NCBI GenBank assembly: GCA_039621445.1 | Contig: CP154954.1 | Coordinates: 15,766,140-15,830,139, forward strand | Reading direction: 5' to 3' | Source of the DNA: Euglena gracilis | Taxonomy: Eukaryota | Length of the DNA: 64,000 bases | Shown: one piece after another, positions 1 to 64,000 of the stretch | How the letters are laid out: each line of letters starts with the position of its first letter | Numbering within the stretch: the first letter of the stretch is position 1 | Position numbers and translations under genes: made by a program | The notes under the pieces: generated by a model | Databases searched by the model: none | Seen by the model: only the letters and a program-made list of their open reading frames with translations | What the model was told of the DNA's origin: nothing

Positions 1-222
1 AAGGCGAAGAAGGCCAGATAACAGGGTATTTACAAGAAGTTTACGTTTATGTCCATTCATGTGAGTATGTGTATATGCCGCCTTTTGAATGGTAATGTTA
101 TGCAGCTGTGAAGTCATCTGTATGATCACGTGCGGGTGACAAAGCATATGTGCGTCCGCTGCCTGTCGTGTGACAGGTATCCTGCTCGGCTGCTTCGAAT
201 TCATGCATGTGCTTTCCTCCAG

Positions 223-333
223 CGGTATTTTAACGGAATTCAGCTGTGCAGGCAGTTGCAAAAATACACTCCCCCTTCTCCCAGCGACATCACGACGTGG
301 AAAGAGCGGCTGCGGCATTATGCTCTCACGAAG
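223..333 (+). CDS. Probable internal exon of + strand host gene A (RYFNGIQLCRQ...HYALTK)
   Basis: Pyrimidine tract plus CAG acceptor, 37 open codons, joins in phase 0 to the exon at 2270. No GT donor; the intron ends show partial complementarity. Confidence 0.45.
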
Positions 334-782
334 CACGCCTTAGTGGATGGTCCCATGTTTGTTGCGCAGGTGTGTGTTTTAGTGTCGCGTTGTGTTTCGA
401 CAGCGACTTTGAAGTCCGTAAATTTTGTGTCTCTCTTTGGCTGCTGACGTTTGCATCTGTTTCTGTCCTGTTGTTTCCTTCCTGCTGAGCCGCTGTAACC
501 GAAGCGGCGTTTCAGTTGGAGAGGACCCCATTGCCCTGCGGGTTCAAGCCAACCACCAGCTTGTGTGAAAGTGACCCACTTTTGCGTTTGAAAGTGGAAA
601 ATGTGAATTCGCTTCGGCACAACCCTGACCTGAGTGAAGTTCAACACCTTTTGAACGAGATGGTGTCCATTTTTCCCCAAAATGTCACCTGAATCGATGA
701 GTTTGCAAGAAAAGTTTTTTGGTTCTTAAGATTTTTTCCCGCCAGCAACCTTTTTCCAAAGCTGGACCCCATCCTCTATCAG

Positions 783-1574
783 CAGGGGGGGGGGGAATGC
801 GCTGCGGATTGTTCCGCATTTTTGCGCATTTTTTTGTGCATTTTTGTCAATTTTTCAAAAATGAGCATTTTTTGCACATTTTTGCGCATTTTTTTGCGCA
901 TTTTTTGCACACACCCCCCATTTTTGCACATTTTCCATTCTTTGGGCATTTTTTGCCCAATTTTGCACATTTTCCAATTTTGCTCATTTTTTTTGCGCAT
1001 TTTTGTCAATTTTTCAAAAATGCGCATTTTTTTGCGCATTTTTTGCACATTTTCCCCCCATTTTTTGCACATTTTCCATTTTTTGGACATTTTTTGCGCA
1101 TTTTTTGCACAATTTTCCATTTATGCGCATTTTCCACCCAAATCACATGCTCACCGAACCCATTTTCGCACTTTTTTTCCACCCAAGGGACCCGCCTCAA
1201 GAGAAAACCCTTGGATGATGAGGTGTGTGTACTCATCCAATGACGATGAGGACACTAGGGGTTTCAGAGACCCCACATTGACACGTAACCAAGGCAGGAA
1301 TCCCACTCCCCTGGTCACAAGTAAGGGGCACCATTGCTGACATTGTTGGTTATGGTGAACGGAGAGTGACGCCTTGGTCATGCATTTTTTGGCCAAAATG
1401 CCTTAATTTCAGCTTTTTTAGGTGATTTTGGTTTAATTTTGGGTTTATTGTTGGAAATTTTTCTAAGTCCTTTTTCCCTTAGGAATGACACAAACTCAGC
1501 GCATTTTTTTGCGCATTTTTTTGCGCATTTTTGCGCATTTTTCCCGAGGGCCGTCCAGCGCATTTCCCCCCCTG
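783..1574. mobile_element. MITE-like element with internal TTTTGCGCATTTT tandem repeats
   Basis: Ends CAGGGGG..AATGCGCTG and CAGCGCATTTCCCCCCCTG are inverted repeats, flanked by direct repeat TATCAG (777-782 and 1575-1580). Confidence 0.7.
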
Positions 1575-2269
1575 TATCAGCGAATTTTATTTTTTGCCCA
1601 CCCCCCCAAATAACAGAGGGTGGTTGGCGCCCCCAAATTGTCCCCTGCAACGTTTTTTATTTGTCTATTTCTCCCTTGCTCCGTTATTTAGAAAACCCCA
1701 TAAATTACGTTTTCTTCAGATAATCTGGTACCCAAATATTATAAAATATTCTCTTTATTGTTTGTATTGAATTTTATGTTTCTATTTGTCAGATGGCAAA
1801 GCAGTCTGTCCTTTCTGTGTTACACCTGCTGATTTTCCGGAAAGATTTTAATGTGTCATTGGAGGTGAAAAAATCTTTGGACATCTCTGCCGTATCTGTT
1901 GCAGGACGGCAACAACCAAGGGAACCGCAAAGTTATTAGCAGATTTTGTTTGTTTCGAAGGGACAACGATTGTGCAAAATAAGATGAGAATGGGTTGATG
2001 ATGAGATGCATAGCCGAATAACGGGTTAAAAATAATTTGCATAATTTGCTGATATCCGATGCCCTGGCCGAAGTTAAAGGTTAACGTGTTGATGTAATAT
2101 TAATATTATATTTAATATCATATGTAATATAAGTGTTACATTCACCCTCACACAGGCACATTTATACTAAAAAAAATATGAAGACGGATTTCAAGCGGGA
2201 AAATAAAACCCACATTGAGCTCTCGGACCCCCCTCATCCCGCTCCACACCTCACCACTCCTTGGCGCAG

Positions 2270-2438
2270 CTCAAAGACGGGCCATGCAACCCGCAGCTGC
2301 TGGGGATCCAGTCCGGCAAGGCCGACTCGGTCCCCGGCCGGGACGCGGACAGCGAGGACGAGGAGGAGGAAGACCCCACCGCGGTCTCGGAGGTGCCCGC
2401 CGGGTGGTGGGACGAGTGCGACACCCAAGTCGTTCTGG
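2270..2438 (+). CDS. Exon of host gene A (LKDGPCNPQLL...DSEDEEEED...TQVVL)
   Basis: GC-rich coding-like island with a CAG acceptor. The GT donor is phase 1 and matches the next exon at 3281. Confidence 0.7.
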
Positions 2439-3116
2439 GTGTGCCTCGGAAGATCCACTGGGAAGGGAAGGGGAGCGGGGTTCCGGGCCAACAGCCAAAC
2501 CCAGAGTTTCATGTGCAAGATGGAAATTCTTCGAAAGCAAATGCCAAAGTTGATCTGGTAATGGCGTTTTTACCACCTGAAAAGAATTGGCGCAACAACC
2601 CCAAAGTTGTTCAAATAAGGTCAAAGGTGGTAAAAGTTTATTTTTAATTGTAGACGCTATGCCCCCCCGTGATTTGGCGACCCTGGGGGGTATTAAAGGG
2701 GCTGTCCCCACTCCCACAGCATGTTGGGGTCCGGGATGGTATTTATTTCCAACCCAATCCTTTCTTTGAACCTGGCCGCCCAAAAATTCCCCCCCCCCAA
2801 AAAGAGATTGAAACCTCAATCGGCACACAACCCACACTCCCAAGAAATACATTTTATAAAATCTGTTTTTTTTTGGACCTACAACTCTGTGCCCTTCGCA
2901 AAGGTCATAGAGTTGGCTGGGAGTCCTGGTTTGATGCCAGAGCGGAAGCTCCTTTGGAGTCATTCCATTTCATTTTATTTGAGAAATGCTCTTTGCTGCC
3001 TCATGCATGAGGGTGGGGGATGGGGGGAGGTGGAAGGAAATGTAATTTGTTGCTTTTTTTTGTGCTTCTGGTGTTGGTTTTTGCGTGGTATGTGGATCGG
3101 TCGGTGGGTGGGTGAA

Positions 3117-3155
3117 TGTGTGTGTGTGTGTGTGTGCTTGTGTGTGTGTGTGTGT

Positions 3156-3202
<47 letters not shown>

Positions 3203-3231
3203 CTTCTGTGTGTGTGTGTGTGTGTGTGTGC

Positions 3232-3267
<36 letters not shown>
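3117..3267. repeat. (TG)n microsatellite
   Basis: Directly visible. Confidence 0.95.
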
Positions 3268-3270
<3 letters not shown>

Positions 3271-3280
3271 GACTCTGCAG

Positions 3281-3438
3281 GCGTGGTGTTGGCGTTCCGG
3301 CCGAACGGGCGCACCACTTTCAAGTCCCTGCAGAAGGTGCTGCAGGTGTCGTACCTGCGGAGTCTCTACGCCCGCATCGTGGCCACCCACAACACCCTCG
3401 AGGCGTTCATCCTCGCCCACCAGACCGTGTTCAACAAG
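3281..3438 (+). CDS. Exon of host gene A (GVVLAFRPNGR...HQTVFNK)
   Basis: AG/GT boundaries, GC3-rich codons, phases compatible with both neighbouring exons. Confidence 0.8.
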
Positions 3439-4087
3439 GTGTCTGCCACATGTAGCCCCCCCCCCCCCCCCCCCCGGGTTTCCCGCCAAAAATCCAAATT
3501 ACAGCACCCCACCCCCCTGCAGGTAGGTCCACACATTTGACTGAGAATTGGTCAAAAAAACACGGAAGGAAAACTTGCAACATCTGGTCGAAAATAGGTG
3601 CATTTCGGGAAAAGAATTGACATGTGGCATCCTCGTTCCAGGGTCCTCAACCCATAACATGAAAAGTCACTTTTTTCAACTTTCTTTTAAAACCCCGTTC
3701 GATCCCTGCAGCAGTCCCAGTAACAATGTCCCAGTAACATTTTGGGTAACCAATCCAGAAGCCCCCCCCCCCCCGTCGTATTTTCCTCGGTGCAACCAAA
3801 TTGTAGCCCCAGGGGGGTTTCCAATTGGGGGGGGGGGTAGGTCAAAAATTTACAAGCGAACCATTATTATCACGGCAGGCTTTTGCACATGCATATGCAA
3901 AGAAAATGAAGAATTGACAACGTTTTTTTGAACTGTTTGCGATGCTATTTGCCCTTTTTCTTCTTGCGTGGTTTCTTTCTTTTTATGTTTCTTTCTGCAA
4001 GTTCCCGATCGGCATATGCGATGCTTGCTTCTCGAGAGGTATGCCATTTTGTTCTTTCCAGCTTTTGCTTCCCAAATTCCGCCCCAG

Positions 4088-4161
4088 GTCAGCGAAACGA
4101 AGCTGCGACTGCGCAAACCCCGTGAGGACGTAATCCAGAGCAGGCAGTTGCACAGCCCGCG
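4088..4161 (+). CDS. Exon of host gene A (VSETKLRLRKPREDVIQSRQLHSPR)
   Basis: CAG acceptor in phase 0 matching the donor after 3438; GT donor at 4162. Confidence 0.65.
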
Positions 4162-4316
4162 GTGCACTGTGTTCTTTTGGTGACGTGGGGATAAATGGCA
4201 GGGCCAGGCATGGGCGGCAGTGTGGGTTCTGCACAATATAGACCCTCTGGAACCACAACTGTGCAAACGCCGAGAATGGTTTTTTTTTATGCACGCATCC
4301 TTGAGTGTCTTGGGGT

Positions 4317-4631
4317 CAGGGTTTTTTTTAAATCTTGGACCCCCAAGATGAAAAATTACTCTTGGACCCCCAAGGGGGAGGGGGGGTTTAGGGTGGGTCT
4401 GGCTGAGCCCCCCCCCCCTCCCGGCGGGGTCCCCAGGGGGGGGGGATATACTTTTCAGCGCCAAAAGCGCCGAAAATTTTTGAAAAGGTGCTATTTTAGC
4501 ATTTTTTTCGATTTTTTTGTCCATTTTCGGGTGAAAGTGAGAGGGTCCCCCGGGACCCCCCCGGGCCCCACAGGCCCCCCCCCCTCAGGGGGTGGGTGGC
4601 CCCCCCCCCCCGGTCTTAAAAAGAAACCCTG
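4317..4631. mobile_element. hAT-like MITE
   Basis: TIR CAGGGTTT..TTAA / TTAAAAAGAAACCCTG. Flanks CTTGGGGT / CTTGGGGGT are an 8-bp TSD with one extra G. Confidence 0.8.
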
Positions 4632-5850
4632 CTTGGGGGTTCATTGGTCGTTGCTGGCCTAGTCTTTTCCGATCCATTTTATTCCTCCATTCCCACCCCT
4701 GGACTTTTTTTTTTGAGCTGAAGAGGACCCGGGATCGCACCCGCCGGCTGACTGCCCAATCTTATGGACCGTAAGGAAATTTGTCCCCAAGCCCTGGGGG
4801 TCCAGCCAACCAACAGCCTTTCCCCAGCCCCGAACCCCCCCCCCCCATCGGCGAGTTTTACTTATTTTGCAGCCACCCCCATGTGAGAGGAGGATGGGTC
4901 AACCAGCCGCCTTTTCCCAATGCCCCAAATTTTCCCCTTGCCCCAATTTTCTGACCTCTGTGCTGAATCCGGTGTTTCGTAGGGCCTGATTACTTGATGC
5001 CCCGCTGATTTTTGCTTGAGTGGCAACCCAGCAACCACCATTTTGGGCTATTTGGATAGATTTTGGGGTGATTTTGGAGGTATTTCCAACCTGGCCGCCA
5101 GCAGAGAGCCCCCTCCCCCTCCCCTGCCCCTCGTCTCACCCCCCCCCCGACCCGGCATTTGTTATCCAGCCAGCTGGCTGGAACCTCCGGGGGCAGGGCT
5201 GTCATATGGAATTGAAACCTTGTGGGTGGTTCCCCGCCCCTAACCAGGCCTTCCCATACTTTCCATACTTCCAGGGGGCCCCAATTTTCAGGTCAAAAGA
5301 ATTTCTGAGTGGTGCCATGGTGGGAAGAAAGGTTGACCCCCTTACAGCCCTGCCATTGGAGTTTTGTTTTGAACTCTGCAGAAAAATGGCCCCAAAAAAT
5401 GGCCAAAAAATGGGCAAAAAAGGTCAGAAAGGGGCTGCTGCCCAATGGTTTAGGGGGGCCCAGGGGCGGCCTTCAGCGTCGCGGTCCTCGCCCCCGGACT
5501 CCCCTAACTCTTGGCCTAGACACAATTCTTGACACAAAGGGTATTCTGTACTGTTTCTGTGCTGTTTCTGTATTGTTTTCAGCACTGTTTTCTGCACTGT
5601 TTTCAGCTCATCCAGCCCCCTCCCCCAAAAACCACATAAACACCCTCGTCTCCACCTCCGCACGCAGCGGAGATTCTTTTCGGCCGAGGGCCCCCCGGAA
5701 ATCCCCCCGGGGAGGTCCAGACAGAGTTTTTTTTTTCTGGTGGCCGGCAAACTGGACAGCCATTGGACCCCCCAGGGGCTTGTGTGCAGGTTCAATTTTT
5801 TTTTGGTTTGCCCCCGGTTCGGGACCAGTGCCCCCCCCAACCCCCCCCAG

Positions 5851-5965
5851 CCCCCCCCCGCCGCCCGCGACCGCCTGGGGCCGAGCCTGGCCGCCACCGC
5901 GGCGCTGCCGCCCCCGCCGATGCCGACGCAGCGGGTGCTGGAGGTGCTGGACCAGCGGCTGCAGC
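5851..5965 (+). CDS. Exon of host gene A (PPPAARDRLG...VLEVLDQRLQ)
   Basis: CAG acceptor and GC-rich coding frame; the 3' boundary is a non-GT intron start. Confidence 0.65.
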
Positions 5966-6535
5966 CCCCAGGGCGGCGCGGGGACCCCGCCCACCCCCAG
6001 CCACCACCCCACGGTGTCGGGTTCGGGGGCCGCCGAAGGACAGAGGGGCGGGGGCCCCCCCCCCCCGTGTGCTTTCAGCCCAAAATGAGCGTTTTTCGAC
6101 CCCCCCCCCTGTCCCCCGTTTTTGGCCCGAAACCCATGGAGTTTGGGTCATTTCCGGGTCAAAGAAGTCTAAAAAAGCGGGAAAAAAATTGCCCGAAACG
6201 ATGTTTTTTTTTGGCCTCCCAGACCCGGAAACCCTGTTTTTTGAGCCGAAAATGAGCGTTTTTGAAACCCCCCATCGCCCCCCCCCCCCGTCTTCTGGTC
6301 TGGCGCTGTTGTTCGCCTCTGGCCCTGCTTGTCTGTGCACGTGGAGGTGGATGGGTGCCTCCCTCCCCCCCCCCCCTCCCCGCTTTCCCGGGACTTTGCC
6401 GATTTTTTGATGGTCGACGTTTTCCTTTGGCGCCGAGGGAATTCTTCCGGTGCTGTGGTGCAGGGGGGAGCGGGGGGGGGGTGGCGGGCGCCCCCCCCCC
6501 CCCCCCCCCGGGCCTGCCCGCCCCGCCCTGCCAGC
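5966..6535 (+). other. Non-conventional (stem-closed) intron
   Basis: 5' cccCAGGGCGGCGCGGG pairs 13/14 with 3' CCCGCCCCGCCCTGccagc. Removal gives in-frame LQ-RLT. No GT at the donor. Confidence 0.7.
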
Positions 6536-6616
6536 GCCTGACGGCCGCCGCGGAGGCCCAGCCGGCCGCCGTGCCGCCTCGCCTCTCCGCCGCCGCCCTC
6601 TTGGGCCAGGCCTGGG
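6536..6616 (+). CDS. Exon of host gene A (RLTAAAEAQPAAVPPRLSAAALLGQAW); 3' end approximate
   Basis: In-frame continuation of the previous exon. The following intron (~6615-7210) also has complementary ends (GGCCAGCCC.. / ..GGGCTGTCC). Confidence 0.6.
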
Positions 6617-7210
6617 CCAGCCCGCCCAAACCGTTGTTGAACGCCGGAAATGCCCCCCCCCCCCGGCCCAAGCCCCAGGGTTCGATCAGAAGGGTGGTGC
6701 AGTGACGTGGGACAGCGAATCAGGGAATTAGGGGGTTTAGGGATTTTTAAACAGGAAAAATCAAAAAAACGGTGCTTAAGGCTTTTTATGCCCTTTTTTA
6801 GGGAAAATTGAAAATTATATTTTCCAAGTGTGGTCCAAGGGCTGTCCGGGCATCGAATGGGGCTCAAACGCAAAAAAACCAAATTATTCTCGAGTTTAGG
6901 AGGATAGACAATTTCCCAGCGATTCCAGAAAGCATTTTTTCCTGGAGTTGGTTTGTTTTTATCGACATTTTTGCGACTTCATTTTTATTCGCTCGGAAAA
7001 AAAATTCCAAATGGTTTTTTAAGGGTTTTTAAGGTATTTTTTTTGAGGCCTCTTGGGCCGAAAATGTCCCTCTCCCAACCCCTTAGTCACAGGGAGGGGA
7101 ATTCCGGGTCTCCCAGATGGCTTCATGCCATACCCTGGGTGCCCCCTCCTTCCCCCCCCCCATCAGAGTGAGCAAATGGCGGATTCTCAATAATTTCGGG
7201 GGCTGTCCGG

Positions 7211-8477
7211 GCGGGTAGCCCCGGGTGGCTGCAATTCGTGAAGCCGCCCCAACTCTGCGCTCCATTCCGATCGCCCCCCCCCCCCCACACCGGGCAGCGG
7301 CCGCGCCTGCCGGCCAACTTCCCCACCCAGGCTCCATTGGCCCCGCGAACCCCATCGATGAGCTCCCGCGCCAGCTCCGAGGGCTGGTCCGGGCTGCCGC
7401 CCAGGGCCGCCGGGGGTATCGGACCGTCAGGTTGTGTGTGGGGTTGGACCAGAGTCCCGTTTGCCAGTTTTTTTGGGGCTCGAATGTTTCCTTCAGTGCC
7501 GAAGGGATTTCTCCTTCCTCGGTGTCGTCAGTGACATCGACATTGTTCCTCGGTGGGGTTCCGATCCCCCCACCCCACTTCCCGCACAGATCAGAAACCC
7601 CCACCACCACAACGCCACAAACGCCACAACACGCCACAACACGCCACGACACGACACACCACACCACACCACACCACACCACACCACACCACACCACACC
7701 ACACCACAACACCACACAACACAACACAACACAATAAAACACAACACAACACAACACAACACGCCCACCTCAGGCACCCTCTTCGGTGTCGCACATGACA
7801 CATCAAAAACTCCCTGCGACAGCACTCAACCCCCACCGCCAGCGTCGCCCGACCCCAGGTCAGGCCCAGTTCCAGCCAGGGGACGCCCATCAGGGGTGGA
7901 GGGGAAGCAGCCTTTTTCTGCCAATCCCATATTTCTCAGCCTGTCTGAGGTTAGCGTCCCTCAACGGCCTCCCCCTCCAAGTGGGGGGGGGTTGCTGAGC
8001 GACGCCCTGTACAGCGTGGCCCCCAGCCGCTCTGCCCGCGTCCCCGGCGGCGGCCCCCTCCAAGGTGCAGAAGCTGGAGGCGAAGCTGGGGGCCATGGTG
8101 CTGCACGCCCTGCGGGACGCGCAGGGCCGGCCGGGACCCCCGCCAACCAACCCGGTGGGTGGTGGCCAAGCACCAACGAAATGACTGGGCATGACTGGGG
8201 CGTGACTGGGGCGTGACTGGGGCGTGACTGGGGCGTGACTGGGGCGTGACCGGGCGTGACTGGGTCTGACCATCTGGGTGACCACAGGTGCTTGGTGAAG
8301 GAGGGGTCAGCCCTCCCCCCCCCACCGGGCCTTCCCAGGCCGCCCTGGGGCCGAGGCGCGCAAGGCAGAGGCGGAGAGCCCGACGCCCTCGTGCCGCAGC
8401 AGCAGCAGCGGCACGCGCACCAGCGGCCGCAGCTCGCAGCGTCTCGCCCTGTCGCCCACGGCGGAGGCCTCGCACCG
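7211..8477 (+). CDS. Region containing further candidate exons of gene A (~7211-7420, 7774-7858, ~8015-8124, ~8339-8477); boundaries unresolved
   Basis: GC-rich open islands, e.g. VQKLEAKLGAMVLHALRDAQ. 7774-7858 has AG/GT ends. Confidence 0.4.
7600..7761. repeat. (CACAC/CACAA)n pentanucleotide microsatellite
   Basis: Directly visible. Confidence 0.9.
8182..8264. repeat. 11-bp tandem repeat (TGACTGGGGCG)n
   Basis: About 8 units including variants. Confidence 0.9.
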
Positions 8478-10959
8478 TGGGCGTTGTGCGCTGTGCAGGG
8501 CAGAAGTTGGTTTCCGTTGGAGTTGCGCCTGATTTGCCAGTTTTCAAAGCCCCCACCGCCCGTTGTGCTCCCTAGTTTTAGTTCTTGACACTCGTTGGAG
8601 AATGATGGTTTGCCAGGCCAAAATACATACAAAAATAATGCAAAGGTGCCAGAGGGGTCAAAAATCCATCACTGAATCTTGTTTACCCTGGTGCAACCAC
8701 CTCATCTCCTCTCAGCATCCCCCCTGCTGCACTTTGATCCAAACTTTTCTAAGCATTTTTGACACAAATTTGCCCAAAGAGGTCCCAAAATTGCATTCCC
8801 GAGTTTCAGCCCGGCGCTCTGAAGCAGGTATACATTCAGTAATTTTGTTCATGCCGCTGAACCACTGTTTTAGCGGGGTACCTGGATCCCCCCAGTGGGG
8901 TTGAACCCACTGTCCCTACATCAAGCCCTGCCCATCCCACCCCCCTGTGTGGCCAAATTGCAGCATGAGAGGCGCCCAAATCTAAGTGTTATATCTATTA
9001 TGCACTGCAATTATTTTGAGCCCTCCAAATGTTTTAACGGAAATGGTGACAGAAAATGTCATGTGTTGTCGAAGTATTTTCAGGAATAATTTTGCTGTAT
9101 TTTGCTGTTTGCAACAATTCTTTTTCAGGAAAGAAAGGTATTATCAAGAAAATCACAATGTATTGAGACACATCGTCTCAACATGCTTCCATAATTTGAA
9201 TAAAAAGAGGTGATTTGATTGAAATGCATTAATACCCCCTCTGATTTACCTGGTCGCCATGAGTGGCTCTCCTGGTCTGGTGCCATGGATTCACTCAACA
9301 CCTGTGTAACCCCCCAGGGGGTTGTCAAGAGTGAGTCGGTGGGTTGGGGCCCGTGGACCCCCCCCCCCGCGGTGCGCCTTGGGTCAGGTTTTTGTCTGGC
9401 CAAAGGCTGAGCCGGAAGATTTTCGGCGTTTTCGGCCGATTTTGGCAGGTGTTTTTTAAGGTGGGTGTGTGAGTGGTTGACCCCCCGCAGGGGGGGGGGT
9501 CGTGGCTGGGTGGGTTTTCGAAAAAAGTGGGTAGGGGGGCTTTGTCCTTGGAAAAGTGCCCCCTCTGGGGGTCACCAAGTAAATCTATGTCTGGTACACA
9601 AGAAATTTTCTTTGGGAACCATAACAACGTTTAAAATCCCATACCTCTTGAGAGAACCACATTTTCTTCCGGAACAAAAATATGGGAAATATTAAAAAAT
9701 CAAATAAATAATAAATATATTAAATTTTCAATGGTTCTCCACTTCAAGAAAGCCTCGTGGTCATTTTCCTTTGTTGGTCTATTTTGGGGGTGGAACTCTT
9801 CAAATTTTTTCCGGTGGAGGGTGTGTGCGGAGGGGCAACGATTTTTCAGCCCTCGTGAATACAGCGGTACGTTATTGGGGGTGTTGTGTTTGATTCTCTT
9901 TCAAAAATGTCTATTGCTGGCCCGCGGGATGGGGATGGGAGAGGTTGACCTTCACATTCATCTTCTCACCCCAAAGCTTGGCCGCCGCCGTGCGCCGATT
10001 CTCAACGGGCCCCTGAGCCAGTCAGACACCCAGGCACCCCCCTTCCTCCCCCGTGTCCTTTTGATGTGCAAGCAACCTTATCGCTGGGTGTGCACTGTGT
10101 TTTGTCAGTCTGGCGTTGTGCCCTGCCCTGTCCTGTCAGCCCAATCGATCGCAGGCACACCACTTCAACATGCACTGCAACGCAAACACCCACGTTCATT
10201 CGTTTTCGGCAAAACAATGAAACCCTTCACCAATGAGCTGCATTTTTCGTGTTTTCGACAACCCAAATCGACAGTGGCAACTTCATTCAAACCAATATGT
10301 GTATTGTTTGCAGACAAAGCGGCAGCCTTGCATTCCTGCCTCCCCCCCCCCCCCGGGTTGACGGCGTTTGACGGGGTTCGACGATTTTTCGCGCTTCTGT
10401 GATTTTCAGGCGAAGGGTTGGGACCATGGTTGACGCTAGGAATGGGTACCTTCAGGACCGCACGGGGGGGTCCACAGTGGCGGGGGGGGGGGCCCACACG
10501 ATAAAGCAAAAAGCCTGGGGGCGATGGTGATGGCGGTGGGATGGGGGGGGGGGGGGGCTCCACCCTCCCAACGCCCGTGACGGAGCGGCCCTGGCGGAGA
10601 GTCCAATCGGCCTGAAGCAGCTCTAAACTAGCTGGAGTTGCGAGGGGGGCCTCGCGGGACCAGCCTGGCGGGGGCCCGTGGCGTCACCAATGGTATACGC
10701 CAATGACCATCCAAGCTTTTCACCTGTTTGCAGACAAGCTTGCCAATTGTTTCGGGGTGTATTAGACTTTTTGAATCAAAAATTATTCACTGATTTTAAT
10801 GGATGTGACATGGTGTCTATGTTTATAACGGTATTTGAGAACAACGCAAATTGCCATGAGAGTGTTATAGTTTTTGAGCTATTTGCAGTGCGCACAGATG
10901 AATGAGTTAGAAATGGGTGATATCGTAGGTGCGATGGATTGAAGCAGGCGCAGGAGACT

Positions 10960-12500
10960 CGTGAAAGGCACACTGCGCTCATCTCTCGTGCTGGTTCTTG
11001 CGAAGGCCCGCCAGACGTGACATTCGGCGGCCCCCGCCCCCCCGCGGCCGCCAGAGGGGCCTCGGGAGGATCCAGCGATGAGTTGGCGACGACCCCACCG
11101 CCCCCTTCCCGGTGATGATGGGGGGCGGCACCCTACCATTTCTATGTGTTGTGGGCCCGGGGGGTGGCCTGGGGTGTGACCGCCCCGGGTCAGGGTTTAG
11201 CGCCGGAGGGAAGCCTCCGGGGGGTACAGCAGCCAGTACTTTTTTGCAGCAGCCGCCGGGGGGGGGGGCGACAGTTGGGCAGCTGGCGGGAAAGTGGGTG
11301 GGGGGAAAAATAATAACAGTTGTGTTAAAGCAAATGGCATCTTTGGGTAGACGTTGGTTGACCTCCATATTTTGGCTAAAAAAAATACCCAGCATTTGGG
11401 CTTTTTTTGCCTGCTTTTTGGGATACCAGCCAGGTCCAGTTTCCAGCTTTGGGACCCCCCCTCCAGACCCCCATCCCCTAACGGGGGGGGGGGGGGCAGC
11501 ACAGCACTTTTTCCCTCTTTTCATGCCCTCCAAAAACAAATTGTTTTTTGCACCTGGATGTGACATGGGTTGTCTCCATGGTTTATGTTATTGTATTTGG
11601 AAACAGCTCACATGTATGTGGATATCCGCCTGAAACAATAGGGTATTAGACTCTTTGAATGTTTAGGCGGAGCGTGGTCAGGTGCCGCGGTCATTACGCA
11701 CATCTCTGCGCCCGCGTGGGCGTCAACCAGTGCACGCGCCCGTGCAAGGAAGGGCAGACCTGAGAAGTTCTCTAACGTTTGCAGGCTTCCGCCGACGCCC
11801 TCAGACTGGACATTCCGCGCGGACAGGGCTGCCCCCCCAGAGGCCCCCCGCCGGCGGCTCGGAATCCGAGAGCGATGAGTTGGCGGACGACCCCACCGCC
11901 CCCTTCCCGGTGATGATGGGCACCTGGGGCCCGGGCACCCTAGTGCTTCGTGTGCCCCCCCAGGGGTGTGGTCGGGAGGGTGTCACATCAGGGCCTGTAC
12001 CGGCTGCAGGGGTTTTCTTTAGCCGGAGGGAAGACCCTCCCCTGGGGGGGGTACAGCCAGCCAGTACTTTTTTTCCCAGTCAGCAGCTGGGGGGGGGGGC
12101 GAAATGAAGTTGGGGCCAGCTCGGCAAAGTGGGGCTAGCCGGGCTGGAGCGAAGAAGAATAAACAGCGTGTTAAAAGCAACCCAAAATGGCATCTTTGGG
12201 TAGACGTTGGGTTTTGACCTCCATATTTTGGCTAAAAAAAATCCAACCCAGCTGGATTTTGGCTTTTTTGCCTGCTTTTGGGATACCAGCCAGGTCCAGT
12301 TTCCAGCTGGCGGGACCCCCCTCCAGACCCCCATCCCCTAACGGGGGGGGGGGCAGCATTTTTTCCCCCAGCCAGCACTTTTTTCATGCCCTCCAAAAAC
12401 AAACTGTTTTTTTTTGCACCTGGGATAAGGGGGACGCCACTGGAACATGGACATATTTTTTTCTTCGGATGTTTTTTGGCACACAGCTCACATCCGGATT
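10960..12500. repeat. Degenerate tandem duplication (~10960-11630 and ~11740-12500) including an exon-like segment
   Basis: Shared strings such as AGCGATGAGTTGGCG..CCCTTCCCGGTGATGATGGG and ATGGCATCTTTGGGTAGACGTTGG. Confidence 0.8.
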
Positions 12501-12777
12501 CCCTCCAGGGATTTTTCTTTTAAGTTTCGAACCGGGGGGGGGGTCGGTCGGTCTTCCGCCCCTCCCCAGGAGGTTAACCCCAAGGCCTCCCAGGGGGGGG
12601 GGGGGTGCCCCATTAGAGGTGGTTTTCTTTGACACTTTTGGCCACTTTTCGGTGCAAGCGCAAATTTTTCTTTTTTGGCACCAAAATTGTCCCCCAGAAA
12701 AGTGGGTTCCCCTGGGGGTGCCCCCTGGGTGGGCTCCAGCCGGCCCGCGAAACCCCAACCCCTTAAGAAAACCCCTG
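12007..12777. mobile_element. hAT-like MITE
   Basis: TIR CAGGGGTTTTCTT / AAGAAAACCCCTG. Perfect 8-bp TSD ACCGGCTG (11999-12006 and 12778-12785). Confidence 0.88.
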
Positions 12778-12832
12778 ACCGGCTGTTTGCCATGGTGGAA
12801 AGTCTACGACAAGGCCGCCCAGGAATGATCAT

Positions 12833-13039
12833 TACTCCTATGTCCAATGACCACCCCCCTGTTCAGAGGACACCTTTTCGGAGGTTTGACCAAATTTTTG
12901 GTCCCGGCGTGAAGCGCCGGGACGAAACGAACCCCCCCCCCCGTCAGAGGACACCTTTTTGGTCACCACCCTATGTCCAACGACCACCCCCCCGGTCAGA
13001 GGACAGAGGTTACCGGTCATTGGACATAGGGGGGGGGTA
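12833..13039. mobile_element. MITE, possibly Tc1/mariner-type; related ends near 17300 and 18267
   Basis: TIR CCTATGTCCAATGACC / GGTCATTGGACATAGG with TA at both outer edges. Confidence 0.7.
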
Positions 13040-15952
13040 GGGAGTTTTTTTTTTAACCCTTTAGAACCGCCGTTAGGCCCAAGGGACGGCCAAGGGCCGA
13101 ACTGGGGCTTGAACGGGCACAGAAAATGAAAATTCAAATAAAATTGACGTTTTGGGTGGATGGGCGATGGCTGAAGGATGCCTGAACTCACCTGAAGTCG
13201 ACCTGTTTTTGCCGTTGCATGGCATTTTTTTTGTTCATTTTTCCCACGGATAATTTATTGAATGCCCTTTTTTTTTGCGTTCAGGGACTCCTGTTGTCTG
13301 TTGTCTGTTGTCTCCTGTTGTCTGGTCCCAAGTCAACAGAAGGTCTCCAGTCCTGGCACGACCAATTTAAAATCTGTCTGAAAAGCACAGGTCTCCATAA
13401 AAACAGGCATCGGGGGGAAAGAGCAATTTTTGGCATCGTGGGCCGTCGCCCATCCATCCAAAACATCCAAAAGTGCGGTTTCCACCTAAGGGCGGTCGTC
13501 AAGGGCAGTCTTCAGGAAAAAGGGCCACCAGGCTTATTTGTCAAGTGACCATTTAAAAAGAAACGTCTGGAATCCCATGGCTGCACAAAGTGCCAGGAAA
13601 CCGTGAAGAAATTCGCTGAGAAATCCCGAGAAAATCTAAAAGTCACCTTTGTAAGTGGTGAACATTCACGTCAAAGAAAACATGTGAGTATTAATTGAAA
13701 CCAAATTGAACATGCCGTGAAGCGGCGAAGGAATATTTTTTGTTTGAGGAAACCACGTGAAATGATCATTTTTGAGGCCAGCGTTGTAATGCGCACTAAG
13801 TGAACGTTTGTTTCCATATTGAGATCTCGAAAATCGGGCATTTACCACCAACTCCTCCAGGTCTGCACCCACCCACCCCGTGGGGTTGGAGATCAAGGGG
13901 ACCCACTATTGGGGGGGCCATTTTGGGGTCCAATTTCTTTTTTCCGGCATAAAGCCCTCCTCCCGGGGGTACCCAGCTCGATCTCCATCCCCCCTGGGGG
14001 GGAGGGGTCAGCCCGCTGACCCACCCACCCTCCCTCCCCCATCACCACCACACTCGTTTGGTCCAATTTTTAGGGATCTTATTTGTGGGTTTTGCTCGTT
14101 TAACCCGGGGGAGGGCTGGTCAGCTGGTCAGCAGTTGGGTGGACCTGACTGCCGCCAACCAGCCAGCATTGGGGCAGCGCCTTGCCCCCCTGTCCCCGGC
14201 ATGTGAGCCGGGGAGGATGCCCTTGTGGTTCATTGTGAGGCCAACCATCGTTTTCGAAAATTGAGTGGGTTTGTGCCGTTGGACACCCCCCCTGATATAC
14301 CAAGTGTCCCAAGGGTCAAAGCACAAGCCGCAAGCCGTAGGCCAGGTTGCAGGAAGGACTTGAAGGGTTCTAGGCCGATTTTGGATGATTTTGGTGAGTG
14401 GTTGGGTGGGTTTTTGGACCGGGATCAGGTTTTGTTTTTTAGCCTTGGACCCCCAGAGGTATGATGGGTGGGTCCTGTGGTCCAAATGTGCTCTGCGTTC
14501 AGGCGTGGGGTGTGCCTCCCTCCCTGCCCTTATGTGGAATTTTGCTTGGGAGCCCCCGTGGGGGGGGGCGGTCAACCAGCAGCATTTCTTGCAGCCTGCG
14601 CAAATTTTCCAGCCTCTGAGCTGGATCCCCCCCGGGGTCGGTAAAAAACGCCCTGCCCCCCCCCCCCCCCCGCCGGGGGGGGGGGGGGGCGGCTGGGTTG
14701 CCCGGGGGGGGGGGGGGGGCGACAAAAAGCAGCCTGAAGTGACACACAGAAAGTGAACGAAAATTTACGGCCTTTTATTCCTTGGGCGTGGTCAGTTTTC
14801 ACTTGGACCCCAGGGTGGCCGGTCCCCCAGAGGGGGCGGGGGTCGAACTGCCCAGTTTTTCCCCCGAAAAAATGACTGACTGTTTTTTTTTTCTGAACGA
14901 GCGGAAGGTGAAGATGGGTCGGTCAAAAAAGACTGCTCGGCGCGGGGTGTGCCACGGTCGCATGGCGTCGTCCAGCCCCGGCCCCCTGGGGCGTGCCCTT
15001 CCAGGCCAGCGCGCGCACCCCAGCGCCCTGGCCGGCGCACCCCCAGCGGTGCCTGCCGGCCGGCTGGCCAGGGCTGCCCGGGACCCCCGGGAACTTGTGG
15101 GTGGTGGGCATGTACTCACGTGGTCACTGGCCGACCCCCCGCCACCCCCAGGGGGGGGATTGGTTTTTTGGCCAAACCCCCCCAGGGGGAGTCGACAAAA
15201 AGCCATTGAAATAACCTGGCGCCGAAGGTGCTGGGAAAATAGTTTTGGACGTTTTTTTTTCATGTTTGTAGTCAATTTGGATTTGGATCCCAGAGAGGCT
15301 ACCCACCAAGGGAGGGTAGTTTCGATACCGGTACCATTCATTGCTTAAATTGCTTGACATGTCCGACCGCATTCCAAGGGGGAGGGTGACTGATTCATTT
15401 TTTCAGAGTGACTTGACTGGTCCCCCCCCCCCCAGGATGGGGTTGGCCAGGAACGACCAAAAGTGCCACCCAGCGCCATTTTTTGGGGGGTTTTGGCCAA
15501 ATAATTCCCATTGGGTTCAAGCCATTTTGGCCCGAGTGCCTAAAGTAACCAACCTCCCCAAAGGGATGGGAATTGGGTGATTTTTTTGAAAGGTGATTGA
15601 CTAGTTTTTTTGAAAGTGGAAAGTTGTTCCTACCCCCCTGTGGTTAATAAGCAATGGCATGGTTGTGACTAATTGGTTCCCCCCCCAAAGAAATTATTAG
15701 GTGGTTTTTGGAAGTGTGGAGGTGACATGAAAATAAAAAATTGCATGGGGGGAGGTGGAGGTCTGACAGCCCCCCCCCCCTCATGTACGCTCCTGGACGA
15801 TCAAGGGGATTCTTTCTGGAACTGGCGAGTGGTGTTTTTTCCTTCGAATTTTTTTTAAAGTTTTCACCCAAGTTTTGGCACAGGCCTTTTTTTGCCACCC
15901 CAACCAGCTGGCTGGGGGGGGGGTCGACCTCCCACTGGGCCTTCCCGTGCAG

Positions 15953-16090
15953 CCATGGGGGCGGGAGTGCCGCTGGGACTACACGCAGGGCCGCTATTAC
16001 TACCTCGACCACCGCACGCGAACGTCGCAGTGGGACCCGCCGGCCAAGAGTCCGCAGCCGCTGTGGTGGTTGCCCGGTTTAATACGATGA
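15953..16090 (+). CDS. Terminal exon encoding a WW-like domain (probably the end of gene A)
   Basis: ECRWDYTQGRYYYLDHRTRTSQWDPP matches the WW consensus. CAG acceptor and TGA stop. Confidence 0.75.
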   Translation, partial: PWGRECRWDYTQGRYYYLDHRTRTSQWDPPAKSPQPLWWLPGLIR

Positions 16091-16939
16091 GGGTGTCTGG
16101 GGTTTATGAGGGTCCCCATGTCAACTGCATTTTTCCTGGACCCAAAATGCCATATTCTTTGTGGTACAGTGCACATGACACGGCGTGTCCATGACAACCC
16201 CCCCCCCCCCGTGCCAACCACATTTTTCCCGTATTTGGGGGTGGATGTCGTTTTCCCAGCTATTCAGCAGTTTTTCACAATAAACTTAATGATTTGTGTG
16301 TAAAGTAGTTGACTGGATTGTTGCAAAAAGTTGACTGAAGTGGCAAAAAAGAGTCTAGACGAAACAGGGCAAACCTCCATGGAATGAGCTGCTGGTGCAG
16401 CAGGAGTATGGGGCTTATTTTTCCGGCCAAAACCCCCCCTGAAAAAAAAAACTCAGGCCCACCCCAGGACCAGGATTCTCATTGACCCTGACAGGGTGAG
16501 GGGGGCTGCCCCCCAGGGAACTGTCACGCCCGGGAGCCTGTCAAAGTCCCCTCAGGCAACTGTCAGGGTCTTTGGTCCAATCTGGCACGAGAACTTCCCA
16601 GGGGGGTGGACAAATTTTCAAGGAAGGATGGGAGGGTGCCAAGGACCCCGAACTGGTCGCCATTTGTTTATTTGCTGCCACACTGAACGATTGAATCAGT
16701 GTCCCCAGCATAATCCACCAGTCAAGGTACCTGGGACTTTCTGCGGGGGCTCGTCTTTGACCCACATGGTGCCTCACGTGAAGACCAACCTCTGAGTCGG
16801 CACCTGCAGACGTTGGCGCATCCTCCGTGCGGTGACACAGGCTGTGGCTCGGATGGTTAACTTTTTTTTTGCCTGGAGGCATCATGTTTTTATTTTTTTT
16901 GAAAAAAATTCAAAAAGTTTTTATTCTTTTAAAAAAAAA

Positions 16940-17140
16940 TTGAAATGTGTTTTTTTTTAAAAAAATTGCATTTGCTGACCTGTCACTCAAGCTGATCAGA
17001 ATTACGACGCTCCTTTTTGGAGATGGCATCACAAGAAACCAATTTGGCCCCAAATTAACGTTTTGGATGTGCCAAACCTTTTTCCATCTTTTTTTCATCT
17101 GGGGGTGTCACTCGCGGTGCTGAATTTTTGTGTCACTGCC

Positions 17141-17184
<44 letters not shown>

Positions 17185-17702
17185 TTTTTTTTTATCATTT
17201 GAGATCCTTCCAGCACCCCTCAAAGTTCAAGAAAGGCCCCATTGAGGTCAACAATACGCTCTGTCAATGGAATGGTGTACCAAACAAATCATGGAAAATT
17301 ACTCCCTATGTCTGAATGACCCCAGGGTATCCAATAACCACCCCCGCAGTCAGAGGACATTTTTTCGAGGTTTTGGCCATTTGTTTTTTTCTTCGCATTC
17401 CGCCGCTGTGTTGAAGAATGTTGCGCCCAAAACCGGCCACAGAATTTGGCCAAATGCCCATTTATTTTGACACTTCATGGGAAAAATTTTTTCAAATTGC
17501 CCCAAAATCTTGTGGGCTCAGCGCTGGAAGGAAAAAATTTACTTTTGGAGGGCTTTCGAGGCACCCTCCGAGCCAGTTTTTTTGGACTTGTCCGAAGCCA
17601 TATACCACCCCCTTGTGGATGTACACCTTTCTGGTCACAAACCCTGTATCCAACGACCACCCCCCCCCGTCGGAGACACCAGGTTACTAGTTATGCGGGG
17701 GA

Positions 17703-17746
<44 letters not shown>

Positions 17747-17768
17747 TTTTTCTTTTTTTTTTTTTTTT

Positions 17769-17847
<79 letters not shown>

Positions 17848-18340
17848 AATTGAAAAATTTTTTTTTTAAAAAAATTGCATTTGCTGACCTGTCACTCAAG
17901 CTGATCAGGAATTACGACGCTCTTTTTGGAGATGGCCTCACAGAAACCAATTGGCCCCAAATAACGTTTGGATGTGCCAAACCTTTTTCCATCTTTTTTC
18001 ATCTGGGGGTGCACTCGGGTGGCTGAAGTTTGGTCACTGCACAGTGCCTCTTTGGGCCACCCCTTACGTACCTGCCAGTGCTTACAAGGGCTTTATCTCC
18101 CCAGGACAGGATTTTGTTTCTGAGCTGGAAAGTTTAATGCCTGACCCCCACCCCCTGGAGTCACTTTGAGATCCTTCAGCACCCCTAAAGTTCAAGAAAA
18201 GGCCCCCTGAGGTAACAATCCGCTCTGTCAATGGAATGGTTGTACCAAACAACATCATGGCAAAATTACTCCCTCTGTCTGAATGACCCGGGTATCAATA
18301 ACCACCCCCGCAGTCAGAGGACCTTTTCTGAGGTTTGGCC
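16940..18340. repeat. Degenerate tandem duplication (~16940-17380 and ~17840-18340) with long poly-T tracts
   Basis: GCATTTGCTGACCTGTCACTCAAGCTGATCAG and following sequence occur twice. Confidence 0.85.
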
Positions 18341-19509
18341 AGATTTGATTTTGTGTGATCTTGGCACACACACAAAGCAGGGATTGATGTTTATCCTGCG
18401 ATGGATAATCCCGGATAACTCCGAAAAACGACATATGAGTCCGAAACCCCCCAACTACGGATAATTACGGATAATTATGGGTACCTACAAGTAAGGTTTC
18501 ATTCCATTACAGATAACCATGGATGTGGGGTCTGTCATCATCAAATCGATGATTTCGTTGGTAATGAGCCTTATGAAGCAGCCAGACGTGCGAAAGTCGC
18601 GAGTACAGTGGCCTCAAAGTCGCCAAAAGCAGTCAAAGGTGGCCAAAATTAGCAAAAAAATTTTTTGCAGTGGTCAGATGCTAATAGTCGCCAAGTCGCC
18701 AAGTGGGTGAAATTGGGTAAAAGTTGCCAAGAGTGGCCAACATTGGGGAGTGGTCAAGTGACCAACAGTGGATAAAAGTGGATGGAATGGATGCAGTGGA
18801 TGCATGTACTGGAAGTCATTTCAGCGGACCTCCGGGGGTCTGCCCAGACCCCTGGGAAGGGTCAAAAAACTCTGCCCCCAAGCACCTCTGGTTAACCATT
18901 CCCTTGGGCCCGCCATCCCAGCAACCTGGTGCAGCCGGGGCAATTTTTTTTTGCCATTTTGCAGCAAAGGCACAAATGGTATGTTTAAGTTGTTTGAGGT
19001 TTCGCCTCCAAATTTTGTCTGAAAAATGCCACCTGACTGGATCTGTTGATTTGAGATAAGTGGATTTGGGTGTGGTTGCCTTATTATTGAGAACCAGATC
19101 CTAGACCTCGTTTTTCTTGTTGGCGTACCCCCCACAACCAACTCTTTGCCAACCAATGCCGACCAAGGCCAATTAAAGACCAAATGGGAAGTTACCGTTG
19201 GTGCCTGCCCATCTATCCTGTCGTGGGTGGAAGAATTCTGGGGGAATTGACAAAAGCTACCTGGTGCGGCTTCAAATCAGGCATTCAATGGTGTGTTCGC
19301 CAAAAAAAATTTCTTGTGTACCATATGTTCACCCAGAAAAAAATTTGTGTTCACCTCTGTTCACCAAAAAAAAATGTTTTTCTGTTCACCCATGTTCGCC
19401 AGATATGTTTGGCGTTCACCAAAACGTGTTGAGAAAACAGCGGCGTCACAGCAAGTGAATATTATATCTCTCTTTCCTTTTTCTCTTCTCTTCCGCCCTA
19501 GGATGGCGC

Positions 19510-19757
19510 CAGGGCTTTTTTTAAGTTCGGACTCCAGGGAGGTCGCTGGACCCCCTCACCCCAAGGGATCCCCAAGCCGCTTGTGGGTCCCTTGCTGGAG
19601 GCTGGGTTTTGGCCATTTGTCATTTTTGGCACGAAGTGCCGAAAAATTTTTGGCCCCAAAATTGACCACCAAGTCGGTCCTCCGCACCACCCTCCCCCTG
19701 GGGGGTCGAGGGTAGCCACTGGGTGGGAGGGGGACCCACTCCCTTAAGAAATCCCTG
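19510..19757. mobile_element. CAG...CTG MITE-like element, no TSD visible
   Basis: CAGGGCTTTTTTTAAG / CTTAAGAAATCCCTG inverted ends, similar to the elements at 4317 and 12007. Confidence 0.6.
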
Positions 19758-22700
19758 GGTTTTCAGGTGGAACAGTGGCCATGGTGTCAAATATCAGGGA
19801 GTCCGCTTTTCAGATCTTTTGTTTTTTCTATTACAGCATGGAGTGTCACATCAATCGATGATTCGTTTCCTAAGTCTTACGTCTTATGAAGCAGCCGACG
19901 TTGGCCTCAAAGATAAATTTGTTTTAAAACAAATGTGCACCCCAACCCCTTTGTGAGCACACTAAGAGGATGTCTGTTTAAAATTCCTTGAAGCTCACGG
20001 GGCACGCATATTGGCATGGAAATCTTTATCATTTTTCCTTTTAGGTTCTGCCATAAACCGATGGGCTTCGGAGTCTACAATTTTTTATCGACCCCCAAGG
20101 GTCATTCTTCTTCTCTTTCTTGGATTTGTGGTCCCTTTTTTTTTTCCGAAAAGCAGTTAATCATCACTCCAGGGGAGGGGGGGGGTTCGGAAACTCGGGA
20201 CCCCACCCGGGAAAAAAATTCCAAAAATTTTCTGGCGCTTTTGGCATCGTTTTGTGTTTTTTTTTTTGCTGATCATCCTCCCGGGGGCCCCGAGTTGGGC
20301 ACCAAAGCCAGCCCTGAAAACCATTCATCCCCCCAAAGGAGAGGGGGTGGCCAGTGATCATTTGATTGCATGCTCTGGATTAGTAAATGATGGTCAGAAT
20401 GCAACAAGCTGAAAGCCTAAGCTGGAACAGGGGGATTGACCCCCGCGATTTTCCTGCAGTTTCCGGCATTTTTCGTTGCAATATTTCTAAAAAAAATTGT
20501 TATTTTTCCTGAAGGCCTCCGATATCAGTTTCTCCCGCTGAGTGTGATGAAGCCGATGAGCCGGGGGCTGCCCTGGAAACCCTGTGCGAATCCCCTGGGC
20601 CCGGCCGCCATGCAAAGACAATAAGCGTCTGTCTGGCATCCGACCCCCTAACCATTTCCCTTCTCTCTCCCGATGCTACCCTGCCAGCCTGTGCCAACAC
20701 TGGGACACTTCATTGAGAAATGCCACTGAGCGATGCCAGAAAAACATTTTGGAGGCTGTCGTCCTCAATCATCAGGCGAATTGGGCGAGTGAGAAGTTGT
20801 CCTCTTCGCTTGTGCTGCCATATCGTTTCGCAACAAAGTGCCGGGGGTTGGGGGAGGGGGTTGTCTGCAGTTTCTGACAAATAGAATACCAGCCTCCTCA
20901 GTGTCAATTAGAAGATACATTTCAATCCCCCCATGGCCTCATCCCACTGCTTCTGGGCAAGTTTCCCCCCCCAAGATTGGCTTTATGTTTGCAACTGGAA
21001 CCTTGGCCTTCATATTTTATGCCTTTGTGCATGGCCTACTGAGTATTAGTAACATTCAAAGTTGGCCTCTGTGCCTTCAGCCTCGGCGCCAGAAACGGAC
21101 GGCAATTGTGGTGCGCATTGTGGTGGTCAATGCCCAGTGTGCCAGGCTGGCATGCCCGGTGCCCAGGAGGCATGGACCACCAACGCCACCTACCGGGCCT
21201 CGGGCCGCGCTTGGCCGCCATCTGACCCTCCCCCCTCCCCGTACACACACACTGAGCAACACACCATGTACGGTACCCCTTTTGGCAGGCTGGGTTTTCA
21301 GGGCCGACCCCGCCCAGAGGGGTGTGGCACATGGTCAATGCTGGAGTGCCTGATCACGCGACGCCCAAGGAACTCCAGTGGCAACGGTGCCAGGAACCCA
21401 GAACAGGCTGACAGGAATGTTTTCCGTCCTTTTTTCGGCCTGCAAACTCCGGCCCAAGCCCTGTCCCCCGGGGTTGATCCAACTCAGCCTGCACTCCACC
21501 ACCACCACCACCACAACGCTTACGTGCCCCTCTGCTCCGCTGGTCACACAACGTCGCAAAGCCTGGCTGTTCGCCTTCCTGGCTGAGCATACCGCTGATT
21601 TCGCGGAACCTCAGCTTTGGGGGGGGTCGGCGTGTTTGTGAGGGGCAGGGGAGTGACCGTGGCCAAAATGTGATCTGTACTATACAGAAAGTATGGTACA
21701 GATCACAGAGTTTAAATGAGAAACTTAAGTTTCTCACCTTAAGTGAGAAATTTAATGCGGCAGCTTGTTTTCCGTTGCCATTCTCGGGCAGGATTTGATA
21801 TAAGGAGGGCGTACATGGTTTAGGTGGGGGGTGTCCCCCCCCCCCCCACCCCCCTCCTGGCCCGCAGGGGGGGGGGTCCGGACCACCCCCCCCCACCTGC
21901 CAGGGGGTCCGGACCGACCCTCGGGGGGGGGGGGGGTTCCCGGGACCCCCCCCCAAAAAGGGTCAATTTTTCCCCCGGCGCTTCGTGCCGAAATTTTTTT
22001 TTTGCATTTTGGCACATTTTTGCCCAAAAAGTGCCCAAAATGGCACTTTTGGTCGTTTTGGGGGTCAAAATTTTTCGGTAACCCAGACCGCGCAACTGTT
22101 TAGGTGGGGGGGAGAGTCCCCCCCCCCACCCCCCCCCCTCCTGGCCCGCAGGGGGGGGTCCGGACCACCCCCCCCACCTGTCCTTATATCGAACCCTGTT
22201 CTCAGGTGTTTCCCGGGATTCCGGTGATTCCCATGCCCGCCTCGGCTTGTTCCACACCATTTGGCCAAGGCCTTCAGAAGTGCCCTGTCCCCCTCATTTC
22301 GGGCCCCAGCGGTTCCACAAGGCAGAAACCTCCTTCTGAGCCCTGACCCCACATTGCCCGGGCAGGTCGCCTGCCGCGTTTCCTCCCCGACCGGTTGCCA
22401 ATACAGGGGTGGAGCAGGTTGGAGCCGCGCCTGCCACCATAGAAATGCCAAAAGTTTGGATCTTGCGATGAGCCCAACGGCAGGCCGGAGAGGATCCACC
22501 AAAAACCCTAATTTTGCCATCCAGAGTTCGCAGAACAATGCGCCGCACAGAATAATGAATGAATGAATGAATGAATAAACATCGCTGGGAGGTGTTCTCC
22601 CCGGATGGGACCCACAGCACTTTGAGCAATCGGCCGCCCCCGCCGCACGGAGGGTGTGCTGAAACGGACCGCAAAGGTGTTGCAGAGTCCCCATCGTCCG

Positions 22701-23629
22701 TGACAAGTAATGTACCCTTATAGCCCGGCCCGTGGCTGAACGCGAATGGGCGTTGCGAGAGGCAACGGCCCGTGGGTGGTCAGGTTTTGGGGTTTGTGCC
22801 AGGGGGTAAGTGGAAAGTGCCCCGGGGGGGGGGTTCGCTGAGTGAATCTCTGAGGAGGAAAGGATGAACTAATCTCACCTCCCACATCAACGTATCCCGT
22901 CCAAGAGAAAATGTCACAACCCCATCAAACTGGGTAACCACCCCATATTGTTATTGGGTGGCAGGGGCATGCACCACCACCAGACCATTGCTTGCCGACC
23001 ACCAGGGGGGGGTTCATTTTCCACTTTCAAAAAAACCTCAGCCATTTTTCGAAAACCAGTCACCCAGTTCTTTCCCGCCTTGGACCCCATGGATCATTTT
23101 CCACTTCTTGTGTGGCCACAAAAAGCATTCGGACTGAACCTTGTTTCCCTCATGAAAAACAAAAGTGACCAAGTTGGAAAAGTTGGCAGAGCTACCCAGT
23201 CCATAGCCCCGCAACAAATCAACTGGTTGTTTTGACCTTCTGTCTTTATTTATTTTTTTTTCACTTTCTTGTGTCTGTTTTGTTGCTCCAATTTTCATTT
23301 TCTCGCTCAGGCTCCCTCAGGCTTCTTTTTAAGTCACCTGACCCCACCCCCCCCCCCCGGAGGGAGGGGGGGTGGGTGGGTGGGTGGGTCCGGGCCGGAC
23401 CCCCCCCCCGGGGGGGGGGGGGGGGGGTCCCGCCGCGGGGCGCCGAAGCGCCGAAAATCTTTGAAAAATGCCTTTAACCGGCCCGATTTTGAGGGGGGGG
23501 GTCCTGCGCGACCCTGGGTGGGTGGGGGGGGACCCTGCCCTCCCCCCCCCGGGCATTAAAAAGAAGAGTGCAAAGGGTCGTAAGCGGTATACCAGAGAAG
23601 GGGTGAGGGCAGAGCGCAAGTGTCTTACG

Positions 23630-24135
23630 AGGCATATAAAAACCCCCAAATGTAAGAAACCCGATTCTTATATTTGGGTGTCGGCCTATCGGCCCAAAGG
23701 GTTTCTTATAATTGGGGGTTTCTTATATTTTTGTGTCGAAGGCAGGACCCAAGGGTTTCTTGTAAATGGAAGTTTTTCTTCCTTCTGTTCCTTCATGTAA
23801 TTAAAGGTGAAGGCCAGAAAACAACATTCATGCTTCTCCCATTTGTCACCTTCTTGGGTCCATTGTACCTCCTCCACCCAAAAAGCACCTCTTGCTTTAT
23901 TGCAAAGAAGCAATAAACTGGACGGCTTCATGTTTTTGTTGATCGCGCGTTGAGATTTGCTGTGACCCGTGATGAAAATGGATGAGGGGTTTCTTATATA
24001 TGGATTAGCATCCAACAGCCCAGGGGTTTCTCATATTCGGGGGTTTCTTATATTTGGGTGTCGGCTGAAAATCGGCTAAAGGGTTTCTTATATTTGGGGG
24101 TTTCTTGTAGCGAGGGGTTTCTTATATTTGGGGGG
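23630..24135. repeat. Array of GGGTTTCTTATATTTGGG motifs with an inverted copy; probable non-autonomous DNA element
   Basis: About 9 direct copies plus inverted TAAGAAACCC near 23653. Confidence 0.65.
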
Positions 24136-26827
24136 GTTTGCCAGGGGTGATTTGCACACTGTTATTCGCATAAGAAGTTTGTGTTGACTAATATATTTAT
24201 GTTCTTGTGATTCTCAGGTGATTCGGTGATTTTGCTCTGCCCTTTTTCTTCGGCTTTGCTAGAGCATGGAAGGGGTTTTTTTATTTATCACACACACACA
24301 CACACACACACAGACACGCACACCTTCCTCTTTCCAATTGTGTTCCGAGGAAAGATCCAGCGATGAGCCGCCTTGCCCAGCATCCCTCTTTTGCCATGCT
24401 GAGCCATATTCATTACCCTCAACCCATCCGAGGCACATTAGGTGCTCTGGTTTCCATGACTGGGCGAGGCCAAAACCAGACAACGGTGCCCGGAATCCCC
24501 TGAAGAGGAAGGGTCAAGGAGGTGAGAGATGTACCATTTGTGTCCAAAATCGATTTGGTTCACGGTTTCCCGTCACACAACAAACAAACCCCCCTCCAGC
24601 TCTGTCATCATGGTTAGCACCATTCTTTTTCCGAATTTGCTCTGTGCATAAAACAGTTCCAGAGAGCATCACCACAGGCAGGTGCTCCAATTTTGGGGAA
24701 CCCGAGCTGTGAGATGGGACAGCTTGACGGGACAGCTTGACGGTTAAAAGTTGAGCAACGGGTTCATTTTTTCAGGTTATTTATTCCATTTTATTTCTCT
24801 GGAAAGGTGATCTCTCGCTTGGTGGGGTCCATGGGTGGTTTTTTTTTTGTATTTTTTTTTTGGAAAATCGAGCAACCCGGAAATAGGACTGTTTCGCACA
24901 AACAGGCACGCAATTCTGTGGCAGCTCTGCCCCCAGTGTGCAGAACTTTGGTGAAGCATTTCTTTCCTGGGTGTGTTTCTCTCCCTCATCCAACGCATCG
25001 TGAACACCGCACCGGCAATGTGGTTCAGGGTCACCCCGCATTACTGACCAGAACGGTCAACTTACCAAATGCCAAGCAGAAAGCCCCAAATTCTCACCCC
25101 GTCCCTCAATCAAGGGTGCGTGTGCTGTGCCGCCCTCTGGCCTCGCCCCGAGGCCAATCAGAGGTAATTGTCCGGTGCTGATGGGCGAGGGCCTGCTTGG
25201 AGCCGGGGACTGCCCTGCGGACCCCCAGTGGAGCCATCGTCACCGTCGTCCTGGCCGAGATTGTGGCTGTGCCTCCTTGGAGCCCAGCGGAACCTTCCCT
25301 TCCCAGCAGTTGTGTCCCGCCATGATTTCTGCTTTTGGGTTGCGCATTTGCACTGCTCGGGAAGAATGGGCTTCGAGGTCCGAGGTCCGGAAGTCCCGTC
25401 TTTGCAACTGTTCCCCCTTTGTCGATGGTTTGGGCCACCCACCCATCCAAACCCCAACCAAAATCGGCGGACGCTTTTCCCGGCCCAGTCCTTGGCCAGG
25501 CCAAAATCTGACCCTCGACTTGAGGACCCATCCCCCACTCACCCACCCAGTCTCAAAAACCCACCGAGGTGGGGTCACACAGGTGTAAATGGAATGAATT
25601 TGCTTAAGGATTGCAGTACCCCCCCCCCGGGGGCGGGGGGCTGGACTGCAGCTAGTCCAAATTTGGCTAGTGGGATTTCTAACAGACCCCCCCCCCGGGG
25701 GGGGGTCTGCTAGCAGGGCTAGCTAGTGGGAAAAATTTTTCCAGTGATCGGCGCAAAGCGCCGGAAATTTTTTTGGGGACCCCCAAAAATGGCCAAAAAT
25801 GCCCGTTTTTGGCCATTTTGGGGAATTTTTGGAGCAAAGTCTGCCAAAAATCTATTAAAAACCTCATTTCCACCTCGGCGCACAGCGCCAGAGGAAAAAT
25901 TAATTTCCAGTTGGGGGGACCCCCGGACTAGTCCATTTTTTCCAGTGTCTAGCCAACTGGCTAGCCAGACACCTCGGGCTCCGCACTTTGCCCTTGTGAG
26001 GCCATGCCTTGCTCGCCGGCGGTGTTGCTGTGTGTCTGTTCGCTGCGCTGGGTTAGTAGTCCCTGCTTAGTGCCTTTTTCGCCGGAGTTGGCTGATTCTA
26101 AAATTGCCCTTCGACAACCCAGAAGAAAGGAATTGATTTTCAAACGAAGGAGAACCAAAAGGAGAAGTCAACATCAAAAGAATATTCAGAAGTTGACGAG
26201 CCAGACGAATTTCAATTGACGAGTCAAATATCAATTTCAAATTTTGACTTCAATGAGCAATGAAGTGGGGAAGAAGCTGGAAATTTGCGGTCGACGTGAA
26301 CTACCTGGAGCAGCTGTCGCCGCGGCAGCCGGACGACCTGGAGGTGCAGACGACAACTGGCGAACCGTGGCCGCCCCGCCCCAGATCCCAGTTTCAGAAA
26401 TTTCCCAGCAGAAAACCCCACCCAGTGACGGCCACGGCCTGTGGACCACAGTGGCCAGAAAGACCAGGAGGAAGAAGGAACCCCCAGCCCAGCAGAACCG
26501 CCTGGGTATTGGGGCCCAATCAAGCAAGAGGGGACAGAAGCAGACCACAGGATTCCAAAGACATGTTCCACAATGGCGCCCAGCAGCCAGACCAAAATTC
26601 GAACAGAAGTGGAGAAGATGGAATCAAGGCCAAGGTGGAGGCCATGGTGGCCAAATCCGGAAGAGGGAGAAAAGGTCTGCCAAATCCCCCCAAACTTTCT
26701 AGCACAACAACCCCTCTCAAGGGGAAGAAGGGGGGGCACAGCAGCCCCCCCAGATTTCACGTGAAGCTGGAGACCAACGTCAAGCTCAACCCCAGGGAGG
26801 GGAAATCATGGCCAAGGCGGCCAGAGT

Positions 26828-28153
26828 TTGAATCATTTTCATTTGCACGGCCATGGTGGCCAAGAAGTGCAGGGCCATGGAGGCCATTATCTTCAGGGCC
26901 AGGGCGGCCAGAACTCACAGGGCCATGGGGGCCAAAGGGGTGGTCCAGAAATGGCCCCCCAGAAGCTAAGGTGCCAACCTTATATCAATCATCCCCGGCA
27001 ACCCCAGGAGGATGCCCCAGAAGGGGCAAAGGAGGACAAGGGGGTCAGCCCCCCAATTCATTTAATTCAACCCATGGAAGGGGAAATCAAGGGGGGGACC
27101 CTCAGTGGCCCTCCTATGGTATGTCATCAGACAACACAAAGGACAAGATGGAGCAGAGAGTCTGTGAGAGAGAGGGTGGGTGCATGCACCCCCCCCCATC
27201 CATTACGTCTTGGAAAAGATCAAACTCCAGGGGCACCAAGGGTTGTTAAATGTCCCACAACCTCCAACCAACCCCCAGAAAATCATTTGATTGGAGAGAT
27301 AAATTACATGGAGGAAAAGTGGGGGGACACCCCCCTCCACCAGAGACTGCAAAAAAGTCTGAAATGGTGGCTGAAAAATGCCCCCCCAGCAACCTGTCAA
27401 CTTATAAAAGATGGAATTCAACCCCCTTGGGTCAAACCACCAAAATTGTCCACGCATCCAAAAAGCAGAGCCAACCTAGACCTGAAACAGGCAGAAAAAA
27501 TCCTGTTGGATTACGAAAAAACTGGTTCCATAAAGAGGGTTCAGGATGCAGGAACCCAACATATAATTCCCTGGTTCCTGATATCAAAACCAGAGGGGGG
27601 GCAAACGAAATGGATGTTCATCAGCGACTGCAGGGAAATAAACCAAAATTTTCCCGTGAAAGCCTTCAAATTAGATCACATTCAAAACATTTTCCCAGTT
27701 TTGGAGAAAGGCCACTGGGCGGCCAAAATCGACCTGAAGGACGCATATTTTCACATTCCAGTGAACCCAACCCTAAAACCCTTTCTAAGGCATCAGGTGG
27801 GGGGGCAAACCTGGGAATTCCAGGCAGGCTGTTTTGGCTTAAATGTGATGCCACAAATTTTTATGTCAGTCATGAAGACATTCGAAAAACGTTGGAGGAG
27901 AAAAGGAATCCAGGTTTTCATCTACCTGGACGACATTTTACTGGTTGCCCCCACTCAAAATACATTGCAAAAACACTTGAGCAGGGTTGCAAAAGACCTA
28001 ATCGACTCGGGGTTCAAAATAAATGTCAAAAAGTCAACCTTGGAGCCCACACAGGTCGTAAACCACTTGGGCTTCCAGTTAAATTTCCAAGATGGAAAAT
28101 TACAAATTCCCCCCCAAAAAGTGAAAGCAATAAAAAAGGAGATGGGAAAATAG
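26828..28153 (+). CDS. DIRS reverse transcriptase (preceded by low-complexity ORF1-like sequence from ~26244)
   Basis: Motifs KIDLKDAYFHIP, CFGLNVMPQIF, YLDDILL and HLGF. Confidence 0.92.
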   Translation: MNHFHLHGHGGQEVQGHGGHYLQGQGGQNSQGHGGQRGGPEMAPQKLRCQPYINHPRQPQEDAPEGAKEDKGVSPPIHLIQPMEGEIKGGTLSGPPMVCHQTTQRTRWSRESVRERVGACTPPHPLRLGKDQTPGAPRVVKCPTTSNQPPENHLIGEINYMEEKWGDTPLHQRLQKSLKWWLKNAPPATCQLIKDGIQPPWVKPPKLSTHPKSRANLDLKQAEKILLDYEKTGSIKRVQDAGTQHIIPWFLISKPEGGQTKWMFISDCREINQNFPVKAFKLDHIQNIFPVLEKGHWAAKIDLKDAYFHIPVNPTLKPFLRHQVGGQTWEFQAGCFGLNVMPQIFMSVMKTFEKRWRRKGIQVFIYLDDILLVAPTQNTLQKHLSRVAKDLIDSGFKINVKKSTLEPTQVVNHLGFQLNFQDGKLQIPPQKVKAIKKEMGK

Positions 28154-28760
28154 TGAAAAAAGATTTCATGTCGAAAAGGCAGTTAGCTGCCATTTTGGGC
28201 CAAATCAGGTGCAACCTCATGGCCCTGCCCTTTTTAAGGGCTTTCACAGACTCCCTGACAAATTTTTTGGTCAACAAGTCTGCAGCCCCATGGGATTCAA
28301 AGCATTCCATTTCACAGGACATAAAAGCCCAATTGAGGGAAATAAAAAATCAGCTGGACACCTGGGGTGGCAGACCTTTCCCCCAAAGTGCAACAAGGGA
28401 GTTGCACTCAGACAGCAGCACCCATGCCTGGGGGGGGCTGGACATTCATACTGGAGAAATTGTCCAAGAGTTTTGGAGAGAAAACTCCATTTTACATATC
28501 AATGTAAAAGAATTACGTGCAGCCATCAGCACAGTGAAAAGTCTAAGCAGGCCAGGGGAAACGGTGTCCCTTTCAGTGGACAATCAGGTAATTTATTATT
28601 ACCTGACAAAGAGGGGGGGGGGGGCAGAAAAGACCCTTTCAACAGCCTTCTAATGCCATTTTCAAATGGTGCATGGAAAACAATTTAAATCTACAAGTGA
28701 AATGGGATCCTTCACAGGAATGCTTAGCAGACCCCATAAGCAGGTGGGAGTGAGGGGATT
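28150..28760 (+). pseudogene. DIRS RNase H, frameshifted
   Basis: Motifs LHSDSSTHAWGG, HINVKELRAA, SVDNQ and LADPISR. Confidence 0.88.
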
Positions 28761-28789
28761 ACTCACTGGACCCCCAGCTTTTTAAATGG

Positions 28790-29230
28790 CTAAGGCAGCA
28801 TTTCAAAGATTTTATAAATCTGGAGACAGATTTATTTGCCTCCCCAGGCAACAAAAAACTGGCCAAATTTGTGGCCAGATGGCCCCACTGGGAGTCCAGG
28901 GCAGTGGATGCCCTCCAATGTCCCCTGGACAACATGGGGGGACTTTATGCAAACCCACCTTGGTCAATCATTCAGAAATTTCTCCCACGATTGAGAATGT
29001 TTCCCCAGACCAAAGTTTTGATGGTCACCCCCTTCTGGGATTCAGCCACATGGTGGCCCCAATTAATAAAGATGAAAGTGCCAGGGACCCCCTGCCTGAA
29101 AATCACCCCCTACAGGCGCATGTTCAAAAACTGCAGGGGGGAGAAAATGTTACCCCCCAGGTGGCCCCTCCTTTGCATGATTTGCTCAGGCAAATCCTGG
29201 AGGGGAAACAAATTCAAAATAAACCATTGA
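28790..29230 (+). CDS. DIRS DNA N6-adenine methyltransferase-like domain
   Basis: DLFASPGNKK...VDAL...LYANPPW...VLMVTPFW..ATWWP, the pattern typical of the DIRS MT domain. Confidence 0.85.
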   Translation, partial: LRQHFKDFINLETDLFASPGNKKLAKFVARWPHWESRAVDALQCPLDNMGGLYANPPWSIIQKFLPRLRMFPQTKVLMVTPFWDSATWWPQLIKMKVPGTPCLKITPYRRMFKNCRGEKMLPPRWPLLCMICSGKSWRGNKFKINH

Positions 29231-29297
29231 CGATTTCCTGGGGAGAAACCCCAGCTTAAAGCGTTATCAAAGCGCTTTTACACTTTTATGGGTAATC

Positions 29298-30056
29298 TTG
29301 GAAAAAATGGGGGTAACCTCCCCTGAAACCACAACTGACCAAGTGGCTGACGCTTTGATACAATTATTTCAATTTTCCAAGTCCCAATCCCGTAATGCCT
29401 ACAGTGCAATGCTTTTGATTCCTGGGTTTGGTGGACTGAGATTCCACACCATGTTGGCACCTTACAAGAGGCTCTGGAACCAAAATCTGGAAAAATATGG
29501 TGCTTTTTGGCATCCCCTCCCAATCCTTCTGGGGCTGGCCCAAGCCCCCTTCCCCACTGATATTTGTACTTTACGTACACAACTTATTTTTTGCTCACGA
29601 ATCCTCTGTTTATACAGAAGCTCAGATTTGGAGAGGATCAAACGCACCACCAGTGTGTTGGGCAAGGCGCCCTACATCAAAATTAGGCGTAAAGGCCAGA
29701 AATTCCACAAGTGGGAAAGAGTTGTGTCCATTCCACAATGCCCCAAAATAAGCCCATTTCATTTGATGATGTCTTATGTTGCAGCAACAAGGTCATTCGT
29801 AAGACCTGGGGGGCCCCTTCTGATTTCACTAAAACCCTCCTTTAAACCCATAAGTGCAGACACCATTGCTTCCATAACTAAAGATTTTTTGGCCAAACAT
29901 GGGGTTCCCCCCCAGGTGTGGGGGGCCCACTCCACCAGAGGGGCAGGAGTTGGTTTACTCAAAAAATTGGGCCTTCCTGCCCAAGAAGTTTGTGAAATTG
30001 GCCAGTGGAGAGGGGTGGAGGCTTTGACAACGACTTGGTGCCCAAGGTGCCCTTGA
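29298..30056 (+). pseudogene. DIRS tyrosine recombinase, C-terminal Tyr lost by a small deletion
   Basis: LYRSSDL, HSTRGAG and GQW present. FTAHYQRL, seen in copy 5, is missing here. Confidence 0.88.
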
Positions 30057-30091
30057 AAATGCCCTGACCCCCTAATTTCAGTGCACAATCA

Positions 30092-30197
30092 GGCCTCACA
30101 AGGGCAAAGTGCGGAGCACGAGGTGTCTCGTACTCCCTCGAGGAAAACCGACCAGGGAGGAAGGGACACCGAGGGCGAAGCACAAAGACCTTGTGAG
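30092..30197 (+). repeat. Internal complementary region (ICR) of DIRS copy 1
   Basis: Reverse complement of the element's left end joined to that of its right end (junction GGTGTC-TCGTAC). Confidence 0.92.
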
Positions 30198-30859
30198 CCC
30201 GACCCCCCCACCCACAAAAGAAAAATTGTGTTCAAGAGCCCTCGGACAGAAAATGGGGGCCAGGGTGGGGATAAGGGTGGGACACCCCCCAGGGGCAAGA
30301 AGCCACGCCGCCAAGTCGGAGCAGCATCGTCAGCCAACTCCGGCGAGGCGGCACTAAGCAGGGACTCCTAACCCAGCGCAGCGAACAGACACACAACAAC
30401 ACCGCCGGCGAGCAAGGCATGGCCTCACAAGGTCTTTGTGCTTCGCCCTCGGTGTCCCCTCCTCCCTGGTCGGTTTTCCTCGAGGGAGTACGAGTACCCC
30501 CCCAGGGGTCGTTAAGCAAATGCCTGAATGGAATATGTTGGCCAGACGGCAATGAGAATCTTTCGGTAAACTTGGCAAACTGCCAAATTTCAACACAAAA
30601 TCGATTTTTACCATTTGAAAAGAAATATTTTTTGAACCTTATTATTGGTTGGTTGGTATTATCCGCAATGACCCTCGACGAACCGAGGGCCTGCGGGATT
30701 TTGCGGCTGCTCATGGGTTTGCTTAATGCCCACCCCGGAGAAGGGGTGGGCATAGTCAAGTCACCCAACCGCTCCGGAGGACAATAAAAATGGCGGTTGT
30801 ATCAATATATATAAAGATTTCATTTGACTTATTGAAATCTTCTGAGCCCCTGGACACCT

Positions 30860-32819
30860 CCACCTGGATGGGCTGCAAGGTAGACTTTTTCACACTGATT
30901 TTGAATCCTGAATTCAGCAAATATTTGACAACTCTGTTCAGGTGACTTTGCAAAATGTTTTGGGTGGGGGCCACCAGTAAAATGTTGTCTAGGTAAATAA
31001 AGACCTGGACGCCTCTTTCTGTGCACAATTTTTCGAATGTTTTCATTACTGACATGAAAATTTGGGCATTACATTTATCCCAAAGCAACCTGTCTGCCCC
31101 CCTACATGAAGCCTAAAAAATTGGCTTAGGCCTGGACTTAATGGAATATGGAAATAGGCACCCTTCAGGTCTATTTTTGCTTCCCAGTGGCCTTTTTCCA
31201 AAACTGGAAAAATGTGCTGGATATGATCCATCTTGAAAGGTTTTACTTGAAATTGCTGATTTATTTCTCTGCAGTCGCTGATCATTCTCCATTTCTTTGT
31301 TCCTCCTTCTGGTTTTGAAATTAGAAAACATGATTTTAAATGCTGGGTGTCTGAATCCCAAACTTGTTTTATTGACCCAGTTTTTTCGTAATCCAACAGG
31401 TTTTTTTCTGCTTGGTTCAGGTCCAGATTGTCTGGGTTTTGGGTGGGTGGACAATTTTGGGGGATTTACCCAGGGGGGTTGAATTCCATTTTTGATCAAA
31501 TGACATGTTGCCGGGTGGCGGGCATTTTTTGTCCACCATTTTAGACTTTTCTGAAGTCCCTGGTACAGAAGGGTGTCTCACCATTTTTCCACCATCGAAT
31601 GTATTTTCCCAACTAGATGATTTTCTTGGTGCTGGGTGGGGGGTGGTGGACATTGCACCCCTTGTGCCCCTGGGGATTGAGCATTCTCTAAAGGTCGCTG
31701 GGGGGGTGTGCATGCTCTGCTCACAGGCTCTCTGATCCTCCACTTTGTCATTGGTGTTGTCGATTGACATACCATAGGGGCCCCTTTTGGTTTTCTCCCT
31801 GGCTTTGACTTGCCCGGGCCATGAGCAATGACAAAGAATGTTTGGGGGCATCCTCCTGGGGCTGCCACAGTACATTTAAACCCCCTGCTGGGGGACAGCC
31901 TTTTAGCTTCTGGGTTTTTTTCCATTCTGATAATTGATGGCCACAGTGGCCTTGAAATTGTTGATAGTTCTGGCACCACTGGCCCTCTTGATGTTGGCTC
32001 CATTGGCCCTTTGATCTTGGGCGCCATGCCCATTGAAAAACTTGCGGGGCGTCTGGGGGCCAATCATTTTCCCCTGAGAGGGTTTGTGATGAAGAAATGG
32101 TTTGGGGGGTGTTGTGGACCTGTCCTGCCCCTGCCACTGGGCATCTGTTTGTGGAATCGGCCACTCTGGCCTTGGTATTGTTGGCCACCCTGGCCTTTGT
32201 TCCATCGGCCACCATGGCCATTGCTGTTGTGGCCGCCATGGCGCAGCTTGCTGTTGTGGCCCCCATGGCCCAGCTTGAACAATGTATTGGTGTAACTGGG
32301 ATATGGGCCTCCATGGCCCTTGCCGTAGTGGCATGACAGCTGTCTTGGCTTTTGTGTCCTTCGGGTTTTTCTGACCACTGTCTGCCAAAGTCCGTGGCTG
32401 CCACTGGGTGAGTTTTTAGAAACGTTTTCTGCGGGGGATCGGACAGCCACGAATCGCCACGGATGCACCGCGCCGTCAGTGGCAGCCACTTCTTGTTGTT
32501 CAGTGATGCTCTTCTTCGTGTTGGCAATTGCATTTTTCATTGACGTCTTGAAATGTCAACAATTTCTGATTTGATATTTTCTGCGGGCGTCACCTTCCGG
32601 ATAATTTGATTGACTTAACACTTTCAAATTAAATTGTCGAGGTTCTTGAATTGAAGTCCCTTTCTTCTGGGTGTCGAAGGCCAAATTAAGAATCAGCCAA
32701 ATCCGGCGAAAAAAGGCATTAAGCGGGACCTCTTAACCCAACGCAGCAAACAATCCAAACAACACCGCCGGCTAGCAAGGCATGGCCTCACAAGGGCAAA
32801 GTGCGGAGCCCGAGGTGTC
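30860..32819 (-). mobile_element. DIRS copy 2, 5' half (left ITR, ORF1, RT), decayed
   Basis: Left ITR at ~32694-32819; motifs KIDLKGAYFHIP and YLDNILL on the - strand. Confidence 0.9.
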
Positions 32820-32827
32820 GAGTCAGC

Positions 32828-33860
32828 GCCATGTTCGCCACGTCGGAGACAATGCAGCCAACTCCGGCGAGGTGACACGAAGCAGGGGCTCCTAACCCAA
32901 GGCATGGCCTCAAGATGTCTTTGTGCTTCGCCGTCGGTGACCCTTCCTCCCCGGAGTGCATTGGAATGGCGCAGAACCCGTAACCCATCTGGCTTTCAAA
33001 CTGAACTTCCGGGAAGAAAAATTACAAGTGCCCCCCCCCCCCAGAAAGTCAAAAACATAAAAAAGGAGCTGGAAAAAATCGTGAAAAAAGATTACATGTC
33101 AAAAAGGCAGGTTGGCTGTGATTTTGGGTCAAATAAGATGCAATCTAATGGCCCTGCCCTTTTTAAGGGCTTTTACAGACACCCTGGCAAATTTTTTGGT
33201 GGCAAAGTCCACAGCCCTCTGGGACTCAAAACACCCCATCACCCAGGAAATCAAGGCCCAATTAAGGGAGAAACCCCGTGTATGTCGTATGTGACGTCTG
33301 ATGCGGTGTGTTATGCGAGATGTGCAGTGTGTCATGTGAAGCATCCTGTGGCATGTGTAGTGCAGCATCGAGTGCCATGCAAGTGCGCCATGCGAGAATG
33401 TGAGTGGGTGATTGGGTGAATGAATCTGCATTGTGTATGTCACATGTGAGGTCAGTGACCCTGGTAAACAGGTGGCTCAGTGCAGCAATAAACACTGTGA
33501 AAAGTTTGAGCAAACCTGGGGAAACAGTTTCCTTGTCAGTGGACAACCAGATAATTATACTATTACCTAACAAAAGGAGCTGGGGGCTGAAAAGACCCCT
33601 TCAACAAAATGCTAAGACCATTTTTCAAATGGTGCATGGAGCACCAAGTAAACCTCCAAGTCAACTGGGTGCCTTCAAAGGAATGCCTAGCAGACCCCAT
33701 AAGCAGATGGGAAATGGACAGGGGGGATTATTCTTTAGACCCCCCACTTTTTCAATGGTTAAGACAGCAAATGCAAAATTTCATAAATCTGGAAACAGAC
33801 TTATTTGCCTCCCAAGGCAACAAAAAACTGCCCAAATTTGTGGCCAGGTGGCCCCATTGG
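32828..33860 (+). mobile_element. DIRS fragments (copy 3): right-terminus piece ~32828-32953, then RT end/RH/MT start ~32975-33860
   Basis: Homologous to copy 1 (LGQIRCNLMALPFLRAF; DLFASQGNKKLPKFVARWPHW). Confidence 0.88.
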
Positions 33861-36800
33861 TTTGTCCTCGGCCATTGGGACCGTTTCCTCCTCCTCCTCC
33901 GCTTCCGGAGGGGAGTCCTCTGTGTGCAGTTGTGCTGCAGTACGCGGGTCTTTTCCGCTCCTGTAGCACCTTTGTGCGTCTTACAGGCGGTAAAAGCTTA
34001 TACTTTCACTCCTGTCAGAGTTGGGGTATGGGGGCGGCCACGACGCTCTCTCCCAGCTTCCGGGTGGAGGTTGCGGCTCGTCGTCGTCGATCAGGCAGAG
34101 GTCTTCCCACTGCTGTCGACAATTCTCGTGCATGCCGTATTCTCCTGTGTCTTCAAGGAAAGCGGGCAGCGGCAACGCATAACGAGGTTCTTTCCCCTCG
34201 TGTGCCGCGAAAAACATTTGGAAATCGTCCCAGACCAGGATCTTCCCGAACTGGGTGTCCAGGTGCTCCTGGAAGCCGATTTCGGCCTCTTGCCAGTCCG
34301 GTTGTAGGTTCGTCCTGCGTTGGTCTGGATCATTGGGTCTGGCGTATACCTCGGTGTATCCCCGAGGTAACCACCTTCTGTGGATATCCACATCAGCGGT
34401 CATGTATTCCAGGAAATATATGTAGACCTCCAGGACGTAGGTAATCCACGCTGTGCCAATACTGTTGCAGCAGAAATATTTTCTGCCGGTGCTGTTTCAG
34501 CACCTTTCGGTCTTGCGTCCCGATCTGGGGATTCCGGCACTGATGCATGAGGAATCTCCTGGTCGGCTGGCTACCGGCATTCTCGGCAGTCGGAGCCGGT
34601 TTTCCGCTTTCTCCGAAACCACAGAAGTCAACAATGTGAACCTCCTTGCAAAACTGGCATTCCAGTTTGTACCGCTGGGGGTACGCGAGGTCGACGTCCA
34701 GTACCTTGAACAGCGTGCCATACATGCTGTCCAAGTATACTTGGAGATTGCACGTGAACATTACCGCAGCCTGCGCCTGGAGTTTCTCCGGCAGGGGGTA
34801 GTACTTCCACTGGATTACCAGTGATCCCACGGAATACATGTGCGTGAAGATTTCCTTCAACTGTGCGACGAACGTTTCGTCGTCTTCACAAGTATTCATA
34901 CAATCGATACACGTCAGACTGTTTCGGTCGGTAAAAATGCCGAAATTCTGGCAGGGGTATCCCAACCAGAACCACAGCTCCCAGAAACCAGGCATCCGGT
35001 CCAGGAAAACTTCATTCGAATGAGGGTATCCCTCAAAAGCATGAAGCTCGGAACTGTAGAAAAAACGTTTGCAGTGATCGTTCATACGATTCTGCACCAC
35101 TTCGAGCACCGCATCCGGTGGTCGGTGGATCACGTTGCCTGCTTTCGTGAACTTTTGGAGATCTTCGTCGATTTTCGGCCAGATCTCCTCAAGGTATTTG
35201 AACACCGAGGCAACGTCATAATCCTTCTTTTTCGAAGGGTCGGCGGCTTTTCCGCCTTTCCTGCTGGGGGTCCGGCAGATTTTCCGCCTTTGCCTGGTGC
35301 TGGCCAAGCGGCTTTTCCGCCTTTGCCAGGTGGGGCCTTTTCCACCTTTCTCCTGGCCCTTTCCTTTCCCCTTACCCCTGCCTTTACCTTTACCCTTACC
35401 CTTTGTGTTAGACAGCCATTCAAATGTCGCCCAGTAATCCCAGTATTTTGGGTCTTCTGGTGTATACACAGGGTAAGTCACGGATTCCGTGCTGGGCGTT
35501 CGAGCAAATTCCTGCTCAGCGTCACGATTCGAGTAAACCGGTGCGACCGGCGGTGGTCGGGTTTCCCGACGTGCCCGTTCTGCCGTCACATCTGGCGCTG
35601 GCGAAGCTTCCTCGTCAGCGTCGACGTGCATCGCCGCGGGCGCATTTTCCGACCTAGGCGAGCGGCGCTGTGGCTGCGGCGTCAATATTTCCGGGCCACG
35701 GTCACGCTTGCCGGCGGCAGAGCTTGTTGGTCGTGCCGATGGCGCTTCCGCCACAACAACATCCCGCTGTCGCGCTGGTTGACTGGATCGTGATGGAGCT
35801 GGGACTCCTGTGAGAGCCGTCACAGCAGCATCATACTGCTGGCGCTCTTCCATCGTCATTTCCGCCCGAGCAGGGTATCCATGGCCAGCGGAAACAGGGG
35901 GGCGACGTGCGATCTGCCTTTGGATCGTCACAGCATATTCATGCTGTTGACGCTCCACCCCGGAATCGAACGGCCGGCCAGTCCACGGGTTGACGGGTTC
36001 ATCCCGTACCTGTGGAATCGGTGCCGCACGAGGCGCTGTTGCAGCTTCCCGCGGGCGAGCGCTCCGGGCACTGTCAGACGTCGCGGGAGGGTGTCCTTCC
36101 GCGTGGCGTCTTGGCATAGGGTCAGGTATGGCAGGGTGGGGTTGAGGTGGATACACGTACTGATCTCGTGGCACTGGTGCCTCCTGGGGGTAATCCCCAG
36201 AGACGGTGTACTGAGACACGTGCTCCTGCGCGGGCTGATCCCGCCGAACCATGCGCTCAGGGGACCGAAAAATACTTTCTTTCACACGTGGGTGTTCACT
36301 CCGGACAGGTGCTTCCCCTGTCTCTTCCTCGGGGAATCTGGGGGAGTGAGCACGAAAATGTGCGGTGTAAGTGCCAACTGGTGGTACCTGCCGTGCTACC
36401 TGTGGCGGGACTTCCACGCCCAGGTCACGCATGGTAATGTCCGCTGCGAATCCCGACGTGTCCGGGTCGGTTTAAATTGATTTATATTGCGGAAGTGCGG
36501 CAGTGTGACCATAAACAAAATATTTTAATTTGGCTTTCCGCAATTTCCTTTGGTCCGTCTTGGACATTTTGGCCAAAGGACTCCGCCAAAAAGGGGTGGC
36601 CGCAGCACTACCCTGTGAAATTTTTCTGCCGGTCGAGACACAGGCAGAACTTCCAGAACTGAAATCATTAGAACACCACACACTGCAATTACGATATACT
36701 TCCCAAACCATTCCCAAACCTGAAAAATCGCCCCTGTCATCAGCCGATGACTGGACTGAATCGGCCCCTCCGCCGGCCGAAGCACAGGCGTGGGCCTTGC

Positions 36801-37230
36801 CATGTGAACAGGATGTTGTCCTCCCAGCGCCATGTACTTCTGCAGCTGGGCCACCGGCCGAAGCACAGGTGACCCCAGTACCCAGTACATCCATCATGTT
36901 CGAATCCACCCCGTCAGCACCAGGTCCAAGATGTCCAATGACGGGGTGGCCAACCCCGGATTCAACTGCATCACTGGCCGTGGACCCAGAGGCACTGGGG
37001 ACTGCAGCTACCCCAGCTGCCATTGCCCCACCGACCACAGCACAGGTGGGGGTGGGTTCCAATGACATCTCATCTTCGACGTCACTTCCCAAAATGTAAT
37101 GTAAAACTGAAAATTCATCTTGTACTTCTTCCAATGACACACACACCTCTGTCTGAGCATGTGCCGGCGATAATGTCTTATCTTCTTCTTGGTCTTTCCT
37201 TTCTTGACCTTCCATCTGGACTTCAGGCAT
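33861..37230 (-). CDS. Large unknown ORF downstream of the chromovirus 5' LTR/PBS (interrupted by a stop and frameshifts)
   Basis: ATG at 37230. ORFs ending 36472 and 36432-34393 are in the same frame, separated by one TAA. Continues by frameshift in 34403-33981. Confidence 0.6.
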
Positions 37231-37250
37231 GTTACCAATGACACAACAAA

Positions 37251-37261
37251 TGAGTTGATTG
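37251..37261 (-). promoter_or_regulatory. Putative self-priming primer binding site (Tf1/sushi type)
   Basis: CAATCAACTCA at the LTR edge is the exact complement of TGAGTTGATTG inside the LTR (37454-37464). Confidence 0.7.
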
Positions 37262-37587
37262 TGAGAGGGGAACACCGGGGCCGCCAACCCTGATTCTCTG
37301 CGACCCCGGCGCCCCTGGGTGGTTCTTGAACTTTTCTTTATCCAGTTCATCAATTTTCCTGATATTCCTCCTGGCGCTGCCATATCCCCACTTCTTGAGT
37401 GTCTACTTCCAAATTCAAACCAAGCAATGAAGATAAGACATCCAAGCCTTGGGCAATCAACTCAAGACAGTTGTGAGCTACAGAAGAGAGGGTAAGGTCA
37501 GATAAAAATACAGCTGAAAACTGGGCTTCCCAATTCTTAATAGGATTCACCCTCATAAAAATTTTGCTTCAGCAGCGCCCACTCACA
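37260..37587 (-). mobile_element. LTR (5' LTR), 328 bp
   Basis: TGTGAG...CTCACA termini. Inverted near-identical copy of 40354-40681, about 7 substitutions by eye. Confidence 0.9.
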
Positions 37588-37588
37588 C

Positions 37589-38351
37589 GTGAAATCCGTC
37601 GTGAATATTCTTCGCCTTTCGCTGGCTGTTTCGCGCAGCAACTGGAAATCAGTGCTACCATGGTCTTTTTTTTATATCAATACCCTACCAGGGTTGGTTT
37701 TGCCTCACTCCCCCTAAAAATTAGTTTTCGGACGGGACCCTCCGGCCATAGGGGATGTCCCTTCGGAGAGACCCGCCCGAACGAGTGTCAGTTGCGAGAC
37801 CTGGTTTGCGGAAGTAGAAAATCTACGTTCTGCAATCCAGAAGCCAGTCACTGAAATTCATGCAACTAAACGGAAATCGTTTTTTGCAGAATTTCATGTC
37901 ACCTGTGTATAGTCCCGGTGACCGCGTGTGGGTGCGGAATAGCCGTACTCGCATGCAGTCTTCCAAGCTGGACCCCCTCTGGCTCGGCCCCTGTGAAATC
38001 CTAGAAAGACTAGGTACCAGCGGGCGTTACAAGGTCGCATTACCGAATGGTGTTGAGGACGTTCATATGGACGACTTCAAACCATACCTGTCGCCACCGG
38101 ATGTGAAACCCATACCGTGCCTGCACTTCAAGCCCCGTTCCAGATTACCTGAGACGGACGACGTTGTCGTCGATAAAATTATCGAACACAAAATCGACAA
38201 AAGTATGCACCTTTGGAAGGTGCGCTGGAAAGGGTATGGGCCCGAGGAGGACACTTGGGAGCCAGCAACCAGTTTTGTTGGGTATGTCCAGCAAGATTGG
38301 AAGCTGTGGACCAAGAAGCATAACATTGATGTTTCCATGACAAGTTTTTGA
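37589..38351 (+). pseudogene. Ty3/Gypsy integrase C-terminal half with GPY/F region and chromodomain
   Basis: VKSVVNILR..NWKSVLP..SP*KLVFGRDP; GDRVWV..KLDPLWLGPCEI; WKVRWKGYGPEEDTWEP. Confidence 0.9.
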
Positions 38352-38512
38352 GAACGCATGTGAAACCCATGTTGTTTTCTCGTCTTTTTATCATTGATTC
38401 TTATCATTCTTTCTTTCCGCAGACTTTTTGGCAAACAATACTCAAGCGGTTACCCTTACCAACTTACAACCAACAACCCAACCATCCCACCGTACCGACC
38501 CCGGGCGGTATC

Positions 38513-39103
38513 ATGCTGCCCGGCGGAAGGGAGCCAGGCGGAGGACCGCCTTACCACCCCACCACTCACCCTCAACCTGACCAATATGCGTATCGATACG
38601 GTACGCAACCACCTGCACGGACTGCGGCTCAGGGAAACCCCGAAGCCAGCAGCAGTAGCAGGATGACCCCGATGTCCGCGGAAGCGCGGCCATCTGAGCC
38701 ATCAGGCTCTCGTCGCCTCCCACCGTATGCGGGTATAATGATCCACCGCACGGCGGAGACGATGAACCGGGTTATGCGTATGAGCGCAAACCAGGCACCA
38801 GACCACCTCCCCCAGGCATTGTGGGATGACCACTGCCGTAAAATTTTGACCATCGCGAACACCCCTCCAGCCCTGTGGTGTATGTGCGCCAAGGCGACGA
38901 TGACCGGTTTGGTGTATAATGTTGTTTGTTGTGTGCAGTTGTTGCTATTGATTCGTTGCCGCACGTTGTGGATTCCTGATTTTGTTTTTTCAAAGGAGTA
39001 TTCCATTCAGGGTGATGTGGTTCCCAGAGAGCTTCGGCCCTGGGGGGGGACGATTACCATCCCCCACACAGGTTTTTTCATTCCCAGTGAGCTCCGGCCC
39101 TAG
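38513..39103 (+). CDS. Possible small extra ORF in the 3' region of the chromovirus
   Basis: Open frame only; no recognisable domain. Confidence 0.3.
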   Translation: MLPGGREPGGGPPYHPTTHPQPDQYAYRYGTQPPARTAAQGNPEASSSSRMTPMSAEARPSEPSGSRRLPPYAGIMIHRTAETMNRVMRMSANQAPDHLPQALWDDHCRKILTIANTPPALWCMCAKATMTGLVYNVVCCVQLLLLIRCRTLWIPDFVFSKEYSIQGDVVPRELRPWGGTITIPHTGFFIPSELRP

Positions 39104-39990
39104 GGTGGGGGGGGGCAGATTGCCAGCCCCCGCGCAGGTTTTTGCATACCCTAGTGGGCTCTGGCCCTGGGGGGGGGGACAATTACCATCCCCCGGAAAG
39201 GTTTTTCACACAACCAGTGGGCTTCGGCCCTGGGGTGGGGGGGAGGATGATTACCATCCCCCGGGCAGGTTTGGCCCCCAGGCAGTCTTTTTCAGTTGCA
39301 GTGGGCTTCGGCCCTGGACAGGGGATCAGGATTTTCTCATGGTTTCGAATTTGCTGTTTCACAGCAATGTGTTTTGGCGTTCCTGGTTAAACAGACTTGG
39401 TGGAACGCCACAGGCACCACGGTTGTCCCGCGAACCTTGGACAGTTTTTCATTCCCTGGTGGGCACTCGCCTCGGACTGGGGAGGGGGAGGAACAGCAGT
39501 TTGCTGAACCCCGTACACATTTCTGACCCAGTGAGCTGCGGGCCCTGGGGGGAGGGGACACAGCGGTTTGCTGACCCCTGGACAGTTTTTTACTTCCTGG
39601 TGGGCTTCGGCCTTGGACTGGGGAGGGGGGGGACAGCGGTTTGCTGAACCCCGGACAGGCAGATTTTATTGTTTTTTGTCGTTCTGGTTTGTTTCCCTGG
39701 GGAGTGTGTTTCGACCCTCCCAGCAGAAAGGGCAGGGCCGGCAGTGCCTTTCGTACCGGAGGGACGGAACACCAGGAATGTACCGCCCTCAGGTTACTGC
39801 TTATTGCTTTGCTGTACAATTACACTTGCAACGCTCTGCCTCAGAATGTTATGGGGTAGACACAGTCGTCTGTTGAAGGAACCATCGACTGAAAGATTGC
39901 ATATTTTTGAATCGGTTCAGATTTTGTTGTGTTTGTTGATCACCCAGGTAAGTGGCCCCCCCAGTGGGCTTCGGCCCTGGGGGGGGGGGC
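39027..39990 (+). repeat. Array of ~9 GGGC-TTCG-GCCC hairpin units in the chromovirus 3' UTR
   Basis: Perfect copies at 39219, 39303 and 39966. Variants at 39029, ~39089, ~39156, ~39461, ~39533 and 39602. Confidence 0.85.
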
Positions 39991-40342
39991 AGAAGAGTCA
40001 GCCCCAGGGTTTTTGACCCCAGAGTGCCACGGGGGGGGGGGCAGATTTTTTTGAAAAAATCGCCCCCACAGATTTTTCGGGCAGCACACCCGTGAGTTTC
40101 GACCCGGGGGGGGTGACGTTTCGAGAGAGGAAAAAAAAACAAAAACGCCGAACAGATTTTTCGCTAAAATTTTCGCCCCCTGAGAGTCACGACCCAGGGA
40201 GCAGGGAGGAATTTACGGTTCGGACCCCCCCCGAAAGGGGAGAAACGCCAATGTAAATATGAGCCCAGGTTTGTTTTTTGACCCTTTTTCAGCATCGCGC
40301 CCTGTCAGCAACGTATGTGTGGCGGCTCCTGGGAGCCGTTTT

Positions 40343-40681
40343 GAGAAGGGGGGTGTGAGGGGGCGCTGCTGAAGCAAAATTTTTATGAGGGTGAATCCTA
40401 TTAAGAATTGGGAATCCCAGTTTTCAGCTGTATTTTTATCTGACCTTACCCTCTGTTCTGTAGCTCACAACTGTCTTGGGTTGATTGCCCAAGGCTTGGA
40501 TGTCTTATCTTCATTGCTTGGTTTGAATTTGGAAGTAGACACTCAAGAAGTGGGGATATGGCAGCGCCAGGAGGAATATCAGGAAAATTGATGAACTGGA
40601 TAAAGAAAAGTTCAAGAAACACCCAGGGGCGCCGGGGTCGCAGGGAATCAGGGTTGGCGGCCCCGGTGTTCCCTTCTCACA
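40343..40681 (+). mobile_element. Polypurine tract (40343-40353) and 3' LTR (40354-40681)
   Basis: GAGAAGGGGGG immediately before TGTGAG...CTCACA. Confidence 0.9.
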
Positions 40682-41238
40682 CGGCTGCCTCGGCTCTACC
40701 ATTGCCTTTGGGTCGGTATATGTTGGAAAAATGTTGCTCAATTCCGAGTAAACCGCACAAAGTGGTGAAAAACCTTGAAGAAATCTCATGGTCTTGATCA
40801 CTCACAATTTCATTCGGTAAACCAATTAAGCAAATGCATTTCTCCAAAAATATAACTGCCAAACTTTGAGCAGTCAACCCTTTCTTCTGGCATGGAATGG
40901 CTACAATGTCAGGAAAATTGATGAACTGGATAAAGAAAAGTTCAAGAAACACCCAGGAGCGCCGGGGTCGCAGGGAATCAGGGTTGGCGGCCCCGGTGTT
41001 CCCTTCTCACACGGCTGCCTCGGCTCTACCATTGCCTTTGGGTCGGTATATGTTGGAAAAATGTTGCTCAATTCCGAGTAAACCGCACAAAGTGGTGAAA
41101 AACCTTGAAGAAATCTCATGGTCTTGATCACTCACAATTTCATTCGGTAAACCCATTAAGCAAATGCATTTCTCCAAAAATATAACTGCCAAACTTTGAG
41201 CAGTCAACCCTTTCTTCTGGCATGGAATGGCTACAATG
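40579..41238. repeat. 330-bp near-perfect tandem duplication spanning the LTR/integrase junction
   Basis: 40579-40908 repeated at 40909-41238. Confidence 0.92.
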
Positions 41239-42010
41239 TACCCACTCAGCCTGCAGACGACAACAAAAACGAAATCGTAAATTTTGTCGTCTGTTCCTTT
41301 GCACGGTTCTAATTCCAGAAAATCCATGCAGAGGGATGTTAAAAATGTCAGGGGGTACGGGGAAAAAGTCCATCGTACCAGGGGGGGTACCTCTGCGGGG
41401 TTTTACCGCTTGACAAATTTGACACCGTTGCGCTATTCGCAAACAGCGTGAGTAAAGCTCTTTCTCGCTCAGGGTTGTGCAATACCTGCGGCCCACTAAC
41501 GAAAGAAGTTTGGGGGCCCAAGGGTGACCGCGGTTGTGATAGCACAAAATCACATCATCAACCAGGTCCTGGGGGATACAATATTTGTAACCCGATTCAT
41601 TGCAAAAAACCAACCGTAAAGGTGAAAGAGTGTAATTGTCCAGCACTTCGCCATTACGAAGTCTGGCGACAATGGTGTCATACACCGGATCACGACTATA
41701 ATCCCATTCGCGAACGAACAGTGGGGAAGGGGACTCCGTGCGCGTAACACGCCGGGGTCCGGATGTGCTTCCACGTCGGCGCCTTCCGCGCACTGGTGCG
41801 ACCAGGAATAGTTGTGAAACAGGAAAAGAATCCAAAAGATTATCCGCAGCGTCATTTCGACGTGCGTAATCGTCAGCTTCCTGACTTCCATGAAAAGTCG
41901 CGTCTCCCTCATCCGGGTTCCCAGGGTAACACCAAGGTGCCCGACTGAGCGGATCCGCTACTTTTTGTGTGTGACCAGGGGTATAAATAACCACAAGGTT
42001 GAATTGACTC
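41012..42010 (-). pseudogene. Ty3/Gypsy RNase H tail and integrase N-terminal half (HHCC + DDE core)
   Basis: YTPG..KVADPLSR; H..GH...CQIC; MDF, VSDQD, GNGRAEAAV. One frameshift. Confidence 0.9.
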
Positions 42011-42045
42011 CGATTCACAGATTCCTCAAGTTGAATGAAACTCGT

Positions 42046-43616
42046 TCAAAATGCTTGCAAGGTTTCCTTGTTGTCACCAAGCATTTTGTTATAAAATGAG
42101 CGAAATTCTGGTGACTCGGATATCCGAGCGCGCGAAACATTGGGAAGTGACCGAATTTCCGCTACTGTGGTGGACAACAAGGTGCAACGGGTTTGTAATT
42201 CCCAAATAGCGGCTTGAATACCACTAATGTCAGGAATTCGCTTGGAAAGTGCGGAAACATGCTCCTGTAAACCGACAACGGTGGCATTAACACCGCCAAT
42301 GTCCGCTTGCGTATGGGGAACAAAATTTTCTTGCACTTTCGCTTGAAATTGCTTCAAATGCTCGATTTCCGAGCAAAGATGCAAAATCCGTTGCTGGGCT
42401 TCTTGGAAAGAAGTGGTGAGTTCGGCAAAATGCTCCACCGCAACAAAGTTACCGATTTCCGGCATTTTGGGGGTGGCATTTTGCGCTTGTAACTGTTGCT
42501 GCAATTGCAGTAGCATGGTTGAACAAGATTCCACCCTGGCAAAAAGATGGCTCATACCATCTTGCACATGCAGAAACTTGGAATCATTCCGCGTTTCTGC
42601 TTCATGCAGTGTTTCACTGATTTGTCGGAAATTCTGTGGAAGTTGGATGCACAAAATACTGTCAACACTTTCCCGAAAATGCTGAAGGTCTTTCCCCGCA
42701 TTTTCAAAATTGTGTTGGCAATATTTGCCGATTTCCTGCAAATAATTCCAGCAATATTCCAGTTTGGTGTTGACAACCCTTTGATTGTCCTCATCAAACT
42801 GCAAAACCTTGTTAAGCATGGTTGCGCATTCCGCAACGCATTGGTGGACATGAAAAAAATGCTTGCTCAACTGGTGATCCGCTGGGAGTTGACCGAGAAT
42901 TCGGTAAACATCACCGGGGGTGAGGTTATCCCTCAAGTCATCCTCATAGTCCTCCACAACGGAAACGGTACCAGAGATTTCCGGTACCACCAGACGCATA
43001 TCTGGGTTCCATGGCAAAGCAGGGAAAACCGCAGCTTCCGCGGGTAATCCCGGCAATGCGCGAAATGGTGTGGGGGGTGGTAATTGAGGGGGAAGATGGA
43101 AAAAACACGGTGTTTCCACCGAGTTGCACTCCAAAAGGCCCACCGATGCTTCCAACGGGGATCTTTTGGGTGTGAACAGAGCAAAGGGCAAATACCCCTC
43201 ACTTTGTTCATGGGTGACATGGCTAACCAAGGGTAAAAGTGCGGTTCATCCCCATTATTCTTGTGATCCAAATGGGCTTGGACAAAGGGTTCATCCCCTC
43301 GCCGCATCAATGATGGGTGAACCGTGATGAAGGTAGGCATTTTGCCACCCACATCCCGCACAATCAATGACAATGATGATGAAGAGGGTTCATTACCCCC
43401 TTGCAACAATGAAGGCGTTTCGCCTTGTGACAATGACAATTGATTCAATGTGTCTTCTTGTTGCTTGGGGAGTCGGGAATTGTAACTTGTTTCCATCGAA
43501 CCGTTCCAATCCCTGCAATCTTCATCAAGATTTGTCAATGAACTCATCAACAAGTCATAGTCAAATTTGTGGTTGGGGGTTGTGCTCTGCATCTTTTGAG
43601 ATAGGTAAAAAGGCAA
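42046..43616 (-). CDS. Gag-like N-terminal coiled-coil ORF (frameshift near 43230)
   Basis: Long heptad-rich ORF directly upstream of, and in frame with, the pol remnant. Identity inferred from position. Confidence 0.55.
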
Positions 43617-44282
43617 AAACCCAAAAATTTACACAAATAAGCAGAGAAACAGGGACCAGAAAGGTTGTATCGGCGAATACCGAACAGAGCCTTCTGAGAC
43701 CTGTATTTTTGCTTAAAGGTTGGCTAGGGGCCAGGAACAGTACTTTCACCGTATTTCACGGCTCAGTACGATCCTCACCACCAGTCAACCACAAAGTTTC
43801 TCTGTGTGGAACGTCTGTGTAGGATCGTTGCCTAAATCTGCTACCAAGTGTACGTCCAAAGCTTTCCCTTTTCCCCTTTTCCCCTTTTCGGGACTTTCTG
43901 AAAAAACCTTTCGCTTTCGCCTTGGTGCGCAGCCTACTTATGGTAGGGAAAAGGCTTTGGAGTAACAAAAAGTGGTTTTCCCCTTTTGTCCCCAATTCCC
44001 CAAGAGGCAAAGCACAAGAAAAAGACTTCAGAAGTTTCTTCTGGAGTCAAGTTCGATTGTTTCGGGGGTTTTTCCCTCAGACAAAACCAATGGTGAAACT
44101 TTGGAAGCTTGACAGTAAAGAATACCACCTGTGGGGGAGGGAGAGAAAACTGCTGACGTGTCCAGGGGCAGATCCCAGAAAGGTCTGCCACGATCTTACC
44201 AACTGTGGTTTCCACAGTGGTGCGACCGTCACAGAACCCACTCTGCAGATATCCTACAGAGCTGGGACGTGCCTGGTACACA

Positions 44283-46920
44283 GGAACCCAGTTTCCTTGT
44301 AGATTCAAACTTTTTTCTATGCACCATTTGAAAAATGGCCTTAGAAGGCTGTTGAAAAGGTCCTTTCTGCCACCCCCCCCCCTTTGTCAGGTAGTAATAG
44401 ATTACCTGACTGTCCACTGAAGCACTGTTTCCCCAGGTCTGATGAGGGATTTCACTGTGATGATGGCTGCACGTAATTATTTTACGTTGATATGGAACTT
44501 TCTCTCCAGCACTCCTGGACAATTTCTCCTGTGTGAATGTCCAGCCCCTCCAGGCATGGGTGCTCCATTGTTGCAATTTGGAGGAAAGGTCTGCCCCCCC
44601 AGATGTCCAGCAGATTTTTTTTCCCTCAATTGGGCTGTTATGTCCTTAGAAATTGCATGCTTTGAATCCGATGGCTGCAGACTTGTTGACCAAAATTTTT
44701 GTTAAGGAGTCTGTAAAAGTCCTTAAGAAGGGCAGGGCCATGAGGTTGCACCTGTCTTTGTCCAAAATGGCAGCTAACTGCCTTTTCGACATGAAATATT
44801 TTTTCACTGTTTTTCCCATCTCCTTTTTTATAGTTTTCACCTTTGGGGAGGAATTTGCAATTTTCCCTCTTGAAAATTGAACTTGAAGCCCAAATGGTTT
44901 ACAACTTGTGTGGGTTCTAGGGATGATTTTTTGACATTTTTTTTGAAACCTGAACCGATTAGTTCTCTGAAAACCTTGTTCAGGTGTTTTTGCAGAGAAT
45001 TTTTGGTGGGGGCAACCAATAAAATGGCGTCCAGGTAAATAAAAACCTGGATTCCCTTTTTCCTCCAACGTTTTTCGAATGTCTTCATGACTAACAGAAA
45101 AATTTGTGGCATCACATTTACGCCAAAACAGCCTGCTTTGAACTCCCAAGTTTGTCCCCCACCTGATGCCTTAGAAAAGGTTTTAAGGTTCGGTTCACCG
45201 GAATATGAAAAAATGCGTCTTTCAGGTCGATTTTGGCTGCCCATTGGCCCTTCTCCAAAACTTGGATAATGTTTTGAATGTGATCCAATTTGAAGGCTTT
45301 CACAGGGAATTTTTGGTTTATTTCCCTGCAGCCGCTTATGAATATCCACTTCGTTTGCCCCCCCTCCTCTGGTTTTGAGATCAAGAGCCAGGGAATTGTA
45401 TGCTGGGTTCCTGAATCCTGAAAATTCTTTATGAACCCTGATTTTTCGTAATCCAACAGGACTTTTTCTGCCTGGTTCAGGTCCAGGTTGGCACCGTTTT
45501 TTGGATGCGTGGACAATTTTGTGGGGTTGACCCAAAGGGGTTGAATGCCATCTTTTATAAGTTGGCAGGTTGCTGGGGGGGGCATTTTTCTGAAACCATT
45601 TTAGACTTTTTTGCAGTCTCTGGTTTTGGGGGGTGTCTCCCCATTTTTGCTGCATGGAATTTATTTCCCCAATCAGTTCATTTTCTGGGGGTTGAGTGGG
45701 GGGTTTTGGACACTGCACCCCTGGTGCCCCTAGTGATTGAGCATTCTGCAAGGGATGCTGGGGGGGGTGTGCATGCTCTTCTCACAGGCTCTCCGATTGT
45801 CCACTGTGTCATTGGTGTTGTCAATTGACATACCACAGGGCCCTTTTTTTGGTTCTCCCCCTGGCTTTGATTTGCCCCTGCCATGAGCATTGAAGAAGAC
45901 TCTGGAGGGGGGGGCTGCCCCCCTGTCCTCCACTGCCCCTTTTGGGGCATCCTCCTGGGGCTGCCAATGGTGTAGTACACTGAAACCAGTTGTTGTGGGA
46001 CAATCTTTTAGCTTCTGGGGTTTCTCCCTTTCCGACAATTGAAGGCCCCAATGGCCCTGAAATTGTTGATCTTGGGCCTGATGATGGCCCTAGTGGCCTT
46101 GATGAGAATAATTCTGTACACAGTGGCCGTGATAGCAATTCTGGCCCCACTGGCCCTCTTGATGTTGAGCCCACTGGCCCTCTTGAAACTTTGACACTCT
46201 CCATTGACTTGTCTTTCATCTGGGACGCCATGCCCATTGAAAATCTTTGGGGGCTTCTGGGGGCCACTCCTTAAAAGGGCTACCCCTGAAAGGTTTTGGG
46301 GCTGGAAATCGTGAGGGGTTTTTGGGGCCCCACCCTTGACCCCTGGGGGGTGATGTGAATGAGAAAGAATAGGGGTGTTGTGATTGACCTTTTCTGCCCC
46401 TCCCATGGGCTGTGAGGCCTTGGTACAGATGACCCCCTTGGCCTTTGTTCTGGCGACTTTTGGAGACGTGGATGCCTTCGTGGCTGGCTGTGCCTTCATG
46501 GCCTGTGGTGCCTTCATGGCCTGTGCAGTTTTGACTGCCATAGCCCCGCTTGAACCCATTGTGTGTTTTGGATTGTTGGCCCCAATGGCCCTTGCACTAA
46601 AGGACGTGTTGGCCTGCTGGTTGCTTCTTCTGCTCCCTCCGCGGTCTTCTGAACACTGTCTGCCAGGTTCCGTGGCTCTCACTGGGGAGGGGGGGGGTTG
46701 GTTTTTTGAAATTTCTGATGGGTAAGAGGCAGCCACGGTTCGCAACGGTCGGTCCGCGCCATCAGGTTGTCCAGCTTCGGCTGCCGCCTCTTGAAGTTCT
46801 CCAGCGCTGTGTTTCTTTGAAATTGCATCTTTCATTGAACTTCTTCCAAAAAATCAACAATTTCTTCTTTTTGTTCTGCACGAGCGTGTCTTTCCGGATA
46901 ATTGAATTGAAGTGAATTGA
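44283..46920 (-). mobile_element. DIRS copy 4 (ORF1, RT, RH), both ends missing
   Basis: KIDLKDAFFHIP, YLDAILL and RCNLMALPFL on the - strand. Confidence 0.9.
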
Positions 46921-46944
46921 CTTCTTCTTCTTCCAAGTGATAAG

Positions 46945-49900
46945 TCGTACTCACTCGAGGCAAGCCGACCAGGGAGGAAGGGACACCGAGGGCGAATCAC
47001 AAAGACCTTGTGAGGCCATGCCTTGCTCGCCGGCGGTGTTGTTTGGAATTTTTGCTGTGTTGGGTTAGGAGTCCCTGCTTAGTGCCGCCTCGCCGGAGTT
47101 GGCTGACGATGCTGTTCCGACGTGGCGACGTGACTTCTTGCCCCTGGGGTGGGGTCCCCCCCCTCTGCCCCCCCTGGCCCCCATTTTCTGACCGAGGGCT
47201 TTTGAAGACTAATTTTCTTTTACGGGTGGGGGGGGGTCGGGCTCACAAGGCCTTTGTGCTTCGACCTCGGTGACCCTTCCTCCCCGGTCGGTTTGCCTCG
47301 AGGGAGTACGAGACACCTCGGGCTCCACACTTTGCCATTGTGAGGCCTTATTGTGCACTGAAATTAGCGGTCCATGGCATTTTCCAGGGCACCTTTGGCA
47401 CCAAGCCGTTGATAGTGGGCTGTAAAAGCCTCCACTCCCCTCGACTGGCCAATCTCACAAACTTCTTGGGCAGGAAGGCCCAATTTTTTTAGTAAACCAA
47501 ATCCAGCTCCACTGGTGGAGTGGGCCCCCCACACCTGGGGTGGTACCCCCTTTTTGACCAAAAATATTTTGTGATGGAACCAATGGTATCTGCACTTATG
47601 GCTTTGAAGGGGGGTTTTAGTGAAATCAGAAGGGGGTCCCAGGTCTGACGAAGGAACGTGTGGCAGCTACATAAGACATCATTAAATGAAATGGGCTTAT
47701 TTGTGGACATTGGGGAATGGACACCACCCTCTCCCACTTGTGAAACTTTTGGCATTTAGGCTCAATTTTGATATAGGCCGCCCTACCCAACACACTGGTG
47801 GTTCGTTTGACTTGTGCCAAGTCAGAGGACCTGTATGAACAGAGAATTTGTGAGCAAAAAATAAGCTGTGTACGCAATGTACAAATATCAGTGGGCATTA
47901 AGGCCTTGCCCAGCCCCAGGAGGATTGGGGGGGGATCCCAAAATGCCCCATACTTCTCCAGATTTTGGTTCCAAAGCCTCTTATAAGGGGTCAACAGTAT
48001 GTGGAATCTTAGCCTACCAAACCCAGGAATCAAAAGCATTGCACTATATGCATTACGGGCTTGTGCCTTGGAAAACCAGAATAATTGTATTAAAAGTGTC
48101 AGCCACTTGGTCAGTGGTGGCTTCAGGGGGGCACCCCATTTGCTCCTAAATTACCCGCAGAACAGCAAAAGCACTCTGATAACGTTTTAAACTGGGGTTT
48201 CTCCCCAGGAAATTGTCAATGGTTTTAACCTGAATTTGTTTACCCTCCAAAATTTTCCTGAGCAAATCATGCAAAGGAGGGGCCACCTGGGGGGTGGCAT
48301 TTGTTCCCTCCTGCAATTGGTGAACATGCCCTTGTAGGGGGTGACTTTCAGGCAGGTGGTCCCCGGAACTTTAATTTTTATTAATTGGCTGAATCCTAGT
48401 GAGCAAATATGTGGCTGAATCCTAGTAGGGGGTGACCATCAAAACTTTGGCCTGGGGAAAATTTTTCAACCTGGGTAGAAATTTCTGAATGATTGACCAG
48501 GGGGGTTTGTATAAAGTCTTTCATGTTGTCCAGAGGAGATTGTAATGCATTTACTGCTGTGGCCTCCCAATTGGGCCACCTGCACACGAAATTGGGCAAT
48601 TTTTTGTTGCCTGGAGAGGCAAATAAATATGTTTCCAGATTTATGAAATTTTGGAAATGCTGTCTGAGTCATTGAAAATGTTGGGGGTCTAAAGAATACT
48701 CCCCCCTGTCCATTTCCCATCTGCTTATGGGGTCTGCCAGGCATTCTTTTGAAGGCACCCAGTTCACTTGGAGGTTTACTTGGTGCTCTAGGCACCATTT
48801 GAAAATGGTCTTAGCATTGTGTTGAAAGGGTCCTTTCTGGCGCCCCCCCTTTGGTAAGGCAATAGTAAATTACCTAGTTGTCTACGGAAAAATAAACTGT
48901 TTCCCCAGGTTTGCTCAAACTTTTCACAGTGCTGATTGATGCACTGAGCTTCTTTGCGTTTATGTGTAAAATTGAGTATTTTCTCCGAAATTCCGGCATG
49001 TCCAGCCCCCCCCCCCCTCCAAGGCATGGGTGCTGCTGTCTGAGTGTAATGCATTTTGGGGGATAGGTATGCCTCCCCAGGTGTCCAGTAGAATTTTTAT
49101 TTCCCTTAATTGGGCCTTGATTTCCTGGGAAATGGGGTGTTTTGAGTCCCAGAGGGCTGTTGACTTTGCCACCAAAAAAATTGCCAGGGTGTCCGTAAAA
49201 GCCCTTAAAAAGGGCAGGGTCATTAGATTGCATCTACATGTAATCTTTTTCAAACTTTTCCTAATTCCTTTTTTGATGGTTTTGACTTTCTGAGGGGGCA
49301 TCTGTAACTTTCCTTCCTGGAAGTTTAGTTGAAAACCCAGATGGGTTACCACTTGTGTGTGCTGCACGGTGGACTTTTCCATATTATTTTTGAACCCTGA
49401 ATTCAGCAAATATTTGACGACTCTGTTCAGGTGATTTTGCAAAATATTTTTGGTGGGGGCCACCAGTAAAATGTCGTCCGGGTAAATAAAGACCTGGATG
49501 CCTCTTTTTCTCCACAATGTTTTGAATTTTTTCATCACTGACATGAAAATTTGGGGCATTACATTAAGCCCAAAGCAGCCTGTTGAAATTTCCAGGTCTG
49601 CCCCCCTAACTGATGCCTCAAAAATGGCCTTAGGCCTGGACATAGTGGAACATTAAAAAAGGCATCTTTCAGGTCTATTTTTGCTGCCCAGTGGCCTTTT
49701 TCCAAAACTGGAAAAATGTTCTGGATATGATCCAGTTTGAAAGTTTTTACTTGAAACAGCTGATTTATTAATCTGCAGTCGCTGATCGTTCTCCATTTTG
49801 TTGTTCCCCCTTCTGGTTTCGAAATTAGAAACCATGGTATTAAATGCTGGGTGTCTGAATCCCAAACTCGTTTTGTTGACCCAGTTTTTTCTGCCTGGTT

Positions 49901-50212
49901 TTGGTCCAAGTTGGCTCTGGGTTTTGGGTAGGTGGACAACTTGCGGGGATATACCCAGGGTGGTTGAATTCCATTTTTTATCAATTGACATGTTGCTGGG
50001 AGGGCATTTTTGACCACCATTTTAGACATTTCTGAAGTCTCTGGTACAGGGGGGTATCTCCCCATTTTTCCTCCATGGAATTTATTTCCTGAATTAGATT
50101 ATTCTTTTGGGGCTAGGTGGGGGGTGTTGGACATTACACAGGCCCTAGAGCCCCTAGGGCTTGAGTCCTTGGAAAAGCAAATGTTCCTGGGGGGATGTGC
50201 ATGCACTCTCCT

Positions 50213-50285
<73 letters not shown>

Positions 50286-52064
50286 GGAAGATCTTGTTGT
50301 TGGAGTACACACCATAGGGCTTACTGCCCCTGTTTGGCCGATCTGGACTGCTTGATGTTGATTGGGTTGGTAGCCATATCATAGGGGGCATCTGAGGGTC
50401 CCCCCCCTTGTTGATTGAATAAATGCTGGTAGGGAGTCTCCCCCTTCCTGTTGCCAGCTGGCCCATGGGGGGCCATCTTCCTCTTGGGGCTGCCCATCTA
50501 AATACAAAGCCCTTGCAGGGCTGTCCATTAGCTTCTGGGTGGCCTGTGAAGGACCCCCCCTGTGGCTTTTTGTAATTTCTGATATTCTTGTTGAACTTAC
50601 TGGCCCCAGTGGCCGTGATGTTAAAGGCTTCAATGGCCTGATTGGGTTCTGGGTCGCCATGCCCATTTGAAATCTTGAGGGGTTCTTGTGGCTCCACCCT
50701 TGACCCTCGGGGGGTGGTGTGATTGAGAAAGGAAGGGGGTGGTGTGTCTGACCTTTTCTGCCCCTGCCATGTCCTGTGGGGTCTGCTGGTGGGCGCCTTG
50801 GCCTTTGTTCCAGCGAGTTTTGATGCTATAGATGCCTTCATGGCCGGTTGTGCCGTCATGGCCTTCATGGCCTGTGCGGTTTTGGCTTCCATAGCCCCGC
50901 TTAAATGCATTGTGTGTTTTGAATCGTTGGCCCCCCATGGCCCTGGTTCCAATGGCCGTAGTGGCCTGCTGGTTGTTGTCCTTGCCCCTTGCGGGGTCTT
51001 CTGACCACGTCTTCCAGGGTCCGTGGTTATCACTTTGGGGGGTTTGGGTTGTGGAAGTTTCTTTTGGCGAAATGTCTTTTTGGGAAGGGGCAGCCACGGT
51101 TTGCCACAGTGTTAATGGGTCCTTAACCAACAATTTGACGTAAATTGGTCCTTGGGCTTGGAAAATCACTGAAATTCCCTTTTTGGATTTCAGTCGAATT
51201 AAAAGTTCGGAAAAGTTTCTGTGGGTACGCCTTTGAAGCCTGAACCCCTATTTTGGCCTTTCTGGCCTTAACTGGCGAAATTTCCTGGACCAGTCGGCCG
51301 AATTTTTTCGGTCGGTAGGAACAGAGCAAATTCCTAGATAAGCGCAGCCCCAAATCGAACCCCCCAATTTCCAACTCAATCTCGCACAAAGGCTTCTTAT
51401 CCTACCCAATGGACTGGCGAACACTACAAAAAAAATCAATTGTTTGTGCTTTGAAAAACCTGAATTTGATAAAAAAATTCAATTTCAAGGTTGATTTTGA
51501 AAAGCTCAAGAGCAAGAGAAGAAAAGCTTGAATACATTGAACAAAGGCCGGCGGCCCCCTCAAAAAAAAAACCCTGTGGCTGAAGGATCCAAAGAAAGTT
51601 CGACCCAAAGAAAGGGTTTTCAACAGTCGCCCCGCGCCGTCAGCTGCTGTCCAGCTGCTGCTGCTTCTGCTGCTCCCTCTTGAAGTTCTCCAGCGCTGTT
51701 CGTTTTGGATACGCATCTTTCATTGAAATCTTCAGAAACTTCAAAAATTTCAGCTTCGAGATTCTGCTGAGCGTCTTTTTCTGTATAATTTAAAATTGGC
51801 CGATTGACCTCTTCCTCTTCCAATTGGCAAGGTGTTTGGCGTTCCTTTCTTCTGGGTGCCGAAGGGAAAATTTGGATTCAGCCAACTCCGGGGAAAAAAG
51901 GCACTAAGCAGGGACTGCTAACCAAATGCACCAAACAATCCAACCAACGGCGACAAAAAGGCACTGAGCGGGGACTCCTAACCAAATGCAGCAAGCAATC
52001 CACACAGCACCGCCGGCGAGCAAGGCATGTGCTCACAAAGGCAAAGTGCGGAGCCCGAGGTGTC
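46945..52064 (-). mobile_element. DIRS copy 5, all parts present but decayed; 5' region possibly chimeric (extra sequence ~51130-51620)
   Basis: Right end 46945, ICR ~47242-47346, YR ~47364-48200, MT, RH, RT ~49300-50065, left ITR ~51878-52064. Confidence 0.88.
50208..50285. repeat. (TC)n microsatellite expanded inside DIRS copy 5
   Basis: Directly visible. Copy 1 has only a short GA run at the homologous site. Confidence 0.9.
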
Positions 52065-52602
52065 GCCTCACTTAGCCCTCGGTGTCCCTTCCTCCCCTGG
52101 TAGGTGCCGACAGCCCACTTCCGCCGCCAAAACGCAGTAAGGGGGGGGGGGATGCGAAGAAAACCAAGGAACAACAGGCGGAAAGAAACGCCCTATCAAG
52201 CCAAAGCGTGGAGCAACGGTGCGGAGCAAGGGTGCGGAGCTCGGGTGTCCCCCCTGACTGCTTGAAGAAAAGTCAACTGATGCCTTCTTTGCGGTTTTAT
52301 GTCATTCGGCACCTGACCAACCTTGGGTGTGGGTTGGGTGTGGGGGGGGGGGGTTGGGCGGAGACAAAATTCTCACACTTCAAGGCCATTTTTAGAATAA
52401 TGAAACGAGAAATGAAATGTGCAAAAACGGACGTTCCAACATAGTCAAATGGTTTTTCAGCGGTTGTTCCCCCACCTGCAACTCCAAAAGCAAAGTTCCC
52501 CAAAGTTTTGTTGTTTTGGCAGCTCAGATGGGCTTGAGGCGAACCGCCAGGATGTTCAAACGTTGCGGAGATTGTGTAATTCGTCGCGTGGAGTGGTCAG
52601 GA

Positions 52603-52712
52603 TCACTTGGGCGGGCACATCTCCTGTGCATAGCCCTCCAGCTGCTTCACCTGCACCAGGTTGTTGTTGTACGCGTTGTCCTTCTGGCACCAGCCTTGCA
52701 AGGATCGATGCC
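52603..52712 (-). CDS. Terminal exon of a dual-specificity phosphatase (RHRSLQGWCQKDNAYNNNLVQVKQLEGYAQEMCPPK*)
   Basis: In-frame join across a stem-closed intron restores the R-x-x-R-x-x-S-like motif and the Q-loop region. Confidence 0.75.
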
Positions 52713-53012
52713 GCTGCCAGGTGTGGTCTCATGGCTGGAGAGGCTGTGTATGAGGCTTTCTGGAGATATCAGCGACAAAAAAAATGCTGCCTGCGGGAAT
52801 TCGTTGCCTCAGGTTTTTTCTGTGCGTGCCAAGTTTTTCCACGCTTTTTTCTAAAAAAAAGAATGGAAAAGGCTCAAATTTACCTCAAGCCCCAAAAAAA
52901 TTCGATGTCTTCCCAAAAACCGTCTGAGTTCTGGTTGCCCAATTTATCAGGATCAATTTTGTATATGGCTCTGTTAAACATGTGTATCACTCCCAACAAA
53001 ATTCATCATCAT

Positions 53013-53608
53013 CAGGGCAGAAAGGGAAGGCCTGGCTGGGGGGGGGGGTCGAACACCCCCAGCCACCACAGCATTTTTACCAATTTTGGGACATGGATTT
53101 TGGATGGGGAACGTTTTTGAAATTTTTTTTAATTTTTTTTAAAAAAATAACCCAAAATGCATGATTTTTCGATGGAAAACTACACTTTTTCACAAAAAAT
53201 GTCAAAAAATTAAGGTTTAAAAATTTGTAGTTTTAGGAGGGGGGTGAAAAAAACGAAGGTCAAAAAATTGGAGCAAATTTTGGCACAATCAGATTTTACT
53301 GACATTTTTGTCTCTTGGAAATATTTTGGATTTTTAATGGCATTCTTTGCTTCAAAAACCTCCCGAATCAAAATTTTGCGAAAATGTTGAAATTTTGGAA
53401 GGTGCGAAATAATAGAATTTTGGGGGTTTTCGGGGGGCCTCCTACATGGGTCCAAAAATGGGTCCAAAATACACCCAGCGCCGAAGGCGCCGGGAGATTT
53501 TTTGGGTCCAAAAATTGGTCCCACCAGAACAATGGGAAGAGGTGGGGGGGTCGACCCCCCCCCCCCACCCACCACCCTGGCTGTTTGGCCGATTCCCGTT
53601 CTGCCCTG
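53013..53608. mobile_element. hAT-like MITE inside a non-conventional intron
   Basis: TIR CAGGGCAGAA.GGGAA / TTCCCGTTCTGCCCTG. Perfect 8-bp TSD ATCATCAT. Confidence 0.88.
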
Positions 53609-53645
53609 ATCATCATCCAGTTCAGGGGTGAGGAACACCTGAGGC

Positions 53646-53765
53646 GGAAGCGCTGCAAGTGCGCGACCGCCTTCGCGGGGGTCAGCCCCCCGAACCGGCA
53701 CAGGTACGCCGCCAGCAGCATCCCCGTGCGGCCCTCCCCCGCGTGGCAGTGCACCACCGCCGGGC
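53646..53765 (-). CDS. Catalytic exon of the DUSP23-like phosphatase
   Basis: AVVHCHAGEGRTGMLLAAYL contains the HCx5R signature. Confidence 0.9.
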
Positions 53766-55409
53766 CTGGGGCGTGGCCCGCGACACCGGGCCTCTCCCCC
53801 TCACCCCAAACTAATGGTGGTCCCCTTTTTGCCAGCCAAATCCTGACCAAAGACAACTACGCTAAAAAATGGTGGGCAGCATCATACTACTGCCCCCCCC
53901 CCCCGCCACCAATGGTATGGTGGGGGTGATCACTCCCACTTTATGAAGCATCAGTGCCCAGGTCTGCGGAGTGCTTCGGCAATCCATTTCTGGACGGTTT
54001 TCAAAATGGCCGAGATGTGTCGTAGATTTAGGGCAAAAATTTATCCCAAATTTTCAGGAAAATTATCCAAATAAGGCAAAAAATAAGGCTGAACCCTGAC
54101 CCAGTCTTTGGCCCCAAATCTCCGTGACGTATTACACCCCGAGCATCGAAATACGTGGAGTCCTGGAAGGGAAATGCCAAAATCGGGGATCGATCCCTGA
54201 GCGCTTTGAATACCATTTTCATCCTTTGTCCAAGATCGATCTGCAATCCACAAGCTCATTTTCAGTTCGAGAATTCGTCATTGGCATCCTGCTGAGCCAG
54301 GGCCTGTCAGTGTATATTACAGAAAAATGGCTGAGACTGAGGGTGAGATGAGACTGTGTTGCATGATTGAGGGCCTCCAGGGGTAGGTACATTTCGTCAG
54401 ACCGGCATTTCTGGAAATAATGTACGTTTTCTCAAGATATTTTCGAAAGTTTGATTTTTGACCGATTTTTGGACCGTGGCAAAATGGCAGAGTCAGAAGA
54501 GGGGGGGGGGGCAAACCTACCCAGTTTGGAACCCCTTTGCAGGTGAATAACTCCGGCCTGGCGGGGAGTTGGGGGTCAAACGGAGGTGATTCGGAAACTA
54601 GAAATCCAGTCGCTCGCAACTGAAAAAAAAAATTCTGGGAACCTGAGGTCATAGTGACAACCTACGGTTTTCACGGTCTACCCAGGGCGGGGGGGTTCTA
54701 CCCCCCTTTTCCCCGGTGGTAAGCTTCGCCCTTGCTCATAAAGGGATAATACCTCAGCAACCCCCACCCATTTATAACCCCCCCTTTTCGGCTGACAAAC
54801 CAAACCAGATTCCACAAACCCCGGGGGGTTAAAAACTGGGGGGGGGCAGAGTTCAAAGTTGTTACTTTTGTCCCCAGGCCCTGGGTGTCCTGGCCTCGGT
54901 GTTCGAAACATAATTTTTTTTGCGAGGTTGCGCATCGGCGCAATTTTACAATCACTTTCAAAGCTACGTGTGTGTTAGGCCGCCTCAGTGAGTTTTGGGA
55001 GTCAATTGTTGTGTTTTTCAAAAAGAGTGTTGATTTGCGCAAATGCCCTCATCGTCACTTAAAAAAAGCTTAAGTGCATGGCAGCGACCGGGGTGACCGC
55101 CGAGAATTGAGCTCAGCGGTTTTTGCAATAATATTTCTCTGCTTTCTTGACCCCAGTGACGATTCCAAAGGTATCAAAACAACAACAACAAAGGAGATTT
55201 TTGGGGGGGTTTACCTCCCCACAAGGCCAATTATCACCCCCCATTTGCCGTTTTAGGTGCCGACACGCTGGCCCATGTTCCTGCGCGCTTTTGTGGACCA
55301 AAACGGCCATTTTAGGGTGTTTTGGGGGCTGTTTTTTTGCTCAAAAAAATCGGTTTTTCCAAAATACCTCGACAATGATGAAAAATTTAAAAAAAATGTC
55401 TGGAGAGCA

Positions 55410-56092
55410 AAAATGAAGCCCTTGGAATGCCCTATCCAAGCATGGTTTACTTTTCCCCGCAACTCTTCGTGTAGCCCGAGTTACGGCCATTTTTCGGCCA
55501 ATTTTGGCCCATTTCTGGGGCCATTTTGGGCCGCTTTCGGGGTCAAAAATCGATGTTTTCAAAAATATCTCAAAAGTGAAGTAAAAATCAAAAGAAATGT
55601 CCGGAGACCTAAATTGAAACTCTGAAAATGCCCTATCTAACGTTATTTTGATTTCCCCACCCAGCCCGAAATATGGCCGATTTACGGCCCAAAGCAGCGC
55701 GGCAGGCTTGCGACTCTGGGGTCAAAAATCAATTTTCCTAAATGTCCGGAGGCCCAAATTGAAGCCCTTGAAATGCCCGATCTAAGGGTATTTTGATTTC
55801 CCCGCAACACCCTGCCCAGCCCGAGTTACGGCTATTTTCCGGTCAATTTTGGCCATTTTGCACAGTTTTGGCCTGTTCTGACTTTTTATGACCGTTTTCG
55901 GCAATTTTTAGTTCAAAAAAAGTCGAAACAAATCGAAAAAAAATTGCCCGAAACGATGTTTTTTTTGGCCCCCGGCACCCAGGAAAACGGTTTTCGAGCC
56001 GAAATTGAGTGTTTTTCGATTCAGAACGATGTTTTTGGGCCTCCCGGACCGTAAAAGCTGTCTTTGAGCCGAAAATGAGTGTTTTTCGGCTC
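55410..56092. repeat. Intronic repeat: three degenerate units, plus a segment (~55940-56090) shared with ~6180-6265
   Basis: AATGCCC.ATC.AA...AGCCCGA..TA.GGC occurs three times. AAAATTGCCCGAAACGATGTTTTTTTTTGGCC is present at both loci. Confidence 0.75.
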
Positions 56093-56686
56093 ATGCACTT
56101 TGGCTGGCCCGGGCCCCCAGGCCCCCGGTCGGGCCGGGCCACCGCGCGGGGCCGGGCAATGCCGCCGGCCGGGCCGGGCCGCCGGGTTGCCGACCGCCTC
56201 AAACGTGTGCCACACACCTGAAACATCTGCAGCAGCATGGCACCGTCGCACAAGGGATGGGAAGGTTTTTTCCCTTGAGGACCGCCCCTTGACTGATAAA
56301 CGGGGTTTTGTGTGGTGCTGAGCTCTTCAGGTGTGGACCACCCTGATACAAACAGAGAGCTCCAACAAGCTGGGGCTTGCAATTGCTATGCGTGGCCACA
56401 TTTTAACGATGCAGGCTCGCTGCCCCCGCCCCCCCGTGTCTGTAACCCTATCTGAGCGGCTCTTCGGGTTTGGCTGATTGCTTTGTCAAGCCAGTATGAC
56501 GACCCTAACCCTAACCCTATACCTACACACACACACACACACATGCACATAAAAATAATATATATGTACATATATTATACATGGAGACGATCCAACCAAA
56601 GAGATACAGGGCCGGTCACGGCCAGTCGACCGTGGCCGCAGCCAGGCCCTGCCCCGCTCCACCAGCGGCCGGCCGCGCCCCAGCCA

Positions 56687-56790
56687 GGTGGCCCGCCTCG
56701 ACGCACGCGTGGATGCGGGCCACGCAGCGGTCGCAGTCCGCGAAGGAGGGGGCGCCGCCGTTGGGGCCCACCGCCGTGCGGGACCAGCCC
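56687..56790 (-). CDS. Phosphatase exon (GWSRTAVGPNGGAPSFADCDRCVARIHACVEAGH)
   Basis: Fits the acid-loop/helix segment preceding VVHC; CAG acceptor. Confidence 0.7.
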
Positions 56791-57369
56791 CTGAGCGGCC
56801 GCCTCAGGGACCCCCGGGGGAGGGGCCAGCTCGGACGGGAAAGTTTGGGTTGGCTCAAAAGAGATTCCATCCCCCCTCCCGGCCTGCGGACTGGAACTGG
56901 GCCCGGCCGGGGGTCGAACCGGGTGCCAAAAGAATCGAAACCCCAAAAAACTGCCACTTAAGCAAACAGGCCAAAATATGACCAAAAACATGAGCTGCGT
57001 AGCTCGCTTTCGCCCCATTTTGTTTGGTCATTTTGGGCCTGGTTTTTATTTAAACCTCGGAAGGGAAAAAATCACTGACCGTCCACCTGCCCTTCGATCA
57101 GCTGGACGAGGCTCAAAATTCATCGACGGGACGAGACAGAGGGGGGAGGTTGCCAGGTGGCAGGGGAGGGTCCTCCCTGCAAAAGCGACGACCAAGACAG
57201 GACCCGGGTCGAACCACCCGCGGCCCGTTGCGTGGTTCGACGCGACCCAAATTTCAAGCCTGCAATAGAACCCTCCTCCAAGAGGATTAATCAACGCCAT
57301 GTTGCCTCCCGTACAATTTCCCTGTGGGGTTGTGGGTCCCTCGATCACCTTCATATGGAGCACAGTGGT

Positions 57370-57450
57370 GGGGTGGGGGTCATCACCACCACGTGCTCGA
57401 TCTGGTGCTTGTTCAGGGCGAACCGCAGGTTGCCGATGTAATGACGGCGG
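57370..57450 (-). CDS. Probable phosphatase exon (RHYIGNLRFALNKHQIEHVVVMTP); boundaries approximate
   Basis: GC3-rich island at the expected position in the domain. Confidence 0.55.
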
Positions 57451-58334
57451 CCGCGATGAACAAGCACACACACAACACAACACAAACACAAACACAAACA
57501 CGAACAAACACAACACAACAAAGCACAGCACAGCACAGCACAGCACACAGCACAACACACTCAACACACTCAACACGCACGGTCTCTGGTCTGTTCCAAA
57601 ATAAATTGTAACTAAATTACTATTTTTTTCCCGACAGATTTGGAGACAACTTCGCAGGAAGTCTGCAGGTGGACTTTCCAATGTGACAATCAGCCGGTAT
57701 TGCTCCCACGTATGCGGTGGGTCGCACTGAAGGAATTTTCTTTGTCGATGAGGGAATTTGCCGAATCGCCATTTTCCTTTGAAAATGAAAATGCTTGACT
57801 CCCAAAAACCCAATCATGTGATCGGGATGTGATGTGGTGCCCCAGGACGGATACATGGAATCAGGGATGGCAGTTTTGGATGCCTTGGAGCACGGGTCAC
57901 CACACCATAGAGGGTACATAACACCCAGCGTACACGTACATTGCCACCCTACCTCCAGAACACCACCTGGCGCTGGCAATTATCAGACAGGAAATGGGGG
58001 GGTACTGGGTTTTGGTGCTTTTCTGGGTTTATTTTTGGCACTTTGTGGGGCCCACTCTGGGGGTTTTCATGCCCCTCCGACCACTCAAAAAAAAGCAAAG
58101 TAAAATCTACCAAAGTAAGAGGAGTGACAGGGCTATTGCTCCCTCTCGATCAAAGTCACAGGAACGCCGTCGTCCAAGTCAAAAAAATTTGACCTGCAGG
58201 GCAAATGCGCACAAAGACCAAAAAAAGTGCGAGACCCGCCACCTAAGTGCCAAGGTGTCCACGTCCCAGAACCTCCCAGGGATGGTAAGGTGACAATTTT
58301 CAAATGGAGGGGGGGGTGATATGGGGCAATCCCA

Positions 58335-58444
58335 GCCGGGTGTTGCGTCTCCTCGGACAGCGTGATGAGGAGCCGGCAGTTGAGCAAGGCCAGGGCCTCT
58401 GCCTCCTCCAGCTCAGGTTTTGCACAGCCCGCCAGCTTCATCTC
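58335..58444 (-). CDS. Phosphatase exon (EMKLAGCAKPELEEAEALALLNCRLLITLSEETQH); 3' end approximate
   Basis: Resembles the LAG..P....L....LVSLTE segment of DUSP23-type enzymes. Confidence 0.75.
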
Positions 58445-59613
58445 GGGGGCAGGGGGGGGGGGCTCTGGCGCGTGTGCGGGCACGTGGGTTGACGTGCAGG
58501 AGCGGACACGTGATGATGTTTATGTTTATGTTTACGTTTATGTCTATGTTTATGTTTCTGTTTATTTTTATGCGACAAAAGGTGGTACAAAAAAAACTCC
58601 TGTCCCAGCACAACCAAAACAAAAAAAAACATCAGAAAAGCAGGCGAATGTTTCGCACCATCTTGGCATAATCTAGTCGACACAAACCATCACCCATTCA
58701 CCCAAAGAACAAAAAAAAACTTTTCTGACTTTTCAGTACTCGATCATATTTGCCCGCCCTGGGCAAAAATGGTCCTTAATGGAAAAAAAATTACCTTGAC
58801 AATCACCGCCGCCACCACCACCACCATCATAGATGGTGATGATACAGAAGACAATGAGTGGAGATGCTGGCACCAAGAAAAAACAAACCCTCCAAGATGT
58901 AAAGCTGAGAGAAATGAAAAAAAACAGCACAAAAAATAATCCACAAAAAAGAAAAAAATATTATCAAAGATAGGGAAAATCAAAAAGTTCATTTTGCTGT
59001 TTTGGGAACATACTGGTTCGTGACGAATGAGTGTTGAAATGACAGTTCTATCACTGACCTGGTATAGGTCCAAGCCATACGGGTCGAAATAAATCTCGTG
59101 CTGACGTTTAGAAAAAGTTCCAATAATAAGGGTCTGTGAAAATCAAATGAAAAAAATAACCAAAAATGTGTTGTTAACGAAAATTTCTGCAAAATGAATT
59201 GGCAAAATTACAGGTAACCCAGGGGAAACCTGCAGAGGCAATTACACGAGTTTTTGGTCCAACAAGGTCGATATTTTTTTAGCCAATCACAACCCCTCTA
59301 GAGGGTCTGAGATCTTGCCCAAGTATTAACCCATGACTTCTCATCAGGGGCAAAAAAAATTGGCAATCTTTTGATTTCTGCTGGGATGTTATTTTGACTA
59401 GTAATTCCTGTTTCTGTGAGTGAACAAACTCTTTGGCAACTTTTGGGCGATTGCAGCTCCGGGAGAGGCAGAGAACAGATTTTTTGGGACTGCCACTTTA
59501 CTGTGGGAAGCCAGAAGTGAGCCCAGCATGGATCCAGATTGCAGCTGCGGCAGGACTACCAAATGCCACGAGATCCCCCCCTCCCCCAGTCCCATCGGCA
59601 CCCCCCTCTGCCT

Positions 59614-59715
59614 GTAGCCCTCCACGAAGGAGAAGTTCTCGGGGAGCTTCTGGCCGCGCACGCTGTGGATGAAGAGCTGGTTGTCCTTCACCGTTGCCGC
59701 CGGGACCCTCTGGCC
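59614..59715 (-). CDS. Phosphatase exon (GQRVPAATVKDNQLFIHSVRGQKLPENFSFVEGY)
   Basis: PENFSFV corresponds to the PxNFSWV start of the domain; joins in frame to 58444. Confidence 0.75.
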
Positions 59716-60915
59716 TCCGGCAGACCTTGCCCTGCTCCCCGCCCAACGGGGTCACTCCCTGGCCAACCTAGCCGGTGTAAACCTGGTGGTCGGTCCGACT
59801 CATAAACCTCTCTTGTTGAATTTGATCCCGTGGTCCAAAAATAAACCTGGGTTCAGTCTCAAATTAACTGAAAACCATTTCCACCATGCATTCAGAATAG
59901 GGAATTCCTTAAAGACCCTGGAGTCCAGCCAGTCGGTTGGAAAAAGGTGCTGGCTGGATCCCCCCCCCTTTGGGGGGGGTCCGGGGGGGGGGGTCCTTGA
60001 ATCCTGAAAACAGGCAAAAAAACCCCCAAATCCAGCTGGGTTGCAACCCAGCTGGGATTTTCAGCCTTTTGTCACTAACCAGATACCACTAACCAGAAAC
60101 CAAAAAAAAACCTCAAAATGCAATTTTTGACAATTTTTTTCAGCATTTTGACCCTGTTTTCCAAAAATATTGGCCCTTCGTGCTGTGTGTCGAAGATCTT
60201 TCGGTCCAGCCCGACTTTGCTGGGCTGCAAAAACTGAATTGCCTATCAGTCCCCCCCCCGGGGGGGGGGGTCCTCAGCCCAGCTGGGAGCTGCTAGCTGG
60301 GAAAAAGGAGCTGGCTGGGATCCCCCCCAGGGGGTAGGGTGGGTTCAGCTGAAGAAATTCCCTGATTTCAGAAGTGTGTAAAACGTCAAAATATGGGGGA
60401 GAAGCTGTGGATAATTTGTTGACTTTGTCTGATAGGGTTACAGTGGCCTTGCCAACTCCCTTCACTCTGCAGTTCGAACATTTTTTTTCTGGTGTGGACC
60501 CAGAGACGGCGCTGTTCATCCCAATCGGGGTCACTGTGAACCTTTGGTCGCGTAACGAGAGAAGAAATGGCCTGGAAAGGGGCAGAAAAGCTTGGCAACA
60601 TCGATGGCTTGCTTTGGGTTTGCTGTTCGTGTTCAAAATTGAGCGGGACATCAAACAGGTGTGAAAAAAAAACCTCCTCTAGTGAAGTGAACTCACTGAA
60701 TGAAATTTTCTTCCTCCCCCCCCCCACCACACCACACCATTCCCCTCCCCGTCGCTGTGTTTGCGAAACAGAATTGGAGCTGCGCGTATTTCTGAGGCAG
60801 GATTGGCTTACCGCCAATTGGCCCGCCACCTGTGCCCCCTCTTGCAGAACAGGAGGGGGCCCCCCTCCCGTCCATATGCTGCTGCGGAGGGTCCCATTGG
60901 GGTGCAGTACCGCCA

Positions 60916-61041
60916 GAACTGATGGCCCTTCGCAAGCTCCAGCTGCCGCGTCCACGGCGTCCGCTTCAGCAGCTTGTGCGGGGCGGCGTAGAACGCGACC
61001 TTCCCGAAACGCTGGCTGGTGTAGAACGTCGGCCGCCAGTG
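60916..61041 (-). CDS. Upstream exon of the phosphatase gene (HWRPTFYTSQRFGKVAFYAAPHKLLKRTPWTRQLELAKGHQF)
   Basis: GC3-rich open island with a CAG acceptor. Confidence 0.65.
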
Positions 61042-62699
61042 CTGGGCCAGCCAGGACCCACCCAACCTTGAGGAGGCAATGTGCACCGCTGTCCCGGAGT
61101 CATGGCCAACTGAGCCGGCGGTGAAAGTGAGCAATTGAGAAGGCTACAGGTATTCAATGCAGGGCTCATTCAATGAACTGGGACCAAAACCGCACAGTAA
61201 AAAAAGCTCAATCGACCTTGAAAAATGGGCCGGAAATTGGGCAACGTAACGTAGTGAATATGATTGGGATTTTGATGATCCCAAAAATTTTCGGCCCAAA
61301 ACTGGAAACAGATGGTCAAAATACAACAGACTTGGGACTCAGGGAGAAAGCTGCCTCGAAGAAAAAAGCAACAAGAAGTTCTGGGGTCAATTCACCTGAT
61401 AATTTTTGAATCTCGATATCAATTTTACCCCAATATCCGGCAATTTTCTGAAAATTGATCCCCCTCCCCACAAAGGGACATACAAAGGGTTCACTAGGAA
61501 ACTCACAGGCCATTTTGGTACATCCTCCCCCCGCCCCAACTGGGAGACAATAGGCAACAAGTGAATAATCAAAAGTCTCATCCTGGACAGAAAGAAATAC
61601 CTCCCCCCCCCCCAGGTGCTTGGCCCGGGCCATGATTGAAGGTAAAGCCAGGGGGCCGACCTTAGGGGGGCCAAGTTTGCATGTTAAGAATTTTGGCGGC
61701 CATGTACAAAAGGCCTAAGGCCAACTTTAGGGGGGCCAAGTTTGCACGTAAGGAGGAGGGGGGCCAAGCGCTCAGGGGGGGGGGGGCAGGCGCCCAGGAG
61801 GGGAGGTAGCTCAAAATCGATGGTCGTTTCAAAATATTCAACTTTCGGTCGTTTCCTGTGAATCCCCCCCCCCGGAGGGAGGGAGTTTAGAGCCCAAAAA
61901 GCAGTCAGTCACCCTGATATGGGTGGTTAGGCACGTTCTAAGCAAAGGAATGGTCCAGAAACCCTCCTCACACCCTTCCTAACATATGGGTCCACCTGTC
62001 CACCCATCAACCTACCAAAAACTGCCGGGAAAAAAAGTCGGCAGAAAATTGTGAAAGGGAGCACCTCATCCCAATCACCCCAGGGGCCAAAACTGGAAAC
62101 ACGGGGGTCACAACGGGTTGAATGAATGATGGCCTCAACATTGCTTCATGAAATTTCTATTTGGTACCTTTTTTTCCTGCACTCTTCTTTTTCCCGCTCT
62201 CTCTCTCTCTTTTTCAAATTTTCTGTAACCAATCAAAGGCAAAATTGCATAATGCTCGACTTTTGAAAAGTGCATCAATGCAATAGAGACAAAACTCGAT
62301 GTTTTTAGATGCATAACCGTGTGGGAACGTAATTTCAGGTCGTCTGATGCCGCATAACTGAAAGCCCTCTAAGTCAGCCACCAGCCTTGACTTACTGTAT
62401 CACAAACACAAATGAAGCACTATGTGTGCGATGTTGATTCATTTCTGTCGAGCATTGCGAAAAATGTGGAAATAATAAGTTTGTCATGTATCCTGCATAC
62501 TTTGTGAGGCCTTCCGTGCGAGATATAGTTCATTCATTTAATGTGATGTACCAAATCTCGGACCAGCTGGAAAAGAAGGGAAGCCAGTGAGCCAAGAAAA
62601 AATAAGTACTCCACCAAGCCTGCGTGGGGTGGGTTGCAACCCCGGCGCGCAAAACCGAGCCCATCGCTCTCCACCCCCCCCCCCCTTCAGCTCCTCGGC

Positions 62700-62845
62700 C
62701 TCGAGGCCCGGCCCTGCCCTCCTCCGCTGGGCTCGGCAACGCCGGGGCTGCCGGCTCCCCGGCCGCCTCGCTCTTGCCCGCCACGGCCTCGGCAGCCCCG
62801 TCGGCCTCCCGGCGGGCCTTCTTGGCGGGTGGTTCGGGCAGGGCG
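62700..62845 (-). CDS. Probable upstream exon with an NLS-like PPAKKARRE; another candidate exon at ~63320-63405
   Basis: GC-rich low-complexity open frame; boundaries approximate. Confidence 0.5.
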
Positions 62846-62954
62846 GAGCGGGAGGGGGGGGGCAGGTTGGGGGGGGGGGGGGCGACAGACATTACTTCTT
62901 TAAGGCACCTTAAAACCCCTGAAAAAAAATGTGATCAAAAACGCTGTAAAAAGC

Positions 62955-63235
62955 TTTAATTTAATTGATTAATTAATTCCAAATTAAATTAATTAATGGA
63001 TTGATTGATTTAATTAATTAATTTTCAATTAAACTATTAATTAAAATAATAAATTCTTTTTTAATTGGATTAATTAATTAATTAATTAAAATAATTGATT
63101 CATTTTTGATTCAATTAACTAACTATTATTTATTAATAGATTACCACATAAATTAATTTATTTTTTATTAAATGAATTAACTAATTAAATTAATTAATTC
63201 ATTTTGAATAAAATAAGTAATTAATTAATTTTTTG
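62955..63235. repeat. AT-rich (TTAA)n-like low-complexity tract
   Basis: Directly visible. Confidence 0.9.
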
Positions 63236-63504
63236 AGTTTCCTGTCTTAAAACATGACTCCAACTTGGCGTCGACCCCCCCCATCCCCCACCACCCGTAG
63301 GGTTCCCGGATTCCCGTGCAGCCCTGGGCTCGGGGGCCTCCTCCGCCGCCATCACAGCCCCACTGTCCGCCGCCAGCGGGTCGGGAGGGTCGGGAGGTCG
63401 CTCTGCAGGAGGGCAGGACGGCAGGCGGAGAAGCCGTGGCGTGAGGTGGGGCGGCGGAAATGGAACAAGTTTAAGAACGAGAACTTAACCTGTGCGTCCC
63501 TATG

Positions 63505-63990
63505 AGTGTGTGTGTCGTGTGTGGGTGTGCGTGTGCGTGTGTGTGCATGTGTTGTGGGTTTATGTGTATGTGTTCTGTGTGGGTGTGTGAATGTGTTGTG
63601 TCTCTTGTGTGTATGTGTGTGTGTTGTGTGGGTGTGGGTGTTTGTGTTGTATGCGGGTGTGTTGTGTGTGTTGTGTGTGTTGTGTGTGTTGTGTGTGTTG
63701 TGTGTGTGTGCGTGTGTGTGTTTGTGTGTGTGTGGGTGTGTGCTGTGTGCGGGTGTGTGTGTGTATGTGTCGTATGCGGGTGTGTTGTGTGTGTTGTGTG
63801 TGGGTGTGGGTGTGGGTGTGGGTGCATGTGTTGTGTGCTTATGTGTATGTGTTGTGCGTGGGTGTGGGTGTGTGTTGTGTGTCGTGTGTGTGTGTGTGTT
63901 GTGTGGGTGTGGGCGTATGTGTTGTATGCGGGTGTGTGGGTGTATTGTGTGTGTTGTGTGTGTTGTGTGTGGGTGTGGGTGTATGCGTTG
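63505..63990. repeat. Degenerate (TG)n microsatellite
   Basis: Directly visible. Confidence 0.92.
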
Positions 63991-64000
63991 TAGGCGGGTG

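Follow-up and report, generated by a model that had tools for sequence, protein, structure and literature searches.

hAT-like MITEs with 8-bp target-site duplications share an end family with putative nonconventional introns of Euglena gracilis

Within a window of 64 kb of Euglena gracilis DNA (the whole stretch analysed), we found short elements flanked by 8-nt direct repeats and putative nonconventional introns, and members of both carry the same end family. We consider it fairly probable that the elements are hAT-like MITEs whose exonic insertions are removed by the nonconventional-intron pathway together with one copy of the target-site duplication (TSD). The elements would be non-autonomous cut-and-paste DNA transposons (MITEs), in families of very many copies in the genome. 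Their ends, CAGGG...CCCTG, would begin like those of the hAT elements Ac/Ds, and insertion, presumably by a hAT-type transposase, would duplicate 8 bp of target. In the transcript the inverted ends would pair, and CAG opposite CTG at the stem base would be the signal for the nonconventional pathway, which would place its cuts 3 nt upstream of CAG and 5 nt downstream of CTG. Cuts at these distances would take out, besides the element itself, just one of the two 8-bp repeat copies and so give back the pre-insertion message. Since CAG...CTG is the same on both strands, removal would work in either orientation. An exonic insertion would be silent from the start and persist as an intron, and the duplication would then decay.

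In published work on euglenid introns, CAG and CTG are essential, with a 3-nt spacer ahead of CAG and a 5-nt spacer behind CTG (PMC12501133). The window had been interpreted before from its letters alone (the sequence-only reading), with the argument that 3 nt + 5 nt = 8 nt, the length of a hAT TSD. The arithmetic holds, as the published offsets sum to 8, and the background agrees with what PMC12501133 (CAG/CTG offsets) and PMC3260210 (hAT TSD of 8 bp) report in their available parts. The form of the elements fits the published cutting rule of Euglena introns and offers a concrete, testable origin. It bears on two unsolved questions about euglenid nonconventional introns, where they came from and what machinery excises them. 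If the proposal is true, one cause would account for CAG/CTG with their 3- and 5-nt spacers, for the junction repeats that blur most intron borders and for the 8-nt repeat found at a newly acquired intron. The transposon would be harmless in exons from landing, in either orientation, and the search could concentrate on machinery that measures how far a site lies from a stem. In-register flank identity should peak at 8, introns should fall within MITE families, and filled and empty sites should differ between strains.

Five elements with inverted ends and 8-nt repeats

The elements, and a partial copy of one of them, are as follows.

4317-4631, no strand assigned: MITE M1, 315 bp (4309-4639 with flanking repeats); flanks 7/8
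12007-12777, no strand assigned: MITE M2, 771 bp (11999-12785 with TSD); perfect 8-bp TSD ACCGGCTG
11190-11557, plus strand: partial copy of the M2 5' half, inside a tandem duplication of ~800 bp
21789-22198, no strand assigned: MITE M4, 410 bp (21781-22206 with flanks); flanks 7/8; absent from the sequence-only reading
53013-53608, no strand assigned: MITE M3, 596 bp (53005-53616 with TSD); perfect TSD ATCATCAT; CAGGGCNGNNNGGG end family
62839-63326, minus strand: element E5, 488 bp (62831-63334 with flanks); M3 end family; flanks 7/8; likewise new

M1, M2 and M3 had been proposed before as MITEs with CAG...CTG ends and 8-bp TSDs, and all three were recovered at the stated positions, with CAGGG...CCCTG inverted ends (repeats 7/8, 8/8 and 8/8). 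Read directly, M1 has the left end CAGGGTTTT, the right end AAACCCTG and the flanks CTTGGGGT (4309-4316) and CTTGGGGG (4632-4639), which at 7/8 are not perfect. M2, also read directly, carries CAGGGGTTTTCTT at both ends, inverted (end-to-end match 13/14), between ACCGGCTG and ACCGGCTG. M3 carries CAGGGCAGAA at both ends, inverted, between ATCATCAT and ATCATCAT, an identical pair, but of a 3-nt periodic word. The ends of M4 are CAGGATTTGATATAAGGA and CAGGGTTCGATATAAGGA and its flanks TTCTCGGG and TTCTCAGG; E5 is flanked by GGTTCGGG and GGCTCGGG. Nine of the 10 ends begin CAGGG, and the left end of M4 begins CAGGA. Over 14 nt the inverted ends of four elements match at 11-13 positions; in M4 the match is 16/18 (by eye).

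All eight end pairs tested formed stronger stems than shuffled sequence. For M1, M2, M3 and M4 the values were -17.9, -24.0, -37.4 and -30.9 kcal/mol, and none of 200 shuffles was as strong. The stems of E5 and of the putative introns I5966 and I8122 (described below) ranged from -24 to -36 kcal/mol, with 5-8 of 200 shuffles as strong in these GC-rich pairs.

In size (315-771 bp) and structure (8-nt flanks matching at 7-8 of 8 positions) all five elements resemble MITEs. Their length leaves no room for a transposase gene; among the 130 ORFs scanned in the window, those that overlap M1, M2 or M3 gave no Pfam match, and an Rfam search gave 0 matches. Sequencing reads were used for the region before 17101 (RNA runs X21 and X24, DNA run X1, and X18 from a related organism, B). 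In contig depth, element interiors lie 100- to 10,000-fold above single-copy bins in X1 and X18, where matches at 90% identity were accepted and G/C runs inflate depth. The X1 bin with M1 (4194-4655) has a contig depth of ~130,000, against roughly 60-180 in single-copy bins, and an X1 contig (4034-4418) runs across the left junction of M1. A long second copy within the window was found for M2 only, positions 16-417 of which match 11202-11557 (78%, E 3e-86).

M1-M4 all lie in DNA with a non-coding look. The surroundings of M1 have a GC3 of 0.38-0.55. An exon-like block (11826-11930) precedes M2 by ~80 nt, and the sequence around M2 differs from its tandem duplicate by indels (by eye); from this placement, M2 is probably intronic. 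On the minus strand, an exon of a dual-specificity phosphatase (53647-53796; Pfam PTP-SAK/DSPc) ends 38 nt before M3. Since this exon terminates at AG|GT and the downstream flank of M3 has stops and a GC3 of 0.24-0.38, M3 is probably inside an intron. As exonic insertions, two elements were considered and rejected: removal of M1 leaves a stop-free frame, yet its GC3 is 0.38-0.43, and many sites differing between its flank and an X1 contig also count against it; with M3 removed, the frame stops after 11 codons, next to the low downstream GC3 and the AG|GT 38 nt upstream.

Affinity to hAT and Merlin transposons

Ac/Ds and other hAT elements have 8-bp TSDs, ends beginning CAGGG and short non-autonomous derivatives (PMC3260210), all as here. 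The Ac/Ds ends are given as C/TAGGGATGAAA in the same source, and the agreement with them extends over the first five bases only. No match to any hAT-related Pfam family, and hence no hAT transposase, with its BED finger and hAT dimerisation domain, was found among the 130 ORFs of at least 125 aa in the 64-kb window. hAT elements prefer targets of the form nTnnnnAn. The left-hand TSD copies depart from this preference, with T at position 2 in 3/5 and A at position 7 in 1/5, and the two together only in ATCATCAT; five TSDs carry little weight.

Merlin transposons are DNA transposons documented in Euglena with a repeat of this length: two E. gracilis families are described, both with 8-bp TSDs (PMC8101967). 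All Merlin ends in that description start 5'-GG, however, whereas the repeats here abut CAG and CTG, which places CA/TG in the element and makes its ends begin CA. We therefore give very little credence to a derivation from Merlin instead of hAT.

Flank identity is confined to 8 nt in register

A first set comprised 199 CAG..CTG pairs whose members are separated by 60-3000 bp and whose 12-nt ends agree in at least 10 of 12 positions. Flanks of at least 7/8 occurred in 4 of the 199 (permutation mean 0.18, maximum 3; 0/2000 permutations reached 4), and flanks of at least 6/8 in 7, against 1.29 expected (2/2000 reached 7). Over k=4..12, flank identity peaked at exactly 8, the length that the sequence-only reading had named: k=8 gave two perfect and four one-mismatch pairs in the first set, and k=7 and k=9-12 gave none. 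Moving either flank by 1-3 nt left 0-2 pairs, so that the signal exists only where the flanks abut, and the reversed sequence gave 0/78. In a second set of 202 CAGGG..CCCTG pairs, with ends matching at least 9/14, flanks of at least 6/8 were found in 11 (permutation mean 1.95; 0/5000 reached 11) and of at least 7/8 in 5 (mean 0.29; 0/5000).

By a binomial estimate the chance of flanks of at least 6/8 is ~1-2.5% per pair, a value raised by GC-rich flanks. Five of the 11 pairs in the second set, being of low complexity or overlapping, are probably spurious. Pairs 4434-4796, 4586-5126, 4586-6111, 5773-7137 and 6676-8930 (flanks 6-7/8) have G- or C-run flanks or overlap M1 and were set aside as chance. 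The 8/8 flanks of the pairs at 30144 and 37566 are not TSDs; they continue the palindromes of long hairpins. The sample is small.

Repeats of 8 nt have also been explained without a transposase. Direct repeats of eight nucleotides accompany a new, strain-specific intron in gapC, and its describers attribute them to repair of a staggered double-strand break with filler DNA (PMC4770533), and a transposase was not found in our window. Such repair predicts neither a fixed repeat length, nor matching inverted ends, nor families of thousands of copies, whereas the repeats here occur at k=8 only and always abut CAGG...CCTG ends, and the interiors appear to be high-copy. This makes break repair an improbable source of the repeats.

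The direction of spread could likewise be the reverse, the non-genic copies being introns that spread as RNA, for example when excised circles were reverse-transcribed or reverse-spliced. Excised nonconventional introns are circular RNAs, as stated in the available parts of PMC11282704 and PMC12621601, and the window is rich in reverse transcriptases. An excised intron, however, would bring along its old 3 + 5 flanking nt, and each copy here has its own local 8-mer on both sides. Because a different local 8-mer is repeated at each copy, the repeats look as if they came from a staggered cut of target DNA, and we hold spread through RNA to be very unlikely.

Putative introns with the ends of M3

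The putative introns, besides the one that contains E5, are as follows.

5966-6535, plus strand: putative intron I5966; CAG at 5969, CTG ending at 6530; flanks 6/8
8119-8352, plus strand: putative intron I8122; CAG at 8122, CTG ending at 8347; CAGGGCNGNNNGGG end family
7399-8039, plus strand: possible third intron of the same gene; CAG at 7402, CTG ending at 8034; border choice ambiguous
15067-15957 (element 15069-15957), plus strand: intron-like element; CAGGGCNGNNNGGG end family; 3' CTG reads ATG; flanks 4/8

Twelve copies of the 14-nt end motif CAGGGCNGNNNGGG were counted where 0.52 would be expected (0/100 shuffles reached 12). Eight of the 12 hits make up four convergent pairs, which belong to M3 (flanks 8/8), E5 (7/8), I5966 (6/8) and I8122 (6/8); the other four have no exact-motif partner. 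When 10 ends were aligned, more subterminal blocks were found in common, linking the perfect-TSD element with the putative introns, and ~60 nt at one end of E5 are similar to M3 (77%). The ends of the putative introns thus fall in the end family of an element with a perfect TSD, as would be expected if introns belong to MITE families. The motif was drawn up after M3, E5 and I5966 were known, so only the 6/8 of I8122 is an unbiased flank score.

I5966 has the ends CAGGGCGGCGCGGG and CAGGGCGGGGCGGG. The TSD-like pair formerly described for it, GCAGCCCC and CCAGCGCC (6/8), is present as claimed, and I8122, with flanks GGGACGCG and GGGCCGAG, is a second intron in the window with a 6/8 remnant; it was detected via the open-frame test, not via its flanks. 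The interior of I5966 appears to be a high-copy repeat (X1 depth at 6204 ~2.2 million), and its segment 6161-6263 matches 55916-56086 at 80-82%. For 7399-8039 the ends match at 12/15 (by eye) and the flanks at only 4/8, and its borders suit just one of two equally GC3-rich frames in the upstream exon. RNA reads are almost absent in 7428-7889. Intron 2 of this gene (5.9-8.5 kb) can be closed in more than one way in the open-frame test.

Borders were placed by means of open frames, GC3 values and RNA depth at coarse resolution, and for 5966-6535, 8119-8352 and 63329-62834 (minus strand) the positions of CAG 3 nt and CTG 5 nt inside the borders are given by construction. In all three cases (E5, I5966, I8122), taking out the element and 8 nt joins the highest-GC3 stop-free upstream frame to the highest-GC3 downstream frame. 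The GC3 values of the joined frames are 1.00 and 0.95 for I5966, and again 1.00 and 0.95 for I8122. The downstream exon begins with G, G and A in the three putative introns, a purine in 3/3; a purine is the preferred first base in PMC12501133. When the whole five-exon chain (5870-8470) was assembled, all four offset pairs summing to 8 gave a best GC3 of 0.938-0.939, and six offset pairs with other sums gave 0.809-0.890. GC-rich DNA is open in many frames, and each offset pair tried left 72-90 stop-free chains over 5870-8470.

RNA depth over the 5.9-8.5 kb gene is limited to bins with predicted exons and is low there; in X21, 14 reads cover 6576-6579 and the rest of the bin is near-empty. Both junctions of I8122 are covered by contigs of related organism B (X18; 7799-8221 and 8238-9368). 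No splice junction and no empty site was seen among the 15 joints listed, all at homopolymer or repeat sites (798 further joints), and searches among longer proteins for spliced products, starting from exon 6538-6678 and from the phosphatase exon 53647-53796, gave no hit. Judged by the frames and the depth per bin, the putative introns would be spliced at the predicted borders.

E5 is a candidate nonconventional intron, from 63329 down to 62834 (minus strand), within an apparent coding exon. Excision of E5 plus 8 nt connects the best frames on either side (GC3 0.86 and 0.90) without a stop, the sole flank mismatch is at a synonymous third codon position, and the downstream exon opens with a purine. 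Since M1-M4 lie in non-coding-looking DNA, E5 in its predicted exon is the one candidate for an exonic spliced insertion. The idea of a silent exonic insertion gains a putative in-frame example with 7/8 flanks, E5, although none of the three elements first named for it is exonic. The broader idea of an intron-generating system is supported in part: the end family common to elements and introns and the frames restored in 3/3 speak for it, whereas the named MITEs are not exonic and the intron borders are predicted.

The main rival is that the MITEs are real and their likeness to introns is a coincidence of form, the introns having arisen otherwise, e.g. by drift of conventional introns. hAT-like elements would all start CAG, end CTG and form a terminal stem, and introns would independently need a CAG:CTG stem. 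The non-coding look of the DNA around M1-M4, the inferred borders, the flank identity of only 4/8 in two end-family introns (7399-8039 and 15069-15957) and the weak intron end motifs reported in PMC12501133 would all fit. The likeness goes beyond CAG/CTG, however, to the 14-nt motif (12 vs 0.52 expected) and the common subterminal blocks; in the three putative introns the flanks, read in the exact 8-nt register, agree at 6/8, 6/8 and 7/8; and a newly gained E. agilis intron has 8-nt repeats (PMC4770533). We consider coincidence unlikely and favour insertion of MITEs as the source of these introns.

Relation to known introns and elements

Euglenid nonconventional introns have CAG at +4..+6, CTG at -8..-6, a terminal stem and non-GT/AG borders, with a purine at the downstream exon start and, frequently, direct repeats at the junctions (PMC3935182, PMC4770533, PMC12501133, PMC11170887), and the three putative introns share all of these features. 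Nonconventional introns make up 71.8% in E. agilis, and junction repeats occur at 84.4% of introns (PMC12501133); for E. gracilis, 11,656 ss-variant (uncertain-border) and 4,495 ss-invariant nonconventional introns are given (PMC11170887). A MITE-like origin of these introns is not new and has been in print since 2014 (PMC3935182), in a paper according to which euglenids had no known transposable elements at that time. In the available parts of the euglenid intron papers such an origin is a hypothesis without named elements, whereas here non-genic copies with 8-bp TSDs belong to the same end family. The explicit equation 3 + 5 = 8 = TSD, and real MITE families of such kind, were not found in the accessible literature.

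Ds, too, can insert into exons and be removed from the RNA. In maize, Ds insertions are reportedly processed as introns, an observation ascribed to Giroux 1994. The spliceosome takes Ds out through cryptic sites and as a rule imprecisely, whereas the removal proposed here would be precise by construction and use a non-spliceosomal pathway. Introners of Micromonas, Aureococcus, dinoflagellates and others, and the MITE-derived non-canonical introns of Fritillaria, are likewise MITE-like, with inverted ends and TSDs, become introns on insertion and keep part of the TSD inside the intron (PMC11282704). Introners differ in being spliceosomal, with splice sites supplied by element and TSD (3 nt in Micromonas; PMC11282704), whereas here distances from the stem, summing to the TSD length, would set the cut sites.

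A wider claim is advanced tentatively, as quite possible though short of probable: most euglenid nonconventional introns would be hAT-like MITEs plus one TSD copy, with the 3-/5-nt rule matched to the TSD. Excision at the RNA level would be precise in either orientation, insertions would be neutral at birth, which would explain the ~72% in E. agilis, and copies without CTG could turn conventional. If most introns arose from MITEs, most must be old, given the weak end motifs and unnamed intron sequence families in the available parts of PMC12501133 and PMC11170887.

A pyrimidine tract is present in the element ends as well, accompanied in some copies by AG. In 15069-15957 a pyrimidine tract and CAG lie 5 nt inside the end, immediately 5' of a WW-domain exon; the Pfam WW match begins at nt 15953. 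A GC..AG intron from 15067 to 15952 would keep the frame (by eye), which suggests that copies losing CTG may convert into conventional introns.

Elements with CAG...CTG ends

The sequence-only reading had described three elements that begin with CAG and end with CTG, and direct reading of the sequence located all three (M1 to M3, listed below). It had further ascribed 8-bp target site duplications (TSDs) to each of them; this holds in full for M2 and M3, but the flanks of M1, i.e. the 8 nt abutting CAG and CTG, are imperfect. M1, M2 and M3 start with CAGGG and end with CCCTG, and their inverted ends agree at 12–13 of 14 positions. Two more elements (M4 and E5) were added by our analysis.

CAG...CTG elements in the window, with the identity of their 8-nt flanks
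M1, 4317–4631: flanks CTTGGGGT / CTTGGGGG, 7/8
M2, 12007–12777: flanks ACCGGCTG on both sides, 8/8
M3, 53013–53608: flanks ATCATCAT on both sides, 8/8; the word is periodic
M4, 21789–22198: further element of the same build, flanks 7/8
E5, 62839–63326, minus strand: further element of the same build, flanks 7/8

All five elements are short, and M1 to M4 lie in DNA of non-coding appearance. Their ends form strong stems; for the four clearest, 0/200 shuffles were equally stable. Over the element interiors, contig depth in a DNA run from this organism was hundreds to thousands of times that of single-copy sequence, although both G/C runs and the identity threshold of 90% inflate this figure; depth was likewise raised, with the same inflation, in a related organism. 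Homopolymer runs of G and C (10–20 nt) are frequent within the elements. A search of 130 ORFs of at least 125 aa in the window against Pfam gave no match to a transposase family, and the ORFs overlapping M1 to M3 had no Pfam match of any kind.

The maize hAT element Ac/Ds makes an 8-bp duplication and has ends beginning with CAGGG (PMC3260210), and the window elements agree with it in both features. The Merlin elements of E. gracilis also make 8-bp duplications, but their ends start with GG (PMC8101967), which does not fit the CAG of the window elements. On these likenesses and differences, the name 'hAT-like' is justified as a description of structure, but not beyond that. We judge it very probable that these are genuine MITEs built like hAT elements.

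M2 has a partial copy (11202–11557, 78% identity) within a tandem duplication of ~800 bp at 10740–12420, which holds an exon-like block (11000–11123, 11790–11930) and the 5′ half of M2. Since the duplicated unit includes this half, the duplication is later than the M2 insertion. M3 sits in the sequence after an exon with a dual-specificity phosphatase active site (53647–53800, minus strand; Pfam PTP-SAK, E 1e-6), one of the scattered exon-like blocks at 52606–61086 on the minus strand that probably form one gene.

Flank identity compared with chance

All CAG..CTG pairs 60–3000 bp apart whose 12-nt ends agreed at at least 10 of 12 positions were collected (n=199). Identity of the 8-nt flanks in this set centred on 2, as expected. 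Four pairs reached at least 7/8, compared with a mean of 0.18 for permuted flanks (0/2000 permutations reached four). At least 6/8 was reached by seven pairs versus 1.29 by permutation (2/2000 reached seven), although with GC-rich flanks and frames 6/8 matches, like open frames, are less rare than in balanced sequence. A scan of k=4 to 12 singled out eight in the window: two perfect and four one-mismatch pairs appeared at k=8, whereas k=7 and k=9–12 yielded none. Sliding either flank by 1–3 nt left 0–2 pairs, and the reversed sequence used as a control yielded 0/78.

A second set comprised CAGGG..CCCTG pairs with ends matching at at least 9 of 14 positions (n=202). Here, flanks of at least 6/8 were found in 11 pairs (1.95 expected), five of which we regard as low-complexity or overlapping, and flanks of at least 7/8 in five (0.29 expected); 0/5000 permutations reached the observed number in either case. 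When no end sequence was fixed, 8961 inverted-end pairs were obtained, and 17 had flanks of at least 7/8 after complexity filters. Four of these were CAGGG elements; the others were AT-rich satellite, G-runs and palindromic hairpin extensions.

Putative introns with the same ends

The ends of M3 resemble those of E5, and both resemble the ends of a putative nonconventional intron, I5966 (5966–6535). The window contains 12 occurrences of the motif CAGGGCNGNNNGGG (0.52 expected; 0/100 shuffles reach 12), and eight of these make up four convergent pairs, the other four having no partner with the exact motif. An alignment of ten ends revealed additional shared subterminal blocks.

Convergent pairs of the motif, with flank identity
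M3, with its perfect TSD: 8/8
E5 (62839–63326): 7/8
5969–6530, ends of I5966: 6/8
8122–8347, ends of a second putative intron, I8122 (8119–8352): 6/8

The motif was composed after three of the pairs were known, and therefore only the flank score of 8122–8347 is unbiased; this pair was first found by an open-frame test and not via its flanks.

The idea under study is that splice offsets of 3 nt and 5 nt add up to 8 nt, the length of one TSD copy. The frame test took the three pairs lying between coding-looking blocks (I5966, I8122 and E5). With cuts placed 3 nt upstream of CAG and 5 nt downstream of CTG, the stop-free upstream frame of highest GC3 (GC at third codon positions) joined the downstream frame of highest GC3 in 3/3 cases. 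In the exon chain at 5870–8470, the best GC3 was 0.938–0.939 for four offset pairs summing to 8 and 0.809–0.890 for six others, which is a weak test of the offset sum, since every offset pair permits stop-free chains. E5 lies in an apparent exon, the sole mismatch in its duplication falls on a synonymous third codon position, and the downstream exon begins with a purine. We consider E5 the best candidate in the window for an insertion turned intron. A possible third intron in the chain (7399–8039) has flanks of 4/8 and is compatible with only one of two plausible frames.

In two RNA runs, depth was confined, at coarse resolution, to bins holding predicted exons of the 5.9–8.5 kb gene. RNA reads numbered 14 at 6576 and 7 at 7330, with almost none in 7428–7889. 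The RNA-read joints listed were repeat artefacts and included no splice junctions. Two protein searches and an Rfam search gave no match.

Contigs of a related organism (~95–97% identical, 7799–9368) cover both junctions of I8122, which makes this intron older than the divergence of the two organisms. The interior of I5966 (6080–6275) corresponds, at 80–82% identity, to a unit of ~90–100 nt that is tandemly repeated at 55.3–56.1 kb (55260–56100). Contig depth in a DNA run is ~2.2 million at 6204, which makes this unit one of the most abundant sequences in the genome.

Relation to published nonconventional introns

Knock-in experiments showed that CAG and CTG are essential for splicing, that a spacer of exactly 3 nt is needed on the donor side and that 5 nt works best on the acceptor side, with +1 tolerated; synthetic 50-nt introns designed accordingly are spliced (PMC12501133). 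That study also gives 71.8% nonconventional introns for E. agilis and finds repeats at the junctions of 84.4% of all introns (PMC12501133). In E. gracilis, the 'ss-variant' nonconventional introns, whose exact borders are uncertain, number 11,656, and the 'ss-invariant' ones 4,495 (PMC11170887). One nonconventional intron, found in a single E. agilis strain, is bordered by direct repeats of eight nucleotides, longer than those of older introns; the authors ascribe them to double-strand break repair (PMC4770533).

The MITE origin of such introns is already known as a general idea. It goes back to 2014, at a time when euglenids had no known transposons (PMC3935182), and was restated in 2024, when TSD-like repeats were called frequent (PMC11282704). 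Within the main-text passages searched, we found neither a text that equates 3+5 with the length of the TSD nor an account of Euglena elements that combine CAG...CTG ends with 8-bp TSDs. The specific geometric match and the concrete element families seem to be new and open the MITE-origin idea to direct testing. We think it rather probable that the nonconventional introns of this genome include such elements together with one TSD copy, removed at −3/+5. Of the explanations available it is the best, and independent published facts agree with it; the introns described here are putative. Counting against it are the non-coding surroundings that M1 to M4 appear to have, the absence of splice junctions among the RNA-read joints listed, the two protein searches without a match, the 4/8 flanks of 7399–8039 and 15069–15957, the unpaired motif occurrences and the GC-rich flanks and frames.

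Possible conversion to a conventional intron

In the region 15067–16060, an intron-like stretch (15069–15957) belongs to the same end family as M3 and E5, has flanks of 4/8 and carries ATG in place of the 3′ CTG. A pyrimidine tract and a CAG lie 5 nt inside this end, and this is precisely where a WW-domain exon starts (Pfam WW, E 1e-9, match from nt 15953). Here, a GC..AG intron spanning 15067–15952 would be in frame. The stretch looks like a nonconventional intron turned conventional, with a 3′ splice site derived from a transposon end.

Other features of the window

A retroelement at 26765–30053 with a reverse transcriptase (RVT_1, E 4e-20) is arranged like DIRS elements and has degenerate copies at 30.7–32.5 kb and 44–50 kb. 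It also shows weak similarity to a Dam-like adenine methyltransferase (E 3e-4, which falls short of the Pfam cut-off). A 2026 preprint reportedly deals with methyltransferase-bearing retrotransposons and mentions E. gracilis. Ty3/gypsy-type remains occupy both strands at 37260–43245, with an integrase core and zinc finger at 41010–42045 (minus strand); a chromodomain accompanied by an SH3-like domain lies at 37818–38348 (plus strand). The same region holds a 329-nt inverted repeat (37260–37588 / 40353–40681, 98%) and a 300-nt tandem pair (40575–41204, 99%). Long simple repeats occur at 3058–3294, 7585–7770, 17142–17850 and 63500–64000; the kinds seen are (GT)n, CA-rich pentamers, poly-T tracts of >100 nt and a GT-rich satellite.
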